Shown one piece after another: positions 1-64,000 of a DNA stretch of 64,000 nucleotides. The notes under the pieces were generated by a model. It saw only the letters and a program-made list of their open reading frames with translations, was not told the origin of the DNA and made no database searches. Positions within the stretch are counted from its first letter, which is position 1. Each line of letters starts with the position of its first letter. The position numbers were made by a program, and so were the translations under genes. Origin of the DNA: Candidatus Eiseniibacteriota bacterium (GTDB lineage: Bacteria; Eisenbacteria; RBG-16-71-46); contig CAVUWA010000011.1 in the NCBI GenBank assembly GCA_963744995.1, positions 21,577 through 85,576 of the forward strand, written 5' to 3'.

Positions 1-810
1 GCCGCGGGCAGCTACTACTGGGAATTCGTCGGCACGCAGGACGCGATCGCCTCGCCCGGCTACGGCGACCTCGTACCGACGCGGCAGGATTCGAGCAGCG
101 CCGGCACGGCGCTCCACTATTTCCAGGTGGTCGCGCACACGTACAGTACGGAGATCTTCTTCGCCTCGGCCCCCGATAGCGCGTATTCGGTGGACAATCT
201 GGCGCCGGTCGCGCCGATTTCCCTCTCGGCCATGCGCGCCGGCGGGCAGAAGGTCGATCTGATCTGGAGTCCGGGCGATCCCGTAGATACGGATCTCGCC
301 GGGTACCGGATCTACCGCAGTCCGACGCCGGATTTTCCCACCGGTCCCGCTTCGTTTCTGATGGCGGTCTCGGGCGTCACGGCCACGGACGCTGCCGCCA
401 GCCCGGACGTGCAGTGGTACTACAAGGTGGTGGCCGTCGACGTTCACGGCAACCTGAGCGGCGACTCGAACGAGGCGTGGGTCGGGACCGTGACCGCCGT
501 GGAGGATGACATCCCGGCGGTGGCGTCCTTCACCGTGCGGCCGAACACGCCCAATCCGTTCCGCACGTCGTCGGTGATTCGCTTCGGGCTGCCCACGGCC
601 GGCGCGGTGACGTTCGAGATCTACGATGTCGCGGGACATCGCGTCGTCGCGCGCCAGCTGCAGCCGATGGCCGCGGGGTGGCATCGCTACGCGTTCGACA
701 GCCGCGACGATGCCGGCGTGCCGCTGCCGAGCGGCATGTACTTCTACCGTGTGCGCCAGGTGGGCGCGCACACAGCCGGTATCACGCGCAAGATGGTGAT
801 CGAGCGTTAG
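1..810 (+). CDS. Secreted protein, 5'-truncated by the window edge: fibronectin-III-like region plus Por/T9SS-type C-terminal sorting domain
   Basis: The frame is open from nt 1 with no stop before 810. The C-terminus (...FTVRPNTPNPFRTSSVIRFGLPTAGAVTFEIYDVAGHRVV...SGMYFYRV...KMVIER) matches the TIGR04183-like Por secretion tail seen on five other proteins here. Confidence 0.6.
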   Translation, partial: AAGSYYWEFVGTQDAIASPGYGDLVPTRQDSSSAGTALHYFQVVAHTYSTEIFFASAPDSAYSVDNLAPVAPISLSAMRAGGQKVDLIWSPGDPVDTDLAGYRIYRSPTPDFPTGPASFLMAVSGVTATDAAASPDVQWYYKVVAVDVHGNLSGDSNEAWVGTVTAVEDDIPAVASFTVRPNTPNPFRTSSVIRFGLPTAGAVTFEIYDVAGHRVVARQLQPMAAGWHRYAFDSRDDAGVPLPSGMYFYRVRQVGAHTAGITRKMVIER

Positions 811-820
811 GCGGGCGCCC

Positions 821-1484
821 CATGTCCTCGACTCTTCGCATCGTCGTTCTCGCCGCGCTTTTGATCGCCTGCGCCGCGACCGCCGAGGCCCGCAGCGGCT
901 TCTCGTGCGTGATCGACTACGCTCAGACCGTCTCGACCTGCGATCCGTCGCCCGCAACGGGCACCGGGGTGTTCATTCTCAACGACGCGCAGACCGAGCT
1001 GTCGTTCGACATGACGATCGTCGGGCTGCAGGGCACCGAGTCGGCGGCGCACTTCCACGACGCGCCGCCCGGCACGAACGGCGACATCGTCTACTTCCTG
1101 CCGCTCGGCGGACACAAGGCGGGCGTATGGAAGAGCACCGACCCGCTGCCGCTCACGCCCGCGCTGGTGGCCGAGCTGTTCGCTGGGAACATCTACGTGG
1201 TCGTGCACACCAGCTACTGCGGCGCGGGCGAGGTGCGCGGCAACCTGATGTCGAATCCGACCCCCGTGCACGACACGTCCTGGGGGCGGCTGAAGGCGCT
1301 GTACCGGCGCGCCCCGGGTGCGGTCCGCCACGCGGTGCCGGCAAGGGGAGTCTGCGGCGGGGACGCGTCAGGGCCGGGCGCGCCGTTCCGCGTGCGCCTG
1401 TCGAACCCCGCTTCTCCAGCGGCCGCCGGGTGCTACGTGACGTCGCCGCCCTGGGCGCGCCCCGCCCCTGAAAAATCCTTCTGA
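821..1484 (+). CDS. CHRD-domain secreted protein
   Basis: It has a signal peptide (MSSTLRIVVLAALLIACAATAEA). The block AHFHDAPPGTNGDIVYFL...GNIYVVVHTSYCGAGEVRGNL is CHRD-like. Confidence 0.55.
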
Positions 1485-1634
1485 GACGATCGATCACCCG
1501 CTAGAATGGCCCCTGCCGGACCCCCTTCGGAGGCGGGTGACCGACGCTGATTGGTTCCTGACGCCAGCTCGTGGATCCTGCCTTCATCCGCCGCGGGCCA
1601 TGCGTCCCCGTTCCGTTCCCCCACGGAGGCCGTC

Positions 1635-4600
1635 ATGCGCGCCCTGCTCACAGCGCTCTTCCTCGCAATCGTCCCCGTTTCCGCTTTCGCTCAGACGGTC
1701 GTCATCACCGGCAACATCACGACCGACACGACCTGGGGTCCTACCGGCACCGTGGTGGGCGACGTCTTCTGGCTGCAGAGCAGCGTCACGATCAACGCCG
1801 GGGTCACCCTTACCATTCAGCCCGGCGTGATCGTGAAATCCGACCTCAGCCGCCTGATCACGGTGAACGGCACCCTCTCGGCCGTGGGCACCTCGGGCAA
1901 CGAGATCATCTTCACCTCGATCCGCGACGATGTCGGCGGTGACACCAACGCGGACGGCAACGCTTCGATTCCGGCGGCCTCCAACTGGTACGGCATCAAG
2001 TTCAACGACGCGGCGACCGATGCGAGCGTGCTCGACTACTGCGACGTCCGCTACGCGGGGGCCGGCAACGGGGGCGCGCTCACGTTCGTGAGCAACTCGA
2101 GCTCGGTCACCAACTCGTTCGTTCGCGCCTCGTACTACGGCGTGGACTGCCAGGGCACGGCGGCCCCGGCGCTCACCAACACCACCATCGAGGCTTCGAC
2201 CCAGACGCCCATCGTGCTCGATTTCACCGCGACGCCGGTGCTGAGCAGTCTCGTCTTCTCGAGCGCCAACAACGGCTACGACGCCTTCGGCGTCCGCGGC
2301 GGGACGCTGTCCAGCGTGGCCACGCTGCCGCAGCGCGGCGCCACCGTCGGCGTGAACCCGATCAGCAACGTGACGTACGTGCTGCTGTCGAGTCTGATCA
2401 TCGCCTCCGGCGGCAGCCTCACGATCGACCCGGGCGTCGTCATCAAGCCGATCAGCGGGACGATCACCGTCAATTCGGGCGGCAACCTGACGATGAACGG
2501 CACGGCCGCCGTGGGCGACACCATCACGATCACTTCCATTCACGACGACAACTTCGGGCTGCCGAACGATACCGACAACAACGGCTCGATCGAGGCCCCC
2601 GCCCCCGGCAACTGGGGCCGCATCGTCTACAACCAGGGCGCCACCGGCTCCATCCAGCACTGCCGTCTCAAGTTCGGATCCAACAACGACAGCCAGGGCC
2701 TGATCGAGATGAGCAACACGTCCGTCGACGTCTCGAACGCGCTGCTCAGCGACGCCGCACACGGACTCGCGATCCTCGGCACCGCCGCACCGACCATCAG
2801 CGACGTCACGATTCAGAACTGCACCAGCACGCCCACGTTCGAGTCGGTCTCGGCGAACGCCGTCTATTCGAACATCACGTTCATCGCCAACGCGATCACC
2901 GCGATCGGCCTGAAGGGCGAGACGGTGGCCGTCGATTCGCGGATTCCGGTGCGCAGCCTGGCGGGTTACGACAACATCACCTACTACGTGATGAAGGGCG
3001 CCATCACGATGCAGAGCCCTGCGATCCTCACGATCGATCCCGGCATCGTCGTGAAGAACGAGCTGGTCGGCGGCGGGTTCGTCATCGACGGCGGGCTCGT
3101 CGCCGACGGCAAGCCGGACAGCCTGATCGTCTTCACGTCCGTGCGCAACGACCTCTACGGCAACCCCGCCGATACGAACGGCGACGGCTCGACCACGACG
3201 CCCACCACGGCGAACTGGGGCGCCATCCATTTCACCGCGACCAGCAACGACGCCGTGAGCAAGATGAACTACTGCCGCATCACCTATGGCTCGTACCTCG
3301 GCGGCAACTCCTGGCCGAGCAATCTGTGGATCACGAGCGCCAACACCCCCGTCACGAACTGCATCATCGAACACGGCTCCTACGGCATCCGCATCGACGG
3401 CAACGCCGCGCCGCTGATCGACCAGAACAGCATCAACAACTGCTCGAACGCGCCCATCGTGATGTCGGCGGCCTCCGACCCCAACATCACCGTGAACAAC
3501 TCGTACTCGACGAACGGCTACAACGCGCTGGCGCTGATCTCGGAGACGCTCGCGCAGGACTCGCGGCTCAAGTACCGCCCCGGGGTCGGGTCGCCGACGT
3601 TCGCCTACCTGCCCACGGGCACGATCACGATCGGCAGCGGCGTCACGCTCTCGATCGACCCTCAGGTGGTCATCAAGCCGAGCAGCAGTTTCAACGTCTT
3701 CAACGTCGACGGAGCGCTCAACATCGTCGGTTCCAATTCGACGACGGGACGGGTGATCTTCACCTCGCGCCGTGACGACAACCCGCAATACGGTGGAGAC
3801 ACGACCCCGAACGACGCCAACACGCCGCAGGCCGGCGACTGGGGCTCGATCCAGTTCGACGACACGAGCGTCGACGCGGCCTGCGTGGTGAGGAACTGTC
3901 TCTTCCAGTTCGGCGCCTCGGGCGGCCACGATCAGGGCGTGCTCACCACCGTGAGCGCCAGCCCGCGCTTCGCCGGAAACGAGTTCTTCCAGAACAAGAC
4001 GGCCATGACGTTCAAGGCCAATTCACAGCCGACGGTGGATTCGACGGCGATCCTCAACTGTACGCAGCTGCCCCTCGTGTGGTCGCTGGTGAGCGATCCG
4101 CAGTTCCCGAACCCGGGCAACATCACGTTCGCGAACAACGCCTATGCGGCGCTGGGCATCCTCGGTGAAACCGTCGCGCAGGACGTGACGACGCGAGTCC
4201 GGGGCCTCGACGTATTCGACAACCTGCCCTACTCCCCGACCGGCACGATCACCATCGACTTCGGCGCGAAGTGGACCATCGCGCCCGGCGTGGTGGTCAA
4301 GCTCGGGCGGCCCTACTACGACCCCATCGGCGTCGCGATCAACATCAACGGGGCGCTCGTCGCCGACGGCAAGCCCGACAGCCTGATCGTGTTCACCTCG
4401 ATGGCGGACGACGCGTTCGGCGGCGACACGCAGGGCGACGGCGCCCTGACCCAGCCCGCCGCGGGGAACTGGAGCGGTATCACGTTCAGCGCGATCAGCA
4501 ACGACGCCGCCACGGTGGTCGACGAGTGCCGTATTCGCTATGCGGGCTACGCGGGCAGCGGCGGGATCACCTTCACGAATTCCGGACCGACGCTCAGCAA

Positions 4601-6398
4601 CACCTGGGTCACGGCGACGTCCGGTGAAGGGGTGGACATCGAAGGGGCCTCCACTCCGACGTTCACCAACTGCTTCTTCGACTCGTCCACGACCGTTCCG
4701 GTGCAGATGTCCCTCGTGAGCAATCCGACGTTCAACAACGTCCAGTTCCTCGGCAACACGTATACGGCGCTCGGCATCACCGCCGAGAGCATCGCGCAGG
4801 ACGTGCTGTGGCCGATTCGCTCCGTATCGGGACGCAACAACATGCCCTACCTGCTGCAGGGGCAGCTCGTGACGGGCCTCGGCGCGACCGTGACGATCCA
4901 GCCGGGGGTCATCATCAAGGGCACGGGGAGCGCCGGCATCAGGATTCAGCGGGCGTTCATCGCCGAGGGGCGTACGCAGCCCGAGAGCCTCATCGTGTTC
5001 ACGTCGTACCGGGACGACTTCTACGGTGGCGACACCAACAACGACGGTACCGCCACGGCCCCGGCCGCGGGCAACTGGGGCTCGGTCTGGGTGGACGGCA
5101 CCGCCATCGATCCCGAGGTGCGGTTCAAGGACTGCGTGTTCCGCTACGGCGGATCCGGCACGACGCAGGGCGTTCTGCGCGCCGTGAACTCGTCGCCGAG
5201 CGTCGACTCCTGCACGTTCGCCTACAACTCGGTGGGTGTCTCGGTAGAGGGCGCCAGCAACCCGACGGTCCACGGGTCGAGCATCTACGGCAACACCTAC
5301 TACGCGATCAACAACACCGGGAATTCCTTCTGCGTGAACGCGGAAGGCAACTGGTGGGGCGACGCGAGCGGGCCCAGCGACGCGAGCGCGACGGCCGACC
5401 TCTGCGGACTCGGCGCGAACGCGGGCTCGGGCGACATCGTGAGCAACAACGTCGACTACTCCCCGTGGGCGACGTCGGGCATCCAGAATCCGCTGCTCGG
5501 CGACGTGAGCCTGAACGGGCAGGTGCTCGCCTACGACGCTTCGCTGGTGCTGCAGAGCACCGCACTGCTCATCACGCTGAATCCGCTTCAGGAACTGGTC
5601 GGCGACGTGAGCGGCTCCGCCGGGGTCACGGCATTCGACGCGTCGCTGATTCTGCAGTACGTGGCAGGCCTCATCCCGGCCTTCCCCGCGGCCAGCAACA
5701 CTGCGCACCAGGCGCCCATCGATGCGCTGGCGGCGCAGCGCGTGCTGGAGCAGGCGCGCGGCGAGTTCCAGGTGTCTCTGGGCGAGCCGGTGCGCGACGG
5801 CGGCGACTGGCTGGTGCCGGTGCACGTCACGGGCATGGCGCCCGTCTACTCGATCGAGCTGCGCATGTCGGGCGCGACGGCGGCCGGGCTGCAGAGCGTG
5901 CAGACGGCGGCGGGCAGCGCCTTCGAGGCGCACGGGGCCGGCAGCAGCGTGGCGCGCGTGGCCATCGCCTCTGCGGAAGCCATGCTGGACGGCGACGTGG
6001 CGACGCTGCGCTTCACCGGCGGCGACGACTGGACGGCGCCCGCGCTGGCGTGGGCGCGCGTCAACGAGAACGAGGCCGGTCCCACCGCGGTGCCCGGACC
6101 GGCAGCGCCGGCGATCTCGTTCATCGCACCCCCTGCGCCGAATCCGGCGGGCGGCTCGGTGCGCTTCACGCTCGGCATCTCCGCCGATGACGCGGGCGCG
6201 CCGGTGCGTATCGCCGTCTACGACCTCGCCGGCCGCGTGGCGCGGGTGCTGCACGACGGTCCGCTTCCGGCCGGGATCCGGCCGTTCACCTGGAACCTGT
6301 CGGGCGCCGGCGGCGCCCGCCTGGCGCCGGGCATCTACCTGATCCGCGCGCGAACGCGCACGCAGGAGAAGACGCAGCGTCTCGTGGTGGTTCGCTGA
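1635..6398 (+). CDS. Giant secreted parallel beta-helix repeat protein (about 1587 aa) with dockerin, cohesin-like module and Por/T9SS-type C-terminal domain
   Basis: A GGAGG sits 5 nt before the ATG at 1635, followed by a signal peptide (MRALLTALFLAIVPVSAFA). The protein has many repeated right-handed beta-helix (PbH1-like) units, each ending ...IVFTS.RDD..GGDTN.DG.... The dockerin duplicate is GDVSLNGQVLAYDASLVLQ / GDVSGSAGVTAFDASLILQYVAGL. A cohesin-like block follows. The C-terminus reads ...FTLGISADDAGAPVRIAVYDLAGRVARVL...GIYLIRAR...RLVVVR. Confidence 0.75.
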   Translation: MRALLTALFLAIVPVSAFAQTVVITGNITTDTTWGPTGTVVGDVFWLQSSVTINAGVTLTIQPGVIVKSDLSRLITVNGTLSAVGTSGNEIIFTSIRDDVGGDTNADGNASIPAASNWYGIKFNDAATDASVLDYCDVRYAGAGNGGALTFVSNSSSVTNSFVRASYYGVDCQGTAAPALTNTTIEASTQTPIVLDFTATPVLSSLVFSSANNGYDAFGVRGGTLSSVATLPQRGATVGVNPISNVTYVLLSSLIIASGGSLTIDPGVVIKPISGTITVNSGGNLTMNGTAAVGDTITITSIHDDNFGLPNDTDNNGSIEAPAPGNWGRIVYNQGATGSIQHCRLKFGSNNDSQGLIEMSNTSVDVSNALLSDAAHGLAILGTAAPTISDVTIQNCTSTPTFESVSANAVYSNITFIANAITAIGLKGETVAVDSRIPVRSLAGYDNITYYVMKGAITMQSPAILTIDPGIVVKNELVGGGFVIDGGLVADGKPDSLIVFTSVRNDLYGNPADTNGDGSTTTPTTANWGAIHFTATSNDAVSKMNYCRITYGSYLGGNSWPSNLWITSANTPVTNCIIEHGSYGIRIDGNAAPLIDQNSINNCSNAPIVMSAASDPNITVNNSYSTNGYNALALISETLAQDSRLKYRPGVGSPTFAYLPTGTITIGSGVTLSIDPQVVIKPSSSFNVFNVDGALNIVGSNSTTGRVIFTSRRDDNPQYGGDTTPNDANTPQAGDWGSIQFDDTSVDAACVVRNCLFQFGASGGHDQGVLTTVSASPRFAGNEFFQNKTAMTFKANSQPTVDSTAILNCTQLPLVWSLVSDPQFPNPGNITFANNAYAALGILGETVAQDVTTRVRGLDVFDNLPYSPTGTITIDFGAKWTIAPGVVVKLGRPYYDPIGVAININGALVADGKPDSLIVFTSMADDAFGGDTQGDGALTQPAAGNWSGITFSAISNDAATVVDECRIRYAGYAGSGGITFTNSGPTLSNTWVTATSGEGVDIEGASTPTFTNCFFDSSTTVPVQMSLVSNPTFNNVQFLGNTYTALGITAESIAQDVLWPIRSVSGRNNMPYLLQGQLVTGLGATVTIQPGVIIKGTGSAGIRIQRAFIAEGRTQPESLIVFTSYRDDFYGGDTNNDGTATAPAAGNWGSVWVDGTAIDPEVRFKDCVFRYGGSGTTQGVLRAVNSSPSVDSCTFAYNSVGVSVEGASNPTVHGSSIYGNTYYAINNTGNSFCVNAEGNWWGDASGPSDASATADLCGLGANAGSGDIVSNNVDYSPWATSGIQNPLLGDVSLNGQVLAYDASLVLQSTALLITLNPLQELVGDVSGSAGVTAFDASLILQYVAGLIPAFPAASNTAHQAPIDALAAQRVLEQARGEFQVSLGEPVRDGGDWLVPVHVTGMAPVYSIELRMSGATAAGLQSVQTAAGSAFEAHGAGSSVARVAIASAEAMLDGDVATLRFTGGDDWTAPALAWARVNENEAGPTAVPGPAAPAISFIAPPAPNPAGGSVRFTLGISADDAGAPVRIAVYDLAGRVARVLHDGPLPAGIRPFTWNLSGAGGARLAPGIYLIRARTRTQEKTQRLVVVR

Positions 6399-6424
6399 CG
6401 GCCCCGGTCCGGAGGAGGAGCGAC

Positions 6425-8467
6425 ATGCGCTCAACCCTGTCGGCCGGGTTCGTCCCGGTCATGCTGGTGGCCCTCGCCGCCACGATGGCCCGTCCCGCGG
6501 CGGCCGTGACGATCACGGCCGGAACCGCGGCGGGCGTGTACGCCGGTCAGACGGTGGACGTCAACGTCACCACCGACGATCTGACCGGGCTCGGCATCTA
6601 CTCGTACCAGTTCACGATGACGTTCAACTCCATCTACGTCAGCCTGACCGACGTGATCGAGGCGGGCACGCTCACCGGCAACGCCGGATGGGGCGACGCG
6701 ACGTTCAATGCGGGCACCGGCACGGTCACGGTGAGCCATGCCGGCGCGACCGCGCTGACGGGATCCGGAACGCTGCTCACGCTGCGCTTCCTGGTGAACC
6801 CTGCCGCGCTCTCAGGCGGATACACGGCCCTCAGCTGGCAGAGCTTCCTGTTCAACGAGGGATCGCCGGCCCCCACGAAGGTGGCCGGATCCATCACGAT
6901 CTCGGCGACGCCCACGATCAGCGTCTCGCCGAACACCGGCGAGGTGCTGGTCGGGGAGAACCTCGCCTTTTCGGTCGGCGGCTCCGTCACGAATCCGGTC
7001 ACCTGGGGCACCACCGACGGGTCGGTCGCCACGATCTCCCCCACGGGCGTGCTGACCGGCGTGGCCCCCGGCGCCGTTCGCGTGTTTGCGGTGGATGCCG
7101 CGTCCCGGCGCGACACGACCAACGGCGACATCGTCGTGCGCGCCGCGCGCGTCACGGTGGGCAGCGGCGGCGCCTATCAGGGCCAGTCCGTCACGGTGCC
7201 GGTCACGGTGACGGATCTGACCGGCCTCGGCGTGCGCTCGGGGCAGGTCAGGGTCTCGTTCAACGCGAACCTCCTCACGGCCACCGGCGTGACCACCTCG
7301 GGCACGCTGCTCGACGGGTACGGCCCGGCGCTGTTCGGAACCACGCCGGGCAATCTGGTCGTCGACTTCGCCGGCGCGACCGACCTCGCAGGTTCGGGCG
7401 TGCTGTGCAATCTGAACTTCGACGCGACGCCGCTCTACTCGGGCAGCACGATTCTCACGCTGACCGAGGCGCTGTTCAACGAAGAGCCGGCGATCCGGGC
7501 GAACGGCTTGTTCACCGTGAATTCGCTGCCCACGATCGCGGTCACGCCCGACAACGTCACGCTGCTCGCCGGCCAGACGCAGCAGTTCCTCGCCGGCGGG
7601 AGTCCCGTGCTTCCGATTACCTGGAGCACCCTCGACCCCGCGGTGGCGACGATCGATCCGAGCGGTCTGCTCACGGCGCAGGCCGGCGGCGTCACCCGGG
7701 TGCAGGCGACCGACGACATCGGCGCCACGGACCTGAATACCGCGGTCACCGTGTACGACTTCCGCGTCTGGCCGGACACGGTCGAAGCCGCTCCGGGCGA
7801 CACGGTGACGGTGCTCCTGCGCCTCGATCGAAGCGTCGCCGGGCTCGGGGTCTACTCGACCCAGTACACGGTCGCCTACAACCCCATGTGGATCACCGGG
7901 ACCGGCGTCTCGTCCACCGGGGTCATGAGCGCGTGGGGCGCGCCGGCCGTGAACCCGCAGAACGGGCAGCTCATCGTGGCGGGGGCGGGAAGCTCGCCGC
8001 TCGGAGCCGGGACGACGCTGCACGCCGTGCGCTTCGCCGTGTCGCCATCGGCGCCGCTCGGAACGAACGTACCGTTCACGCTCAGCCCGTTCATGTGCAA
8101 CGAGGGAACACCCTCGGCGCAGACGGGCCCGGGGATGATCAAGATCGTCGCGAACGTCGGCGTACCCGCACCCACTGCCCGGGGCGGCCTCTGGCTCGCG
8201 AGCGTGCGGCCCAATCCCGCACGGGGAAACGCTCACTTCGCGTTCTCGCTGCCCGGGCCGGGTGCGACGCGCGTGCGGCTCGCCGTCTATTCGGCGAGCG
8301 GCCGCCGCGTGCACACGCTGGTCGAGGGCTCGCTGGAGCCGGGTCTCCATCAGGTCGAGTGGAATCTGCACGACCGCTCGGGTCACGGAGTGGCACCCGG
8401 TCTCTACTTCACGGTCCTCGAGTGGGACGGCGGGAGGCTCACGCAGAAGTTCGCGACCGTACGCTGA
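6425..8467 (+). CDS. Scaffoldin-like secreted protein: three cohesin-like modules alternating with Big_2 (bacterial Ig-like) domains, plus Por/T9SS-type C-terminal domain
   Basis: It has a signal peptide. Three paralogous modules of about 130 aa begin VTITAGTAAGVYAGQTVDVNVTTDDLTGLGIYSYQF..., VTVGSGGAYQGQSVTVPVTVTDLTGLGVRSGQVRVSF... and FRVWPDTVEAAPGDTVTVLLRLDRSVAGLGVYSTQYTV.... Each is followed by a Big_2-like unit (...PVTWGTTDGSVATISPTGVLTGVAPGAVRVFAVD). The C-terminus reads LWLASVRPNPARGNAHFAFSLPGPGATRVRLAVYSASGRRV...GLYFTVLEW...KFATVR. Confidence 0.7.
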   Translation: MRSTLSAGFVPVMLVALAATMARPAAAVTITAGTAAGVYAGQTVDVNVTTDDLTGLGIYSYQFTMTFNSIYVSLTDVIEAGTLTGNAGWGDATFNAGTGTVTVSHAGATALTGSGTLLTLRFLVNPAALSGGYTALSWQSFLFNEGSPAPTKVAGSITISATPTISVSPNTGEVLVGENLAFSVGGSVTNPVTWGTTDGSVATISPTGVLTGVAPGAVRVFAVDAASRRDTTNGDIVVRAARVTVGSGGAYQGQSVTVPVTVTDLTGLGVRSGQVRVSFNANLLTATGVTTSGTLLDGYGPALFGTTPGNLVVDFAGATDLAGSGVLCNLNFDATPLYSGSTILTLTEALFNEEPAIRANGLFTVNSLPTIAVTPDNVTLLAGQTQQFLAGGSPVLPITWSTLDPAVATIDPSGLLTAQAGGVTRVQATDDIGATDLNTAVTVYDFRVWPDTVEAAPGDTVTVLLRLDRSVAGLGVYSTQYTVAYNPMWITGTGVSSTGVMSAWGAPAVNPQNGQLIVAGAGSSPLGAGTTLHAVRFAVSPSAPLGTNVPFTLSPFMCNEGTPSAQTGPGMIKIVANVGVPAPTARGGLWLASVRPNPARGNAHFAFSLPGPGATRVRLAVYSASGRRVHTLVEGSLEPGLHQVEWNLHDRSGHGVAPGLYFTVLEWDGGRLTQKFATVR

Positions 8468-8519
8468 GGGCATGCCCGCGCGCCGGATTCCCCGGGCGGC
8501 GCGCGATCGATTCGAATGC

Positions 8520-8551
8520 GGTCCGTCGCGAAGTTCCGTTCGCGACGGACC
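8520..8551. terminator. Bidirectional terminator hairpin between convergent genes
   Basis: GGTCCGTCGCGAA-gttccg-TTCGCGACGGACC forms a perfect 13-bp stem with a 6-nt loop. It lies between the stops at 8467 (+) and 8561 (-). Confidence 0.5.
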
Positions 8552-8560
8552 GCTTCGACT

Positions 8561-10531
8561 TCACCTCACCAGCGTGAACCGCCGCGTGATCTCGGTATCG
8601 AGCGCGTCGAAGCGCGCGAAGTAGATGCCCGCGCCCGCGCGACCACCCGCTTCGTTGAGGCCGTCCCAGCGCAGCACGTGGCGCCCCGCGCCGAACGTGC
8701 CCGTCTCGAGCGCACGCACCACGCGGCCGCCCGCATCGAAGATGCGCAGCCGCACGGGCGCCGGTTGCGGGAGCGAGAAGTGGAAGCTCGCGCGCCCGCC
8801 GGCCGGATTCGGCAGCGCGCCGGCGAACGAAAGCGTGTAGCGCTCCCCGGCCGCGGGCACGTCGACCGTGAGGCACGGCGCCGGGTCGCAGGCGAAGCCC
8901 TGCGCGGCCGACGCCGCAAACGCCACGACGCGGCGCGCAGCGGAAAGCGGCTCCACCGCGAACTCGGGCGCGGCGCCGCACGCGGCCAGCACGGCGCCGT
9001 AGACGGATCCGCCCGGCCCGGGCGCACCGCTGTTGCCGCCCGCCGCCGGCGCGCCGCCGCTGCCGCCGGAACCCGGTGCTCCGCCCGCGAACGACACGTT
9101 GACCGGCGTGTAGGCACCGTCGCACGCATAGACGCCGTAGGCCGACCCGCCCGCGCCGCCGCTGCCGCCGCCGCTGGCGCCACCGCGCCCGCCCGTGCCG
9201 CCGCTGCCGCCGGGGGGCGAGCCGCCCGCACCCTGTCCGCCGGGGCCGCCGCTGCCTCCCGGCTGCCCCGCGCCGCCGGCGCCGCCGCTGCCCCCCGCGG
9301 CTCCGCTGCCACGCTGAAATTCCACGTCCGTCAGCGTGAGCGTCGAGGCGATCGCGAACACGCCGAAGCTGCTGCCGCCGCCATGTCCGCCGATGCCCGC
9401 GACCGGCGCCCGCGCGCCGCCCGCGCCACCCCCACCACCACCGGCGCCGTAGGAGTCGGTTCCGCTGTCGCAGCCGCCCGAACCGCCGCCGCCGCCGCCG
9501 CCGGTGCCGTCCCCACCGAGCGCGCCCGAAGTGCCATCGTGGGACGCCCAGTAGTCACCCACGAGGGTCCCCCCGGGTGAGGCCGCGATGCCGCCCGGAC
9601 CGTTCGTCGAGGAGCCGGCGTTCCCGTTTCCGCCCGGGGCGCACGGCGATCCGCCGTTGCCGCGGTATCCGCTGCCGCCGCCGACGTAGCTGGCGGCATT
9701 GAAGCCCGGAGCGCCGGGTGTCGCGTTGTAGTTCTCGGAGAACAGGGTGCAGTTGGTGTCCATCGTGCCGCCCGGACCGCCCGCGCCGCCGTTTCGCGAA
9801 CCGACGGCGTTGATCCCCGGCGAGCCGCCGGCCCCGCGCGAGGTGTTGTCGCATACCGTGGCGTACTGCGCGGCGTTGCCGCCGGCCGAGCCGCCGGCGG
9901 CCGGCGCCTGCGATGCGCTGGTGCCGTTGCTTCCGGGGGATCCGGCGGCGCCGTTGCCCCCGATGATGCGGACGCCGGTGAGATCGAGCGCCGCCTGCTT
10001 CGCGTGCACGGCGTAACTGCTGCGCGCGACGCCGCCGATGCTGCCGGTGGCATGGGCCCCGTGGATCTCCAGGTTGTCGATGGACGCGGTCGCGCCGGGA
10101 ACCGCGCGGACGGTGAGGTAGCGACCCGTGCCGCCGTCGAAGCCGCCGGTGATCGTCACGAGATGCCCGCTCTGCGTGCGCGATGCGTACGACCAGTCCA
10201 GATCGTAGCCGCCGTAGATGTGCAGCTCGGCGGCGGGGAGCGTCACGACCTCGTTGTACGAACCGGCCTGCACGAACAGACAGGTCTGGCTCTCGGCCTG
10301 CGCACGGGCGATGCCGTGGCCGATCGTCGCGCACGGGCTCGACGGGTCGAGCCCGCAGGTGCCGTCGTCAGCGCCCTGCGCGGTGGAAACGAAGATGCCG
10401 CAGGCCGGCGTTCCCGCGGCGCGCGCGGTCGCCGCTCCGAACAACGGCACGAGAACGAGGAGCGACGCGAGCAGCGCGTCTGCCGCGGGAGTCGAGCGAC
10501 GGGGGTGAAGATGCCGGGAGAAGATCCGCAT
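8561..10531 (-). CDS. Secreted glycine-rich repeat protein with Por/T9SS-type C-terminal domain
   Basis: It has a signal peptide (MRIFSRHL...LLVLVPLFGAATARAAG). Long GGxGG/GGSGG tracts make up much of it (...GGSGGAGGAGQPGGSGGPGGQGAGGSPPGGSGGTGGRGGASGGGSGGAGG...). The C-terminus reads ...VRLRIFDAGGRVVRAL...GIYFARFDA...RFTLVR. Confidence 0.6.
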   Translation of the reverse strand: MRIFSRHLHPRRSTPAADALLASLLVLVPLFGAATARAAGTPACGIFVSTAQGADDGTCGLDPSSPCATIGHGIARAQAESQTCLFVQAGSYNEVVTLPAAELHIYGGYDLDWSYASRTQSGHLVTITGGFDGGTGRYLTVRAVPGATASIDNLEIHGAHATGSIGGVARSSYAVHAKQAALDLTGVRIIGGNGAAGSPGSNGTSASQAPAAGGSAGGNAAQYATVCDNTSRGAGGSPGINAVGSRNGGAGGPGGTMDTNCTLFSENYNATPGAPGFNAASYVGGGSGYRGNGGSPCAPGGNGNAGSSTNGPGGIAASPGGTLVGDYWASHDGTSGALGGDGTGGGGGGGSGGCDSGTDSYGAGGGGGGAGGARAPVAGIGGHGGGSSFGVFAIASTLTLTDVEFQRGSGAAGGSGGAGGAGQPGGSGGPGGQGAGGSPPGGSGGTGGRGGASGGGSGGAGGSAYGVYACDGAYTPVNVSFAGGAPGSGGSGGAPAAGGNSGAPGPGGSVYGAVLAACGAAPEFAVEPLSAARRVVAFAASAAQGFACDPAPCLTVDVPAAGERYTLSFAGALPNPAGGRASFHFSLPQPAPVRLRIFDAGGRVVRALETGTFGAGRHVLRWDGLNEAGGRAGAGIYFARFDALDTEITRRFTLVR

Positions 10532-10845
10532 GCGGGCCTCGGAGAAGTAGGTGCGGAACGTGGGCCGGGCCGGCGCCCTGGTGGTCCGACAAGTCTAGAT
10601 TCCGCCGCGGGCCGCTGTCTGCAACTTTCCTGAACGCCTGTGGCGGAAGATCGCCGCGAAAGTGGCCCCGCGTGCCGCCGCAGCCGCGCGTGCCGGGCGG
10701 CGGAGCGACCGGGCCTCCCGGGGCGTGTCTTCTCCGAACCGGGGGCTACTTGCGTCGTCCGGGTGGTTGGTGGAACGCTGTGGGGCGGCTGGGCGTGGCC
10801 GGATTCGAGGGGCCCGCCCGCTGAGGGCCGCAGGAGATTCGGGTC

Positions 10846-13296
10846 ATGGTTTCGCTGCGCGAGGCGACAGGAACGGCCGGACCACCGGCCGCCGCGCCCG
10901 CAGGCTCAGCCGCCGGTCTCAGCAGCATCGAAGCCAGACGGCGCCTGGACGAGGTCGGTTACAACGAGCTGGCGGAAGAGCGTACCCACCCGCTGCTCGA
11001 TTTCCTCAAGCACTTCAACGGACCGATCGCGTGGATGATCGAGGCGGCGGCCGTTCTGTCCGCGCTGGTGCGTCACTGGCCGGACTTCTGGATGATCCTG
11101 GCGCTGCTCGTCGCCAACGCGTTCGTCGGCTTCTGGGAGGAGTACCAGGCCGGGAACGCGGTGCGCGCGCTGAAGGCCAGGCTGGCGTTGCAGGCGCGCG
11201 TGCGGCGCGACGGGCGCTGGACCGCGCTGCCGGCCCGCGAACTGGTCCCCGGCGATCTGATCCGCGTGCGGCTCGGCGACATCGTCCCGGCGGATGCGCG
11301 GCTGGCGGAAGGCGATCCGGTCGAGGTGGATCAGTCCGCACTCACCGGCGAGTCGCTGCCGGTGACCCGCAAGTGCGGTGAGTCGCTGTACTCGGGGTCG
11401 ATCCTGCGTCAGGGCGAGGCCGACGCCGAGGTCACCGCCACCGGTGCCCGCACCTACTTCGGCCGCACGGCGCAGCTGGTCGTCGAGGCGCGCAACGTCA
11501 GTCACTTCCAGCGCGCGGTGCTCAGGATCGGCAACTACCTCATCGCGATCGCCGTCGCCCTGGTGGCCCTGATCCTCGTGGTCGCGTCGCTGCGCGGCGA
11601 CCGGATGACGACCACGCTGCAGTTCGCGCTGGTCCTGACCGTGGCGGCGGTCCCCGTGGCGATGCCGACGGTGCTGTCGGTGACCATGGCGGTGGGCGCA
11701 CGGCTGCTGGCGGCCAAACGCACCATCGTCAGCCGGCTGGCGGCGATCGAGGAGCTGGCCGGCATGGACGTGCTCTGCTCGGACAAGACCGGCACGCTCA
11801 CCCAGAACCGGCTCACGCTCGGCGAGCCGTTCAGCGTCGCGGGCGTGGGCCGCGACGAGGTGATTCTCGCCGCGGCGCTGGCATCGCGCGAGGAAGACCG
11901 CGACGTCATCGACCAGGCCGTGCTCGGTGGCGTCAAGGACCGTGGGGCGCTCGAGCGGTTCCGGGTGACGCGCTTCCAGCCGTTCGACCCCGTGCGCAAG
12001 CGCACCGAGGCCGCCGTCGCGGGGCCGGACGGCCGGGCGTTCCGGGTCACCAAGGGCGCGCCACAGGTGATCCTCGCGCTGGTGGCCGACGCGGACCGGG
12101 TGAGAACCGCCGTCGAGGAGACCATTCACGCGTTCGCCGTGCGCGGCTTCCGCTCGCTCGGCGTCGCGCGGAAGGAGGACGACGGCGCGTGGCGGTTTCT
12201 CGGCGTGCTGCCGTTGTTCGACCCGCCGCGCGCGGACTCGAAGGACACGATCGCCGCCGCGCGCCGGATGGGCGTGCAGGTGAAGATGGTGACCGGCGAC
12301 CAGCTCGCCATCGGCCGCGAGGTTGCCGGGCAGCTGGGGCTCGGCGCGGATCTGGTGGATGCGAAGGTCTTCGACGATGCACCGCGGGCGCGGGAGGCGC
12401 GGCTGGACCGGGCCATCGAGAACGCGGACGGCTTCGCGCAGGTGTTTCCCGAGCACAAGTTTCACATCGTCGAGGTCCTGCAGCGGAACGGCCACATCGT
12501 CGGCATGACCGGCGACGGGGTCAACGACGCACCGGCGCTGAAGAAGGCCGATTGCGGCATCGCCGTGTCGGGGGCGACGGACGCGGCGCGGGCCGCGGCG
12601 GCGATGGTGCTGCTCACGCCCGGGCTGTCGGTGATCATCGACGCCATCCGGGAGAGCCGGAAGATCTTCCAGCGCATGACCAGTTACGCGATCTACCGGA
12701 TCGCCGAGACCGTCCGGGTCCTGCTGTTCATGACCCTGTCGATCGTGTTCTTCAACTTCTATCCGCTGACCGCCGTGATGATCGTGCTGCTCGCCCTGCT
12801 GAACGACGGCGCGATCCTGTCCATCGCCTACGATCGCGTGCGCTATTCCGACGCACCGGAAGTCTGGGACATGCGCCGGGTGCTCGGCATCGCGACCGCG
12901 CTGGGCGTCACGGGCGTGCTGGCCTCGTTCGGCCTGTTCTATCTCGGCGAGCGCGTCTTCCACCTGGACCGGCCGACGATCCAGACGCTGATGTACCTGA
13001 AGCTCTCGATCGCGGGCCACCTGACGATCTTCCTGACGCGCACCCGCGGGCCGTTCTGGCGCTCGCGCCCCGCGCCGATTCTGCTGCTGGCCGTCATCGG
13101 CACGCAGCTCCTCGCGACGTGGATCGCGGTGACCGGCGTCTTCATGCCGGCGATCGGCTGGGGCTGGGTCGCCTTCGTCTGGGGTTACGCGGTGGCTTCG
13201 TGGCTGGTGGGGGATGTCGTGAAAGGGCTCGCGTACCATGTTCTCGACTCGATGCCGGCCACGCCCTCGCCGACGATCGCGCAGGCGGCACGGTGA
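10846..13296 (+). CDS. P-type ATPase, type IIIA (plasma-membrane H+-ATPase-like)
   Basis: The P-type motifs DKTGTLTQN, MVTGDQLAIGREVAGQLGLG and MTGDGVNDAPALKKADCGIAV are present. The N-terminal part (ARRRLDEVGYNELAEE) and the overall layout resemble PMA1-type pumps. Confidence 0.85.
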   Translation: MVSLREATGTAGPPAAAPAGSAAGLSSIEARRRLDEVGYNELAEERTHPLLDFLKHFNGPIAWMIEAAAVLSALVRHWPDFWMILALLVANAFVGFWEEYQAGNAVRALKARLALQARVRRDGRWTALPARELVPGDLIRVRLGDIVPADARLAEGDPVEVDQSALTGESLPVTRKCGESLYSGSILRQGEADAEVTATGARTYFGRTAQLVVEARNVSHFQRAVLRIGNYLIAIAVALVALILVVASLRGDRMTTTLQFALVLTVAAVPVAMPTVLSVTMAVGARLLAAKRTIVSRLAAIEELAGMDVLCSDKTGTLTQNRLTLGEPFSVAGVGRDEVILAAALASREEDRDVIDQAVLGGVKDRGALERFRVTRFQPFDPVRKRTEAAVAGPDGRAFRVTKGAPQVILALVADADRVRTAVEETIHAFAVRGFRSLGVARKEDDGAWRFLGVLPLFDPPRADSKDTIAAARRMGVQVKMVTGDQLAIGREVAGQLGLGADLVDAKVFDDAPRAREARLDRAIENADGFAQVFPEHKFHIVEVLQRNGHIVGMTGDGVNDAPALKKADCGIAVSGATDAARAAAAMVLLTPGLSVIIDAIRESRKIFQRMTSYAIYRIAETVRVLLFMTLSIVFFNFYPLTAVMIVLLALLNDGAILSIAYDRVRYSDAPEVWDMRRVLGIATALGVTGVLASFGLFYLGERVFHLDRPTIQTLMYLKLSIAGHLTIFLTRTRGPFWRSRPAPILLLAVIGTQLLATWIAVTGVFMPAIGWGWVAFVWGYAVASWLVGDVVKGLAYHVLDSMPATPSPTIAQAAR

Positions 13297-14813
13297 ACCC
13301 CGAAACCCGCCCCGCCACCCGCGTCCCTTCGCTGCTCCACAACTGGGTGAGCCTCGCAGGCGGCATTCTCGCCGCGTCGAGCTTCTTCGCGGTCGCCTGC
13401 CTGATCGCGCTCGATCTGTTCCGCGGCTTCGCCAACCCGTATCTGGGAATCCTCACCTACATCGTCGCGCCGGTGTTCCTGATCGCAGGACTCGTGCTGA
13501 TCGCGGCCGGAGCGCTGTGGGAGCGCCGGCGCCGGCGCACGCTGCGCCCCGGCGTGGTGCCGGAATACCCGCGCGTCGACTTCAACGTGCCGCGGCAGCG
13601 CAACGCTTTCCTGGCCGTGGCCGGGATCACGGCGGTGTTCTTTCTCTCGACCGCCGTGGGCAGCTATCGCACCTACCAGTTCACCGAGTCGGTCTCGTTC
13701 TGCGGCAGGACCTGCCACTCGATCATGCAACCCGAGTACACGGCGTACCGGCAGTCGCCGCATGCGCGGGTCGACTGCGTGCAGTGCCACATCGGACCGG
13801 GGGCGAGCTGGTACGTGAAGTCCAAGCTCTCGGGCGCGTATCAGGTCTACGCCACGCTGGCGAACCGGTATCCGCGCCCGATCCCCACGCCGATCGAAAA
13901 CCTGCGGCCCGCGCGCGAGACCTGCGAACAGTGCCACTGGCCGCGGCAGTTCTTCGGCGCCACCCAGAAGACGTTCCACCACTACCTGCCCGACGCGCGG
14001 AACTCACCGTGGACGATCCAGATGCTGCTCAAGGTGGGCGGCGGCGATCCCGAATTCGGCACGGTCGGCGGCATTCACTGGCACATGGCGATCGCCAACA
14101 GGATCGAGTACATCGCCGGCGACACCCGGCGCGAAGTGCTTCCCTGGGTGCGTCTCACCGACGCCGAAGGCCACGTCACCGTCTATCAGTCCGGCGAAGG
14201 CCGGCTGACCCCCGCCCAGATCGCCGCGGCACAGCCGCGCGTGATGGACTGTATCGACTGTCACAATCGGGCGGCGCACGCCTACCGCGCACCGGTCGAT
14301 GCGGTGGATCTCGCGCTGCAGACCGGGCGCATCGACCGCTCGATCCCGGACATCGAGGCACAGGCGGTCGCGGCACTGACCGCGCCCTATCCCAGCGCGG
14401 ACAGCGCCCGGCGCGGGATCGCCCGGACGCTGACGGCGTTCTATGAATCGCAGCGGCCCGCGTTCATGGCGGCGCACCGGCCGCTCGTGTCGGCGGCGGT
14501 CGATGAAGTGCAGCGCATCCACGCACAGAGCTTCTTCCCCGCGATGAAAGTGGACTGGCGCACGTACCCCGATCACGCCGGCCACCTGAACGCGCCGGGG
14601 TGCTTCCGCTGCCACGACGGCAACCACACCAGCAGCGACGGCAGGACGATCTCCCACGACTGCAACGCCTGCCACACGATCATCGCCCAGGGATACGCCG
14701 ACTCGCTGCAGACGAGCGTCGCGGGCCTGGAATTCCGGCACCCCGTGGACATCTCCGGCGCCTGGCAGGAGATGAACTGTTCCGACTGCCACGACGGATC
14801 GCTGGTGCAGTGA
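13293..14813 (+). CDS. Membrane-anchored multiheme c-type cytochrome (NapC/NirT/NrfH-like, extended)
   Basis: Its GTG start overlaps the ATPase stop (GTGA). Two or three N-terminal TM helices are present. There are six CXXCH motifs (CVQCH, CEQCH, CIDCH, CFRCH, CNACH, CSDCH) plus one CX3CH (CGRTCH). Confidence 0.65.
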   Translation: MNPETRPATRVPSLLHNWVSLAGGILAASSFFAVACLIALDLFRGFANPYLGILTYIVAPVFLIAGLVLIAAGALWERRRRRTLRPGVVPEYPRVDFNVPRQRNAFLAVAGITAVFFLSTAVGSYRTYQFTESVSFCGRTCHSIMQPEYTAYRQSPHARVDCVQCHIGPGASWYVKSKLSGAYQVYATLANRYPRPIPTPIENLRPARETCEQCHWPRQFFGATQKTFHHYLPDARNSPWTIQMLLKVGGGDPEFGTVGGIHWHMAIANRIEYIAGDTRREVLPWVRLTDAEGHVTVYQSGEGRLTPAQIAAAQPRVMDCIDCHNRAAHAYRAPVDAVDLALQTGRIDRSIPDIEAQAVAALTAPYPSADSARRGIARTLTAFYESQRPAFMAAHRPLVSAAVDEVQRIHAQSFFPAMKVDWRTYPDHAGHLNAPGCFRCHDGNHTSSDGRTISHDCNACHTIIAQGYADSLQTSVAGLEFRHPVDISGAWQEMNCSDCHDGSLVQ

Positions 14814-14819
14814 GGCGCC

Positions 14820-17426
14820 TCAGCGCATGATCGACACGCGCCGCGTCAGCGTTCTCCCTTCCGCCTCGAGCCGGATCACGTAGAGCCCGCTCGCGACGCC
14901 CGCCCCGGCGGCGTTGGCACCATCCCACGACGCGGCGTGAGTGCCGGCCGGCAGCGCGCCGTCCACCAGCACGCGCACGCGCCGCCCCTGCATGTCGAAG
15001 ACCGCGAGCCGCACGTGCGCGGGGCGCGGCAGGTCGAAGCTCAGCCGCGTCACCCCGCGGCTCGGATTCGGGGCCGGCATCGCCAGCGCCAGCATGTGCG
15101 GCAGCGTGGCATCCACGTCGACCGTGCCGTTCGGCGCGAGCGTCGCCGCCGGCCCGATGTTGCCGTGCGTGTCGATCGCGACCAGCTTGTACCACCCGGG
15201 CGTCAGGTCGTCCGTCACCCAGCCGGTCGCCGTGGTCGAGGCGAGCAACGCACCGCCCACGGGATCGAAGTCCGGCGTCGCGCCGCGATACAGGCGGTAG
15301 TACGCGAGGTCGGGCGCGGGGTTGCTTCCCCACTGGAACACGATCTGCGCCGCCAGGAACTGCGCGGTGAAGGGCTGCGTCACCGGCGGCCCGAGATCGT
15401 CCACCGAGTAGCCGCTGTCGGGTGCCGATTCCCAGTGCGCCGGGGTGAACTGATGAACGGCGTCGACCATGAACGTCGTGTAGGGATTCGCTCCGGCGAT
15501 CGAATCGGTCGTCGTGGCCGCCGTGTAGCTGTAGCCGCTGAAGCCCTTGCCGGGGACACGATCCACGTACTCCCAGTAGATGACACCGGCCCCCGTCGCC
15601 TGCGCGCGCCACGCACCGGGCGGTGGCGCGGCGGGCGGCTCCGCCGTGATCGAAGACGCTGCGGCCACGGGCGCCGGGCGCGTCCACAGCGTGCGCCGTC
15701 CCGCGGTCAGCGCGGAGATGGCGACCGCGGTCGGCACCTGACGCCAGATCTGATATTCGAGGATTCCCGACGGGCTGCCGAAGTCCAGCCAGCTCGGCGT
15801 CCACGAGATCCGCACCTGCCCGCCTTCGTCGCCGGCGACGTCCTTGACCGACGCGATCGAGGCGCTCGGATCGCCGAGCACGCCGAAACCGTCGACACGC
15901 TGGACGTAGGCTTCGCTGGTCAGGTCGCGGGCGTCCGACCAGTACACGATCGCGCCGTGGCGATCGTCGGCAACCAGCCCGCTGGGGAAATTGGGATTGT
16001 TCGCGGTGCACACCGCCGTGCCGCCGTACCCCCAGCCGCTCACCAGCTGCCCCTGTCCGTCGAGGTGTGAAGCATAGATGTCGACCCCGCCCGAGCGGAC
16101 GTCGGCCCAGGCCGCGAAGATTCCACCCAGGCCGTCGGCCATGATCTCCAGACCGTTGCCGGAGCCCGGCGAGTCGCTCACCTTCACGCCGCAGTCCGGC
16201 CATCCCGGCGCGGGTGCACCCGACCCGTCGAGCCGCAGCGCATAGACGTCCGAGCCGGCGACGTCGCGATAGTCCTGCCACGCCACGTAGAGGGGGTTCC
16301 CGGCGCCGGCGAGGATGCGGATCCGGTGGTGGTTCTGCGCTCCGGCGCACAGCGCGCGCCCGCCCGGAGTCCAGTATTCGGTCGTCACGGTCGAGTCCAC
16401 GCGCTGACCGAAGACGTCGAACGGGCCGTTGCGGGAATCCCGCCAGGCCACGAACGCTCCGCCCGCTCCGTCGGATTCCACCACCGCCTGCTCACGCCCG
16501 CCTGCGCCGCTGCCGATGACGAAACCGCCCGTGCCCAGCACCCCGCCCCCCGGCGTCAGGCGCGCGATCCGGATCTCGATCGTGCCGTTCGTGTCGCTGC
16601 GCCAGACGACGAACGCTCCCCCGTTTCCGTCGCTCGCAATCGTCGCCTCTGTTTCATCGGCGGTAGACGTCGAGATGAAGTACGTCGCGACGGCTCCGGT
16701 GCTGTCGACGTGAGCGCCGTAGATGTCGCGATCGGTGGGTGAGTAGGAATGCAGCCAGACGATGTAGGCCCCGCCGATGCCGTCGGCGGCGATCTTCGGG
16801 TCGTATTCGAACTCGGCCGAGACCCGGATCGGAACACCGTCGATGGGCCAGCCGGGCGCCGGCGCGCCGTCACTGCGGATGCGCTGCGCGAAGATGTCGG
16901 CGGTCGCGCCGCCGTTGCGCGCATCGAGCCAGGTGAGGATGGCGCCCCCGTAGCCGTCCGCGACGATCGCAGGCGAGTCCTGATAGTCGGGGGCGACGCA
17001 CACCGGATTCCCGCTCGACGACCAGCCGGCGGGGCGCTCGCCGTTCCGGTCCAGCCGCGAGATGAAAATGTCGCTGTTCATGTTGCCGTTGCGGAAGTCC
17101 CGGTAGGCGGCGATCACGCCGCCGGCCCCGTCGGAAACGGCGACGATGATGTCCCGGTTGTCGGGGCTGTCGGTCAGGGGGTTGTTGACGTTCGGATCGT
17201 GGGACCACGCACCGAGGGCGGGGCGAACGGGGGCGGCGTTGAACGCGAGCAGTGCGAGCACGAGGCAGGTGAGGCGGCGCAAGACGACCTCCCGGGGGTT
17301 GGAGTCACGGCGTTGCGCGACGCGGCGTCGCCGCGCCGTATGCGAAGCATTCGTCCTGATCGAGGAACATCGCGCCCTGGGGAGCCACGAAATCGTCCGC
17401 CGAGCCGCACGGCGAAGGCAAGACAT
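14820..17426 (-). CDS. Secreted repeat (beta-propeller-like) plus Fn3 protein with Por/T9SS-type C-terminal domain
   Basis: It has a signal peptide. A motif recurs roughly every 50 aa (DGAGGVIAAY, DGYGGAILTW, DGIGGAYIVW, DGNGGAFVVW, DGAGGAFVAW, DGLGGIFAAW). The C-terminus reads ...LAMPAPNPSRGVTRLSFDLPRPAHVRLAVFDMQGRRVRVL...GLYVIRLEA...RVSIMR. Confidence 0.6.
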   Translation of the reverse strand: MSCLRRAARRTISWLPRARCSSIRTNASHTARRRRVAQRRDSNPREVVLRRLTCLVLALLAFNAAPVRPALGAWSHDPNVNNPLTDSPDNRDIIVAVSDGAGGVIAAYRDFRNGNMNSDIFISRLDRNGERPAGWSSSGNPVCVAPDYQDSPAIVADGYGGAILTWLDARNGGATADIFAQRIRSDGAPAPGWPIDGVPIRVSAEFEYDPKIAADGIGGAYIVWLHSYSPTDRDIYGAHVDSTGAVATYFISTSTADETEATIASDGNGGAFVVWRSDTNGTIEIRIARLTPGGGVLGTGGFVIGSGAGGREQAVVESDGAGGAFVAWRDSRNGPFDVFGQRVDSTVTTEYWTPGGRALCAGAQNHHRIRILAGAGNPLYVAWQDYRDVAGSDVYALRLDGSGAPAPGWPDCGVKVSDSPGSGNGLEIMADGLGGIFAAWADVRSGGVDIYASHLDGQGQLVSGWGYGGTAVCTANNPNFPSGLVADDRHGAIVYWSDARDLTSEAYVQRVDGFGVLGDPSASIASVKDVAGDEGGQVRISWTPSWLDFGSPSGILEYQIWRQVPTAVAISALTAGRRTLWTRPAPVAAASSITAEPPAAPPPGAWRAQATGAGVIYWEYVDRVPGKGFSGYSYTAATTTDSIAGANPYTTFMVDAVHQFTPAHWESAPDSGYSVDDLGPPVTQPFTAQFLAAQIVFQWGSNPAPDLAYYRLYRGATPDFDPVGGALLASTTATGWVTDDLTPGWYKLVAIDTHGNIGPAATLAPNGTVDVDATLPHMLALAMPAPNPSRGVTRLSFDLPRPAHVRLAVFDMQGRRVRVLVDGALPAGTHAASWDGANAAGAGVASGLYVIRLEAEGRTLTRRVSIMR

Positions 17427-17532
17427 TTCTCGCGTCCGCGTCCGCGACGGGGCGAGGGGCGACCCGGGCAGGGCGTGGTGCAGAACGGCGCCGCGCGCCG
17501 CAGCAACATGCGGGCGCGGCGCCGGAACCGCG

Positions 17533-20500
17533 CTAGAACTCGCTCACCGCCTGGTCGCGGTGGAGCATCAGCACCTTCGCGTCGGGGTCCACCAGCACCT
17601 TCGCCGGCTTGAAGTCGCAGACGATCTTCACCGTCTGCTTCTCCCGCGCCCCGAGCGTCACCGTGCGGCGCGCCTCGTGGTACTGCTTCACGGTGGCCGC
17701 TTCGGCGTCCCCCGCGGCGTGTGCGTCACCTGCAGCCTCGACGCTCGCGACCCGCGCGTCCGGTGCGTTCGCCGCCGCCGCTGCGGTCTTCGCCGGCGCG
17801 CCGGCGTGGGCGTCCTTCTTCGGGAAGCGCTCGCCGCGCACCGCGGCCACATCGACGGGCATGGTGCCGGTGCCGATGTTCTGGATCTCGAGGGTCACCT
17901 CCCAGTGCGGCTCGGGTACTTCGCCCGCACCCGCCGAGGGCGGCGAGGCCTGCACGCGGTCGGCCTTCAGGATCCTGTACTCGGGCACCACGACCTCGAA
18001 GAACCATTGCCGCGCGAAGTCGTCGAACGCTTCGGGATCCGCCGCGTGCTTCCGCATGACCGCCACGAAGTCCTCGAGCACGGCATGATCGGGATTGACC
18101 TCGTAGGTGCGGATGAAGTCCTGCAACCCGGCGAGCGCGCGCTCGCGGCCCATGAAGTTGTAGAGCATCCAGAATACCCAGCCGCCTTTGTCGTACGTGA
18201 CGCTGGTGTCGCCCTTCTTGGTGCCGTCGATCTTCACGAGCGGCCGCTCGGCGTCCTTCTGGCGCCGTTCGCCGTAGCGCGACTCGATGCGTTTCGCGAA
18301 CTCGATGCGCTGCTGCTCGCCCTTCACCTGGTCGAACAGCAGCATCGTCGAGAAGTGCGCCATGCCTTCCGACAGGACGTTGCCGCCCGGCCCTTCGCCC
18401 GGCAGCAGGATGTTGCCCCACCACTGGTGCGCGGATTCGTGCGCGGTGACCATGAACGCCAGATTCGCGCGCGGATCGCTCTTGGTGAGGAAGCCGATGC
18501 TCTCCGCAAAGGTGATGTCGGTCGGGAACCCCTGCGCGTAGGTCGCCAGCGCCGGGAACTCGCTGATCTTCAACCGCGCCCACGGGAACGGCATGAACCA
18601 CTCCGAGTAGTACTGGCGCGCGGCGTCGAGCGCCTCGGACATCTCGGCGAGGTTGTACTCGTGGCCGGCGTGGTAGTAGATCGCCGTGCCGTGGCCTTCC
18701 TTGACCTTCCACTGCCCGGCCACGACGTTGAAGAACTTCACCGGATGGTCGGTGCGCCACTCGGTGGTGCGCACGCCCTTCTCGACCCGATCGCTCACCT
18801 TCACGCCGACCGAGTTGTAGGTGTACGCGGCGGGTCCGCTGACGCGGATGTCGGAGGTCATGCCGTCGCTCGCGCCGAACGCGGCGTCGGTGCGGCCGAC
18901 GTAGAAGTCCACCGGCCACTCCTTCGAGTCGAAGCGGTTCTTGTCGTCGATCCCGACGTCCTCCATGTAGCCGACCACGGGGACGAAACTCGGCGTGAAG
19001 CTGGTGAGCACCACGCCCGACGGCAGGATGAACTCGCCCATGCCGCCGCCGTTCCTGGTGATGCCGTCCGGGTAGCGGCCGTCGAACTGGAAGCCGATCG
19101 TCATCGTGTCGCCCGGCATCAGCGGTCCCGGAGTGTCGAAGACCATGAGGCCCATTCGGTCTTCGGGCATTGCCGCGTGGCCGTTCATCGTCCATTTCAT
19201 GTGCTTCCAGTGCAGTCCGCGGGTGAGCGGAACCTGTGCCATCGAAAAATCGTGGTCGTTGACGAGCGTGAAGACGCCGCGGCTCTTCACGCCGTGCTTC
19301 GCCGGATCCAGCGTGAGGTCGAGATCCAGATTCACGATGGACGGGTACTTCGCGCCGCGCCAGGTGGCGACATTGCGGCGCCAGTAGTCCTTGCGGGCCT
19401 TCTCGGCGGCCGGACCCTGCGGCCCTCCGGCGACCTGCATGTAGAGGATGACGCCGAGCACGACCGGTACGATCGCGTACGGCGCGAGCGCCATTCCCGC
19501 GCGCGCCAGCGACGACGGGCGCAGGCGGTCGCCGAGTTTCGACATGTCGCGCTCCGCGCGCGTGAACACACGCGACGTGAGCGCGATCAGGAACACCGCG
19601 ACGCCGAGCCACATGAGCCGGTTGAGCAGGATGGCGACGCGATCGATCTCGAACACGCCCATGTCGGACCACTGCAGGGTGCTCCACATGTCCCAGTTGC
19701 CCACCCAGTTCATCTTGCCGACGCCCTGGCGGTAGCCGGTGAAGATCAGCGCTGCGAGCGCGATCGCGTAGGTCGTGTAACGGTTGCGGGTCAGCGCCTG
19801 CACCGCCATGACGAACGTCGTCCACACGATGAACGTGGTGAGCACGACCGCGCCCCAGATGAGCAGGAAGGGGCGCGGGTCGAGCGGCACCCGGCCCTGG
19901 ATCGCCAGCGCCAGCATGCAGCCGGCGAGCGCCGCGAGCAGAATCGACGCGGCGACCACCGCGTTGGCGAGCGCCTTGCCCAGCAGCGCCGCCCCGGTGC
20001 GGATCGGCGTCGCGTGGAAGATCGCGCTGAGGCCGCTGCGGCGCTCGCGCTCCATGGATTCCACCGTATAGAAGAGCAACAGCAGCGCGACCAGCACGGT
20101 GACGACGTTCATCGTCGCCACGGCGAGCGTGCCCGCCGTGTGGAGCAACGGCGTATCGAAGGGGCCCTCGTTGAAGAACGCCTGCCCGATCACCTGGAGC
20201 ATGATGAGCGGCACGAACAGGTAAAGCCCGGGCTGGCTGCGCAGCTCCTTGAGCTCGGCGCGCATGACGGTCCACGCGCCCCTCATGAAGCCGATCGCGC
20301 CGCCGGTCATGTGCAGCGCGGCCAGGCCGCTGCGGCCGTCTTCGCCCGCGGCGGTCGCGGCCGCCGGGACCGCGGCCGTCTCGGCGGCGAGCGCGGCTTC
20401 GACCTGGCCCGCGCGCACGGCCCTGGCCTTCAGTTTCTCGCCGCGCAGCTGGCGCGCGAAGCGCCAGTGCGCGAGCGCCGCGCTGCCGAGACCCAGCACC

Positions 20501-21291
20501 AGCAGCCACAGCCGGTTCAGGAGGAACACGCCGTCGAGCCCCAAGTGAGCGGAGTTGTAGAAGTCGACGCCGCGGTCGACCTTGAGCCACGTCTCGTTGA
20601 GCCAGCGGTAGCCGGCCGGGTCCAGCACCATGAGCAGCTTGTTCACGCGCGGATCCAGCCACGACGGCGACCACTCCCACAGGAAGAAACCGCACACGAT
20701 CATCACGGCAACCGGCAGCACGAACACCAGGATGGGCTTGCGCGACCACGTGCCGACCAGGAACGCGGTGCCGGCGAAGAACACGATGGGCGGCAGCCCG
20801 AACCACAGGGCCGGGATGACGTAGTTCGCGAGCTCGAACGGGCCGCGGATCTCCTTCGCCGCCGCGTTCGGCACGATGTGGTTGAAGAACATCATGAACA
20901 TGAGATGCACGCCGAGCACGACCGCGAAGCTCACCAACACGGCGGCGAACTTGCCGTAGACGTACTCGCCCGGCCGGAGCGGCGTCGCGTGCAGCACCGG
21001 CCCCACCTTGAGGTCCTCGTCGCTGATCACGGACATGCCGGCGGCGACGGCGATGAAGAACCCGTAGAACAGCAGCACCACGAAGCTGAGCAGCATGCTC
21101 ACCGAGAACTCCGAGGTGAGCCACGCCCGCGTGCCGCCCACCACGCCCTCGCCCGACTGGATGGTCATGTGCCCGGTGGAGAGCCCCCACGAGGTGAGCG
21201 CGAGCACCAGCATGAAGATCCAGAACAGCGGCCGCCCGGCGTTGTGCCTGAGGTCGAGCGCCGCGACGCGGAAGAAGCGCCCTGCGTTCAC
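17533..21291 (-). CDS. ABC-2-type transporter permease (duplicated TM module) fused to a C-terminal M1-family zinc aminopeptidase domain
   Basis: The frame is continuous. The GTG start overlaps the stop of the upstream ATPase gene. Two hydrophobic ABC-2-like modules are present. The C-terminal region contains HESAHQWWGN (HEXXH zinc site) and other aminopeptidase-N-like blocks (GMAHFSTMLLFD). The 5' extension of the ORF-track entry 17533..22452 is a different frame from the ATPase and is rejected. Confidence 0.7.
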   Translation of the reverse strand: MNAGRFFRVAALDLRHNAGRPLFWIFMLVLALTSWGLSTGHMTIQSGEGVVGGTRAWLTSEFSVSMLLSFVVLLFYGFFIAVAAGMSVISDEDLKVGPVLHATPLRPGEYVYGKFAAVLVSFAVVLGVHLMFMMFFNHIVPNAAAKEIRGPFELANYVIPALWFGLPPIVFFAGTAFLVGTWSRKPILVFVLPVAVMIVCGFFLWEWSPSWLDPRVNKLLMVLDPAGYRWLNETWLKVDRGVDFYNSAHLGLDGVFLLNRLWLLVLGLGSAALAHWRFARQLRGEKLKARAVRAGQVEAALAAETAAVPAAATAAGEDGRSGLAALHMTGGAIGFMRGAWTVMRAELKELRSQPGLYLFVPLIMLQVIGQAFFNEGPFDTPLLHTAGTLAVATMNVVTVLVALLLLFYTVESMERERRSGLSAIFHATPIRTGAALLGKALANAVVAASILLAALAGCMLALAIQGRVPLDPRPFLLIWGAVVLTTFIVWTTFVMAVQALTRNRYTTYAIALAALIFTGYRQGVGKMNWVGNWDMWSTLQWSDMGVFEIDRVAILLNRLMWLGVAVFLIALTSRVFTRAERDMSKLGDRLRPSSLARAGMALAPYAIVPVVLGVILYMQVAGGPQGPAAEKARKDYWRRNVATWRGAKYPSIVNLDLDLTLDPAKHGVKSRGVFTLVNDHDFSMAQVPLTRGLHWKHMKWTMNGHAAMPEDRMGLMVFDTPGPLMPGDTMTIGFQFDGRYPDGITRNGGGMGEFILPSGVVLTSFTPSFVPVVGYMEDVGIDDKNRFDSKEWPVDFYVGRTDAAFGASDGMTSDIRVSGPAAYTYNSVGVKVSDRVEKGVRTTEWRTDHPVKFFNVVAGQWKVKEGHGTAIYYHAGHEYNLAEMSEALDAARQYYSEWFMPFPWARLKISEFPALATYAQGFPTDITFAESIGFLTKSDPRANLAFMVTAHESAHQWWGNILLPGEGPGGNVLSEGMAHFSTMLLFDQVKGEQQRIEFAKRIESRYGERRQKDAERPLVKIDGTKKGDTSVTYDKGGWVFWMLYNFMGRERALAGLQDFIRTYEVNPDHAVLEDFVAVMRKHAADPEAFDDFARQWFFEVVVPEYRILKADRVQASPPSAGAGEVPEPHWEVTLEIQNIGTGTMPVDVAAVRGERFPKKDAHAGAPAKTAAAAANAPDARVASVEAAGDAHAAGDAEAATVKQYHEARRTVTLGAREKQTVKIVCDFKPAKVLVDPDAKVLMLHRDQAVSEF

Positions 21292-22265
21292 GCGGCGCCT
21301 CCCGCGGGTGCGCCGGGACCCGCCATGATCGCCTCGCGGGCGGTGAGCCCGGGCATGCCGGGCGCATGCGGCGCGCCGTTCCCGTTGCCGTTCGCACCTT
21401 CCGCACGCATCAGCAGCAGGTAGGCATCCTCGAGCGTCGCGCGCGTAGGCTCGAAGTCCGCGGGCGGCGCGCCTTCGGGAACGAACACCCGCGCGCGATG
21501 GCTGCCCTCGACCAGCACCGCCTGGATCACCGTGTGCGCGCCGCGCAGCGCGGCGAGCCCCGCCGCGTCCACCGCGCCTTCGTACACCCGGCCGTCGATC
21601 GCGCCGCGCGCTTCGCCCGGCGTCGTGAGCGCGACCAGCCGCCCGCCGCGGATCACCGCAAAGCGCGGGCACAGTACCGCGACGTCTTCGACGATGTGCG
21701 TGGAGAGCACGACGATCCGGTCCTCGGCGAGCTCGGCGAGCAGGTGGTAGAAGCGCAGCCGCTCTTCCGGATCGAGGCCCGCGGTGGGCTCGTCGACGAT
21801 GATCAGCTCCGGGTCGCCGGCCAGCGCCTGCGCGATGCCGAGCCGCTGGCGCATGCCGCCCGAGTAGCCTTTCACCTTGCGTTTCGCCGCGAATGCCAGG
21901 TTCACGCGCTCGAGCAGATCGTCGACCAGCTTCTTCGTGCCCCCGGGCGCGGTCACGCCCTTGAGCTCCAGCAGGTAGGTGAGCATCTGCGCGCCGGTCA
22001 GATGCGGGTAGAAGCCGAATTCCTGCGGCAGGTAGCCGAGCCGCGGCCAGAGCTGCTCGGGATGGTTCAGGATGTCGCGGCCGTTGAGCGTCGCCTCGCC
22101 CGAGGTGGGCTCGAGCAGTCCCGCAAGAATGTTCATCAGCGTGGACTTGCCCGCCCCGTTCGGGCCCAGCAGGCCGAACATGCCCTTCGGCACGTCGAGG
22201 TCCACGCCGCGCAGCGCGGCGACCGGGCCGGGGTAGATCTTCACGAGTCCGCGAACGGTGAGCAT
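21288..22265 (-). CDS. ABC transporter ATP-binding protein
   Basis: The Walker A (GPNGAGKST), signature (YSGGMRQRL) and Walker B (LIIVDEPTAGLD) motifs are present. Confidence 0.85.
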   Translation of the reverse strand: MLTVRGLVKIYPGPVAALRGVDLDVPKGMFGLLGPNGAGKSTLMNILAGLLEPTSGEATLNGRDILNHPEQLWPRLGYLPQEFGFYPHLTGAQMLTYLLELKGVTAPGGTKKLVDDLLERVNLAFAAKRKVKGYSGGMRQRLGIAQALAGDPELIIVDEPTAGLDPEERLRFYHLLAELAEDRIVVLSTHIVEDVAVLCPRFAVIRGGRLVALTTPGEARGAIDGRVYEGAVDAAGLAALRGAHTVIQAVLVEGSHRARVFVPEGAPPADFEPTRATLEDAYLLLMRAEGANGNGNGAPHAPGMPGLTAREAIMAGPGAPAGGAA

Positions 22266-22493
22266 GGGCAGCCTCCAGGGAAGGGCGGGGTCTTCTGTCG
22301 CTTGGTGCCCATCTTACGCGTGTCCGCGGTGGCTTGTTTCGACACGGCGGGCCTTTGGGACTCCAAATGGACGCTTTCGTCGGAAAGAACGGTCGCCCTG
22401 GCCGGATGCGGCCTTCGCGACGTGGCGGCCCGCGGGTATCCGCCGTCGCCACAGCCGCCTATGCCGGGGGCCCGGACGGCGACGCGAAAGGTG

Positions 22494-22518
22494 CGCGGGG
22501 TCCGCATGACCCCGCGCA
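22494..22518. terminator. GC-rich hairpin downstream of the minus-strand gene ending at 22551
   Basis: GCGCGGGGTC-cgcat-GACCCCGCGC forms a 10-bp perfect stem. Confidence 0.4.
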
Positions 22519-22550
22519 CCGGGTTCCGGATGAAGCCTTCGCGCCGCGAA

Positions 22551-25500
22551 TCAGCGCACCATCACCGCCTTGCGGCTCACCGAGGTCGTGCCCTGCGTGA
22601 GACGCACCACGTAGATGCCGGGCGCGAGCCGCGTGTGGCGATCGAGCGTGACGCTTGCCCGTCCCGGACCCAGCTCCCCGACGTCTCGCGACAGGAGGCG
22701 CCGCCCCTGAAGATCCAGCACCTCGAGCGTCGCGGGCGCACGCGTGGGCAGTACGAACTCGATCGTGGCCACGTCGCGCGCCGGGTTCGGTACGAAGCCG
22801 GACAGCGCGAGCGCGAGCCGCGCCGGCACGACGATGCTCGTCTCCGCCGCGCTCCTCCAGACGCCGTCGTCGAGGAAGGTCAGCCGGTAGTCGTAACGAA
22901 CGCCGGGCGCGACGTCGGTGTCTGAATAGCGGATCATGCCGGACGCATCCGCGTGCGTCTGCGCGACCGGCGTCCAGGCGCCGCCCTCGCTGCGACGCTC
23001 CACCGCGACCGCCAGCGCCGATGAAGACGTGTACCAGGTCAGCTCGACCCGGTCGGCGTTGGCGTCGGCGCTCAGCAGCGAGAGCTGCACGGCCGTCGGT
23101 TGGTCGCACGGGTTCTCGATCGAGACCCCGGTGTTGATGTCGCGCAGGCAGTCGATGATCTGTTGGTAGGCAAGCTGCACCGCGGGATCCGTGAGCGACT
23201 GGTCTTCGAGCAGCAGCAGCTGCGTGTCGGCGCCGGGGCCCGAATACGGCGCGAAGGCGAACAACATGCGATCCCCATCGTCGATCACGTCCGAGGTCGA
23301 GCGCTTCGCGGCCCACAGGGCGTACAGGATCGGCATCGGCACGACGTCGAGCGCGTCGTCCACCTCGAACGGTGTCTTCGGCGTGTCGCTGTAAGGCGTA
23401 TTCAGCAGATACAGATACTCGCGACCGCCGTCGAAGGACGCGTCCGGCGCCCAGGTCGAGTCGAACGTCGCGGTCTGCGCCCCGGGCGGCTGGATCGTCC
23501 CGAAGGCATCCGTCACCGTGCGCTCGACGAACGCGACGTCGAGCTGCACGTCGTGGACGGTGTCCCATACCTGGAACGGCACCTCGTGGAAGCCGCCGTA
23601 GCGATACTCGCGGCCGCCCGCGGGCGAAGAGCCGTCCGCCATCTGCAATCTGAGATAGCGGTAGGCCCTCTGGGTCGCGGTATGGCTGAAGCGCACCTCG
23701 ACCGTGGCGAACGAGTCGCGCTGCGTCGCCGGATTGAGCGAGCCGCCCCAGAAGTTCCAGCCGAAGTCGGCGCCCCCGAAGAACGACGCGCCCCCCCAGT
23801 TGAGGCCGGTGAGCGCGCGGCGGTGCGTCGGGTCGTCGTTCTCGTAGGTCACGTCGAGGGCCGGGTGCGGGCTCCCGGTCTGGACCAGCTGACCGAGCGT
23901 GGTCGCGGTGACGCCGGGGCAGAGCACCGGCATGCCCTCGAGCAGCCGGATCGGTGATCCGCTCGGTGGCACGATGCCGAGCTGCCCGGCCGCCCAGTTG
24001 GCGAGCAGCGCGGCGAATTCCGTCTTCGCCTGTGTGCGCAGACCGACCGGTCCGGGCGGGCTGAGGGTCGCGCAGAACGAAGCCGCCTCCGTGCCGCCCG
24101 CCCAGTCGAAGAGCAGCGACTGGGTGCCGGCCAGCGTCGCGATGCTCGTGAGCTGCGCGGGCGTCAGCTCGCCCGTGGATGGCGGGCACTGGCTCGCCCA
24201 GTAGGCGACCGGGCGCGGGCAGTTCGTCGCAGGCGGCGGTGGCGGCGACCCTGTCGTGCCGCTCCTGAGCAGATTCACGTTCGCCTTCAGCGCGGAGATC
24301 GACGCGAGCCGGTTCGTTCCCTGGCCGAGCACGATGGCGAACTCGACATTCTGCGTATCACCGGGCGCCATGCTGAACGGACCGCTCGAGAGCATCATCC
24401 GCCGATCGGCCGGGTTCGCGTCGAGCCAGCCGGTTCCCTGCGTCGGATCTCCGTCGAACACGAACGTTTTCACCGTGTTCGTCGTCGGATCGATCTGCGG
24501 AGTCCCGTCGATGTTCAGTCCCTGCATGTAGGCGTACGTCTCGCCCCGCGCCGCCGGATCCGTGCCGTCGATGTACCGGACGGCCGATGTGGCCGGAATC
24601 GTATCGCCGAGCGCATTCTTCGGCCCTTCGAGCAGCACGGCACCGACCGCCGGCGGGGACGATCCATAGACGAGGTCGGCATTGTTCGCGTTGTAGGCGT
24701 AGACCATGCCGAGCCCGGGATCGCTGCCGACGAGATCGTCCGTCGCCCCGCCCACGTCGGGATCCACCCACATGGACACGTACATGTCGGAGAGCTGCTG
24801 CGCGCCCTTGTTGATGATCCGGTATCGCGCGAAGGCGGTCTGCCCCGGCGCGCCCGACTGGTTCACCCCGGTCACCGCGTGCTGGACCTCGACGCCCAGG
24901 GGCGTCGAACCGCCTGCGTCGTTCGTGTGATTCGCGGGATCGGCGTCGTTGAACACCGCCCACAGCATCTGGTCGCCGGCGACGTCGGGTCCCGGGACCT
25001 GGATCGTGGCGTTGGCATCGTTGGGATCGGGCAGATCCCACATGCGCACGGGGGCGCCGTAGGGCGCGGCGCCGGCCATGTACTCGGACCAACCGTGGTG
25101 TTCGAGCGGATCCTCGAGCGGTCCCGGCGAAGTACGGTCGACGTGTGCCGTATCCGCCGGGTTTCCCGTCCACGGCTTCACCTTGTACACGTGGTACTGC
25201 GGCAGCGCGGGATCGCTGAACGTGCCGCCGACCATCGCGCCGGGCCCGAATTCCTGCGAGTACTCGGCCACGACGGTACGTGTTTCGCCGTTCACGCGCG
25301 CCCCGAGCCAGAGGCCCGCCGCGAAGACTGCGGTGTGGCCCGAGCCCTTCGGGAATTCCAGGCCGGAATTCCCCGTGTAGAGGTCCCACGCGAAGGAGCC
25401 GTAGTTCGTCATCCACATGTTCAGTTCATTCACGTCGAAGCGGCGCAGCAGATCGTATGAATTCGGGCTCTGCACGGAAGCGGCGGACGGGCGGCGGACG

Positions 25501-25568
25501 GCACCGGCCGGGGCGGCGAGCACCGCGAGAAGCGCGAGCGCGACGAGAGACCGGAAGGCGGGGCGCAT
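22551..25568 (-). CDS. Large secreted hypothetical protein with Por/T9SS-type C-terminal domain
   Basis: A GGAGG lies 5 nt upstream of the ATG (MRPAFRSLVALALLAVLAAPAGA). The C-terminus reads ...ALSGFVPNPARDVATIEFVLPTRAPATLEVLDLQGRRL...GIYVVRLT...KAVMVR. Confidence 0.6.
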   Translation of the reverse strand: MRPAFRSLVALALLAVLAAPAGAVRRPSAASVQSPNSYDLLRRFDVNELNMWMTNYGSFAWDLYTGNSGLEFPKGSGHTAVFAAGLWLGARVNGETRTVVAEYSQEFGPGAMVGGTFSDPALPQYHVYKVKPWTGNPADTAHVDRTSPGPLEDPLEHHGWSEYMAGAAPYGAPVRMWDLPDPNDANATIQVPGPDVAGDQMLWAVFNDADPANHTNDAGGSTPLGVEVQHAVTGVNQSGAPGQTAFARYRIINKGAQQLSDMYVSMWVDPDVGGATDDLVGSDPGLGMVYAYNANNADLVYGSSPPAVGAVLLEGPKNALGDTIPATSAVRYIDGTDPAARGETYAYMQGLNIDGTPQIDPTTNTVKTFVFDGDPTQGTGWLDANPADRRMMLSSGPFSMAPGDTQNVEFAIVLGQGTNRLASISALKANVNLLRSGTTGSPPPPPATNCPRPVAYWASQCPPSTGELTPAQLTSIATLAGTQSLLFDWAGGTEAASFCATLSPPGPVGLRTQAKTEFAALLANWAAGQLGIVPPSGSPIRLLEGMPVLCPGVTATTLGQLVQTGSPHPALDVTYENDDPTHRRALTGLNWGGASFFGGADFGWNFWGGSLNPATQRDSFATVEVRFSHTATQRAYRYLRLQMADGSSPAGGREYRYGGFHEVPFQVWDTVHDVQLDVAFVERTVTDAFGTIQPPGAQTATFDSTWAPDASFDGGREYLYLLNTPYSDTPKTPFEVDDALDVVPMPILYALWAAKRSTSDVIDDGDRMLFAFAPYSGPGADTQLLLLEDQSLTDPAVQLAYQQIIDCLRDINTGVSIENPCDQPTAVQLSLLSADANADRVELTWYTSSSALAVAVERRSEGGAWTPVAQTHADASGMIRYSDTDVAPGVRYDYRLTFLDDGVWRSAAETSIVVPARLALALSGFVPNPARDVATIEFVLPTRAPATLEVLDLQGRRLLSRDVGELGPGRASVTLDRHTRLAPGIYVVRLTQGTTSVSRKAVMVR

Positions 25569-25783
25569 TCGACCTCCAACTGGGTCCAGCGCAGCGGGGA
25601 GCAGACGAGGAAGCACCGCAGAGAATACCGCTCTCGCCCGCGCCGATGGATGGAATTTTCACGCATGCCGTTCGTCGGCCCGGTCATCCGGCGCAACGCC
25701 GCGTCGCCCCTGTGTTACCCTCCCGCCCCGATAATCGCTTTCACCCGAAGGCACTGGCCGTTCACGCCGAACCCGGACTCCCC

Positions 25784-27712
25784 ATGAGCGCTTCCATCAA
25801 GATCGCCAACGCAGGCGGCTACTGGGGCGATGATCTGCGCCAGTTCAAGCGCCAGATCGAACTCGCCCCCATCGACTTCGTGACCCTCGACTTCCTCGCC
25901 GAGATCACGATGTCGATCATGCAGAAGCAGCGTGCACGCGACCCGCGCGCGGGCTATGCGCGCGACTTCGTGCAGATGGTCGAGGAGGCGCTGCCTGCGA
26001 TGATCGAGAACGGCACGCGCGCGATCTCGAATGCCGGCGGGGTGAATCCGCTCGCCTGCCGCGCGGCGCTGATCGAGATGGCGCAGCAGCACGGCCAGGA
26101 CATCGAAGTCGCCGCCGTCACGGGCGACGACCTCATGGGCCGCCTCGGCGAACTGAATGCGTCGGGCGTGACGCTCGACAACATGGACGACGGCGCGAAG
26201 TTCGCCGCCATCCGCGAGCGGGTCTCGTCGGCGAACGCCTACTACGGCGCGTGGCCGGTGGTCGAAGCCCTCGAGGCCGGCGCACGCATCGTCGTCACCG
26301 GCCGCTGCACCGACACCGGCATCACGCTGGCGCCGATGATCCACGCCTTCAACTGGGCGCCCGACGACTGGGACCGCCTCGCCGCGGGCATCGTCGCCGG
26401 GCACATCGTGGAGTGCGGGGCGCAGTCGACGGGCGGCAACTTCAGCGACTGGCGCACCGTGCCGCGCTTCCACGAGATCGGTTATCCGGTGCTCGAGGTG
26501 TTCGAAGACGGCTCGTTCATCGTCACCAAGCAGCCCGGCACCGGCGGACGGGTCTCGCTGCGTACGGTGAAGGAGCAGCTCGTCTACGAAATGGGCGACC
26601 CGCGCAGCTACATCACGCCCGACGTCGTCGCCGACTTCGCGAGCGCGAAGCTCGAGCAGGCCGGGAAGGACCGGGTGCGCGTGTGGGACATCAAAGGGCG
26701 CCCCGCGCCGACGTCGCTCAAGGTGTCGGCGTCGTACTTCGACGGCTGGAAGGCCGCCGGCACGCTGATCATCTCGGCGCCGGACGCGGTGGACAAGGCG
26801 AATGCCTTCGCGCAGCTGTTCTGGAAGCGGCTCGGCCTCGAGTTCACCGAGACGCGCACGGAGCGGATCGGCCACTCGGCGTGCTGGGGACCGCTCGCGC
26901 CGCCGGTCGAGCCACCCGAGATCCTGCTGCGCCTCGCCGTGCGCGACGCCGACAAAGGCAAGATCGCCGAGTTCGCGAAGATGCTGCCGGCGGTGATCCT
27001 GTCCGGGCCGCCCGGCGTCGCAGTGACCGGCGGCCGTCCGCCCGCGCAGGAGGTCGTCGCCTACTGGCCCGCGCTCGTGCCGCGCGATCGCGTGAAGCCG
27101 ACGCTGGTGACGCGCGAGGGGGAGCGCGTGCTCGACTGGCCGACGCCGCCCCGCGAAATGGAGCCGCCGCCGCCGTTGCCGCGCATGAGCTGGCCCGTGC
27201 CGGTCTCCGGCGCTTCGAAGCGCATGGTGACGGTGCCGCTTTCGAAACTCACGCACGCGCGCAGCGGCGACAAGGGCGACACCTGCAACATCGGCGTGAT
27301 CGCGCGCGCGCCGGAGATCTATCCGTGGATGAAGAAGGCGCTGACGGCGACGATCGTGAAGCGCTGGTTCCGCGGCATCTGCAAAGGGAAGGTCGAGCGC
27401 CACGAGGTGCCGAACCTCGGCGCGTTGAACTTCCTGCTGCACGAGTGCCTGGGCGGCGGCGGAACCGTGTCGCTGCGCATCGACGCGCAGGGCAAGACGC
27501 TGTCGCACGCGCTGCTCACGATGAAGGTCACCGTGCCACAGGCGCTGGTGAAAGCGGCCGAACGCGGCGATGCGGAAGACGGTTCGATGCCGAAGGCCGA
27601 GGCGGCACGGCCGGCCCGGCCCGCGCGGAAGGCGGCGGGCGCGACGTCTCCCCGCGGGCGCTCGAATTCGGCGCGCGGCGGGCGCGGCGGGAAGAAGCGC
27701 CGGCGGCGCTGA
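25784..27712 (+). CDS. AtuA-family (DUF1446) acyclic terpene utilisation-like protein
   Basis: MSASIKIANAGGYWGDD...FVTLDFLAEITMSIM...ISNAGGVNPLACRAAL...VTGDDLM matches AtuA N-terminal blocks recalled from memory. The C-terminus has an Arg/Lys-rich tail (...GGRGGKKRRRR). Confidence 0.75.
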   Translation: MSASIKIANAGGYWGDDLRQFKRQIELAPIDFVTLDFLAEITMSIMQKQRARDPRAGYARDFVQMVEEALPAMIENGTRAISNAGGVNPLACRAALIEMAQQHGQDIEVAAVTGDDLMGRLGELNASGVTLDNMDDGAKFAAIRERVSSANAYYGAWPVVEALEAGARIVVTGRCTDTGITLAPMIHAFNWAPDDWDRLAAGIVAGHIVECGAQSTGGNFSDWRTVPRFHEIGYPVLEVFEDGSFIVTKQPGTGGRVSLRTVKEQLVYEMGDPRSYITPDVVADFASAKLEQAGKDRVRVWDIKGRPAPTSLKVSASYFDGWKAAGTLIISAPDAVDKANAFAQLFWKRLGLEFTETRTERIGHSACWGPLAPPVEPPEILLRLAVRDADKGKIAEFAKMLPAVILSGPPGVAVTGGRPPAQEVVAYWPALVPRDRVKPTLVTREGERVLDWPTPPREMEPPPPLPRMSWPVPVSGASKRMVTVPLSKLTHARSGDKGDTCNIGVIARAPEIYPWMKKALTATIVKRWFRGICKGKVERHEVPNLGALNFLLHECLGGGGTVSLRIDAQGKTLSHALLTMKVTVPQALVKAAERGDAEDGSMPKAEAARPARPARKAAGATSPRGRSNSARGGRGGKKRRRR

Positions 27713-27787
27713 TCGCAGCACCCCGCACGATGGATTCCTGATACCGCACCGAGCCGCTCAACGCCGTGCGCCGCGGCCGCACGGACT

Positions 27788-30067
27788 TCAGCGGATGTCC
27801 AGCGACTGACGCTCCCCGGCGGTCATGGGGCGCCTCAGGATCTCCCGCACGGCGGCCTCGAGCACCTCGTCCCGGCCCGCGCGGAGGCCCGCGATCGTAG
27901 GCCGCACCTCGACGTCGGGCACGATGCCGACGCGCTGCGTCGGGCGCCGGTCGGGATAGAAGACGCCGATGCCGCTCATCGTCCCGCGGAGGCCCCCGGG
28001 CAGTGAGATGCGCGAGATGTTGCCGTCCGCGCCCGCCGTCCTGCTGCCGACGATCCGCGCGCCGGCCGCACGGAACGCCATCGTCGTGTACTCGGACTGG
28101 CTCATGGACGCCTCGTCGACGAGCACGGCGACCCGTGCGTCGATGTGCGGTTCCGCCGGCACCAGGGCAATGGACGGCGTCCAGGCGAACGCGCCCGGAT
28201 TGGCGGGATCGGCCCGCGTGAAGCACGCGAAGTCCGTCAGGGTCGAAACGAGATGTTGTCCGAGCGTGAACACCATGAAGTCGGACGGGTAGTCGCGGAG
28301 GTCGATGATCAGCCCCTTCGCGCCGGCGACGCCCGAGAGGTACGTGCTCACCTCGGCCCGCCGGACCGAGGACAGCGTCAGGTACGCGAGGTCTGTGCTC
28401 AGGCGGCGGAACGCGGGACCGGGATGATCGTGGTTCCATCCGACGCGGGCATTCAGCTCGGCGAGCGGGATGCGATCAGCCGTGAGCCGCAAGGTCCGAT
28501 CGCCCCGCACGATCGACACCCGGGCCGTGGTGGAATCGCCGCGCAGCAGCACCGCGGCCAGAACCTGGCGAAACGCCCACGCGTTGGACACCCCGTACCA
28601 GGGCCTGCACCGCGCAGCGATCGAGCCCACCGGCACGCCGTCCACGGCCTCGACGATGTCGCCGACCCGGAGCCCCGTGGCCGGCCCGAGCTCCGGATGC
28701 CAGTAGCCCGTCACGACCGCCTTCCCTTCGACGAACCTCACGACCACCGGCACCGCGCGGTCACCCGCGGGCGGCACCACGAGCGCGGCGCTCCAGAGAT
28801 TGGCGTGGCCGTCGTGGACCCGTGCGAAGACGCCCGCCATCGCCAGGGCGTAGTCGTCCTTGCGGGTCGCTGCGGCAACCTCGGGAATGGCGTGTTTCAG
28901 CACGGCGTCCCAGTCCTCGTTCATCACCTCGCGGTACGGAGACCAGTACTCGACGAAGTTCCAGAATCTGAACAACGCGAGCAGCCGGTAGCCGGGGTCG
29001 GGAAAGCCTTCCGGCATGTAGGGCGCCTCTTCCGAGAAATCCGGGTTGCCCACCTCCGGCACGAAATCGACGTAGAACTGATCGCCCGTCGCCGGTCGCC
29101 TGGCATAGATGGTCCGCAGCGTGGCGGATAGATCACGACCCAGGAACGCCTCGTTCGCCAGCCAGGTCAGTTGCGGGCGCATCGCGACACTGTCGGGCAG
29201 TTGCGCGCAGGTCGTGCAATCGGGCACATCGCCCAGGGACGCCGCCCAGCGCGCCACCGTGCGCCGGGCAGCAGATGCATCCTTCGCCGCGAGCACCCGC
29301 GGCATCACCCGAAACAGGTCGTAGTCGAAGTGCCGCCTCCCGGCCACGATCGCGGGATGATGGTACTTGAGGAATCCCCAGACCTTCGCCAGCAGCGCGA
29401 GATTCCCGATCTGGGTCGCCGTCAGCGTGGTGTCCTCGATGCCCGAGCCGGCGTTGAACGCCCGATCGCGGTCGAACACCGTGAGGTGCGGTACGGCTTC
29501 CGGAGCTTCCGCCATCGGCCGCCCGTCGACGAGCAGTTCGAGATCATCGACCCACACCATCCCTGATCCGGAGAGCAGCGTCCCCAGCTGGATCGTGCGC
29601 GCGCGCCGATCCAGCGGCAGCGTGATCCGGTATTCGGTCCAGTCGGTGGATCCGGTGATCGGGCGATCCTGCATGTTGTCGAACGCCCGGACGTCGCCGC
29701 GGCCATCGAGGCGCATCCACAGACCGGCCGTCCCCCTCGAGATCGTGGCCTTCACCCAGCCGACCAGCGCCACGGAATCACCCGAGAAGTCCACGGGAAG
29801 CCGGATCGCGAACGAAGAAAACGTCGATGGGCTGGTCGTGGTTCGTTCGATGCGCCCGGCGTAGCGTCCGCCGTGCACCTCGACGCTGTCGATGAACAGC
29901 GTTTCGGCGGGACCGGATGGGCGGCCGTCCCAGGCGTCGAGCGATCCGGTCGCGCCGCAGGATTCGAAGGACAGGGCGCCGCTGTGATCGTCACGGGCGG
30001 CGCTTTGCGGCGCGCAGGAGGCGAACACCAGAAACAACGGGACTATCGGCCACAGGGGTCGGGACAT
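27788..30067 (-). CDS. S41-family peptidase (tail-specific/C-terminal processing protease-like), secreted
   Basis: It has a signal peptide (MSRPLWPIVPLFLVFASCAPQSA). The C-terminal blocks GLIIDLRDYPSDFMVF...SMSQSEYTTMAFRAAGARIVGSRTAGADG are S41-like. Confidence 0.65.
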   Translation of the reverse strand: MSRPLWPIVPLFLVFASCAPQSAARDDHSGALSFESCGATGSLDAWDGRPSGPAETLFIDSVEVHGGRYAGRIERTTTSPSTFSSFAIRLPVDFSGDSVALVGWVKATISRGTAGLWMRLDGRGDVRAFDNMQDRPITGSTDWTEYRITLPLDRRARTIQLGTLLSGSGMVWVDDLELLVDGRPMAEAPEAVPHLTVFDRDRAFNAGSGIEDTTLTATQIGNLALLAKVWGFLKYHHPAIVAGRRHFDYDLFRVMPRVLAAKDASAARRTVARWAASLGDVPDCTTCAQLPDSVAMRPQLTWLANEAFLGRDLSATLRTIYARRPATGDQFYVDFVPEVGNPDFSEEAPYMPEGFPDPGYRLLALFRFWNFVEYWSPYREVMNEDWDAVLKHAIPEVAAATRKDDYALAMAGVFARVHDGHANLWSAALVVPPAGDRAVPVVVRFVEGKAVVTGYWHPELGPATGLRVGDIVEAVDGVPVGSIAARCRPWYGVSNAWAFRQVLAAVLLRGDSTTARVSIVRGDRTLRLTADRIPLAELNARVGWNHDHPGPAFRRLSTDLAYLTLSSVRRAEVSTYLSGVAGAKGLIIDLRDYPSDFMVFTLGQHLVSTLTDFACFTRADPANPGAFAWTPSIALVPAEPHIDARVAVLVDEASMSQSEYTTMAFRAAGARIVGSRTAGADGNISRISLPGGLRGTMSGIGVFYPDRRPTQRVGIVPDVEVRPTIAGLRAGRDEVLEAAVREILRRPMTAGERQSLDIR

Positions 30068-30274
30068 GATGACAGCCTCGCGCATGCCTTGGACGATCCG
30101 ACAATGAACCGATCGCCCGGAGCGTACACGAGGGGCCGCGTTCTGCCTCACCTTCGCCCTGCGCGAAGCCCCGGCAACGAACGAGGGAGCGGTTTTCACC
30201 GCCCCCTTCGCTCGCGCCCGGGCGCTGCTCCCGGGCTGCGCGCGGCCCGCGCGTCGTGTGCGGCCCCGTTTCGA

Positions 30275-30565
30275 TCAGTAGTCGTTGCCGGGGCTCATCT
30301 GCCGAATCGGCAGCTGCAGCCAGCCCCAGTCGTCGGGGAGCAGGTACATCACCGGCTTGATGACGTCGAGTCCGACACGGCGCAGCGTGGCGAGCCCGTC
30401 GCCCACCTGATGGTTGGCGCCGATGCCGTCGGCCTCCACCGCGTCGTCGACCGGCATCCGGATCCCCATTCCGAGTCGCGCATCCGCCCTGCCTGCGGTG
30501 CCCACCGACAGTGCTGCGGCCATCACGGCGGCCGCGGCCCACATGGTCCAGTGATTCCGGTTCAT
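30275..30565 (-). CDS. Small secreted hypothetical protein (96 aa)
   Basis: It has a signal peptide (MNRNHWTMWAAAAVMAAALSVGTAGRADA) and there is no competing real gene in the region. Confidence 0.35.
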   Translation of the reverse strand: MNRNHWTMWAAAAVMAAALSVGTAGRADARLGMGIRMPVDDAVEADGIGANHQVGDGLATLRRVGLDVIKPVMYLLPDDWGWLQLPIRQMSPGNDY

Positions 30566-30878
30566 GACGTCCCTCCTCTCGCGTGCGGCTGAACTGCGAA
30601 CGCGGGAGTGATCTATCAAGCCCCGTGCCGACCCGCGCGACGTGGTGTGCTTCGCCCCAATCGCCTGCACACGTTGCGGATACGGGCGCGATGGCGAGCG
30701 GGCAGGGGCGGGACGTCCTGCGGACTTCCGCAGCGGCTGCGGACTTGCGGGGCCCGCGTGCGGAAGGTCCGCCCTCTTCCCGGGCGCCGGCCTCCCCATC
30801 CGCGACGCGGCGATTCACGCCCGCCCGCGGCATGTGTTACACGGTGTCGCGTCATCGTGCCCTTCGATTGGAGATTCC

Positions 30879-31379
30879 GTGACCGCCGACACCCTCCGCC
30901 GCCTGCTCGGGCTCGAGCCGCTTCCCAACGAAGGCGGCTTCTTCGTGGAGACGTACCGCGCGACGCGGCGCGTGCCGGCGGACGCACTGCCCGGGCACCC
31001 CGCCGACCGATCGCTCGCGACCGCGATCTACTACCTGATCACGCCCGGGAGCTTCTCGGCCATGCACCGCGTGCGCTCGGACGAGATCTTCCACTTCTAT
31101 ATGGGGGACGCCGTCGAGATGCTGCAGCTCTCCGCAGGCGGCGCCGGCCGCGTGGTCACGATCGGCCCGGATCTCGAGGCCGGCGCCAGGCCGCAGGTGG
31201 TCGTGCCCGCCGGGGTCTGGCAGGGCGCGCGGCTCGCCGCCGGCGGCGCGTGGGCGCTGCTCGGCACCACGGTCTCGCCCGGTTTCGAGTTCGAGGACTA
31301 CGAGCACGGCGAGCGCGCGGCGCTGATCGCGGGCTGGCCGGCGTGGCGGGAGAAGATCGAGGCGTATACGCGGGGCTGA
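30879..31379 (+). CDS. Cupin-fold protein (DUF985-like)
   Basis: GGAG lies before the GTG start. The blocks FFVETYRA...AIYYLITPGSFSAMHRVRSDEIFHFYMGD...VVPAGVWQGARL are cupin-like. Confidence 0.55.
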   Translation: MTADTLRRLLGLEPLPNEGGFFVETYRATRRVPADALPGHPADRSLATAIYYLITPGSFSAMHRVRSDEIFHFYMGDAVEMLQLSAGGAGRVVTIGPDLEAGARPQVVVPAGVWQGARLAAGGAWALLGTTVSPGFEFEDYEHGERAALIAGWPAWREKIEAYTRG

Positions 31380-31405
31380 GGGGCGCCGCGACGGCGCGGC
31401 GCCCC
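31380..31405 (+). terminator. Hairpin terminator directly after the cupin gene
   Basis: GGGGCGCCGCG-acgg-CGCGGCGCCCC forms an 11-bp perfect stem. Confidence 0.5.
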
Positions 31406-31512
31406 GGATCCGCCGCCTTCCCCTAGGCCAGCGCCTCTTCGAGCCGCACGAGGAACGAGCGGGCCTCGCAAGCCGATTTTTCGGGGCGATTCCGGGAATC
31501 CCGTGGCGTGGT

Positions 31513-31543
31513 ATGACATCAATATGATATCATTGTGATGTCA
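31513..31543. promoter_or_regulatory. AT-rich nested palindrome (operator candidate) immediately upstream of the SPFH gene
   Basis: TGACATCAatATGATATCATtgTGATGTCA has outer arms GACATCA/TGATGTC and an inner perfect palindrome ATGATATCAT. It is conspicuously AT-rich in a genome of about 70% GC. A second small palindrome GATTCCgGGAATC lies about 15 nt upstream. Confidence 0.4.
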
Positions 31544-31564
31544 CCCCCAAGAGGAGGTTTCCAG

Positions 31565-32437
31565 ATGCTTCGCGAGAAGAAGGCGCAGTCGCTGCCCGGT
31601 CTGCCGATGCTGATCTTCTGGATCCTGGCGCTGGTCGGAGCCCTGTGGCAGTTCATCGGGTCGGTGAAGGCCGACCACCCGGCGGGCGCCATCGGCGGCG
31701 TCGTGCTGTTCGTCATCGTGGCCCTCGGCTTCGCCGGGCTCATCATCGTGAACCCGAACGAGGCGCGCGTCCTGCAGCTGTTCGGGCACTACACCGGCAC
31801 GCTCAAGGAACCGGGACTCCACTGGATCAACCCGCTCACCAACCCGCGCCGCAAGGTGTCGCTGCGGGTGCGCAACTTCGAGAGCGGCAAGATGAAGGTC
31901 AACGATCTCGATGGAAACCCGATCGAGATCGCCGCCGTGGTGGTCTGGAAGGTGATCGAGACGGCGGAAGCGGTGTTCCACGTCGACGACTACGAGAATT
32001 TCGTGCACGTGCAGAGCGAGGCCGCGGTGCGCAACCTGGCCACGACCTACGCCTACGATTCGCACGAGGACGACAAGATGTCGCTGCGCGGCCATACCAA
32101 CGAGGTGGCGGAAGGTCTCAAGAAGGAGATCCAGGACCGGCTCGAGCAGGCCGGCGTCGACGTGATCGAAGCCCGCATCAGTCACCTCGCCTACGCGCCC
32201 GAGATCGCGAGCGCGATGCTGCAGCGCCAGCAGGCGAGTGCCGTGGTCGCGGCGCGGGCGAAGATCGTCGAGGGCGCGGTCAGCATGGTCGAGATGGCAC
32301 TCGATCAGCTCAGTGAAAAGAACATCGTGACGCTCGATGAAGAGCGCAAGGCCGCGATGGTCAGCAACCTGCTCGTGGTGCTGTGCGGCGACCGCAACCC
32401 CCAGCCCATCGTCAACACCGGAACGCTCTACTCGTAG
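31565..32437 (+). CDS. SPFH/band-7 (stomatin/prohibitin-like) membrane protein
   Basis: GAGGAGG lies before the ATG. An N-terminal TM helix is followed by an SPFH core. Confidence 0.8.
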
Positions 32438-32446
32438 GATGGTGTG

Positions 32447-32614
32447 ATGGCGGCCAGAAAGCCCTTCCTGCTGCGGCTCGACCCCGCGGTCCACGACGCG
32501 CTGCAGCGCTGGGCCGCGGACGAGCTGCGCAGCGTGAACGCGCAGATCGAATACCTGCTCCGGCGCGAGCTGCAGAGCGCGGGGCGGCTGAAGGAGAACA
32601 AGCCCGGGAAATAG
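32447..32614 (+). CDS. Small Arc/MetJ-type ribbon-helix-helix DNA-binding protein (55 aa), absent from the ORF track
   Basis: [43 protein letters not shown] parallels the Arc repressor (FNLRWPREVLDLVRKVAEENGRSVNSEIYQRVMESF). It lies 10 nt after the SPFH stop. Confidence 0.5.
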
Positions 32615-32751
32615 TCCGGCGGGGCGGGCGCGGCACGGGCCGGCCGCGTTCATCCCCGCGACCGGCACGCGGCCGGCCGCAGCAGCATATCCGACGATGC
32701 GGCGCCTCATCCGGGCGCCGGTGCCTTGACCATTAGGGCGCGCTCAGGGTA

Positions 32752-32767
32752 TTTAGGATGTCCTAAA
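32752..32767. promoter_or_regulatory. Palindrome overlapping the putative -10 upstream of hemS and the dtxR-like gene
   Basis: TTTAGGAtgTCCTAAA has TTAGG/CCTAA half-sites reminiscent of DtxR/IdeR iron boxes. It is preceded by TTGACC, a -35-like hexamer. Confidence 0.35.
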
Positions 32768-32845
32768 CATGTCGCGTGCCGCGCCCGATCGGGCGCAGCC
32801 GGGCCCGTCGTCGTCCTGCGCACCCCACACCCCCAGAGGCTCCTC

Positions 32846-33913
32846 ATGTCGTCCGCCACTCCGAGTGCACTGCTTTCCACCTGGCTCGAAACCCGCGCCA
32901 GACGGCCCCGGGCCCGCGCCCGTGACATCGCTACGGGGCATGGCATCAGCGAGGCGCAGCTCGTCGCCTCGGCGTGCGGCGCGGACGGCGCCATCACCGC
33001 CACGCGCCTGGCGGGCGACTGGAGGGACCTCCTGTCCGGCCTTCCCGCGCTCGGCGCCTTCAAGGCGATCACGCGGAACGAGTACGCGGTGATCGAAGTC
33101 GAAGGGGCCTACGATCGCGTGTCGTTCGACGGCGAAGTCGGGCTGAGCCTCGGACAGATGGACATGCGCATCTTCGCGTTCCGCTGGTCCATGGGCTTCG
33201 TGCTCGACGAGGACACGCCCGCCGGCCCGCGCCGGAGCCTCCAGTTCTTCGACGCCGCAGGCGACGCAGTCCACAAGATCTACGCGATCGACGGCACCGA
33301 CGCCGCCGGACTCGACGCGTTGATCAGCGCGTTCCGCGCGGCCGATCAATCGAACGGGCAGCGCGTTGCGCCCCCGCGCCCGACGCCGGCTCCGCGCCCC
33401 GATGAGGAAATCGATCTCGCCGGGCTGCGCACGGCCTGGGCGGCGCTCGAGGACACGCACGACTTCTTCGACCTGCTGCAGCGGTTCGAGGTCCGGCGAC
33501 TGCAGGCGATGCGGCTGGTCGGCGAACCGTTCGTCTTCCCGGTCGGCACCGAGAGCCTGAAGCACGTGCTGGAGGCGAGTGCGGCGCAGCAGACGCCGAT
33601 CATGACGTTCATCGGCAACCCGGGCATGCTGCAGATCCATACCGGGATCGTAGAACGCGTGGTCGAGATCCCCGGCTGGCTCAACGTGCTGGATCGGAAG
33701 TTCAACCTGCACGTGCGCAGCGACGCGATCGCTGCGGCCTTCGTGGTCCGCAAGCCCTCGCGCGACGGCACCGTCACCGCCCTGGAGCTCTACGCCGCCG
33801 ACGGCACGCTGATCGCCCAGTGCTTCGGCAAGCGCAAGCCGGGCATCCCGGAAGACCCGCGCTGGCGCGAGCTGCTGGAGGGCGCTACCCGCATTCCCGC
33901 CGTCACCGGCTGA
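32846..33913 (+). CDS. hemS: Heme-degrading/heme-trafficking protein, HemS/ChuS/HmuS family
   Basis: Blocks align to Yersinia HemS recalled from memory: ARDIATGHGISEAQLVAS, FKAITRNEYAVIE, SLQFFDAAGDAVHKIYAIDGTD, DTHDFFDLLQR, IMTFIGNPGMLQIHTGIVERV, SRDGTVTALELYAADGTLIAQCFGKR. Confidence 0.85.
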   Translation: MSSATPSALLSTWLETRARRPRARARDIATGHGISEAQLVASACGADGAITATRLAGDWRDLLSGLPALGAFKAITRNEYAVIEVEGAYDRVSFDGEVGLSLGQMDMRIFAFRWSMGFVLDEDTPAGPRRSLQFFDAAGDAVHKIYAIDGTDAAGLDALISAFRAADQSNGQRVAPPRPTPAPRPDEEIDLAGLRTAWAALEDTHDFFDLLQRFEVRRLQAMRLVGEPFVFPVGTESLKHVLEASAAQQTPIMTFIGNPGMLQIHTGIVERVVEIPGWLNVLDRKFNLHVRSDAIAAAFVVRKPSRDGTVTALELYAADGTLIAQCFGKRKPGIPEDPRWRELLEGATRIPAVTG

Positions 33914-33923
33914 AGGAGGCCGC

Positions 33924-34442
33924 ATGCTCTCCGGCAAGAATCCGCGCCGCCGCGCGCTGACCGCGAGTCACGAGCACTATCTGCGCGCGCTCTACGAGGT
34001 GCGCAGCCGGCTCGGCTACGCCCGGCTCACCGACGTCGCGCGCGCGCTCGGCGTCGCGCCCTCCACGCTGTCGGTGGGTCTCAAGCCGCTCGAGGCACGC
34101 GGGTTGCTCGAGCACGACGATCACCGCTTCCTCGTGCTCACCGCGAAGGGCGAGCGCGTCGCCCGCGAGGTCCATCACCGCTTCGCGGTGATGCGGCACT
34201 TCCTCACCGACGTGCTCGGCGTCCCCGCGCAGGTCGCCGAACAGGAGGCCTGTCTCTTCGAGCACGACGTCAGCCCCGAGACCACCGAGCGGCTGCTCGA
34301 CGTGCTGAAGCTGCTGCGCCAGGACGAGGCGCTGCGCGGCCTGCTGCTCTCGCGGCTCGCCGACTTCCGCCGCACGTGCCTGCCGCAGGCGGAGTGCGCG
34401 ACCTGCGACCTCACCTGCATGAGCCTCGAAACGGACGCCTGA
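33924..34442 (+). CDS. DtxR/IdeR-family metal-dependent transcriptional repressor with Cys-rich C-terminal tail
   Basis: HEHYLRALYEV...LTDVARALGVAPSTLSVGLKPLEARGLLE form a DtxR-like wHTH plus metal-binding helix. The tail ...CLPQAECATCDLTCMSLETDA replaces the usual SH3/FeoA domain. Confidence 0.75.
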   Translation: MLSGKNPRRRALTASHEHYLRALYEVRSRLGYARLTDVARALGVAPSTLSVGLKPLEARGLLEHDDHRFLVLTAKGERVAREVHHRFAVMRHFLTDVLGVPAQVAEQEACLFEHDVSPETTERLLDVLKLLRQDEALRGLLLSRLADFRRTCLPQAECATCDLTCMSLETDA

Positions 34443-34481
34443 GCGAGGCCGGGCTCACCAAGTCTGTTTTGCATTGATAAA

Positions 34482-34515
34482 CAGCGGCCGCGATCCGGCC
34501 GCTGTGGCCTTTTCC
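34482..34515 (+). terminator. Intrinsic terminator after the dtxR-like gene
   Basis: CAGCGGCCG-cgatc-CGGCCGCTG forms a 9-bp stem followed by TGGCCTTTTCC. The AT-rich palindrome CTGTTTtgcattgatAAACAG lies immediately 5' of it. Confidence 0.55.
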
Positions 34516-34788
34516 GCCTTGCGACGTCTCGCCCGCCCGTCAGGCGCCGGCTGCGCCGCAAGCGTATTTCATGACAGTGCGTTACCTGTGGGCGCCCGCC
34601 GGATCTGTGACATGCGCCGATCCGCGGCCGGGCGCACCAAGCGTCGCGACGAGGGGCCGGCCTGCCCCATTTGATCGATATTCGTGATCACGAAGGCGCC
34701 GCGGCGGGTTATGCTGCAGGCCCGTTCGTTCGCCCCCCCGTGAAACAACCCGGCGAGCCGGCCGCATCGCCCTCCCAGGGAGACCGTC

Positions 34789-35205
34789 ATGCGCCGACCA
34801 CCGCTTGCGCTTCTCGTGACCACCGCCGCCGCCATCGCCGCCCTCGCGATCGCTTCCGGATGCTCGAGCAAATCGAGCAACCCCACGGCACCCGGGGGCG
34901 GCGGGGGTGGCGGCGGCGGCACCAGCGCGACGATCAACTCCGGCACCATCGCCGGGAACGGGGGCAGCTTCACGTTCACCTTCCCCGACACCGGCACGAC
35001 CGGCTATCACTGCGGCATCCATCCCACGATCATGAAGGGCAACAGCATCTCCGTGACCAGCACGTCGCCCAACGATTCGATGGTCGTGCAGATCGTCAGC
35101 ACGTCGACGCCCGGCTACTCGCCCTCGGCGGCGACCATCCGGCCCGGTGGTCACGTACGCTGGGTGAATGTCGACGGGATGAGTCACTCGGTCGAGAACG
35201 ACTGA
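34789..35205 (+). CDS. Cupredoxin-like lipoprotein (type-1 copper site candidate)
   Basis: It has a lipobox (LAIASGC) and a Gly-rich linker. GYHCGIHPTIMKG is consistent with a blue-copper Cys-His-Met ligand set. Confidence 0.5.
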   Translation: MRRPPLALLVTTAAAIAALAIASGCSSKSSNPTAPGGGGGGGGGTSATINSGTIAGNGGSFTFTFPDTGTTGYHCGIHPTIMKGNSISVTSTSPNDSMVVQIVSTSTPGYSPSAATIRPGGHVRWVNVDGMSHSVEND

Positions 35206-35442
35206 GTCTCGCGCCATCCACGCCCCACGCCGGCGTCCGTGAGCCACGGGCGCCGGCGTCGTTCATGTGCGGCGATCTGTGGCGCGCACGCTACACGCGC
35301 CCCCCGCTGCAGCCCGGGCAGCCGGCCCGGCGCGCGCGTACAAGCCGTTGCCGCACAGCGATTACCGCGCCCACCCCGGCCGGTGGCATGCACCCTGCTC
35401 TTTTCCCCCGGTGAACGCAGCATCACCACGAGGAGACCCGCC

Positions 35443-35940
35443 ATGATGAACCGCAAGCATACGAAGGTGATTGCCGGCCTGATCCTCGCCGCCGCCGTCG
35501 TGACCACGATGGCGCCGGCCGCTGAGGCGGCGCGCCATCGCGGCCACAACAGCCACTCGAAGCCGGTCTATGCGCCGCACGCGCGCTACCGCACGCCGGC
35601 GCCGCCGGTGCGCTACGTACGCCCCCGCCCGCAGCGGGTCGTGCGCTACTACCACCGTCACGACAGCCACGAGGGTTTCGCGTTCCTGGGCGGCCTGCTG
35701 CTCGGCGCGGTGATCAGCAACGCGGCACACGCGAACCACTACTTCTACGCCGATCCCTACTGCGACCTGCGCTTCTCGAGCCTCGCGGCGTACGACGCGC
35801 ACCTGCGCTACCACCACCACCCGGCGGTCGTGCACGTGATCGAGATCCGCTCGGGCGACTGGGTCGATTCGTACGCCTGGCGCGGGGACGGCTGGCGCCA
35901 CTACGAGACGGATCGCTGGGAATGCGGCTGGCAGCGCTAG
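35443..35940 (+). CDS. Secreted histidine-rich hypothetical protein
   Basis: AGGAG lies before the ATG, followed by a signal peptide. Several His clusters are present (HRGHNSH, YYHRHDSHEG, HANHYFY, HLRYHHHPAVVHV). Confidence 0.45.
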   Translation: MMNRKHTKVIAGLILAAAVVTTMAPAAEAARHRGHNSHSKPVYAPHARYRTPAPPVRYVRPRPQRVVRYYHRHDSHEGFAFLGGLLLGAVISNAAHANHYFYADPYCDLRFSSLAAYDAHLRYHHHPAVVHVIEIRSGDWVDSYAWRGDGWRHYETDRWECGWQR

Positions 35941-36145
35941 CGTAGCAACGATGTCACGGCGTGTGAGTCCGTGACGAGTGCAGCCGGAGACGGGGAGCGT
36001 CCGAGACTGCACAGCGGACTCACCGACACACGACGGGCGGTGCCTTCGGGCGCCGCCCGTTCGTGCTGGCCGCGCAGACCGCGGGCGCAGCGGCCTTGCG
36101 CCGTGCGCCATGCACGGCGAGCGAACGGCTCGGTCCGCCGCCGCC

Positions 36146-37462
36146 TCAATGCCGGCGATATCGCGCCAGCAATGCGTCGACCGCGGCGGTCACGGTCCGG
36201 CGCGGGAACACGGCATTCGCGTCCGCGCCGCCTTCGAGGAGGTGACGGATCACGCCCAGGTAGTCGCGGCCGGTGAAGCCGGAGTTCTCGACGGCGTACA
36301 CCGCGGTGTCGAGCACGGTGCCGCCGAAGCCGTTCTTCCGCTCGAGCTGCGCGCCCCGCGCCACCAGCAGGCGGACGGTGTCCGCCCGCCCCTGCCACGC
36401 GGCGTGGTGGATCGCCGTCCCGCCCCAGTCGCCGACGGTCTCGATGTCGAATCCGGCGTCGAGCAGGCCCTCGACGCCACGGGTGTTGCCGTCGGCCGCC
36501 ACCTGGACGATCGTCAGGCGGTCCAGGTGCGAGAGTCGGGCGGGCAGGCCGGGGTCGGCGTCCCGCAGCGCCTTCGCCGCGGCGCCGTCGCCGGCTGCAC
36601 AGCGCGCGATGAACGCGCTCACCGGATCGAGCGTCACGTCGGCGCCGTGGCGCTCGAACAGCGCCGTCACGTCCGTGCGCCCGAGCCGGGCCGCCAGCGC
36701 GTACGCCGAGAGTCCGCCGTGCATGCTCACGTCCGGGTTCGCGCCGCGCGCGAGGAGCCGCTCGAAGAACGCCGTCGCCCGCGAGCGCAGCAGCGCCTGA
36801 TGGAGCGCCGCCTTGCCGTAGGGCGCCGTGTGGTTCGGGTCCGCCCCGGCGTCGAGCAGCTGCTCCATGCCGGCGAGGTCGTCCCAGTCGAGCCGGTGGA
36901 GCAGCGCGGTCGCGCCGCCGTCGGCGCCGAGTCCGTGCTCGAACAGCATGAGCGCGCACTCGAGATCGTCCCGCTCGACCGCGTGGTAGGGCGACTCGCC
37001 GTCGTTGGGATCGGCGCCCGCATCGAGCAGCATCTTCGTGAGCGGCGCGTCATGCGCGATCCCGCACGCGCCATAGAGCGCGCTTTCGCGGCCGTGGTCC
37101 GCTTCCGGCGGATCGATCCAGAACGCGTTGGGGTCCGCGCCCGCATCGAGCAGGCGCCTCGCGCATTCGCGCATGGCCGGACGGCGTTCGGGGTCGTCGC
37201 GCAGGAAGCGCGAGAACGTCAGATAGAGGAGCGGCGCCCAGTCGCGCGGTCCGTCCTTCCCGGTCGCGCACGCGGGGTCTTCGGCGAGGAAGGCGTCCAG
37301 CGCCGCCACGTCACCGCTGAGCGCCGCGGCCCACGCCGCTGCACGCGGCAGGTCCGGATGCCCGCTCAGCAGCTCGCGCGCGCGGTCCAGGTCCCCGTCA
37401 CGGTGGGTGGCGGGCACGACGGCGGCCTCGGCGAAGGCGCGGAGAACGGCGGCATCGCTCAT
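36146..37462 (-). CDS. Ankyrin-repeat protein
   Basis: Ankyrin-like repeats recur (LLDAGADPN...). I chose the start MSDAAVLRAF. The longer ORF-track entry to 38128 is an Arg-rich 5' read-through. Confidence 0.7.
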   Translation of the reverse strand: MSDAAVLRAFAEAAVVPATHRDGDLDRARELLSGHPDLPRAAAWAAALSGDVAALDAFLAEDPACATGKDGPRDWAPLLYLTFSRFLRDDPERRPAMRECARRLLDAGADPNAFWIDPPEADHGRESALYGACGIAHDAPLTKMLLDAGADPNDGESPYHAVERDDLECALMLFEHGLGADGGATALLHRLDWDDLAGMEQLLDAGADPNHTAPYGKAALHQALLRSRATAFFERLLARGANPDVSMHGGLSAYALAARLGRTDVTALFERHGADVTLDPVSAFIARCAAGDGAAAKALRDADPGLPARLSHLDRLTIVQVAADGNTRGVEGLLDAGFDIETVGDWGGTAIHHAAWQGRADTVRLLVARGAQLERKNGFGGTVLDTAVYAVENSGFTGRDYLGVIRHLLEGGADANAVFPRRTVTAAVDALLARYRRH

Positions 37463-37560
37463 GGCCCGGCAGGGTACGCGACGGCGCCGCTTCGATTCAC
37501 GCGGCCGGCGACCGGAGCCGGGACACGGGGCACGAGCGCGGCGGGTGCGCCGCACCCGCT

Positions 37561-39027
37561 TCAGGCGGCCAGCAGCTCGCCGACGTCCACCACGTGCTCC
37601 TCGGGCCGGAGCACCCGAACGACGCGCTCGGAATCCGGCATCGGATTCCAGGTCTCGGCGCTCTCTTCGGGCTCGAGCGTGCCGTCGGGACGGACCAGCA
37701 CGCGGCAGTACGGACGCCGCGGGTCCTGATGGTTCGGGCTCAGCGCCAGCACGACGTAGCCCGATTCGGTCTGCAGCATCGAGCCCGCCGGGTAGAGCCC
37801 GACCGCGCGCGCCAGCGCCCACAGCACGGCCGGGTCGAACGAGACGCGCGACGGCCCCATCATGTACTGCAGGGCTTCGAACGACGAGCGCGGCCGCTTG
37901 TGATAGGCGCGGTGCGCGGTGATCGCGTCGAAGCAGTCGGCGACCGCCACGATGCGCGACAGCGTCGCCTGGCCCCAGTCGGCGTCGATCTCGGGATAGC
38001 CGGTGCGGTCGAAATTCATGTGGTGCTCGAGACAGACGCGCATCGAGTCGATCGCGAGCGGCGAGAGCCCCGGCATCCGCGTCAGCATGCGCACGCCTTC
38101 GAGCGGGTGCCGGCGCATGAGCCGCCATTCTTCCGACGTGAGCGCCGCGGGCTTCTGCAGCACGTCGGCCGGCACGGCGATCTTGCCCATGTCGTGGAGC
38201 AGCGCCGATACGCCGAGGTCGGCGAGGGTCTGGCGCGACAGCCCCAGCACCTGCCCCATGCCCACCGACATCACGCTCACGTTCACGCAGTGCGCGTAGG
38301 TGTACTCGTCGTGATCCTTGAGCGCCGTGAGCCCCACGATCGAGTACTCGTGGCGCATGATGCTGTCGACCACCGGCTGCACGAGACGCTTCGCGTGACG
38401 CAGGTCGGGGCGGCCGTTCTGCTGCGCACGCAGCAGGATCTTCTTGGTGCCGAGCACCGCCCGCCAGAACACGCGCTTCGCGCGACCGCGTTCGGTGGAC
38501 TGGTCGTTCCGCTCGTCGAGCTGCCTGGTGAGGTCGTCTTCGTCCAGTTCCACGGCCGGCACCGGCACGACGTGCTCGATGCTCGCCTCGCGGACCATTT
38601 CCGGCAGCCGCTCGGCCATCGCCGGGTCCTCGGCGCCGAGGAACAGCTGGAAGAAGCGCTCGAGCTCGGGCGCCGACAGCCCCGGCAGGAACCGCACCCC
38701 GCCGAGCGAGCGGCGCTCGAACTCCGCCATCAGCGTGTGATAGACGGCGAGCAGCTGCTTCTGCGCGCGGACCCGCACGCCGTTCAGATAGAAGTAGTCG
38801 GCCACCGCGACCAGCGCGACTTCGTCCTCGTCCTCGTCGTAGATCTTCTGGAACGTGGCGAGGCAGTCGATGAGCTGGCGCTGAAACGCCTGGTTCGTGA
38901 TGTCGTAGGTGCGCGCGGTCCTCAGCAGTGCCGTCAGACGGATCAGCAGCGCCGCGCCGAGCGCGCCGATCGTCTCGCTGTTGTCGCCTTCGCCCGAGGC
39001 GCTTCTGGGACGCGGGGCTTCAGTCAC
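37561..39027 (-). CDS. HD-GYP domain c-di-GMP phosphodiesterase-like protein
   Basis: HDMGK...HHMNFDRTGYP forms the HD plus GYP signature, preceded by an N-terminal sensory region. Confidence 0.75.
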   Translation of the reverse strand: MTEAPRPRSASGEGDNSETIGALGAALLIRLTALLRTARTYDITNQAFQRQLIDCLATFQKIYDEDEDEVALVAVADYFYLNGVRVRAQKQLLAVYHTLMAEFERRSLGGVRFLPGLSAPELERFFQLFLGAEDPAMAERLPEMVREASIEHVVPVPAVELDEDDLTRQLDERNDQSTERGRAKRVFWRAVLGTKKILLRAQQNGRPDLRHAKRLVQPVVDSIMRHEYSIVGLTALKDHDEYTYAHCVNVSVMSVGMGQVLGLSRQTLADLGVSALLHDMGKIAVPADVLQKPAALTSEEWRLMRRHPLEGVRMLTRMPGLSPLAIDSMRVCLEHHMNFDRTGYPEIDADWGQATLSRIVAVADCFDAITAHRAYHKRPRSSFEALQYMMGPSRVSFDPAVLWALARAVGLYPAGSMLQTESGYVVLALSPNHQDPRRPYCRVLVRPDGTLEPEESAETWNPMPDSERVVRVLRPEEHVVDVGELLAA

Positions 39028-40762
39028 GGGCGTTCCATCCGCCGAGGGCGTCGACGCAGGCCTTCTTCACGGGGCTGCGGCGCGACTCCGCGCCGCGTTC
39101 CAGGATCGCGCGCGCGAGCGGCGTCCCGATGCGCGCGACGATCCGGGCGAGGGCCTGCCGATGCGCCTCCTGCGCACGCGAGAACCAGCTCGTGCGGTGC
39201 AGGTCGGCTTCGATCTCGGGGAGCACTTCGTCGCCGCCGGTGCTGGACAGCGCCGAATAGATCGCCCGCTTCTCCTCGGTCGAGCGCTGCTCGAAGCCGG
39301 GATCCTGCATCATCGCGAGCAGCATGCGCGCGGTGAACGCATCGCGCTCGACCGACAGCTGATGCAGCACCGCCGAGAACATGCGGGCATCGGACGTGTC
39401 GAGCAGCCTGAGCAGCAGCGGGCGCGCGAGACGGAAATCCACCTGGCCGAGCGCGGCCACGACTTCGTGGCGCACGCGCACGTCGGGATGCCGCAGCACG
39501 CTCTCCAGCAGGCCGACGATGCCGTTGCCGCCGATCCAGCCGAGGATGTACACGGTGTTGCGCACCACGTACCAGCGCGGATCCGACATGTGCGGCGCCA
39601 GCCGTTCCGGGTTGTCGTGGCACAGTTCGGCCACGGCCTCGGCGAGCATGCGCCGGTTGCGCCGGTTCTGACTCTCGGCGAGCAGCAGCATCAGCCAGTC
39701 GACCGCCGCGTCGCCGAGCCCGCGCGCGAAGCCGATCATGTCGACGACCGACGAGGCGTCCATCTGGTCCATCCGCTCGACGGTGCCCGACACCGAGATC
39801 GGCTGCTGCAGCTCCTGCACGAAGTTCGAGGCGTTCCAGGCGCCCGCGTCGCATTCCTTGAGCAGGTAGGCGGCTTCGCGCGCTTCGAGCCAGCTGGCGT
39901 GGGCGACGGCCTGGCGCAGCACGCGCGGCAGGAACGCGCCGATCTCGCGGCGGTCTTCGTCGGTGAGCTCGCTGGCAAGCACCGCGTTCGCGATCGCCAG
40001 CATCGCAGTCACCGGCGTGACCGCGTGCTCGGCATGGTACTCGTCGTGGAAGCGCGCGACCTCGCCCGGTGCGAGCTCGTCGAGTTCGGCGAAACCTGCC
40101 TCGATCTCCACGGTCTGATCGCCGACCGTCCAGTCGTCGGAACGGCCGGTGGTCGGCTCGTCCGGCTCGGCGTCCTCTTCCCCGGTCGCGCCTCCCTCCT
40201 GCGTCTCTTCCTCGCCGCCCGCAGTCGGCCACGGCACCAGCTCACCCGACTCCTGGCCGGCGGCGCCGCCGAGGTCGCCCTCCGACGGCACGTAGTCGAT
40301 CTCGATGTGCTGGAGGTTCGCCTCCCAGAGCAGGGTGACCAGGTCGTCGTCGCTTTCGCGCACGCCGGTGACCCGCAGCAGCCCGTCGATCAGCGCGCCC
40401 AGCTCGCGGCCGTCGATGCCGCGCTCGAAGGTGATCGCGCGGATGCCGTCCTGGTAGAACGGCAGCGCGAAGTTGTCATCGCGCGAGCGCGCCGGATAGA
40501 GCGACACGTCCTCGTAGAACACGTCCTCCGACGTGAACCGGTAGCGCAGGGAGGACTGCTCTTGGAGCAGTTTGCGCAGCGACGAGCCCAGATCCTCGCG
40601 AAAGCGGATCACCGTGGGATTGTTCTGGTCGTAGAGACGGCAGGTCTTGAGCGTTCGCGCGAACTGATTCAGCCACGCGGAGGCCGCCTTGACGGACACG
40701 TCCTGGTCGGGCGCGCTGCCGTCCTGGGGCACGTCCTGTGTCGGCTGAATGGGATCGTTCAT
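39020..40762 (-). CDS. HEAT/PBS-lyase-like repeat protein (start chosen at MNDPIQPTQ)
   Basis: The C-terminus has HEAT-like repeats (RWYVVRNTVYILGWIGGNGIVGLLESVLRHPDVRVRHEVVAALGQV) and an acidic linker. Its stop overlaps the HD-GYP start by 8 nt. Confidence 0.5.
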   Translation of the reverse strand: MNDPIQPTQDVPQDGSAPDQDVSVKAASAWLNQFARTLKTCRLYDQNNPTVIRFREDLGSSLRKLLQEQSSLRYRFTSEDVFYEDVSLYPARSRDDNFALPFYQDGIRAITFERGIDGRELGALIDGLLRVTGVRESDDDLVTLLWEANLQHIEIDYVPSEGDLGGAAGQESGELVPWPTAGGEEETQEGGATGEEDAEPDEPTTGRSDDWTVGDQTVEIEAGFAELDELAPGEVARFHDEYHAEHAVTPVTAMLAIANAVLASELTDEDRREIGAFLPRVLRQAVAHASWLEAREAAYLLKECDAGAWNASNFVQELQQPISVSGTVERMDQMDASSVVDMIGFARGLGDAAVDWLMLLLAESQNRRNRRMLAEAVAELCHDNPERLAPHMSDPRWYVVRNTVYILGWIGGNGIVGLLESVLRHPDVRVRHEVVAALGQVDFRLARPLLLRLLDTSDARMFSAVLHQLSVERDAFTARMLLAMMQDPGFEQRSTEEKRAIYSALSSTGGDEVLPEIEADLHRTSWFSRAQEAHRQALARIVARIGTPLARAILERGAESRRSPVKKACVDALGGWNARD

Positions 40763-41159
40763 GGATGAGGTCGGCGCTGTCGACGGAACCGGATGCCGAT
40801 GGCATGCGACGCGCGCATGCCGCGACGCCCCGCGTCCGGGGCGTCCATGGACCGGCCTTTCCCGGTATCGGCGTGGCGGCCGATTCCCTTGAACCGCAAT
40901 CGCACGGCCGGCGCGGTTCGCGGCGCCGAATACGGTGCGGCGGGGCCGCCGGGCGCGGCGCGTGACCGGCGCCGGAGACCGCGCCCGAGACCGGGTCGCG
41001 AGGCGGCCCGGCGTAGCGCGCGGATCGAAACGGAGCGGCGAACCCGTCCCGGGCGGCTCGCACTGACAATCTGTCCGTGGTGGAACTCCACAACCCTTTC
41101 GCGGGTATGGCGTTTCGTCTCCGGCTCGTGGCACGTCCATTGCGGTCGCAACGGCCCCT

Positions 41160-42155
41160 GTGGCGTCACAACCTGTAACTCCATTGAAGAGCGAGGATTT
41201 CGTGTCCGAGCCGGCTCTTGCAGACGGACCGCGCCCGGCGATATCGGTCGTTCAGCCGCCCAAAACCGTGCAGAAAGCACGAACGGGCCCGAGGGCCGAC
41301 TGGGTCGCGCTCGCGCTGCTCGTCGCGGTCCCCCTCGCCCTGACCGTCTGGGGCCGGGCGTACTACGGCGCTCCGGTCGAGGCGCGGGTGCGCAACGGCC
41401 TGCATCCCCTGTTGCGCTCCTCGGGGCTGGTCGGTCAGAGCCTCGGGCTCGCGGGCCTCGCGATGTTCCTGTTCATGTGGCTCTACCCGATCCGCAAGAG
41501 CGTGCGCGCCTTCGCACGGCTCGGCTCGCTGGCCGCCTGGCTGCGCATTCACGTCGTCATCGGGCTCGCGCTGCCGGTCGTCGTGGCGGTCCACGCCGGC
41601 TGGCGTTTCAACGGTCTCGTCGGCCTCGGCTACCTGTCCATGGTCATCGTGTGCGCGAGCGGCATCATCGGCCGTTACCTCTACGCCAGCATGCCGCGGC
41701 GCCGCGACGGTCTCGACATGTCGCGCGAGGAAGTCGTGAACCGCCGCCGCACGCTCGTGACGGAGATCGCCGCGCATCTGGACCTGACGCCGCTCGAGGT
41801 CGAGCACGCGCTCGAGTCGATCCAGCGCCCCGAGCCCGCGAAGGGCCTCGCCGGCTCGGTGCGCCGCCTCCTGACCGACGGCTTCATGCGCGCCCGCGCG
41901 TTGCGCCGGCTGCGGACGACGTGGCTCGCGCCGCGTGCCGGCCGCGCCGCGCTCGACCGCAGAACGCTCGATCAGGCCATGGCGCTCGCCAGTCAGGAGA
42001 TCCGCTTCGGCCAGCAGCTGCAGATGCTCGCATTCACGCAGCGCATCTTCCACTACTGGCACGTCGCCCACCGCCCGTTCGCGATCACCGCGCTCGTCGC
42101 GGTGCTCGTGCACGTCGCGGTCGCGTACTTCACGGGCGCGACCTTCCTCGGCTGA
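41160..42155 (+). CDS. Polytopic membrane protein with His pairs on TM helices (b-type heme/ferric-reductase-like candidate)
   Basis: It has five predicted TM helices. Conserved His sit in TM3 (RIHVVIGLALPVVVAVHAGW) and TM5 (FHYWHVAHRPFAITALVAVLVHV). The start is uncertain. Confidence 0.4.
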   Translation: MASQPVTPLKSEDFVSEPALADGPRPAISVVQPPKTVQKARTGPRADWVALALLVAVPLALTVWGRAYYGAPVEARVRNGLHPLLRSSGLVGQSLGLAGLAMFLFMWLYPIRKSVRAFARLGSLAAWLRIHVVIGLALPVVVAVHAGWRFNGLVGLGYLSMVIVCASGIIGRYLYASMPRRRDGLDMSREEVVNRRRTLVTEIAAHLDLTPLEVEHALESIQRPEPAKGLAGSVRRLLTDGFMRARALRRLRTTWLAPRAGRAALDRRTLDQAMALASQEIRFGQQLQMLAFTQRIFHYWHVAHRPFAITALVAVLVHVAVAYFTGATFLG

Positions 42156-42156
42156 C

Positions 42157-43608
42157 ATGCTGATCTCGATTGCGGCCTTCGTGCTGATCACCGCGATCAG
42201 CGTCTGGTTGCACGTGCGCGCGGGGACCCCGGGTCCGAAGTCCGCGGCCGGCCCCGCGTGCCCGCGTTGCCGCACGCCGCTGCCGCCCGGGGCCGACGCG
42301 TGCCCGGCGTGCGGCGTGCCGCTGCAGGCGCTCGAGCTGGTGGCCGCACCGATCGCGGACGAGCCGGAACCGGCCGCGGCGGCCGACGCCACCGCGCCGC
42401 AGGCGATGCACGCGATGGTCCGCGCGGACGTATGCGTGGGCTGCGGCGCCTGCGTGCCGGTGTGCCCGGAGCCCGGTGCGATCCGGCTCGAGCACAAGCT
42501 GGCGATCGTGAACACCGACCTCTGCAAGGGGCATGGCGAGTGCGTCGCCGCCTGCCCGGTGGGCGGCATCCTGCTGACCTCGGGCGATGCGGTGCAGCGC
42601 ATCGAGACGCCCGACCTCGACGTCTACTTCCAGTCCAACGTGCCCGGGCTCTACGTGGTCGGCGAGCTCGGCGGCCGCGGACTCATCAAGAACGCGGTGA
42701 ACGAGGGCAAGCTCGCGGTCGAGCACGTCGCCAGGCAGATCCGCGGCAACAGCCTGTTCGCGCGGCGCAGCGGCGACGTCTACGACGTCGCGATCGTCGG
42801 CTCGGGCCCGGCCGGTTTGAGTGCCGGCCTCGAAGCGCTGCGCGCCGGTCTGCGCTACGCCCTGCTCGAGCAGGGCGATCTGTCGGATACGATCCGCCGC
42901 TACCCGCGCCACAAGCTGCTGCTCGCCGAGCCGGTGCGCATGCCGCTCTACGGCGATCTCTGGGTCGCCGACGCGTCGAAGGAGTCGCTGCTCCAAGTCT
43001 GGGACACCATGATTCGCCGCACCGGCCTGCGCGTGCACACGCAGCAGCGCGTCGCGGGCGTCGAATGGCGCGGCGACCGGTTCGTGCTCGCCACCCCCGA
43101 TCGCGAGTGGCACGCCCACCACGTCGTGCTCGCGCTCGGCCGGCGCGGGACGCCGCGCCGCCTGGCCGTCCCCGGCGAGGAGCGCCCGAAGGTGTTCTAC
43201 GACATCGTGGAGATGGAGGCCTTCGCCGGCGCGCACGTGCTGGTGGTCGGCGGCGGCGACAGCGCGGTCGAGTCGGCCGTGGGGCTGGCCAACCAGGCGC
43301 ACACGACGGTGACGCTCAGCTACCGCGGCGACGCGTGCTCGCGGGTGAAGGCGCGCAACGTCGAGAAGCTCGAGGCCGAGATCGCGCGCGGCCGGATCCG
43401 CATGCTCTACGGCAGCCAGGTGCTGGAGATCGGCGAGCAGGACGTCACGCTCGACGTGCGGGGCGAGCGGCTCACGCTGCCCAACGAATACGTCATCGTC
43501 CGCATCGGCGGTGTGGCGCCGTACGGATTCCTCGAGCGGATCGGCGTGCGCATCGTGACGCGCGAACTGTCGCTCGGGCAGGCCGCGCAGGCGGCCGCGG
43601 GAGCATGA
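42157..43608 (+). CDS. Membrane-anchored zinc-ribbon plus 2x[4Fe-4S] ferredoxin domain fused to FAD/NAD(P)-dependent pyridine nucleotide-disulfide oxidoreductase
   Basis: An N-terminal TM helix is followed by CPRC...CPAC, then CVGCGACVPVCP and CKGHGECVAACP. The blocks DVAIVGSGPAGLSAG (FAD) and HVLVVGGGDSAVESA (NAD(P)) follow. Confidence 0.65.
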   Translation: MLISIAAFVLITAISVWLHVRAGTPGPKSAAGPACPRCRTPLPPGADACPACGVPLQALELVAAPIADEPEPAAAADATAPQAMHAMVRADVCVGCGACVPVCPEPGAIRLEHKLAIVNTDLCKGHGECVAACPVGGILLTSGDAVQRIETPDLDVYFQSNVPGLYVVGELGGRGLIKNAVNEGKLAVEHVARQIRGNSLFARRSGDVYDVAIVGSGPAGLSAGLEALRAGLRYALLEQGDLSDTIRRYPRHKLLLAEPVRMPLYGDLWVADASKESLLQVWDTMIRRTGLRVHTQQRVAGVEWRGDRFVLATPDREWHAHHVVLALGRRGTPRRLAVPGEERPKVFYDIVEMEAFAGAHVLVVGGGDSAVESAVGLANQAHTTVTLSYRGDACSRVKARNVEKLEAEIARGRIRMLYGSQVLEIGEQDVTLDVRGERLTLPNEYVIVRIGGVAPYGFLERIGVRIVTRELSLGQAAQAAAGA

Positions 43609-43615
43609 GCGGACC

Positions 43616-45454
43616 ATGCGCACGCTCCGGGTCATGCTCGCCCTCGCTCTGGCGGCGGCATCGGGAGCCGGTGTGGCCCGTGCGCAGATCTCGCCGGGGC
43701 CGCTGGCTCGGGCACACGCCGATCTCGACGGCTCGACGAACTGCCTCAAGTGCCACGTGCGGGGCGAGCCGATGAGCAACCGCTGCATGAGCTGCCACAC
43801 CGAAATCGCCGGGGCGCGGAAGGCGCGCCGCGGCCTGCATGGTGGCAAGGCGACCGGTGCGTGCGAGAGCTGCCACCCGGATCATGCCGGCCGCGACTTC
43901 GCACTGATCCAGTGGGAAGGCGGCTCGAAGGAATCGTTCGACCACGCACAGGTCGGATGGGCGCTGGAAGGCGCGCACGCGAAGACCGCATGCGCCGACT
44001 GCCACAAGCCGGCGTTCCAGCAGCCGGAAGCGGCCGCGCGCATCCGGATCAAGGACCGCACGCGCAGCTACCTGGCGCTCGACACCCGCTGCAACACCTG
44101 CCATGAGGATCCGCACAAGAACCGCTTCGGCACGGAGTGCTCGAAGTGCCACGGCACCGCGTCCTGGGAGAAGGTGCGCGAGGACGGCTTCGACCACGAG
44201 CTCACCCGCTACCCGCTGCGCGGGCGCCACGCGAAGCTGGAATGCGCGGCGTGCCACGACGAGAACAAGGCCTGGGGGGCGAAGCCCGCGTTCGCCGCGT
44301 GCGGCGACTGTCACGCCGACGCGCACGCCGGCCGGGCGCAGCTCGCCGGCCGGCCGGCCGACTGCGCCGCCTGCCACGACGTGCGTGGCTTCACACCCTC
44401 GACCATGCCGCTCGCCGAGCACGCGAAGACCGCATATCCGCTCGAGGGCCGCCACGCGAAGGTGGCATGCGCCCGCTGCCACCCGAAGGCCGCCCCCGCC
44501 GCACGCGCGGGGCACGGCACTGCGGGCGTGATCATGCGGCCGGGGTACGCGGCCTGCACGAGCTGCCACGCCGATGCGCATGGCGGCCAGCTCGCCGGGA
44601 AGGACGCGGCGTGCGGGCGCTGCCACGACGTGCGCGGTTTCAAGCCGAGCCGTTTCGGCGTCGCCGAGCACGCGCGCAGCGGATATGCCCTCACCGGCGC
44701 CCACGCGGACGCGGCATGTGCCACCTGCCACGGCGCCGCCCGCAGGGATCTGCCGGCTCCCGCCCGCGCGGCCGGCGCCGGCCAGGCGAAGTTCGTCTTC
44801 GCGATCGCCGAGCGCGCCTGCGCCGACTGCCACGCGGACGTGCATGCTGGATCCCTCACCGGCGCGCAGAAGGACGACCGCGGCTGCGCCGGCTGCCACG
44901 ACACCCGGCACTTCGAACCCTCCGCAGTCGATGCGGCCATGCACGACCGGTACGATTTCCGTCTCGAAGGCGCGCACCGCGCGGTGCCCTGTGTGGCGTG
45001 CCACGAGAGCCTCGAGACCCGTCTGCGCGGCGCCGTGCTCAAAGGGGTCGCCCGGAAGACGACCCCCATCACGTTCGCGCACGAGGACCGCACCTGCGCC
45101 GGTTGCCACGCCAACCCGCACGGCGACCAGTTCGCGGCCCGCAAGGGCGGCCGCGCGTGCGAGACCTGTCACGACGTCGAGCAGTTCGAGCCGGCCTCGA
45201 AGTTCGAGCACGACCGTGACGCGAAGTTCAAGCTGGAGGGCGTGCACGCGCGAATCGCGTGCGCCGCCTGTCACAGGCCGGCCGGCCGCGGCAGCAACGC
45301 CAGCGTCGTCTACCGGGGCACGCCGACGGCGTGCGAAGCCTGTCACCAGGCGGGAACGAACGGCGGTTCGCCCCGCCCCGATGGTTCATCGTCGCGCTCC
45401 ACGGGATCCGTCCCTGCCGCCCTCCGGGCGGCGCACGCGCGGGGAGGTGTCTGA
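43616..45454 (+). CDS. Periplasmic multiheme c-type cytochrome, 20 CXXCH motifs
   Basis: It has a signal peptide (MRTLRVMLALALAAASGAGVARA). I counted 20 CXXCH motifs (CLKCH, CMSCH, CESCH ... CEACH). Confidence 0.8.
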   Translation: MRTLRVMLALALAAASGAGVARAQISPGPLARAHADLDGSTNCLKCHVRGEPMSNRCMSCHTEIAGARKARRGLHGGKATGACESCHPDHAGRDFALIQWEGGSKESFDHAQVGWALEGAHAKTACADCHKPAFQQPEAAARIRIKDRTRSYLALDTRCNTCHEDPHKNRFGTECSKCHGTASWEKVREDGFDHELTRYPLRGRHAKLECAACHDENKAWGAKPAFAACGDCHADAHAGRAQLAGRPADCAACHDVRGFTPSTMPLAEHAKTAYPLEGRHAKVACARCHPKAAPAARAGHGTAGVIMRPGYAACTSCHADAHGGQLAGKDAACGRCHDVRGFKPSRFGVAEHARSGYALTGAHADAACATCHGAARRDLPAPARAAGAGQAKFVFAIAERACADCHADVHAGSLTGAQKDDRGCAGCHDTRHFEPSAVDAAMHDRYDFRLEGAHRAVPCVACHESLETRLRGAVLKGVARKTTPITFAHEDRTCAGCHANPHGDQFAARKGGRACETCHDVEQFEPASKFEHDRDAKFKLEGVHARIACAACHRPAGRGSNASVVYRGTPTACEACHQAGTNGGSPRPDGSSSRSTGSVPAALRAAHARGGV

Positions 45455-46779
45455 TGCACGAGTCGACGCACGGATCGATGCGCACGAGCCCGGGACGGCG
45501 ATTCCGTTTCGCCCGCGCCTTGGCGGTGGTGCTGATGGTCGCTCCACTCGCGGCGCTGGTGGCGCGTGCGGCCACGCGCGATCAGAAACCCGACCACTAC
45601 CCGCACGGCTCGTTCAAGGGCGAGTGCTCCGACTGTCACGGCGCCCAGGGCTGGAAGCCCGCGCGCTTCAGCCGCAAGTTCAACCACGCGAAGTTCGGCT
45701 TCGCGCTAAGCGGCGCGCACGCCGCCGCCGACTGCCGGAGCTGCCACGTGTCGCTGGACTTCTCGGTCGAGAAGACGCGCTGCGAGTCGTGTCACGCCGA
45801 TCCGCACCACGACGAGCTGGGGTCGGACTGCGCGCGCTGCCACACGCCGCGCAGCTTCATCGATCGCAGCGGCATGGTGCGCGCGCACCAGCTCACGCGC
45901 TTCCCGCTCACCGGCAGCCACACGGCGGTCGAGTGCGAGAGCTGCCACAGGCCCGCCGCGGCCGGGCAGATGCAGTTCGTGAACGTGGACGCCGCGTGCA
46001 TCGGCTGCCATCGGGCCGAGTTCCAGTCCGCGAAGGAGCCCGATCACACCGGCTCCGGTTTCCCGACCGATTGCACGTCGTGTCACTCCACGATCTCGTG
46101 GCAGGGCGGCCGTTTCGATCACGCCCGCGTCGCCGGCACGCCGTGCACCCAGTGCCACCTCCCCGACTACCAGGCGACCACGGATCCGGACCACCAGGCG
46201 GCCGGGATTCCGCTCGAGTGCCAGAGCTGCCATTCGACGCTCGCCTGGCAGCCGGCGACCTTCGACCACGCCGCGGTGGCGGGCCAGGCCTGCACCCAGT
46301 GCCACATGGCCGACTACCAGGCCACGACCGACCCGAATCACGGCGCCAACGGCTTCCCGCTCGCGTGCGAGTCGTGTCACTCCACCACCGCCTGGCAGCC
46401 GGCGTCGTTCGACCACGCGTCGGTCGCCGGCACGCCGTGCGCCTCGTGTCACACCGCCGACTACCAGGCGACCACGAATCCGGTCCACTCGAGCTCGGGC
46501 TTCCCGATGACCTGCGGCGACTGCCATGGCACGACCACATGGCTCGGCGCGACGTTCGATCACGATCCGTGGTTCCCGATCTACTCGGGGAGACACGCCG
46601 GAACCTGGAACGACTGCTCGGACTGTCACCAGATGCAGAACGACTTTTCGAACTTCACGTGCCTGACCTGTCACCCGCACGACAACCGGACCGAAACCGA
46701 CGGCCACCACAGCGGCATGTCGGGCTACCGCTACGACAGCCAGGCGTGCTACTCCTGCCACCCGCGGGGGCGCACCTGA
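45454..46779 (+). CDS. Multiheme c-type cytochrome, 16 CXXCH motifs
   Basis: GGAGG lies before the ATG, and the start overlaps the upstream stop (ATGA). It has a signal peptide and 16 CXXCH motifs. Confidence 0.8.
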   Translation: MHESTHGSMRTSPGRRFRFARALAVVLMVAPLAALVARAATRDQKPDHYPHGSFKGECSDCHGAQGWKPARFSRKFNHAKFGFALSGAHAAADCRSCHVSLDFSVEKTRCESCHADPHHDELGSDCARCHTPRSFIDRSGMVRAHQLTRFPLTGSHTAVECESCHRPAAAGQMQFVNVDAACIGCHRAEFQSAKEPDHTGSGFPTDCTSCHSTISWQGGRFDHARVAGTPCTQCHLPDYQATTDPDHQAAGIPLECQSCHSTLAWQPATFDHAAVAGQACTQCHMADYQATTDPNHGANGFPLACESCHSTTAWQPASFDHASVAGTPCASCHTADYQATTNPVHSSSGFPMTCGDCHGTTTWLGATFDHDPWFPIYSGRHAGTWNDCSDCHQMQNDFSNFTCLTCHPHDNRTETDGHHSGMSGYRYDSQACYSCHPRGRT

Positions 46780-48437
46780 TGCGGCGCCGGGGCCTGGCCG
46801 CGTCGCCGGCGGGCGTCGCGTGGCTCGTCCTGTTCGCGTGCGCCGCGTGGCCGGCACGCGCGGCGGCCGCGGACGCCGGCGGGGTCGCGGTGCCGGCGCC
46901 GGCCGCGCCGCGGATCGCCACGACGAAGGTCGTCTACCTCGCCGGCGGCTCGGTGTACGTCGAGGCCGGGCGCCGCGACGGGATCGCCGAGGGTGATACG
47001 CTGGAGGTGCTGCGCGGCGCGCGCACGATCGCCCGGCTGATCGTGACCGCGGTTTCGTCGCGCCGCGCGGCGTGCGACACGTTCGCGGTCGCGCTCGCTC
47101 CCGGGATCGGCGACCCGGTGCGCTACACCGCCGCTCCGGCGCCGGCCGGGACGCCGGCGTCCACGGCGCCCGTTTCACTGCGGCCGCCGTCTTCCGAGGC
47201 CGAAGCCGGCGCCACGCCCCGCGCCGACGGCACGGCCGCGAAGCCGCGCCGCGGCGCGCGCGGGCGCCCCTGGCGCGGCCGCGTGGCGCTGCGCTACCTG
47301 TCGGTGGATCCCGGCGCGGGCGGGGGGTATACGCAGCCCGCGCTCGACGTGCGCGCGGACGGACGCGGCGCCGGTGCGACCCCGCTCGACCTGTCCGTCG
47401 ATCTGCGCAGCCGGCGCACCTACCGCGGCGACCGCCAGGAGGACGTGGCGCGCGTCTACCGTGCGCTCGTCGCCGTCGGCGCGCCCGGCGAGCGGCGCCT
47501 CACCCTCGGCCGCCAGCTCTCCCCCGCCCTCTCGGCGGTAAGCGTGTTCGACGGCGCGCTGTTCGAGACCGCCGCGCACGGCCGGTGGCGGGCCGGAGCA
47601 TTCGCCGGCACGCAGCCCGAGCCCGTCCGTTACCGTCCCTCGGGCGAGATCTTCGAAGCCGGCGCGTTCGCCGAGGCGCGCGCCACGCACGGCCCGCGCC
47701 ACAGCTGGACGCTCACGATGGGCGCGGTGAACTCGCTCGCGCACGGCCAGGTGAACCGGCAGTTCGGGTTCGTGAACGGATTCTTCGTGCGGCCGAAGCT
47801 CATGCTCACCGGCACCCAGGAAATCGATCTCAACACGGGCTGGCGGCGCACGATGGGCGACCCGGCGCTGTCGTTCTCGAGCACGTTCCTGTCGGCGCGC
47901 GCCGAGCTGCTGCACGGGCTCACGTTCTCGACCGGCTACGACGGCCGGCGCAGCGTGCGACTGTGGCGCGACCGCCTGACCCCGGAGACGGAGTTCGACG
48001 ACGCCTATCGCCGCGGCGTGTGGAGCGGGCTCTCCGGCGAAGCCTTCGGCCACGTGCGGCTGACGGTGGACGGTCGCTGGAACGGCAGCGGCAGCCAGCG
48101 CTGGCGCTCGCAGTCGGCTTCGGCCGAGCTGTTCTCGCTGCCGCCCTTCGCCGCGCGCGTGCGATATCGGGTGACCACGTACCGCAACGATGTCACGCGC
48201 GGCGCGCTGCACGCCGCCGGGGTCGGGTTCGATCCGCTCACGCTCCTGCACCTGGAGTGGAACGCCGGCGTGCGGACCTCGCGCGACGACTTCAGCGAGA
48301 GCCGCACGGACTGGCAGTCGCTCGACGCCGATCTCCATCTCACCCGCCGCGCCTACCTGATGATGACCGCGGAATGGGATCGCGGCGACGGCTTCGACGC
48401 GCGCCAGGCGCAGGCCGGCCTCTCCTGGATCTTCTGA
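46779..48437 (+). CDS. Outer-membrane beta-barrel (porin-like) protein, candidate sheath for the cytochromes
   Basis: Its start overlaps the upstream stop, and it has a signal peptide. Amphipathic beta-strand segments alternate with loops. The C-terminus ...AQAGLSWIF ends in Phe, a typical OMP signature. Confidence 0.6.
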   Translation: MRRRGLAASPAGVAWLVLFACAAWPARAAAADAGGVAVPAPAAPRIATTKVVYLAGGSVYVEAGRRDGIAEGDTLEVLRGARTIARLIVTAVSSRRAACDTFAVALAPGIGDPVRYTAAPAPAGTPASTAPVSLRPPSSEAEAGATPRADGTAAKPRRGARGRPWRGRVALRYLSVDPGAGGGYTQPALDVRADGRGAGATPLDLSVDLRSRRTYRGDRQEDVARVYRALVAVGAPGERRLTLGRQLSPALSAVSVFDGALFETAAHGRWRAGAFAGTQPEPVRYRPSGEIFEAGAFAEARATHGPRHSWTLTMGAVNSLAHGQVNRQFGFVNGFFVRPKLMLTGTQEIDLNTGWRRTMGDPALSFSSTFLSARAELLHGLTFSTGYDGRRSVRLWRDRLTPETEFDDAYRRGVWSGLSGEAFGHVRLTVDGRWNGSGSQRWRSQSASAELFSLPPFAARVRYRVTTYRNDVTRGALHAAGVGFDPLTLLHLEWNAGVRTSRDDFSESRTDWQSLDADLHLTRRAYLMMTAEWDRGDGFDARQAQAGLSWIF

Positions 48438-48583
48438 GCGCCTCGGCCGGCCGGCCGCCGTCGCATTGGGGATTTCGCCGCGCTCTGGCATGCTCGCCGC
48501 GGCACATACCGGCGCCCCGCCCGTGCGGGGCGCGCCGCGGGCCGCGGCCACATCACCTTCGAACCCACGCGACGGAGATCCGC

Positions 48584-48991
48584 ATGAAGGGCAACACCGA
48601 TCCCTGGACGTCCCTCGGCCTGCTGATCCTGCGCCTCGGGACCGGGGGCCTGCTGTTCTACGGCCACGGCTGGGGCAAGCTCCTCCACTTCGGCAGCCGC
48701 ATTCACGGTTTTTCGAACCCGATCGGTCTCGGTCCCGAGGCCAGCTTCGTGCTGGTCGTCTTCGCCGAGGCCGTCTGCAGCACCCTCGTCGCGCTCGGCC
48801 TGTGGACGCGGCTCGCGGCGATTCCCATCGTGATCTTCGCGATCGTCGCAGTGTTCGGCCAGCACTGGCACGATCCGTTCGCGAAGAAGGAGCTGGCGCT
48901 GCTTTACGGGATTCCGGCGCTGACGATCGCGCTCACCGGCGCGGGCACGTTCTCGCTGGACACGCTCCTCGGCGGGAAGCGGGGCGGGTAA
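48584..48991 (+). CDS. DoxX-family membrane protein
   Basis: GGAG lies before the ATG. LGLLILRLGTGGLLFYGHGWGKL... is a DoxX-like 4-TM unit. Confidence 0.7.
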   Translation: MKGNTDPWTSLGLLILRLGTGGLLFYGHGWGKLLHFGSRIHGFSNPIGLGPEASFVLVVFAEAVCSTLVALGLWTRLAAIPIVIFAIVAVFGQHWHDPFAKKELALLYGIPALTIALTGAGTFSLDTLLGGKRGG

Positions 48992-48998
48992 CGGCCGA

Positions 48999-50639
48999 GT
49001 GATGCGCTTCGCCGGCGTCGCGCTCGCCGCCATCTGCGCGCTCACGCTGTTCACGGGACTCGATCGCGTCGGCTACCTCGACTGGCGCGAGGCCCGCGAC
49101 GTCGAAGTCGCCCGCGAGATGATCACGCGGCACGAAGTCCTGACGCCGCTCTACGGCGACGAGGCGCATCTCGAGAAGCCGGCTGCGGCCTACGGGCCGG
49201 AAGCGCTCGTGCAGCTGGCGACGGCGGGCTCGCCGGCCGCATCACGGCGGCTGCGCGCGATCTACGCGATCGTGCTCGTCGTGCTCACCGGCTCGATCGG
49301 CGCACAGCTGTTCGGCGTGCGCGCCGGCGTGCTCGCTTCGATCGTGCTTTCCACCTCGCTCATGCTGCCGCTCGCCGCGCGCATGGACGGCACGCAACTG
49401 CTGGCCACCCTGCTCGGCTGGGCGGGCGTGGCGGGCTTCGCGGACGCGCAGTTCGAGCGGCGACCGGGCGGCGGCTCGCGCCTGCTCGTGGCGTGGGCGG
49501 CGCTGGCCGCGGCACTGGTGATCGGCGGCCCGTTGCCCGCGCTCTGGCCGATCGGCGGCTGGGCACTCTATCTCGCGCTCGCCCGTTCGAGCGACGGCTG
49601 GCGGCGCATCGCGCTGCCGGCCGGCGTGATCATGATGATCGGCATCGCGCTCCCCTGGTACGGCGCGATGACCGAGCGCATGGGCACGGCGTTCCTTGCC
49701 CGCGTGCCGTTCTTCCCGTACGCGACCGAAGCGCGCGGGCCGTGGTGGTCGGGCCCGGTCCTGACCGTTTCGTTCCTCGTGGTCGGATTCTTCCCGTGGA
49801 GCGCGATGCTGCCGGGGGCGCTCACCCACGCGGCGATCTGGTGGCGGCGCGTCCTGCGCGCGCCGGTGCTCGGCGGGCGCGGCGACGCGCGCCACGATCC
49901 GATCGTGCGCGAAGTGCGCGAAGAGGGCGCCGCGCACTTCATGATCGCCTGCATGGCCGCGGCGCTCGCACCGATCGTGCTCTACCCGGGCGCGCCGCTC
50001 ACGGCGGCGCTGCCCGCGGTGCCCGCGGCCGCGCTGCTGTGCGGACGCCTGCTCGATCACGTGTTCGAAGACCCCGCGCGCCTGCGCGCGCCGGTGCGCA
50101 ACGCGGTGTTCATGCTGGCGTTCGTCGGCTCGGTCGGCGCGGTGCTGCTGGCGATGATCGGCCCGCGCATCCGCGAGGCCGAGCCCGAACTGCGGCTCGT
50201 GGCGACCGTGGTGTTCGCGACGTCGTGGCTGCCGCTGCTCGCGCATCTCGCGGGCCGCAGGCGGATCGCCGCGGTCGCGCTCGCACTGCCGGTGGCGATC
50301 GGCGCGCCGGTCGTGCAGCTGAAGCTGCTGCCGAAGATGGAGACCTGGCTCGACACCCGGGCGGTCGCAGAGGCGATGCGCGCCGCCGCCCCGGCCCGGG
50401 CGGCGCTGGTCACCCCGGCGCCGCCGCGCCCGTCATTGCGCCTCGACCTGGATCGCAACATCGTGGTCGCCGACTCGCTCGCCCGGGCGGTCGCAGCGCA
50501 ACGGGCCAGCGATGGGCTCACCTACATCGCATTCCGCCCCTACGACGAGGGCCGGGTCGCCAGCGACGCCGGCGGCACGCTCGAGATCATGCTGCGCACG
50601 CCGGCCCTGGTGCTGGCACGCGTGCATCCGGTGCGCTAG
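48999..50639 (+). CDS. GT-C glycosyltransferase, family 39 (ArnT/PMT-like)
   Basis: A DE-type first loop is present (YLDWREARDVEVAREMI; compare ArnT PDETRYAEISREML), followed by many TM helices. Confidence 0.55.
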   Translation: MMRFAGVALAAICALTLFTGLDRVGYLDWREARDVEVAREMITRHEVLTPLYGDEAHLEKPAAAYGPEALVQLATAGSPAASRRLRAIYAIVLVVLTGSIGAQLFGVRAGVLASIVLSTSLMLPLAARMDGTQLLATLLGWAGVAGFADAQFERRPGGGSRLLVAWAALAAALVIGGPLPALWPIGGWALYLALARSSDGWRRIALPAGVIMMIGIALPWYGAMTERMGTAFLARVPFFPYATEARGPWWSGPVLTVSFLVVGFFPWSAMLPGALTHAAIWWRRVLRAPVLGGRGDARHDPIVREVREEGAAHFMIACMAAALAPIVLYPGAPLTAALPAVPAAALLCGRLLDHVFEDPARLRAPVRNAVFMLAFVGSVGAVLLAMIGPRIREAEPELRLVATVVFATSWLPLLAHLAGRRRIAAVALALPVAIGAPVVQLKLLPKMETWLDTRAVAEAMRAAAPARAALVTPAPPRPSLRLDLDRNIVVADSLARAVAAQRASDGLTYIAFRPYDEGRVASDAGGTLEIMLRTPALVLARVHPVR

Positions 50640-50657
50640 CGGCGCGGGCCGCTCCGC

Positions 50658-51770
50658 CTACGACGCCTGCCGCCGCGTGCCCTCGGCGAGCGCCACGATC
50701 ATCGCCGCGGCTTCCCGGGCGTCGGCGGGCAGCAGGCCGATGCCTTTGGCGCGCAGCCAGTCCGGTTCACGCAGCGCGCCCGGCCCGCCGACCACGAGCA
50801 GCGGCGGCTTGCGCATCGCGGCGAGCCGCTTCGCGCTGCGGGCGAGGTCCTCCTTCGGCAGATCGAGGGTCGCCGACAGCGCCACGACGCGGACGCCCGA
50901 GCGGTGCATGGCGCGTTCGAGCGCAACCGACGGCATGTCGGCGCCGAGGTAGAGCGTGCTCACGCCTTCGAGACCGATCTCGAGGGTGAGCAGCATCAGC
51001 ATGATGTCGTGCGCGTCCCCCGGCGCGCACGCGCAGAGCACGCGCGCGCTCTGGTGCAACGGACGGAGCCCGGCGAGGCTCGCACTCAGCCGTTCGCGCG
51101 CGAACGCCGACAGGAAGTGCTCCTGGGCGATCGCCTCCGGCGTCTCCCGGTAGCGGGCGCCGATGCGCGCGAGCGCGGGCGCCAGGGCTTCGTAGAACGC
51201 GTCGCGCAGCGAGTAGATGCCGACGGCGCGCGCGAACGCCTGTTCGAGCGCCGCGCGGTCGAATCCGGCGGCCGCGCGCTCGATGGCGGCCGAGTACTCC
51301 GCGAGCGTCTCGATCGAACGCGCGCTGCGGCCGCGCCTCGGCACCCGGATGGAAACGCTGCCGCTCAACCCGACGTTCTCGAGCGACAGCGACACGGTGC
51401 GTGTCGCGGGTTCGCCTTCGCGGCGCGCCGTGCGGACCTGCCGCTTGCGCGGCGCGGCGGCAGCCTCGCCGTCGCCGTCCGCGGTCGCCTGTTCGAGGTG
51501 GCTCTCCACCTGGCTGATCGGGATGCCCTGCTCGAGCACGCGCTTGATGCGCCGCAGGCGCTCGAGATCGGTTTCGGAATACAGGCGGTAGCCCTTCGGC
51601 GTGCGCGCCGGCCGGATCAGATGGTAGCGCCGCTCCCAGGAGCGGAGCGTGTTGGCGTTGATGCCGCTCAGGGCGCAGGCGGACCGGATCGTGTAGCGGG
51701 CGGTCTTGGGCACGGTTCGAAGTCCTTGTGCGTCGAAGCGATCGGCAGGCATTCCGTCCGGAGCATCCAC
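50658..51770 (-). CDS. MerR-family regulator with C-terminal cobalamin-binding-like domain (LitR/CarH-type light-responsive regulator candidate)
   Basis: It has an N-terminal MerR HTH (YTIRSACALSGINANTLRSWERRY...YRLYSETDLERLRRIK). The C-terminal region carries B12-binding-like elements: GDAHDIM (a DxHxxG variant), VVALSATLD (SxL) and LLVVGGPG (GG). Confidence 0.6.
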   Translation of the reverse strand: MDAPDGMPADRFDAQGLRTVPKTARYTIRSACALSGINANTLRSWERRYHLIRPARTPKGYRLYSETDLERLRRIKRVLEQGIPISQVESHLEQATADGDGEAAAAPRKRQVRTARREGEPATRTVSLSLENVGLSGSVSIRVPRRGRSARSIETLAEYSAAIERAAAGFDRAALEQAFARAVGIYSLRDAFYEALAPALARIGARYRETPEAIAQEHFLSAFARERLSASLAGLRPLHQSARVLCACAPGDAHDIMLMLLTLEIGLEGVSTLYLGADMPSVALERAMHRSGVRVVALSATLDLPKEDLARSAKRLAAMRKPPLLVVGGPGALREPDWLRAKGIGLLPADAREAAAMIVALAEGTRRQAS

Positions 51771-52017
51771 CGGCGCGCCTCATTGTGCATGGATTGTGCA
51801 AACATGGACTTGGATGCACCGTGCAGCTGAATCGTTTGCGAAAAATACAGGCTGTTCCGGTGGCATCCCGGAAACCTTGTGCAAACCTGTCATGGACCTG
51901 GCCGGGGCATCGGAACGGGATCGGGCCGGCGCAGCGCTCCGGCCATGTGTCCGGGCGAGATGCCCGGGGCCGCGCCCGGGGCCCCACCCCGGCTCATTCC
52001 ACACGGGAGCATTCCGC
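51771..52017. promoter_or_regulatory. Divergent promoter region between the LitR-like gene and photolyase, with repeated TTGTGCA(AAC) elements and palindromes
   Basis: TTGTGCAAAC-n-CATGGAC occurs twice, at 51794-51809 and 51877-51897. The palindrome TGCACcGTGCA is at 51815-51825. The inverted repeat TTCCGGtggcatCCGGAA is at 51855-51873. Confidence 0.35.
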
Positions 52018-53427
52018 GTGCGCATCCTCCACTGGTTCCGCAAGGACCTGCGGCTCTCCGACAACACCGCGCTCGACGAGGCGCTGCGCGATGCCGCGGG
52101 GAACGTCGTGCCGTTCTATGCGAGCGAGCCCTCGATCCTCGGTCGCGACGACATGGCGGCGGTGCGCGTGCAGTTCGTGCTCGACGCGCTCGCGGACCTG
52201 GCGGGTGCGCTCGAGCGCGCGGGCTCGCACCTGGCTCTCGACCACGGCGAGGCCACCGACACCGTGCCGCGCGCGGCACGTGCCGCCGGGGCGGACGCCG
52301 TGTACTGGAACGACGAATACGAGCCCGCGCTGCGCGCCCGCGACGACGCCGTGGAGGCGGCACTCGCCGCGCAGGGCATCCGCGTGAAGCGCTTTCACGA
52401 CCGCCTGCTGGTGCCGCCCGACGCGGTGCGCACCGGCAGGGGCGATCCGTTCGTCGTCTATTCGCCGTTCCGGCGCGCGTGCGAAGCGCTGCCGATCGGC
52501 ACGCCGCGGCGCGCGGCAGGGCGTTTCGCCCCGCATGAGCTGCCGCGGCGCCGCATCGCGAAGCTCGCGGCGCTCGGCTTCGAGCTGCGGGTGCCGGCCT
52601 GGGCCTCCGGCGAGGCCGCGGCGCGGGCGCAGCTCCAGCGGTTCGTGCAGGACGGGCTCGCGCGCTACGGCACCGATCGCGACCGTCCTGCGGCGGGGGC
52701 CGTGTCGCGGCTCTCGCCGCATCTTCGCTTCGGCACGATCTCGGTGCGCACGGTGGCGGCCGCGGCGCACGAGGCGGCGCGCGCCGACCGGCGGCTCGGG
52801 AAGGCCGTGGACAGGTACGTGGCGGAGCTGCGCTGGCGCGACTTCTACGCGCACGTCCTCTACCACTTTCCGCACGCCGAGCACGGCGCGTTCCGAAGGC
52901 GCTACGACGCGCTCGCCTGGGAGGGCGACCCTGCGCACTTCGAAGCCTGGCGCGCGGGCCGCACCGGCTATCCGATGGTGGATGCCGGCATGCGCGAGCT
53001 GGCCGCGACCGGCTTCATGCACAACCGCCTGCGGATGATCGTAGCGGCATTCCTGGTCAAGGACCTGCTGCTCGACTGGCGGACGGGCGAGCGGCACTTC
53101 ATGAACCATCTGGTCGACGGGGACCTCGCGAGCAACAACGGCGGCTGGCAGTGGGCCGCCTCGACCGGCACCGACGCGCAGCCGTACTTCCGGATCTTCA
53201 ACCCCGTCCTGCAGGGCGAGCGCTACGACGCCCGGGGCGAGTACGTGAAGCGGTGGGTGCCGGAGCTGGCGGGCCTCGAGCCGAAGTGGCTCCACCGGCC
53301 CTGGGAAGCGCCGGATGAAGCGCTCGATCGGGCCGGGATTGCCCTCGGCCGCGACTACCCGCAGCCGATCGTCGATCACGCCGAGCAGCGGGATCTGGCC
53401 CTGGAGATGTTCAGGGTGGCGAAATGA
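52018..53427 (+). CDS. phr: Deoxyribodipyrimidine (CPD) photolyase
   Basis: GGGAG lies before the GTG start. The blocks ILHWFRKDLRLSDNTAL...SRLSPHLRFGTIS...LRWRDFY...GYPMVDAGMREL...GFMHNRLRMI...DGDLASNNGGWQW are photolyase/cryptochrome signatures. Confidence 0.85.
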   Translation: MRILHWFRKDLRLSDNTALDEALRDAAGNVVPFYASEPSILGRDDMAAVRVQFVLDALADLAGALERAGSHLALDHGEATDTVPRAARAAGADAVYWNDEYEPALRARDDAVEAALAAQGIRVKRFHDRLLVPPDAVRTGRGDPFVVYSPFRRACEALPIGTPRRAAGRFAPHELPRRRIAKLAALGFELRVPAWASGEAAARAQLQRFVQDGLARYGTDRDRPAAGAVSRLSPHLRFGTISVRTVAAAAHEAARADRRLGKAVDRYVAELRWRDFYAHVLYHFPHAEHGAFRRRYDALAWEGDPAHFEAWRAGRTGYPMVDAGMRELAATGFMHNRLRMIVAAFLVKDLLLDWRTGERHFMNHLVDGDLASNNGGWQWAASTGTDAQPYFRIFNPVLQGERYDARGEYVKRWVPELAGLEPKWLHRPWEAPDEALDRAGIALGRDYPQPIVDHAEQRDLALEMFRVAK

Positions 53428-53606
53428 CGATATTTCGTCATTCAGAGGCGATGGGTGGGCCAGCCTGCGCTCCGGGGGACCTCGATTCGCTCCAGGTTGG
53501 TACGCCCGTTTGCAGCGCGCGCGAGCGCCGTGCGGGGGCGGCAACTGGCCCATGCGTCAGGCTTTCGCGATATTTCGTAATTACAAGTCAACGATATTTC
53601 GTCTAG
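53428..53606. promoter_or_regulatory. Three AT-rich direct repeats (core GATATTTCGT, near-palindromic) between the photolyase stop and the GAF/Fis regulator start
   Basis: Copies lie at 53428-53442 (within aaTGACGATATTTCGTCAtt, half-sites TGACGA/TCGTCA), 53567-53581 (cgCGATATTTCGTAat) and 53592-53606 (aACGATATTTCGTCta). The last ends 10 nt before the ATG at 53616. Confidence 0.45.
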
Positions 53607-53615
53607 AGTTCGCAC

Positions 53616-54332
53616 ATGCTCGACGCGAGGTCTTCCGGGAACGCGATTCTCGACCGGCTCGCCACCGGACTCATCGCCGGCGCGGATGGGGTGCTCGCCC
53701 GGGTCTGGCTGATGGGCCCGGGCGACCTCTGCCAGGAATGCGCCATGCAGCGCGAATGCGCCGATCGGGCGCGCTGTCTGCACCTGGTGAAGAGCGCCGG
53801 CACCACCGCGCGGATCGACGGCCCGTTCCGGCGTTTTCCGCTCGGTGCGCGGGAAGTCGGCCGCGTTCCGGAGACCTCGCAGACGTTCGTCGTGAACGAC
53901 GGTCTCGAAGCCATGGGCCTGGCCGATCGCGCCTGGCTCATGGCGCACGACGTCCGCGCCTTCGCCGCGGCGCCGATGGTGGTGGAGGGCGTCTGCACCG
54001 GCGTGGTCGCCGTGTTCGCGCGCCGGGCGATCGAGCCCGCGCTCGTGGCGGCGATCGAGGCGATGGCAGCGATCGCCGGCGGTGCGCTCGCCGCGCTGCG
54101 CGAAGCGCCGGCGGCGCCGCGGGCCGCGGCGCGTGCGTCGACCGCAGCCGTGGCAGGCATCGACTGCCTGCGCGCCTGGGATCACATCGAGCGCGAGGTG
54201 CTGGAACGCGTGCTCCTCCACACCGGCGGCAGGGTCAGCGGCCCGCATGGCGCCGCGGCGATCCTCGATCTGAAACCGACGACGCTGCAGTCACGCCTCA
54301 AGCGGCTCGGCGTTCGCAGGAAACGCGGGTGA
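53616..54332 (+). CDS. GAF-like sensor plus Fis-type HTH transcriptional regulator
   Basis: The C-terminus ...GGRVSGPHGAAAILDLKPTTLQSRLKRLGV is a Fis/NtrC-type HTH. An N-terminal GAF-like region contains a Cys cluster (CQECAMQRECADRARC). Confidence 0.55.
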   Translation: MLDARSSGNAILDRLATGLIAGADGVLARVWLMGPGDLCQECAMQRECADRARCLHLVKSAGTTARIDGPFRRFPLGAREVGRVPETSQTFVVNDGLEAMGLADRAWLMAHDVRAFAAAPMVVEGVCTGVVAVFARRAIEPALVAAIEAMAAIAGGALAALREAPAAPRAAARASTAAVAGIDCLRAWDHIEREVLERVLLHTGGRVSGPHGAAAILDLKPTTLQSRLKRLGVRRKRG

Positions 54333-55342
54333 GCGACGCGCACCCGGCCCGGGACGGCGCGTCCGCCGGGCCGCCGGGCCGTCCGCTCCACGCCTGGTAC
54401 AGCGACCACTTTCCGCTGCCGCTTCCGGCCGGGCATCCGTTTCCACTGGCGAAGTACGGCGCCCTGCGCGAGTTGCTCGTTGCGGGCGGCGTGCTCGACG
54501 CCGCGCACGTCCACCCCTCGGACATCGCGCCGGAGGAGTGGCTCGCGCTCGTCCACAGCGCGGAGTACATCGCCCGCGTCGGTCGCGGCGAGCTCGGCCC
54601 GTCCGAGCGGCTGCGTCTCGGCCTGCCGTGGTCGGAGGCGCTCCTGGCCCGCGCGCGCGCGGCGCTCTACGGCACCGTGATGGCGGCCCGCGCGGCGCTG
54701 GTGCACGGCATCGCCGGGAACCTCGCCGGCGGCACGCATCACGCCTACCGCGACCGCGCCGAGGGCTACTGCGTCTTCAACGACCTCGCGGTGGCGATTG
54801 AGTGGTTGCGGGCCGAGGGCCGGATCGCGCGGCCGTTCGTCGCCGACCTCGACGTGCATCAGGGCAACGGCACGGCGGCGATCTTCGAGCACGACGAGAC
54901 GACGTTCACGTTCTCGATGCATGGCGAGGCGAACTACCCGAACCCCAAGGAGCGCAGCTCGCTCGACGTGCCGCTCGCCCGCGGCTGCGACGACGCCACG
55001 TACCTCGCGGCGCTCGACGCGCACCTGCCGGCGGCGCTGGCGCGGCACCGGCCCGACATCGTGTTCTATCAGGCCGGCGTGGACGGGCTCGCCGAAGATC
55101 GCTTCGGCCGCCTCGCGCTCACCCACGCGGGCCTCATCGAGCGCGACCGGCGCGTCTTCCAATGGTGCGAAGCTCGCGGACTCCCGATCGTGATCGCGCT
55201 CGGCGGCGGCTACGGACGCCCGCTCGAAGCGACGATCGCCGCGCACGCGAACGTCTGGCGCGTCGCGCGCGAAGCCCTTGCGCGGCGCCCGGCCACGGCC
55301 GGCGCGGCGCGGCCGGCCGAACGCGCGACCGACGGCCGCTGA
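54329..55342 (+). CDS. Histone deacetylase-family (AcuC/HDAH-like) amidohydrolase
   Basis: Its GTG start overlaps the upstream stop. The blocks WYSDHFPLPLP...GGTHHAYRDRAEGYCVFNDLAVAI...DLDVHQGNGT are HDAC signatures. Confidence 0.7.
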   Translation: MSDAHPARDGASAGPPGRPLHAWYSDHFPLPLPAGHPFPLAKYGALRELLVAGGVLDAAHVHPSDIAPEEWLALVHSAEYIARVGRGELGPSERLRLGLPWSEALLARARAALYGTVMAARAALVHGIAGNLAGGTHHAYRDRAEGYCVFNDLAVAIEWLRAEGRIARPFVADLDVHQGNGTAAIFEHDETTFTFSMHGEANYPNPKERSSLDVPLARGCDDATYLAALDAHLPAALARHRPDIVFYQAGVDGLAEDRFGRLALTHAGLIERDRRVFQWCEARGLPIVIALGGGYGRPLEATIAAHANVWRVAREALARRPATAGAARPAERATDGR

Positions 55343-55545
55343 TCCGGGGGCGGTGCCGGCGTGCCCGCGGGCCGTGCGGCGCGGCGCGGCCGGCGACCGC
55401 GCGCCGCGTCGCGTCCACGCCGTTCACGAAACCGGCAACAGCGTTTTCACCCGCATGAATATTGGTCGAAATCGCTTGACGCGCGTCGTGGCGTTGCTAG
55501 GATGCGCGTGCCCTGCCCCCGGGGTGACGAGGGGAGGTGAAGGGT

Positions 55546-55932
55546 ATGCAGCAGGGCATTCGAGCGCTCGCCACGTGCGTGGCGATGGCGCTCGTCGCGA
55601 CCATCGCGGCGCCGGCGATCGTGCCGTCCGCACACGTCGCGCACGCGGCGGCGTCCTCCACGCCGCAGGCCGCGTCCAAGGCTACGAAGAAGGTGCGGGT
55701 GAAGACGTATCAGTTCACCGGCGTGATCGTGGCGATGGACAAGTCGTCGATCACCGTCGAGAAGGGCAAGAAGAAGCCGACGCGCAAGGTCTTCTCGAAG
55801 TACGAGAAGATGAGGGTGAAAGGCGACCTCGAGAAGGGCGCCCGCGTCACGGTCTACTACCGCAAGCAGGGCGACGAAGCGATCGCGCACCGCGTGGTCG
55901 TGAAGGAAGAGCCTTCCGCGAAGGAGGGCTGA
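55546..55932 (+). CDS. Small secreted lysine-rich hypothetical protein
   Basis: GGAGG lies 7 nt before the ATG, followed by a signal peptide (MQQGIRALATCVAMALVATIAAPAIVPSAHVAHA). Confidence 0.4.
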   Translation: MQQGIRALATCVAMALVATIAAPAIVPSAHVAHAAASSTPQAASKATKKVRVKTYQFTGVIVAMDKSSITVEKGKKKPTRKVFSKYEKMRVKGDLEKGARVTVYYRKQGDEAIAHRVVVKEEPSAKEG

Positions 55933-55988
55933 TCGGCTCCGGGCCGGGCGCGCCTCCGCGCCCGGCGCCGGCGAACCTCGCGGGCCGG

Positions 55989-57995
55989 CTACACCCGGCG
56001 CACCACCACCAGCGTCACGTCGTCGGCCTCGAGATGGCCGTGCGTGAACGTCCGCACGTCCTCCAGCACCGCCTCCGCCACGCCGCGGGAGTCGAGTCCG
56101 CGCGCGACCAGCCGCGGTACGAGGTCGCGCAGGCGATCGTCGCCGTACATGTCGTCCCCGCGCTCGGCCTCGGTGATGCCGTCCGAGTACAGGACCAGCA
56201 CGTCGCCGGTCTCGAAAGGCGTCTCGCCTTCCTCGTAGGGCATGCCCTCGACCATCGCCAGCGGCAACCCGGTGGATTCGAGCAGGATCAGCGCTCCGCC
56301 GCGCATCAGCAGCACCGGGTTGTGCCCCGCGCTGCAGTAGCGCAGCGGCCCGTCGCCGTGCGGGAAGATCCCGAGGAAGAACGTGGCGAAGCGTCCGGGA
56401 TCCGTCGCGTGATAGAGCGATGCGTGCATGGCGGAAACGATCGCCTGCGGCGATTCGCCCGCGCGCGCCTCGGCGTGAAACGAGGCACGCAGGTGCGACA
56501 TGAGCAGGGCGGCCGCGACGCCCTTTCCCGACACGTCGCCCACGCACACGGCGAGGCGGTCGGCGCCGACGCCGGTCCAGTCGTAGTAATCGCCGCCCAC
56601 CTGCTGCGCCGGGATGTTCAGCCCCCAGACGTCATACCCTTCGACCTTCGGCGGCCTCGCCGGCAGGAGGTTGCGCTGAATCGTACGCGCGACTTGAAGC
56701 TCGTGCTCCTGCGCCCGCGTGCTGCGATCGATGAGCACGCGGCGGAAGACCTCGGTGCTGCCCCAGGTGAGCGGGGGCAGCAGCAGCGCCATCGTCGCCG
56801 GCACCACGATCCCGCCCCACGCAAACAGCCCGAACACCACGGCCGACATCAGCACCAGCGCGCCGAACATCGTCGCGAGCGCGCGCGGCAGGGGCAGCGT
56901 CATGAACATCCATCCCAGCGTCGCCGCGATGAACGCCAGCAGGGCCATGGTGAGGACCTGCGGGGCGGGCCTCAGGAAGCGCCCTTCCAGGTCGGCATTC
57001 ACGGCGTTCGCGTGGATGAACACCAGCGGCGTGGCGGAGGAGAACGGCGTGGGGCCGATATCCGTCGCGTTCTCGCCCACCGCGGTCGCCCCGACGAGGA
57101 CCAGGCGGTCCCTGAACGCATCGCGCAACCGCTGCGTTTCACCGTCGCGATACCAGCGCAGCACGTCGATCATCGAAGTGTGGTTGCGGAACGCCTCGCG
57201 GTCGCCGGCGAAGTCGATCGCGGTCGCGCCTTCGGCATCCACCGGCACGACCAGCCGCCCGCCGCCCGCCCAGTGCACGGTCACGGCTCCGTCGCGCAGC
57301 TCGAGGTCGGGCAGCGTCGTGTCGGCGCGCGCCCCCGCCGCGACGCGGAATGCGAGCGACGGATAGACGCGGTCGCCGTAGCGAACGAACTGGGGCACGC
57401 GCCGCACGACGCCGTCGGGATCGACCGCCACCGACGCATGGCCGAGCCCCGACGTCGCCGCGAGCAGGGCGTCGTAGGGCAGCGAGACCCGCACCGCGGC
57501 GGCCGGCCAGTCCCCCGAGAACGGCAGGCCGTGTTTCATGAGCAGGGCCTGCTCGAACGGCGCCGTCGCCGCGCCGCCGCCCTGCGCGGGATCTTCGGGG
57601 ACGAATGCGACGGCGTGAACGACGTTCGGATGCATGGCCGTCACCGCGGCGAGCAGTCGATCGCCCTGCGGGTCGTCCTCGTCTTCACCGAGGAACAGCA
57701 GATCGAACCCCACGCTGCGCGCCCCGGCTTCGGCGAGCGCCGCGATCAGCACGGCGTAGGTTTCGCGCGGCAGGGGCCAGCGCCCGTATTCCGCGATCGT
57801 TTCGTCGTCGACTTCCACGAGCGCGATGCGGTCCGACGCGGGTCGCGTCCCGCGGGCCAGATAGGCGACGTCGAGCAGCTTGAGATCCGGAATGCGGAAC
57901 GCACCGAAGCCGTGGAGCAGGGCCAGCAGCACCCACGCGGTCAGCGCGATGCCGACGCCCCGCAGCCACTGCTGTCGCGGCCCCGTCGGGCTCAT
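55989..57995 (-). CDS. CHASE2 sensor domain fused to PP2C-type (SpoIIE/RsbU-like) serine/threonine phosphatase
   Basis: The order is N-terminal TM, a periplasmic CHASE2-like region, three TM helices, then the PP2C domain (GGDYYDW...VGDVSGKGVAAALLMS...YSDGITEA). Confidence 0.75.
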   Translation of the reverse strand: MSPTGPRQQWLRGVGIALTAWVLLALLHGFGAFRIPDLKLLDVAYLARGTRPASDRIALVEVDDETIAEYGRWPLPRETYAVLIAALAEAGARSVGFDLLFLGEDEDDPQGDRLLAAVTAMHPNVVHAVAFVPEDPAQGGGAATAPFEQALLMKHGLPFSGDWPAAAVRVSLPYDALLAATSGLGHASVAVDPDGVVRRVPQFVRYGDRVYPSLAFRVAAGARADTTLPDLELRDGAVTVHWAGGGRLVVPVDAEGATAIDFAGDREAFRNHTSMIDVLRWYRDGETQRLRDAFRDRLVLVGATAVGENATDIGPTPFSSATPLVFIHANAVNADLEGRFLRPAPQVLTMALLAFIAATLGWMFMTLPLPRALATMFGALVLMSAVVFGLFAWGGIVVPATMALLLPPLTWGSTEVFRRVLIDRSTRAQEHELQVARTIQRNLLPARPPKVEGYDVWGLNIPAQQVGGDYYDWTGVGADRLAVCVGDVSGKGVAAALLMSHLRASFHAEARAGESPQAIVSAMHASLYHATDPGRFATFFLGIFPHGDGPLRYCSAGHNPVLLMRGGALILLESTGLPLAMVEGMPYEEGETPFETGDVLVLYSDGITEAERGDDMYGDDRLRDLVPRLVARGLDSRGVAEAVLEDVRTFTHGHLEADDVTLVVVRRV

Positions 57996-58008
57996 GGCCG
58001 GAGCGTTC

Positions 58009-58740
58009 CTACTTCATCCAATAGAGCACCGACGCGACGTGGTCCGTGTCGCCGGCCCGCGGGCCCGCCGAACGCCAGGTCCGGGCCGGGTTGCGGGCCC
58101 GGGAATGAGTTCGTGTCGAGTCCTTCGCGGCGCCGGCCTTCATCGAGTCGCCGGGCACCCGCATCGTGGCGGCGTCCAGGAGCGCGCGGACTTCCTGCGG
58201 GCTCACGAACGGCTTGTCCGAGCCGCGCTGCGCCCGGTCCCTCGCCTCCGACAGGCCGAGCAACCGCGCCGCCGCGACTTCGCCGCCCGCGAGCTTCACG
58301 CCACGCGCGGCCTCGGCCTCGGCTGCGTCCGTTTCACCCATGAGCATGAGCGTGGTCGCGCGATTGAGAATGACGCCCGCCGCCTTCGGCTGCGCATCGA
58401 GGGCACGGTCGTAGAACGCGAGAGCCACGTCGAGATCGCCGCTCACGACCCGCAGGTTGCCCAGGTTGTTGAGCGCGCGGGCGTCACCGGGCGATGCCGA
58501 GAGCATCGACACGAACGTCGACTCCGCGCCCTTGGCGTCACCGGACATGGCGAGCATCACGCCGTACTCGCAGCGGCGATCCGCCGAAGCGGCGGCCGCG
58601 GACGGCGTCGCGTCCTTCCCCGCCACCGCCTGCGGGGGAGCACCCTGCGCTTCGGCCGTTCCGGCGGCGAGCCACAGTGCCACGACGGCCCACGCGGCGC
58701 CGTGCCATCCTCGCCTGTTTCCAACGTTTCCCCGGCTCAT
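58009..58740 (-). CDS. Secreted TPR-repeat protein ending ...VLYWMK
   Basis: It has a signal peptide (MSRGNVGNRRGWHGAAWAVVALWLAAGTAEA) and TPR-like helices (ALNNLGNLRVVSGDLDVALAFYDRAL). Confidence 0.55.
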   Translation of the reverse strand: MSRGNVGNRRGWHGAAWAVVALWLAAGTAEAQGAPPQAVAGKDATPSAAAASADRRCEYGVMLAMSGDAKGAESTFVSMLSASPGDARALNNLGNLRVVSGDLDVALAFYDRALDAQPKAAGVILNRATTLMLMGETDAAEAEAARGVKLAGGEVAAARLLGLSEARDRAQRGSDKPFVSPQEVRALLDAATMRVPGDSMKAGAAKDSTRTHSRARNPARTWRSAGPRAGDTDHVASVLYWMK

Positions 58741-58747
58741 GATCGCC

Positions 58748-59335
58748 TCATTTCTTCCAGTACATGAACTCGTGGATCCGGCGGGCGGCTTCCGCACGCA
58801 CTGCGGAATTCCGCATCCGCCCCGCGGCGGGTCTTCCCGCGCCTTCACCGCCAATTGCCTTCCGCGCCGCGCCTTCGGGCGATGTCCCGGATCCCGCGGC
58901 CCGCTGCAGGACATCGATGAGCAGGAGTCGTGCCGCATCGTCGGCGCCCGCATCGGCGTCGAGATCGAGCAGCGCGAGCGCCGGGGCGAGGCCGCCGGCC
59001 TCGTCGAGCCCGCGGGCGAGCGGCGCGGCGGCGGCCACCGTGTCGCCCCGCACGTATCGCACGAGCCCGAGGTTCAACGCCAGCCCGGCGTCGGCCGGAT
59101 CCGCGGCGGTCGCCCGCCGCAGCCAGTGTTCGGCGGCGGCCGGATCGCCCTCGGCGGCGGCCACCACCGCGAGCCCGTTCATGGCGGCGGCCGACGTGGA
59201 GTCCGCCGCGTACGCCGCCTCGAGGCGCGCGTGCGCCTCGTCCCAGCGGCCTGCGAGCGCGTAGACGTGCGCCACTTCCAGCGCGCCGGCGAGCGAAGGG
59301 GACGGCGCGCCGAGATCGCCGAAACGGCGGCTCAT
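58748..59335 (-). CDS. TPR-repeat protein paralogue ending ...FMYWKK
   Basis: TPR-like repeats are present (WDEAHARLEAAYAAD...AEHWLRRATAADPADAGLALNLGLVRY). Its C-terminus is similar to that of the neighbouring TPR protein. Confidence 0.5.
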   Translation of the reverse strand: MSRRFGDLGAPSPSLAGALEVAHVYALAGRWDEAHARLEAAYAADSTSAAAMNGLAVVAAAEGDPAAAEHWLRRATAADPADAGLALNLGLVRYVRGDTVAAAAPLARGLDEAGGLAPALALLDLDADAGADDAARLLLIDVLQRAAGSGTSPEGAARKAIGGEGAGRPAAGRMRNSAVRAEAARRIHEFMYWKK

Positions 59336-59339
59336 GAAA

Positions 59340-61316
59340 TCACGTTTCCACTCGCTGACCACCGTGGCGTCGCGGCGTCAGCCGCTTCCGCAGATCCGCC
59401 TCGTCGATGTCCACGTCGGCCCGGCGCCCCGGCGGCACCACCGGCTCGAAGCGCGCCTGCGCGGCCGCCACGTCGACGAATTGCACGCGCCCGCGGGCCT
59501 TCCATCCGGCGTAGGCCTCCGCGCCGATCTCCCAGGCGCGCGCGAAACCCTGCGCGAGGGCGGTCGTCTCGAGCGGAATCCAGACCTGCTCATCGTCGAT
59601 CACCAGCAGGTCCGGGTCGATGCCCAGCGCGATCGCGTTGCGCTCGTGGACGCCGGTGCCGACCAGCAGCGACAGGTGCCCGGGCACGTCGACGAACCGC
59701 GTCGGCACGCCGACGTTCTCGAGCAGGGCCGCCATGAGCACGGTCGTGTCGTCGCAGTCGCCGGTGCGCGTGCGCAGCGTCTCGTACGGGTAGTGCACGG
59801 TGTCCACCGCGTTCTCGGTCTCCGAGATTTCCGTGTACGGATTGTTCGGGTCCGGCACGTAGGCGATGCCTATCGAAGCCAGCGCGTCCGTCATCGCCGC
59901 AGCGAAATCCAGGTTCCGGTTGCCGAAGGGGCGATTCTCCATGCGCACGACGGTGCCGCTGGCGGCGCGTGCGACGGCGTCCACGAGCGGATCGCGCGTG
60001 GTCACGAACGCCGCCGCCTGCGCGACGCCGTCGCCCCACAGGATCGCGCCCGGCGCGTAGGCCACGCAGCGCGCCGCGGACCTGTCCTCCCGGATCAGAC
60101 GCCGGCTCTGGTAGCTCGCCTTCACCTCCACCTGGACCGGCCGGTCCTCGCTGCGCGCCAGCGCGCGGTCGGTGAACACGGCGGTCATCGGCACTTGCTG
60201 CACGGCTTTCGGCCGGAGCAGCAAGGTCTGCACCGAGGGCGCGTCCATGAGATCCGGAACGAACACGCTGAGTTGCGTCTGCAGCGGCTCGTCCTCGAGG
60301 TTGCGCAGCTGGATCGTGCCGAACGCATCGTGCGCGTAGCGTTTGAGCTGCGAGGTGAAGATGGCCTCGGCCTCGACGTGTTCGATCCGGACCCGCGACG
60401 GATTGAAGTTGAACGCCAGCGCCAGCGCGAAGTGATCCGTCGCGTCGAGCGAGGGGTGCTCTTCGCGCGCATAGTCGAAGTGGAAGATGCCGGCTTTGAG
60501 CCCGATCCCGTAGGACCACGTGCTGCCCTCGCCGCCACGGGTGTCGTTCTGCACCCCGGCGCGCAACGCGAGCGCGTCGAGCGGGTAGGCCTCGACGCCC
60601 AGGTGCCAGCGGTCGTCGAGGTCCAACGCCACCGTGCCCACCTTCGGCAGCTGGTATGCCGCCGCGGCGCGCAGATTGCGCGGGTAGACCACGCGCGAAC
60701 CGCGCGTCTCGTCGCGGATCCGGGTATCGAAGGCGTCCTGGGCCACCAGCGCTCCGCGCAGTCCGTGCCACGGTCCGGCCAGGATCCCGAAGTCCGCCCC
60801 CGTGCCCTGGCCTTTCGCGACCTCGGCGCCGTCCAGCGTGATGCTGCCGTTCAGGTACTTGATGCCGGCGCCGGCCGACAGCCACGGCACGATCCGCAGC
60901 CCGTAGGAGAAATCGATCCGGTTCTCGCCCGCGCCGAGCTCGTCGTCTTCGTAGCCCGAGTGGTACCAGGCGGACGCGGCCACCTGGCGCACCGACAGCG
61001 GCAGCACGAACGACACCAGATTGTCGCGGATGCCGCTGCCGAACAGGTCGGCGTGCGTCGCCGCGACCTCCTGGTGTCCGATCTGCGGGAGCCCGGCCGG
61101 ATTCCAGAAGGTGGCCGACCCGTCGTCCGCGACCGCGCTGAATGCGCCTCCCATGGCGATCGCCCGCGGTCCGACCGGCACCTGGTAGCTCTGGGCGCGG
61201 GCCGGGCCACACGCCGCGCCGAGCATCGCGAGGGCGCACACCGCGACCACGACCGCCGGAGCTCCTCCGCGGGTCGCCCCGCGCCTGTGGTGGCCGGGTG
61301 GGAACATGCGCGAAGG
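59340..61316 (-). CDS. PorV/FadL-like outer-membrane beta-barrel fused to C-terminal transglutaminase-like (Cys-His-Asp) domain
   Basis: It has a signal peptide (MFPPGHHRRGATRGGAPAVVVAVCALAMLGAACGPARA). The barrel block is AIAMGGAFSAVADDGSATFWNPAGL... followed by alternating beta-strands. The C-terminal block TGDCDDTTVLMAALLENVGVPTRFVDVPGHLSLLV is transglutaminase-like. Confidence 0.55.
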   Translation of the reverse strand, partial: PSRMFPPGHHRRGATRGGAPAVVVAVCALAMLGAACGPARAQSYQVPVGPRAIAMGGAFSAVADDGSATFWNPAGLPQIGHQEVAATHADLFGSGIRDNLVSFVLPLSVRQVAASAWYHSGYEDDELGAGENRIDFSYGLRIVPWLSAGAGIKYLNGSITLDGAEVAKGQGTGADFGILAGPWHGLRGALVAQDAFDTRIRDETRGSRVVYPRNLRAAAAYQLPKVGTVALDLDDRWHLGVEAYPLDALALRAGVQNDTRGGEGSTWSYGIGLKAGIFHFDYAREEHPSLDATDHFALALAFNFNPSRVRIEHVEAEAIFTSQLKRYAHDAFGTIQLRNLEDEPLQTQLSVFVPDLMDAPSVQTLLLRPKAVQQVPMTAVFTDRALARSEDRPVQVEVKASYQSRRLIREDRSAARCVAYAPGAILWGDGVAQAAAFVTTRDPLVDAVARAASGTVVRMENRPFGNRNLDFAAAMTDALASIGIAYVPDPNNPYTEISETENAVDTVHYPYETLRTRTGDCDDTTVLMAALLENVGVPTRFVDVPGHLSLLVGTGVHERNAIALGIDPDLLVIDDEQVWIPLETTALAQGFARAWEIGAEAYAGWKARGRVQFVDVAAAQARFEPVVPPGRRADVDIDEADLRKRLTPRRHGGQRVET

Positions 61317-61394
61317 GTGCGCAATCGCCGACCACGATACAAGCACGATCCACGCTGGTGCGGCCCGCGGGGCCCCGTTATCCTCGCGCACCTC

Positions 61395-63155
61395 ATGGCC
61401 CGCCGCCCCCGCGTCACCGCCACGCGCGCCCTGCGCGAACTCGAACGCCTGCGCGACCGCTTCGGCGCAGACGCCGCGCGCGCGAAGCTCGAATGCATGC
61501 GCGTGCTCGGCCGGGCGCGCCTCGCGCGTGCCGCGGAAATCCTGCGGCTCCACGAGGCGCTGACCTTCGTGCTCGCCTACCCGGACGGACCCGGTGTGCG
61601 GCGCGCCGCGGCGCGCGCGCTCGCCGGTTTCGCGGGGCGCCGCGACCTCGGCGCGCATCGCGACGCGCTCGCCGACTCCGGGATCGCCGGCACCGACATC
61701 TGGTTCCGCTTCTTCGAGCCCACCGCCCGGTGGCTCGCCGAGCGCTGGCCCGCGCACCTCGAGATCGACTGGGAGAACTTCGATCACGCCGACCGGCTCG
61801 CGACGTTCCTGCCCGTGCTCGCGCATCCGGCCGAACAGCCGGCGCTGGACGAGCTGGACTGGAGCGGGCGGGCGTGGCTCGGGGCCATGAAGTCACCGCG
61901 CGAGACCGACGCCGCGTTCCTGGTGCGCCGCTTCGCCGCAACGCAGCATGACCCGCTGCTGCGCGAGCGCCTGTGGGACGAGCTCGACGTGCCGCTGTGG
62001 GTGCGGGCGCGGCCGGCCGGGAAGCGCCGGGTGCGGCGCACGACGGCGGCGACCGGGCCCGCGCGCACGAACGCGCTCGATGCGCGCGCGCAGGTGACGT
62101 TCCGGACGGGCCCGCTCCACCGCGCCCGGCCGGACCTGGCGCAGGCGCTCGCCGCGCGCCCGGCCGTGCGCGCCGTGCCGCCGCGCGACGGGCGGCGCTA
62201 CATCGACCTTGCGCGCGTCGCGATGATCACCCGGGCCCGTGATCTCGACGCGTTCTCGTGGGCCGATCCGCGCGACGTGCGCCTGGTGGACTTCGGCGAC
62301 GGTCTCACCTTTGCCTGCGTGGGCCAGGTCCCGGAGCGCCGGCTGATGTTCGAATCGGTCTACGGCTACCTGACGTTCATGAACGGCGTGCCGACCGGCT
62401 ACGTGCTGACCGCGTGCCTGTTCGGCTCCGCCGAGATCGCCTACAACGTGTTCGAGACGTTCCGCGGCGCCGAGGCGGCGCCCGTCTACGGCCGCGTGCT
62501 GGCGATGACGCGCCACCTGTTCGGCGCCGATACGTTCATGGTGCCCCCCTACCAGCTCGGCGACGGCAACGACGAAGCGCAGCGCTCGGGGGCGTGGTGG
62601 TTCTACCAGAAGCTGGGCTTCCGCCCGCGCGACGCGGCGACGCGCCGGCTGATGGGCCGCGAGCTGGCGCGCATGAAGCGCAACCCGCGGCATCGCTCGT
62701 CGATCGCCACGCTGGCGAAGCTCGCGGAGGCGCCGGTCTACTGGAGCGCAGGCCCGGGGCGCCCCGCCGTCATGGGCCGCCTGCCGCTCGGCGCCCTGGG
62801 GCTCGCGGCGACGCGGTTGCTGGCGAAGCGGTTCGGCTCGGCGCGCGAGGAGGGCGCAGCGGCCCTGGTCGACGAAGCCGCGCGCCGCACCGGCCTGCGC
62901 TCGATGCGCGGCTGGAGCCGCGCGGAACGCGCCGCATGGGAGCGCTGGGCGCCGATCGTGGTGCAGCTGCCGGGGCTTGCGCGCTGGAGTTCCGCCGAAC
63001 GGCGCGCACTCGTGCGGGTCGTGAAGGCCAAGGGCGGGCGCCGCGAATCCGACTTCGTGCGCGCGTTCGACGCACATCCGAAGCTCGGCAGAGCGCTGCT
63101 GCGTCTCGCGCGGCACGGTCGCGGCGGACCGGGCCCGTCGCGCCCGTTCAGATGA
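61395..63155 (+). CDS. Hypothetical protein (possible acyl-CoA N-acyltransferase-like C-terminal fold)
   Basis: Its composition is coding-like, unlike the overlapping frames. The block ...VFETFRGAEAAPVYGRVLAMTRHLFGADTFMV...AWWFYQKLGFRP resembles a GNAT C-terminal motif. The 59334-61394 part of the same ORF is rejected. Confidence 0.4.
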   Translation: MARRPRVTATRALRELERLRDRFGADAARAKLECMRVLGRARLARAAEILRLHEALTFVLAYPDGPGVRRAAARALAGFAGRRDLGAHRDALADSGIAGTDIWFRFFEPTARWLAERWPAHLEIDWENFDHADRLATFLPVLAHPAEQPALDELDWSGRAWLGAMKSPRETDAAFLVRRFAATQHDPLLRERLWDELDVPLWVRARPAGKRRVRRTTAATGPARTNALDARAQVTFRTGPLHRARPDLAQALAARPAVRAVPPRDGRRYIDLARVAMITRARDLDAFSWADPRDVRLVDFGDGLTFACVGQVPERRLMFESVYGYLTFMNGVPTGYVLTACLFGSAEIAYNVFETFRGAEAAPVYGRVLAMTRHLFGADTFMVPPYQLGDGNDEAQRSGAWWFYQKLGFRPRDAATRRLMGRELARMKRNPRHRSSIATLAKLAEAPVYWSAGPGRPAVMGRLPLGALGLAATRLLAKRFGSAREEGAAALVDEAARRTGLRSMRGWSRAERAAWERWAPIVVQLPGLARWSSAERRALVRVVKAKGGRRESDFVRAFDAHPKLGRALLRLARHGRGGPGPSRPFR

Positions 63156-63999
63156 TGCGCTTCCCCATCATGCTCATCACCAGCTCGGCGGCGAGGATCC
63201 CGGTCATGTTCTGCGTGTCGAGCACCGGGTTCACTTCGACGACGTCGATCGCCACGAGATTCGCGCGCTCGTTGACCAGCTCCATCGCGAGGTGGGCTTC
63301 GCGATAGGTGATGCCGCCCCAGACCGGCGTGCCGGTGCCGGGCGCGTCTTCGGGATCCACGACGTCGAGATCGAACGACATGTGAATGCCGCTGGTGCCG
63401 TCGCTCGCGACCGCGACCGCCTCGTCCACGACGTCACGCATGCCGCGCTCGTCGATGTCGCGCATCGTGTAGACCCTCGCTCCGCATTCCTTGAGCGTCT
63501 GCCGCTCGCCGGGATCCACGTCGCGCACGCCGATGAGCGCGGTGTTGCGTGCGAGCACCTTGGGACTGCGCGCACCGATGCCGACCAGGTCCGGGTCGCC
63601 GAGGCCGAGGTTCACCGCGAGCGACATGCCGTGGATGTTCCCGGACGGCGTGCTCTCGGGCGTGTTGGCGTCGCCGTGCGCGTCGAACCAGATCAGTCCG
63701 AGCTTCTGCTCCTGCTTCGCGAAGTAGCCGGTGGAGCCGGCCACCGAGCCGATCGCGATGCTGTGATCACCCCCGAGCACCAGCGGCAGCCGGCCGGCGG
63801 CGAGGCTCTTCTCGACCCGCTGGGCGAGGTCCTCGCAGGTGGCGAGAATGGTGTTCTTGTAGCGCAGTTTGCCGGCGCCGACCTTCTGCGTCTCGGGGAT
63901 CATCACGTCGAGATCGCCGGCATCGCTCACCCGGTGGCCGAGATGCTCGAGCCGCTGCTCGAGGTCGGCGATGCGGATGGCCGACGGCCCCATGTCGAC
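63148..63999 (-). CDS. rocF: Arginase (N-terminus runs off the 3' edge of the window)
   Basis: MGPSAIR...LVLGGDHSIAIGSVAG...WFDAHGDANTPESTPSGNIHGMSLA...MSFDLDVVDPEDAPGTGTPVWGGITYREAHLAMEL... aligns with Bacillus arginase from residue about 22 onward. Confidence 0.8.
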   Translation of the reverse strand, partial: VDMGPSAIRIADLEQRLEHLGHRVSDAGDLDVMIPETQKVGAGKLRYKNTILATCEDLAQRVEKSLAAGRLPLVLGGDHSIAIGSVAGSTGYFAKQEQKLGLIWFDAHGDANTPESTPSGNIHGMSLAVNLGLGDPDLVGIGARSPKVLARNTALIGVRDVDPGERQTLKECGARVYTMRDIDERGMRDVVDEAVAVASDGTSGIHMSFDLDVVDPEDAPGTGTPVWGGITYREAHLAMELVNERANLVAIDVVEVNPVLDTQNMTGILAAELVMSMMGKRII

Positions 64000-64000
64000 G

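Follow-up and report, generated by a model that had tools for sequence, protein, structure and literature searches.

A predicted PCC3/PCC4-like porin-cytochrome cluster of Candidatus Eisenbacteria with a proposed NAD(P)H-linked entry module

To our knowledge, the well-studied extracellular electron-transfer pathways of diderm bacteria all start at quinol dehydrogenases. A gene cluster of a Candidatus Eiseniibacteriota bacterium (GCA_963744995.1), located in the 64,000-nucleotide stretch of contig CAVUWA010000011.1 analyzed here (positions 21,577 to 85,576, hereafter the window), raises the question of whether electrons might instead pass directly from cytoplasmic NAD(P)H to the cell surface, as the initial annotation of the locus had proposed.

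Gene content, boundaries, and distribution of the cluster

The cluster consists of five translationally coupled genes, A to E, on the + strand of the window (41160-48437), listed here with the gene that follows them:

Gene A, 41160..42155, + strand: 331-residue inner-membrane protein, putative di-haem b cytochrome (NCBI start at 41202)
Gene B, 42157..43608, + strand: 483-residue membrane-anchored Zn-ribbon, double Fe-S ferredoxin and NAD(P)H flavoprotein
Gene C, 43616..45454, + strand: 612-residue, 20-haem c-type cytochrome, proposed periplasm-spanning wire
Gene D, 45454..46779, + strand: 441-residue, 16-haem c-type cytochrome, proposed outward extension of variable length
Gene E, 46779..48437, + strand: 552-residue modeled 22-strand outer-membrane β barrel with a small conserved N-terminal β domain
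Gene F, 48584..48991, + strand: DoxX protein (E 2e-14), outside the system

Gaps of 1 and 7 nt separate A from B and B from C, respectively, and the C/D and D/E junctions are 1-nt overlaps with the sequence TGATG at each, which bears out the overlapping start and stop codons reported at first; a GGAGG lies upstream of D. All the genes described were found on the + strand, as annotated, but seven had been counted between 41160 and 48991, where there are six, since the seventh co-directional gene (49002-50639) falls outside. The latter, which has a weak match to ArnT, was rejected as a member of the system because none of the related loci carries a homolog. The DoxX gene is present as annotated but its assignment to the conduit was not upheld, as it follows E after a gap of 146 nt and occurs in none of approximately 85 related loci. 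Between 40400 and 51000, a promoter scan found no sigma-70-like site, and a terminator scan gave a single terminator-like match, inside gene A, which is below chance expectation. Rfam has no match anywhere in the window.

Parts A to E recur in approximately 80 genomes of Eisenbacteria, Gemmatimonadota, Acidobacteriota, and KSB1, and also, as A-B-C-D-E after ccsA, on plasmid pEMTOL02 of the cultured Emticicia oligotrophica DSM 17448 (EMTOL_RS21090-21110). For each of the five proteins, the nearest relatives come from Candidatus Eisenbacteria MAGs. The translational coupling of the genes and their being kept together in such distant genomes agree with their co-transcription. Such a cluster had been considered unexpected in an organism with T9SS-type surface biology, a view that does not hold, as such clusters are a characteristic feature of Eisenbacteria, Gemmatimonadota, KSB1, and Bacteroidota.

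Gene order is more fluid than gene content. A homolog of B adjoins A in 77 of 80 genome loci and in every permutation, across at least six phylum-level lineages: B is divergent and upstream of A in Gemmatimonadales, a KSB1 MAG has the order B-A-C-D-E, and another genome C...E-x-A-B. In Sphingobium, a different flavo-Fe-S protein is encoded immediately upstream of the A-like gene. Where both A and E are present, a C-type cytochrome gene lies between them in all 54 loci, of which 52 also carry D. D is missing in loci L011, L032, and L088. Two apparent A-B fusions (P0268 and P0249) proved to be frameshift artefacts, their linker and tail regions being Arg/Pro/Gly-rich out-of-frame read-through, and thus lend no Rosetta-stone support to the pairing of A with B.

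The multihaem cytochromes and the β barrel

C has exactly 20 CxxCH motifs, 40 Cys residues overall, 30.6 residues per haem and a signal-like N-terminus, and D has exactly 16 such motifs, 32 Cys residues, 27.6 residues per haem and a Sec-type signal. The haem counts initially assigned were thus exact. Together, the 36 motifs in 1053 residues use all the cysteines, and the chance expectation of such a pattern is estimated at well below 0.01. In Pfam, C matches Cytochrome_C7 (6e-24) and Cytochrom_c3_2. It also carries 20 non-motif His residues that are at least 90% conserved; as these distal His equal the haems in number, every haem of C is bis-His ligated, and C is an electron wire rather than a catalytic enzyme. 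A catalytic multihaem enzyme of nitrite, sulfite or hydroxylamine type was accordingly rejected for C, which has no CxxCK motif; D, too, contains only CxxCH motifs. Enzymes of nitrite/sulfite-reductase type had been named as fatal to the conduit.

The haem number is fixed in homologs of C, at 20 (30 loci) or 23 (23 loci). In contrast, homologs of D combine a 7-haem head, a variable number of trihaem repeats and a 3-haem tail, for 10 to 68 haems. Because a periplasmic spacer cannot vary so much, this difference fits an extracellular location for D. A lipobox was found in neither C nor D, a Cys precedes the first haem motif in only 11 of 52 homologs of D, and the candidate role of D as a lipoprotein similar to MtrC or OmcB is unsupported.

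E is a 552-residue protein with an N-terminal hydrophobic, signal-like segment and the C-terminal sequence ...SWIF, as first described, and its barrel fold was confirmed by a model with 22 strands and a small conserved β domain at the N-terminus. Neither Pfam nor NCBIfam gives a match that would assign it to a barrel family, and tblastn found no homologs of E in plasmids. One might suppose that C and D store electrons in the periplasm or partner a reductase located there, and that E is an ordinary solute porin, such that nothing crosses the outer membrane. This appears highly improbable: E is translationally coupled to D and accompanies A, B, and C in all arrangements, in L088 as a fusion with an AMIN domain, the haem number of D, at 10 to 68, varies too much for a periplasm whose width is fixed, and neither a catalytic haem nor a reductase gene accompanies the cluster.

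The locus had been likened to the Mtr, Pcc, and Ext conduits. The conduit-type architecture stands, but membership of those families does not, as the cytochromes give only sub-threshold matches to the DmsE family (52.7 bits, cut-off 192.2) and to the OmcA/MtrC family (32 bits, cut-off 209.3). The A to E proteins have no family-level sequence similarity to MtrCAB of Shewanella or the OmbB-OmaB-OmcB Pcc of Geobacter, and they differ from these systems in several respects. The barrel has 22 strands vs. 26 in MtrB, the cytochromes carry 20 + 16 haems rather than 10 + 10 or 8 + 12, and there is no lipoprotein cytochrome, whereas the surface cytochrome of the MtrCAB and Pcc systems is a lipoprotein. 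Finally, the protein at the inner-membrane entry is no quinol dehydrogenase of the CymA, ImcH, or CbcL kind.

The inner-membrane entry module

A has five hydrophobic helices, at residues 46-64, 90-114, 124-145, 152-176, and 267-324, according to hydropathy and an AF2 model. It has no match in Pfam or NCBIfam and, in a profile search, no relatives among the sequences of solved structures. The motifs S167GIIG171, W127LRIH131...H145, and W300HVAH304...H318 are invariant in 32-34 homologs, and the SGXXG and WX3HX13H patterns are also found in the homologs of Emticicia, Sphingobium, KSB1, and L088. The two WX3HX13H motifs support the earlier description of a polytopic protein with His pairs on its transmembrane helices, and they suggest that A may carry b haems.

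The same signature has been described in PCC3 and PCC4, two kinds of predicted porin-cytochrome clusters (He et al., 2017, PMC5566968; Gallionellaceae pangenome, PMC10734462). Their inner-membrane protein has approximately 300 residues and five transmembrane segments, with SGXXG on TM4 and WX3HX13H on TM3 and TM5 (PMC5566968), and A, with its 331 residues and five helices, has all of these motifs. The remaining PCC3/PCC4 gene content is present as well, i.e., a barrel gene, a cytochrome with at least 20 haems and a second, repeat-rich multihaem cytochrome. By motifs and gene content, the predicted PCC3/PCC4 class is the closest described kind of system. In PCC3, too, one cytochrome is fixed at 20 haems or more and the other is repeat-rich, with 10-35 haems vs. 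10-68 here, and PCC3 cytochromes of 21-27 haems have been argued in published work to be able to span the periplasm. PCC4 subgroup II likewise has an Fe-S protein gene next to that of the inner-membrane protein. However, PCC3 comprises four genes and no flavoprotein, whereas here a flavoprotein-ferredoxin similar to TrxR and YpdA that would use NAD(P)H is a near-obligatory fifth gene, and the hosts are Eisenbacteria, Gemmatimonadota, Acidobacteriota, KSB1, and Bacteroidota instead of Proteobacteria and Planctomycetes. A and the A-like protein of Sphingobium are related (BLASTP E 5.5e-10), the Sphingobium locus being only PCC4-like.

The fifth gene, B, encodes an N-terminal transmembrane helix, a double zinc ribbon, a 4Fe-4S dicluster domain and a flavin domain, with Pfam matches to DZR, Fer4_21, and Pyr_redox_3 (E 2e-38, 132.6 bits vs. 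a cut-off of 30). The initial reading of B as a zinc ribbon and double Fe-S ferredoxin joined to a flavoprotein was correct, except that the second Fe-S motif is not all-Cys: CxxCxxCxxxCP and CxxHxxCxxxCP occur without exception in the 75 homologs. Of these, 61 have the zinc ribbon. The closest solved relatives are YpdA/Bdr (6e-32), followed by TrxR and TrxR-like FNR, but the match to TIGR04018 (YpdA) is not at equivalog level (153.5 bits, cut-off 339.9). The flavin domain has conserved GxGxxG, GGGDSA, and YRG..R motifs and, among 75 homologs, no conserved Cys. The redox-active CxxC of TrxR is missing, which makes B an electron-transfer flavoprotein rather than a thiol reductase. Basic residues follow the transmembrane helix and there is no twin-arginine signal, which suggests that the catalytic domains are cytoplasmic.

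The two HX13H pairs of A, on TM3 and TM5, are arranged as in the ferric reductase domain/NADPH oxidase (FRD/NOX) superfamily (PF01794). No member of the A family matches PF01794 above threshold; 27 of 32 give sub-threshold Ferric_reduct matches (best E 0.03). FRD, NOX, and STEAP proteins have six helices vs. five in A. In FRD and NOX proteins an FNR-type dehydrogenase is fused to the membrane domain, whereas here a distinct polypeptide of TrxR/YpdA fold, anchored in the membrane, would supply the dehydrogenase, two Fe-S clusters would intervene, and the acceptor would be a multihaem cytochrome rather than O2 or Fe(III) directly. With an order of carriers from NAD(P)H to FAD, Fe-S clusters and two b haems, A and B together would nonetheless resemble a split NADPH oxidase or ferric reductase, for which no quinone is needed.

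Adjacency of such genes has been reported before. In a survey of karst MAGs, 7 of the 11 clusters in one group had a gene annotated as 'ferredoxin-NADP reductase' nearby (PMC13264449, 2026), and the contig of its MAG SAR286, our locus L058, carries A-B-C-D-E. The survey described the adjacency only, without the inner-membrane motif, the Fe-S/His signature, the haem modularity or a mechanism. The predicted PCC3/PCC4 kind of cluster and the FNR adjacency (PMC13264449) are known, and what sets the present variant apart is its proposed NAD(P)H-linked entry module.

Electron flow, possible roles, and significance

Taken together, we lean towards A to E forming a PCC3/PCC4-like conduit across the whole envelope, with an NAD(P)H-fed entry, outward flow and no need for quinone. 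Cytoplasmic NAD(P)H would reduce the FAD of B, whose two Fe-S clusters, including that with the invariant Cys3-His motif, would relay the electrons to A. There they would cross the membrane through two stacked b haems, one towards the cytoplasm, coordinated by H131/H304, and one towards the periplasm, coordinated by H145/H318. From the periplasmic face they would enter C, a fixed-length wire of 20 bis-His haems bridging the periplasm, and exit through the barrel E; D, with its widely varying haem number, may lengthen the wire outward. Such a route would probably serve to dump reducing equivalents outside the cell, for example on Fe(III)/Mn(IV) minerals or humics and possibly on O2, and it is unlikely to conserve energy as proton motive force. 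Among the points that run counter to this model, NAD(P)H-driven export would dissipate the membrane potential, which would be odd for a respiratory system, and D has neither a lipobox nor a known route to the surface.

The PCC3/PCC4 inner-membrane protein has been proposed to be quinone-active (He et al., 2017, PMC5566968), and proteobacterial PCC3 clusters are frequent in iron oxidizers, where flow would be inward. By analogy, A might be a di-haem cytochrome b that reacts with quinone and links the menaquinone pool to C, with flow outward for metal reduction or inward for Fe(II)/Mn(II) oxidation. B, instead of being the obligatory donor, would then be an auxiliary feeder of NAD(P)H:quinone type or would regulate the redox state of A. 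Eight of 32 A members and the Sphingobium homolog weakly match Ni_hydr_CYTB, a quinone-reactive family of cytochrome b561 type, which is in line with this proposal. Still, it is unlikely in our view, as no quinone-site motif was identified, and B stays next to A through every rearrangement, whereas proteobacterial PCC3 clusters are described without such a partner. Moreover, the membrane potential should aid transfer from inside to outside, and the reverse, to NAD(P)+, would be uphill both thermodynamically and electrically, which makes outward flow likely.

Alternatively, the system might be a diderm counterpart of the ferric reductases of yeast or plants, or of NADPH oxidase, an assimilatory or chemical-offense device of mostly aerobic heterotrophs that spends NAD(P)H on dissolving Fe(III) minerals for iron uptake or on producing extracellular superoxide. 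Its input logic, similar to that of NOX/FRE proteins, would consume NAD(P)H without energy conservation. The loci examined hold one cluster each with no neighboring respiratory genes, and the hosts include Gemmatimonadota and Emticicia oligotrophica, which is aerobic. This reading is nevertheless decidedly unlikely. The cluster has no linked genes of iron-uptake, Fur-box-like or superoxide-related type, the region upstream of A (40763-41159) is GC-rich along its whole length, and wires of 40-68 haems seem more than iron scavenging needs.

Returning to the NAD(P)H-fed conduit, a bolder form of it, plausible though short of probable, is that A and B constitute a previously unrecognized, quinone-independent inner-membrane entry of split NOX-like type, running from NAD(P)H and FAD over a Cys4 and then a Cys3His Fe-S cluster to two b haems, that feeds a periplasm-spanning 20-haem wire and an extracellular wire tunable in length from 10 to 68 haems. 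It would be widespread among largely aerobic bacteria of the FCB group and Acidobacteriota, and it might balance redox state, acquire iron reductively or produce extracellular superoxide rather than sustain energy-conserving respiration.

If the model is correct, a direct feed from NAD(P)H would represent a bioenergetic solution different from that of quinol-started conduits, and it would give a concrete role to the unexplained inner-membrane protein of PCC3/PCC4. The presence of the same five genes on a plasmid of a cultured bacterium, E. oligotrophica DSM 17448, makes the hypothesis directly testable. It would also bring redox chemistry with minerals or humics to phyla that abound in soil and groundwater but are not counted among the electroactive ones, namely Eisenbacteria, Gemmatimonadota, Acidobacteriota, KSB1, and Bacteroidota.

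Layout of the cluster and its surroundings

Five genes, designated A to E, follow one another nearly without spacers between positions 41160 and 48437 of a window with a G+C content of approximately 70%. Their junctions, with gaps of ≤7 nt or TGATG overlaps, bear out the co-directional arrangement with overlapping start and stop codons described in the initial annotation. The features discussed are as follows.

14820-17543, - strand: large secreted-looking protein coding, C-terminal FlgD_ig
37561-41140, - strand: HD-GYP-type HD_5 protein and HEAT-repeat protein
41160-42155, + strand: A, inner-membrane protein (331 aa)
42157-43608, + strand: B, flavoprotein with zinc ribbon and ferredoxin domain (483 aa), 1-nt gap after A
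43616-45454, + strand: C, cytochrome (612 aa), 7-nt gap after B
45454-46779, + strand: D, cytochrome (441 aa), TGATG overlap with C, GGAGG ahead of D
46779-48437, + strand: E, barrel protein (552 aa), TGATG overlap with D
48584-48991, + strand: DoxX gene, 146-nt gap after E
48584-50639: DoxX paired with a polytopic 545-aa protein that starts 10 nt after it and has a weak ArnT-like match
50658-53427: MerR-family regulator with B12-binding domains (CarH-like, - strand), divergent from an ORF that would encode a photolyase-like protein

The DoxX protein had been counted as a conduit member. This assignment did not hold, given the gap that separates its gene from E and the failure of tblastn to find either DoxX or the ArnT-like gene in any of 80 related loci; the two form a separate pair downstream of the cluster and neighbor no cluster elsewhere. 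Scanned with consensus patterns, the A-E region showed neither a sigma-70-like promoter nor a convincing terminator, and Rfam gave no match. Upstream of A, on the opposite strand, the first ~125 residues of the long HEAT-repeat ORF whose end lies at 41140 are Arg/Pro-rich and are probably not translated, with a plausible start near 40762, and the non-coding DNA upstream of A probably amounts to ~400 nt. The CarH-like regulator and the photolyase-like ORF may constitute a light-response unit. The large secreted-looking proteins ending in FlgD_ig, in the window and in the related locus L003 (14461-17262), where Por_Secre_tail is also found, are consistent with the T9SS-type surface biology raised earlier for this organism.

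The predicted entry module

A has no match in Pfam or NCBIfam, and neither Foldseek nor a profile search of PDB sequences returned any relative. It has five TM helices, with a helical insert of roughly 90 residues between helices 4 and 5. Comparison of 32-34 homologs revealed that His131, His145, His301, His304, and His318 are invariant, as are W127, S167-G168-x-x-G171, and W300. The invariant histidines thus provide two His pairs with a spacing of exactly 13 residues on helices 3 and 5, as the initial annotation had proposed in outline, and with an N-terminus inside, both helices would run from inside to outside. Such an arrangement is what holds two stacked b haems in cytochrome b and ferric-reductase/NOX domains (He et al., 2017, PMC5566968). 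Sub-threshold Pfam matches to Ferric_reduct and DUF4405 (27/32 members) and to Ni_hydr_CYTB (8/32) would lend weak independent support to a b-haem reading of A. The charge distribution suggests that the large insert is cytoplasmic and that the C-terminus and the conserved first loop are periplasmic.

B starts with a TM helix followed by basic residues, with no twin-arginine motif. Behind this anchor come a zinc ribbon with four Cys, the ferredoxin domain, and a flavoprotein domain of the Pyr_redox_3 family, in keeping with the membrane-anchored fusion initially described. Its nearest solved relatives are YpdA/Bdr, followed by thioredoxin reductases and TrxR-like ferredoxin-NADP reductases. Among 75 homologs, the cluster motifs CxxCxxCxxxCP (first) and CxxHxxCxxxCP (second) are invariant and the zinc ribbon is kept in 61; conservation extends to the two dinucleotide motifs and to a YRG..R stretch, and the flavin domain contains no conserved Cys. 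B is thus an electron-transfer flavoprotein that is linked to NAD(P)H and carries a ferredoxin with two clusters of its own, and it is not a disulfide reductase. The His of the second motif (residues 123-134) is invariant in 75/75 homologs and also in Emticicia, in a KSB1 MAG, and in the related locus L088, which suggests that the second cluster is Cys3His-ligated (or 3Fe); it is possibly the exit cluster towards A. A conserved stretch at residues ~160-195, VPGLYVVGELGGRGLIKNAxNEG, resembles the FAD 'GD' segment found C-terminally in thioredoxin reductases, and its location ahead of the first GxGxxG suggests that the flavin domain is circularly permuted. Three database proteins in which A seems to be joined to B or to some other sequence (P0268, P0249, and P0364) contain long Arg/Pro/Gly-rich out-of-frame stretches and were discarded as gene-calling artefacts of high-GC contigs.

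Cytochromes and barrel

Both cytochromes begin with a signal-like segment, and their haem numbers agree with those first reported: 20 CxxCH motifs account for all 40 cysteines of C, and 16 for all 32 of D. Outside the CxxCH motifs, precisely 20 histidines of C reach ≥90% conservation among the 20-haem homologs, which provides a distal His for every haem. Such ligation marks C as an electron wire; a catalytic multihaem enzyme, a possibility that had been raised as a check on the conduit reading, is rejected. The haem count of C is constant, at 20 (30 loci) or 23 (23 loci), and its fixed length fits a periplasm-spanning role, as has likewise been argued in the literature for the 21-27-haem cytochrome of the predicted PCC3 porin-cytochrome clusters.

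D is strictly modular. In the window (45454-46779) and in loci L002-L083, L084, and L086, it consists of a 7-haem head (spacings 36,16,16,35,21,25), n trihaem units of 73 residues (32,16,25), and a 3-haem tail (35,15,29). Counts of 10, 13, 16, 19, 22, 25, 28, 31, 34, 37, 40, 43, and 68 haems are seen, with 22 in KSB1, 40 in Emticicia, and 68 in L037. The D protein of the window has the total length and haem number of the n=2 form, with the first motif of each unit shifted by ~8 residues. A protein whose length varies six-fold could not be housed in a fixed-width gap, and D thus most likely reaches beyond the cell envelope; it is not a lipoprotein.

E has no Pfam or NCBIfam match above threshold. 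A confident structure model (pLDDT 83.4), with 46 homologs as input, starts with a signal-like helix and a six-strand β domain at residues 45-118; a disordered linker leads from there to a barrel of 22 strands that occupies residues 166-551 and has SWIF at its end, in agreement with the barrel of about 550 aa, signal peptide, and C-terminal Phe initially described. The small β domain, for which a weak FlgT_C match is the sole family hint, is strongly conserved: Y60, G64, G72, G111, and D112 do not vary, and S93, R96, and C99 hardly do. This domain could be a plug or a cytochrome docking site.

Distribution, electron route, and relation to known systems

Homologs number 151 for E and, in a word-indexed search, 793 for A; none is annotated, and those with names come mostly from Candidatus Eisenbacteria. 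In a full HMM scan, 2,965 representative clusters were A-like at E ≤0.001. In the 80 loci obtained from species-representative genomes (Eisenbacteria, Gemmatimonadota, Acidobacteriota, Krumholzibacteriia, and others), tblastn with seven window proteins as queries placed B next to A in 77. A C-type cytochrome lies between A and E in all 54 loci that have both, and D is present in 52; L011 and L032 pass directly from C to E. Gene order varies. In a Gemmatimonadales subset, B is divergent and upstream of A and has lost the zinc ribbon while retaining the TM anchor, and in the KSB1 MAG the order is B-A-C(20)-D(22)-E. Locus L088 encodes a 23-haem C, an AMIN-domain protein holding an E-like barrel, a 273-aa protein, A, and B; D is absent, and the C-like gene lies 3 kb upstream. 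In the 993-aa protein that contains this barrel (6202-9183), AMIN is N-terminal and the barrel C-terminal. The cultured Bacteroidota strain Emticicia oligotrophica DSM 17448 has ccsA, A, B, C, D, and E in this order on its 100-kb plasmid pEMTOL02, with identities of 30% (A), 35% (B), and 20% (E; E-value 1e-7), a 23-haem C, and a 40-haem D. On this plasmid (locus L084; NC_018749.1, 78197-89995) the cluster directly follows ccsA, a gene for cytochrome c biogenesis with a product of 1028 aa, and a GW-domain protein comes next. That linkage is kept despite such rearrangements across phyla is strong evidence that A, B, C, and E act together, with D as an optional extension.

On a Sphingobium plasmid (AP027331.1, Sphingobium sp. 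TomTYG65; positions 6299-11492 of the locus), an A-like gene has a different flavoprotein upstream (841 aa; Pyr_redox_3 with two cNMP-binding domains and Fer4_11 as its tail) and a decahaem cytochrome downstream; the arrangement may represent a relative of the A+B module that is regulated by nucleotides. The N-terminus of the decahaem cytochrome weakly matches the Yop-YscD cytoplasmic domain family.

The best-supported reading is a trans-envelope conduit in which electrons would pass from NAD(P)H to the FAD and two Fe-S clusters of B, the two b haems of A, C, and E, with D beyond. The anchor of B would place its domains in the cytoplasm, a topology consistent with a conduit. Alternatively, A may carry a quinone site, so that entry would be quinone-linked. 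For the NAD(P)H-linked conduit, the redox drop and the membrane potential both favor outward flow, and import to NAD(P)+ would be uphill on both counts, hence the direction is probably export. As no energy would be conserved along this route, its role is probably to dispose of electrons, to acquire iron reductively, or to drive reactive-oxygen chemistry, rather than to serve respiration.

The Geobacter/Shewanella-type conduit first proposed stands in outline, but Pfam and NCBIfam searches place none of A-E in the Mtr, Pcc, or Ext families. They rather resemble the predicted PCC3/PCC4 clusters: A has every element of the inner-membrane-protein motif definition of He et al. (2017), and one fixed cytochrome is combined with one variable, repeat-rich cytochrome, as in PCC3, a likeness judged by the published definition and cytochrome pattern. 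In PCC4 subgroup II, an Fe-S gene adjoins that of the inner-membrane protein (He et al., 2017), and a survey of karst MAGs reported ferredoxin-NADP reductase genes near some porin-cytochrome clusters (2026, PMC13264449); it lists MAG SAR286, whose contig is our locus L058. The cluster type itself has thus already been predicted. New here are the near-obligatory flavo-Fe-S partner and the invariant Cys3His motif in it. The interpretation of A+B as a NOX-like unit is also new, as are the building of D from trihaem modules, the range of phyla that have the cluster, and a host in culture. If extracellular electron transfer were indeed entered from NAD(P)H without quinones, this would be a genuine surprise, and the idea can now be tested directly.
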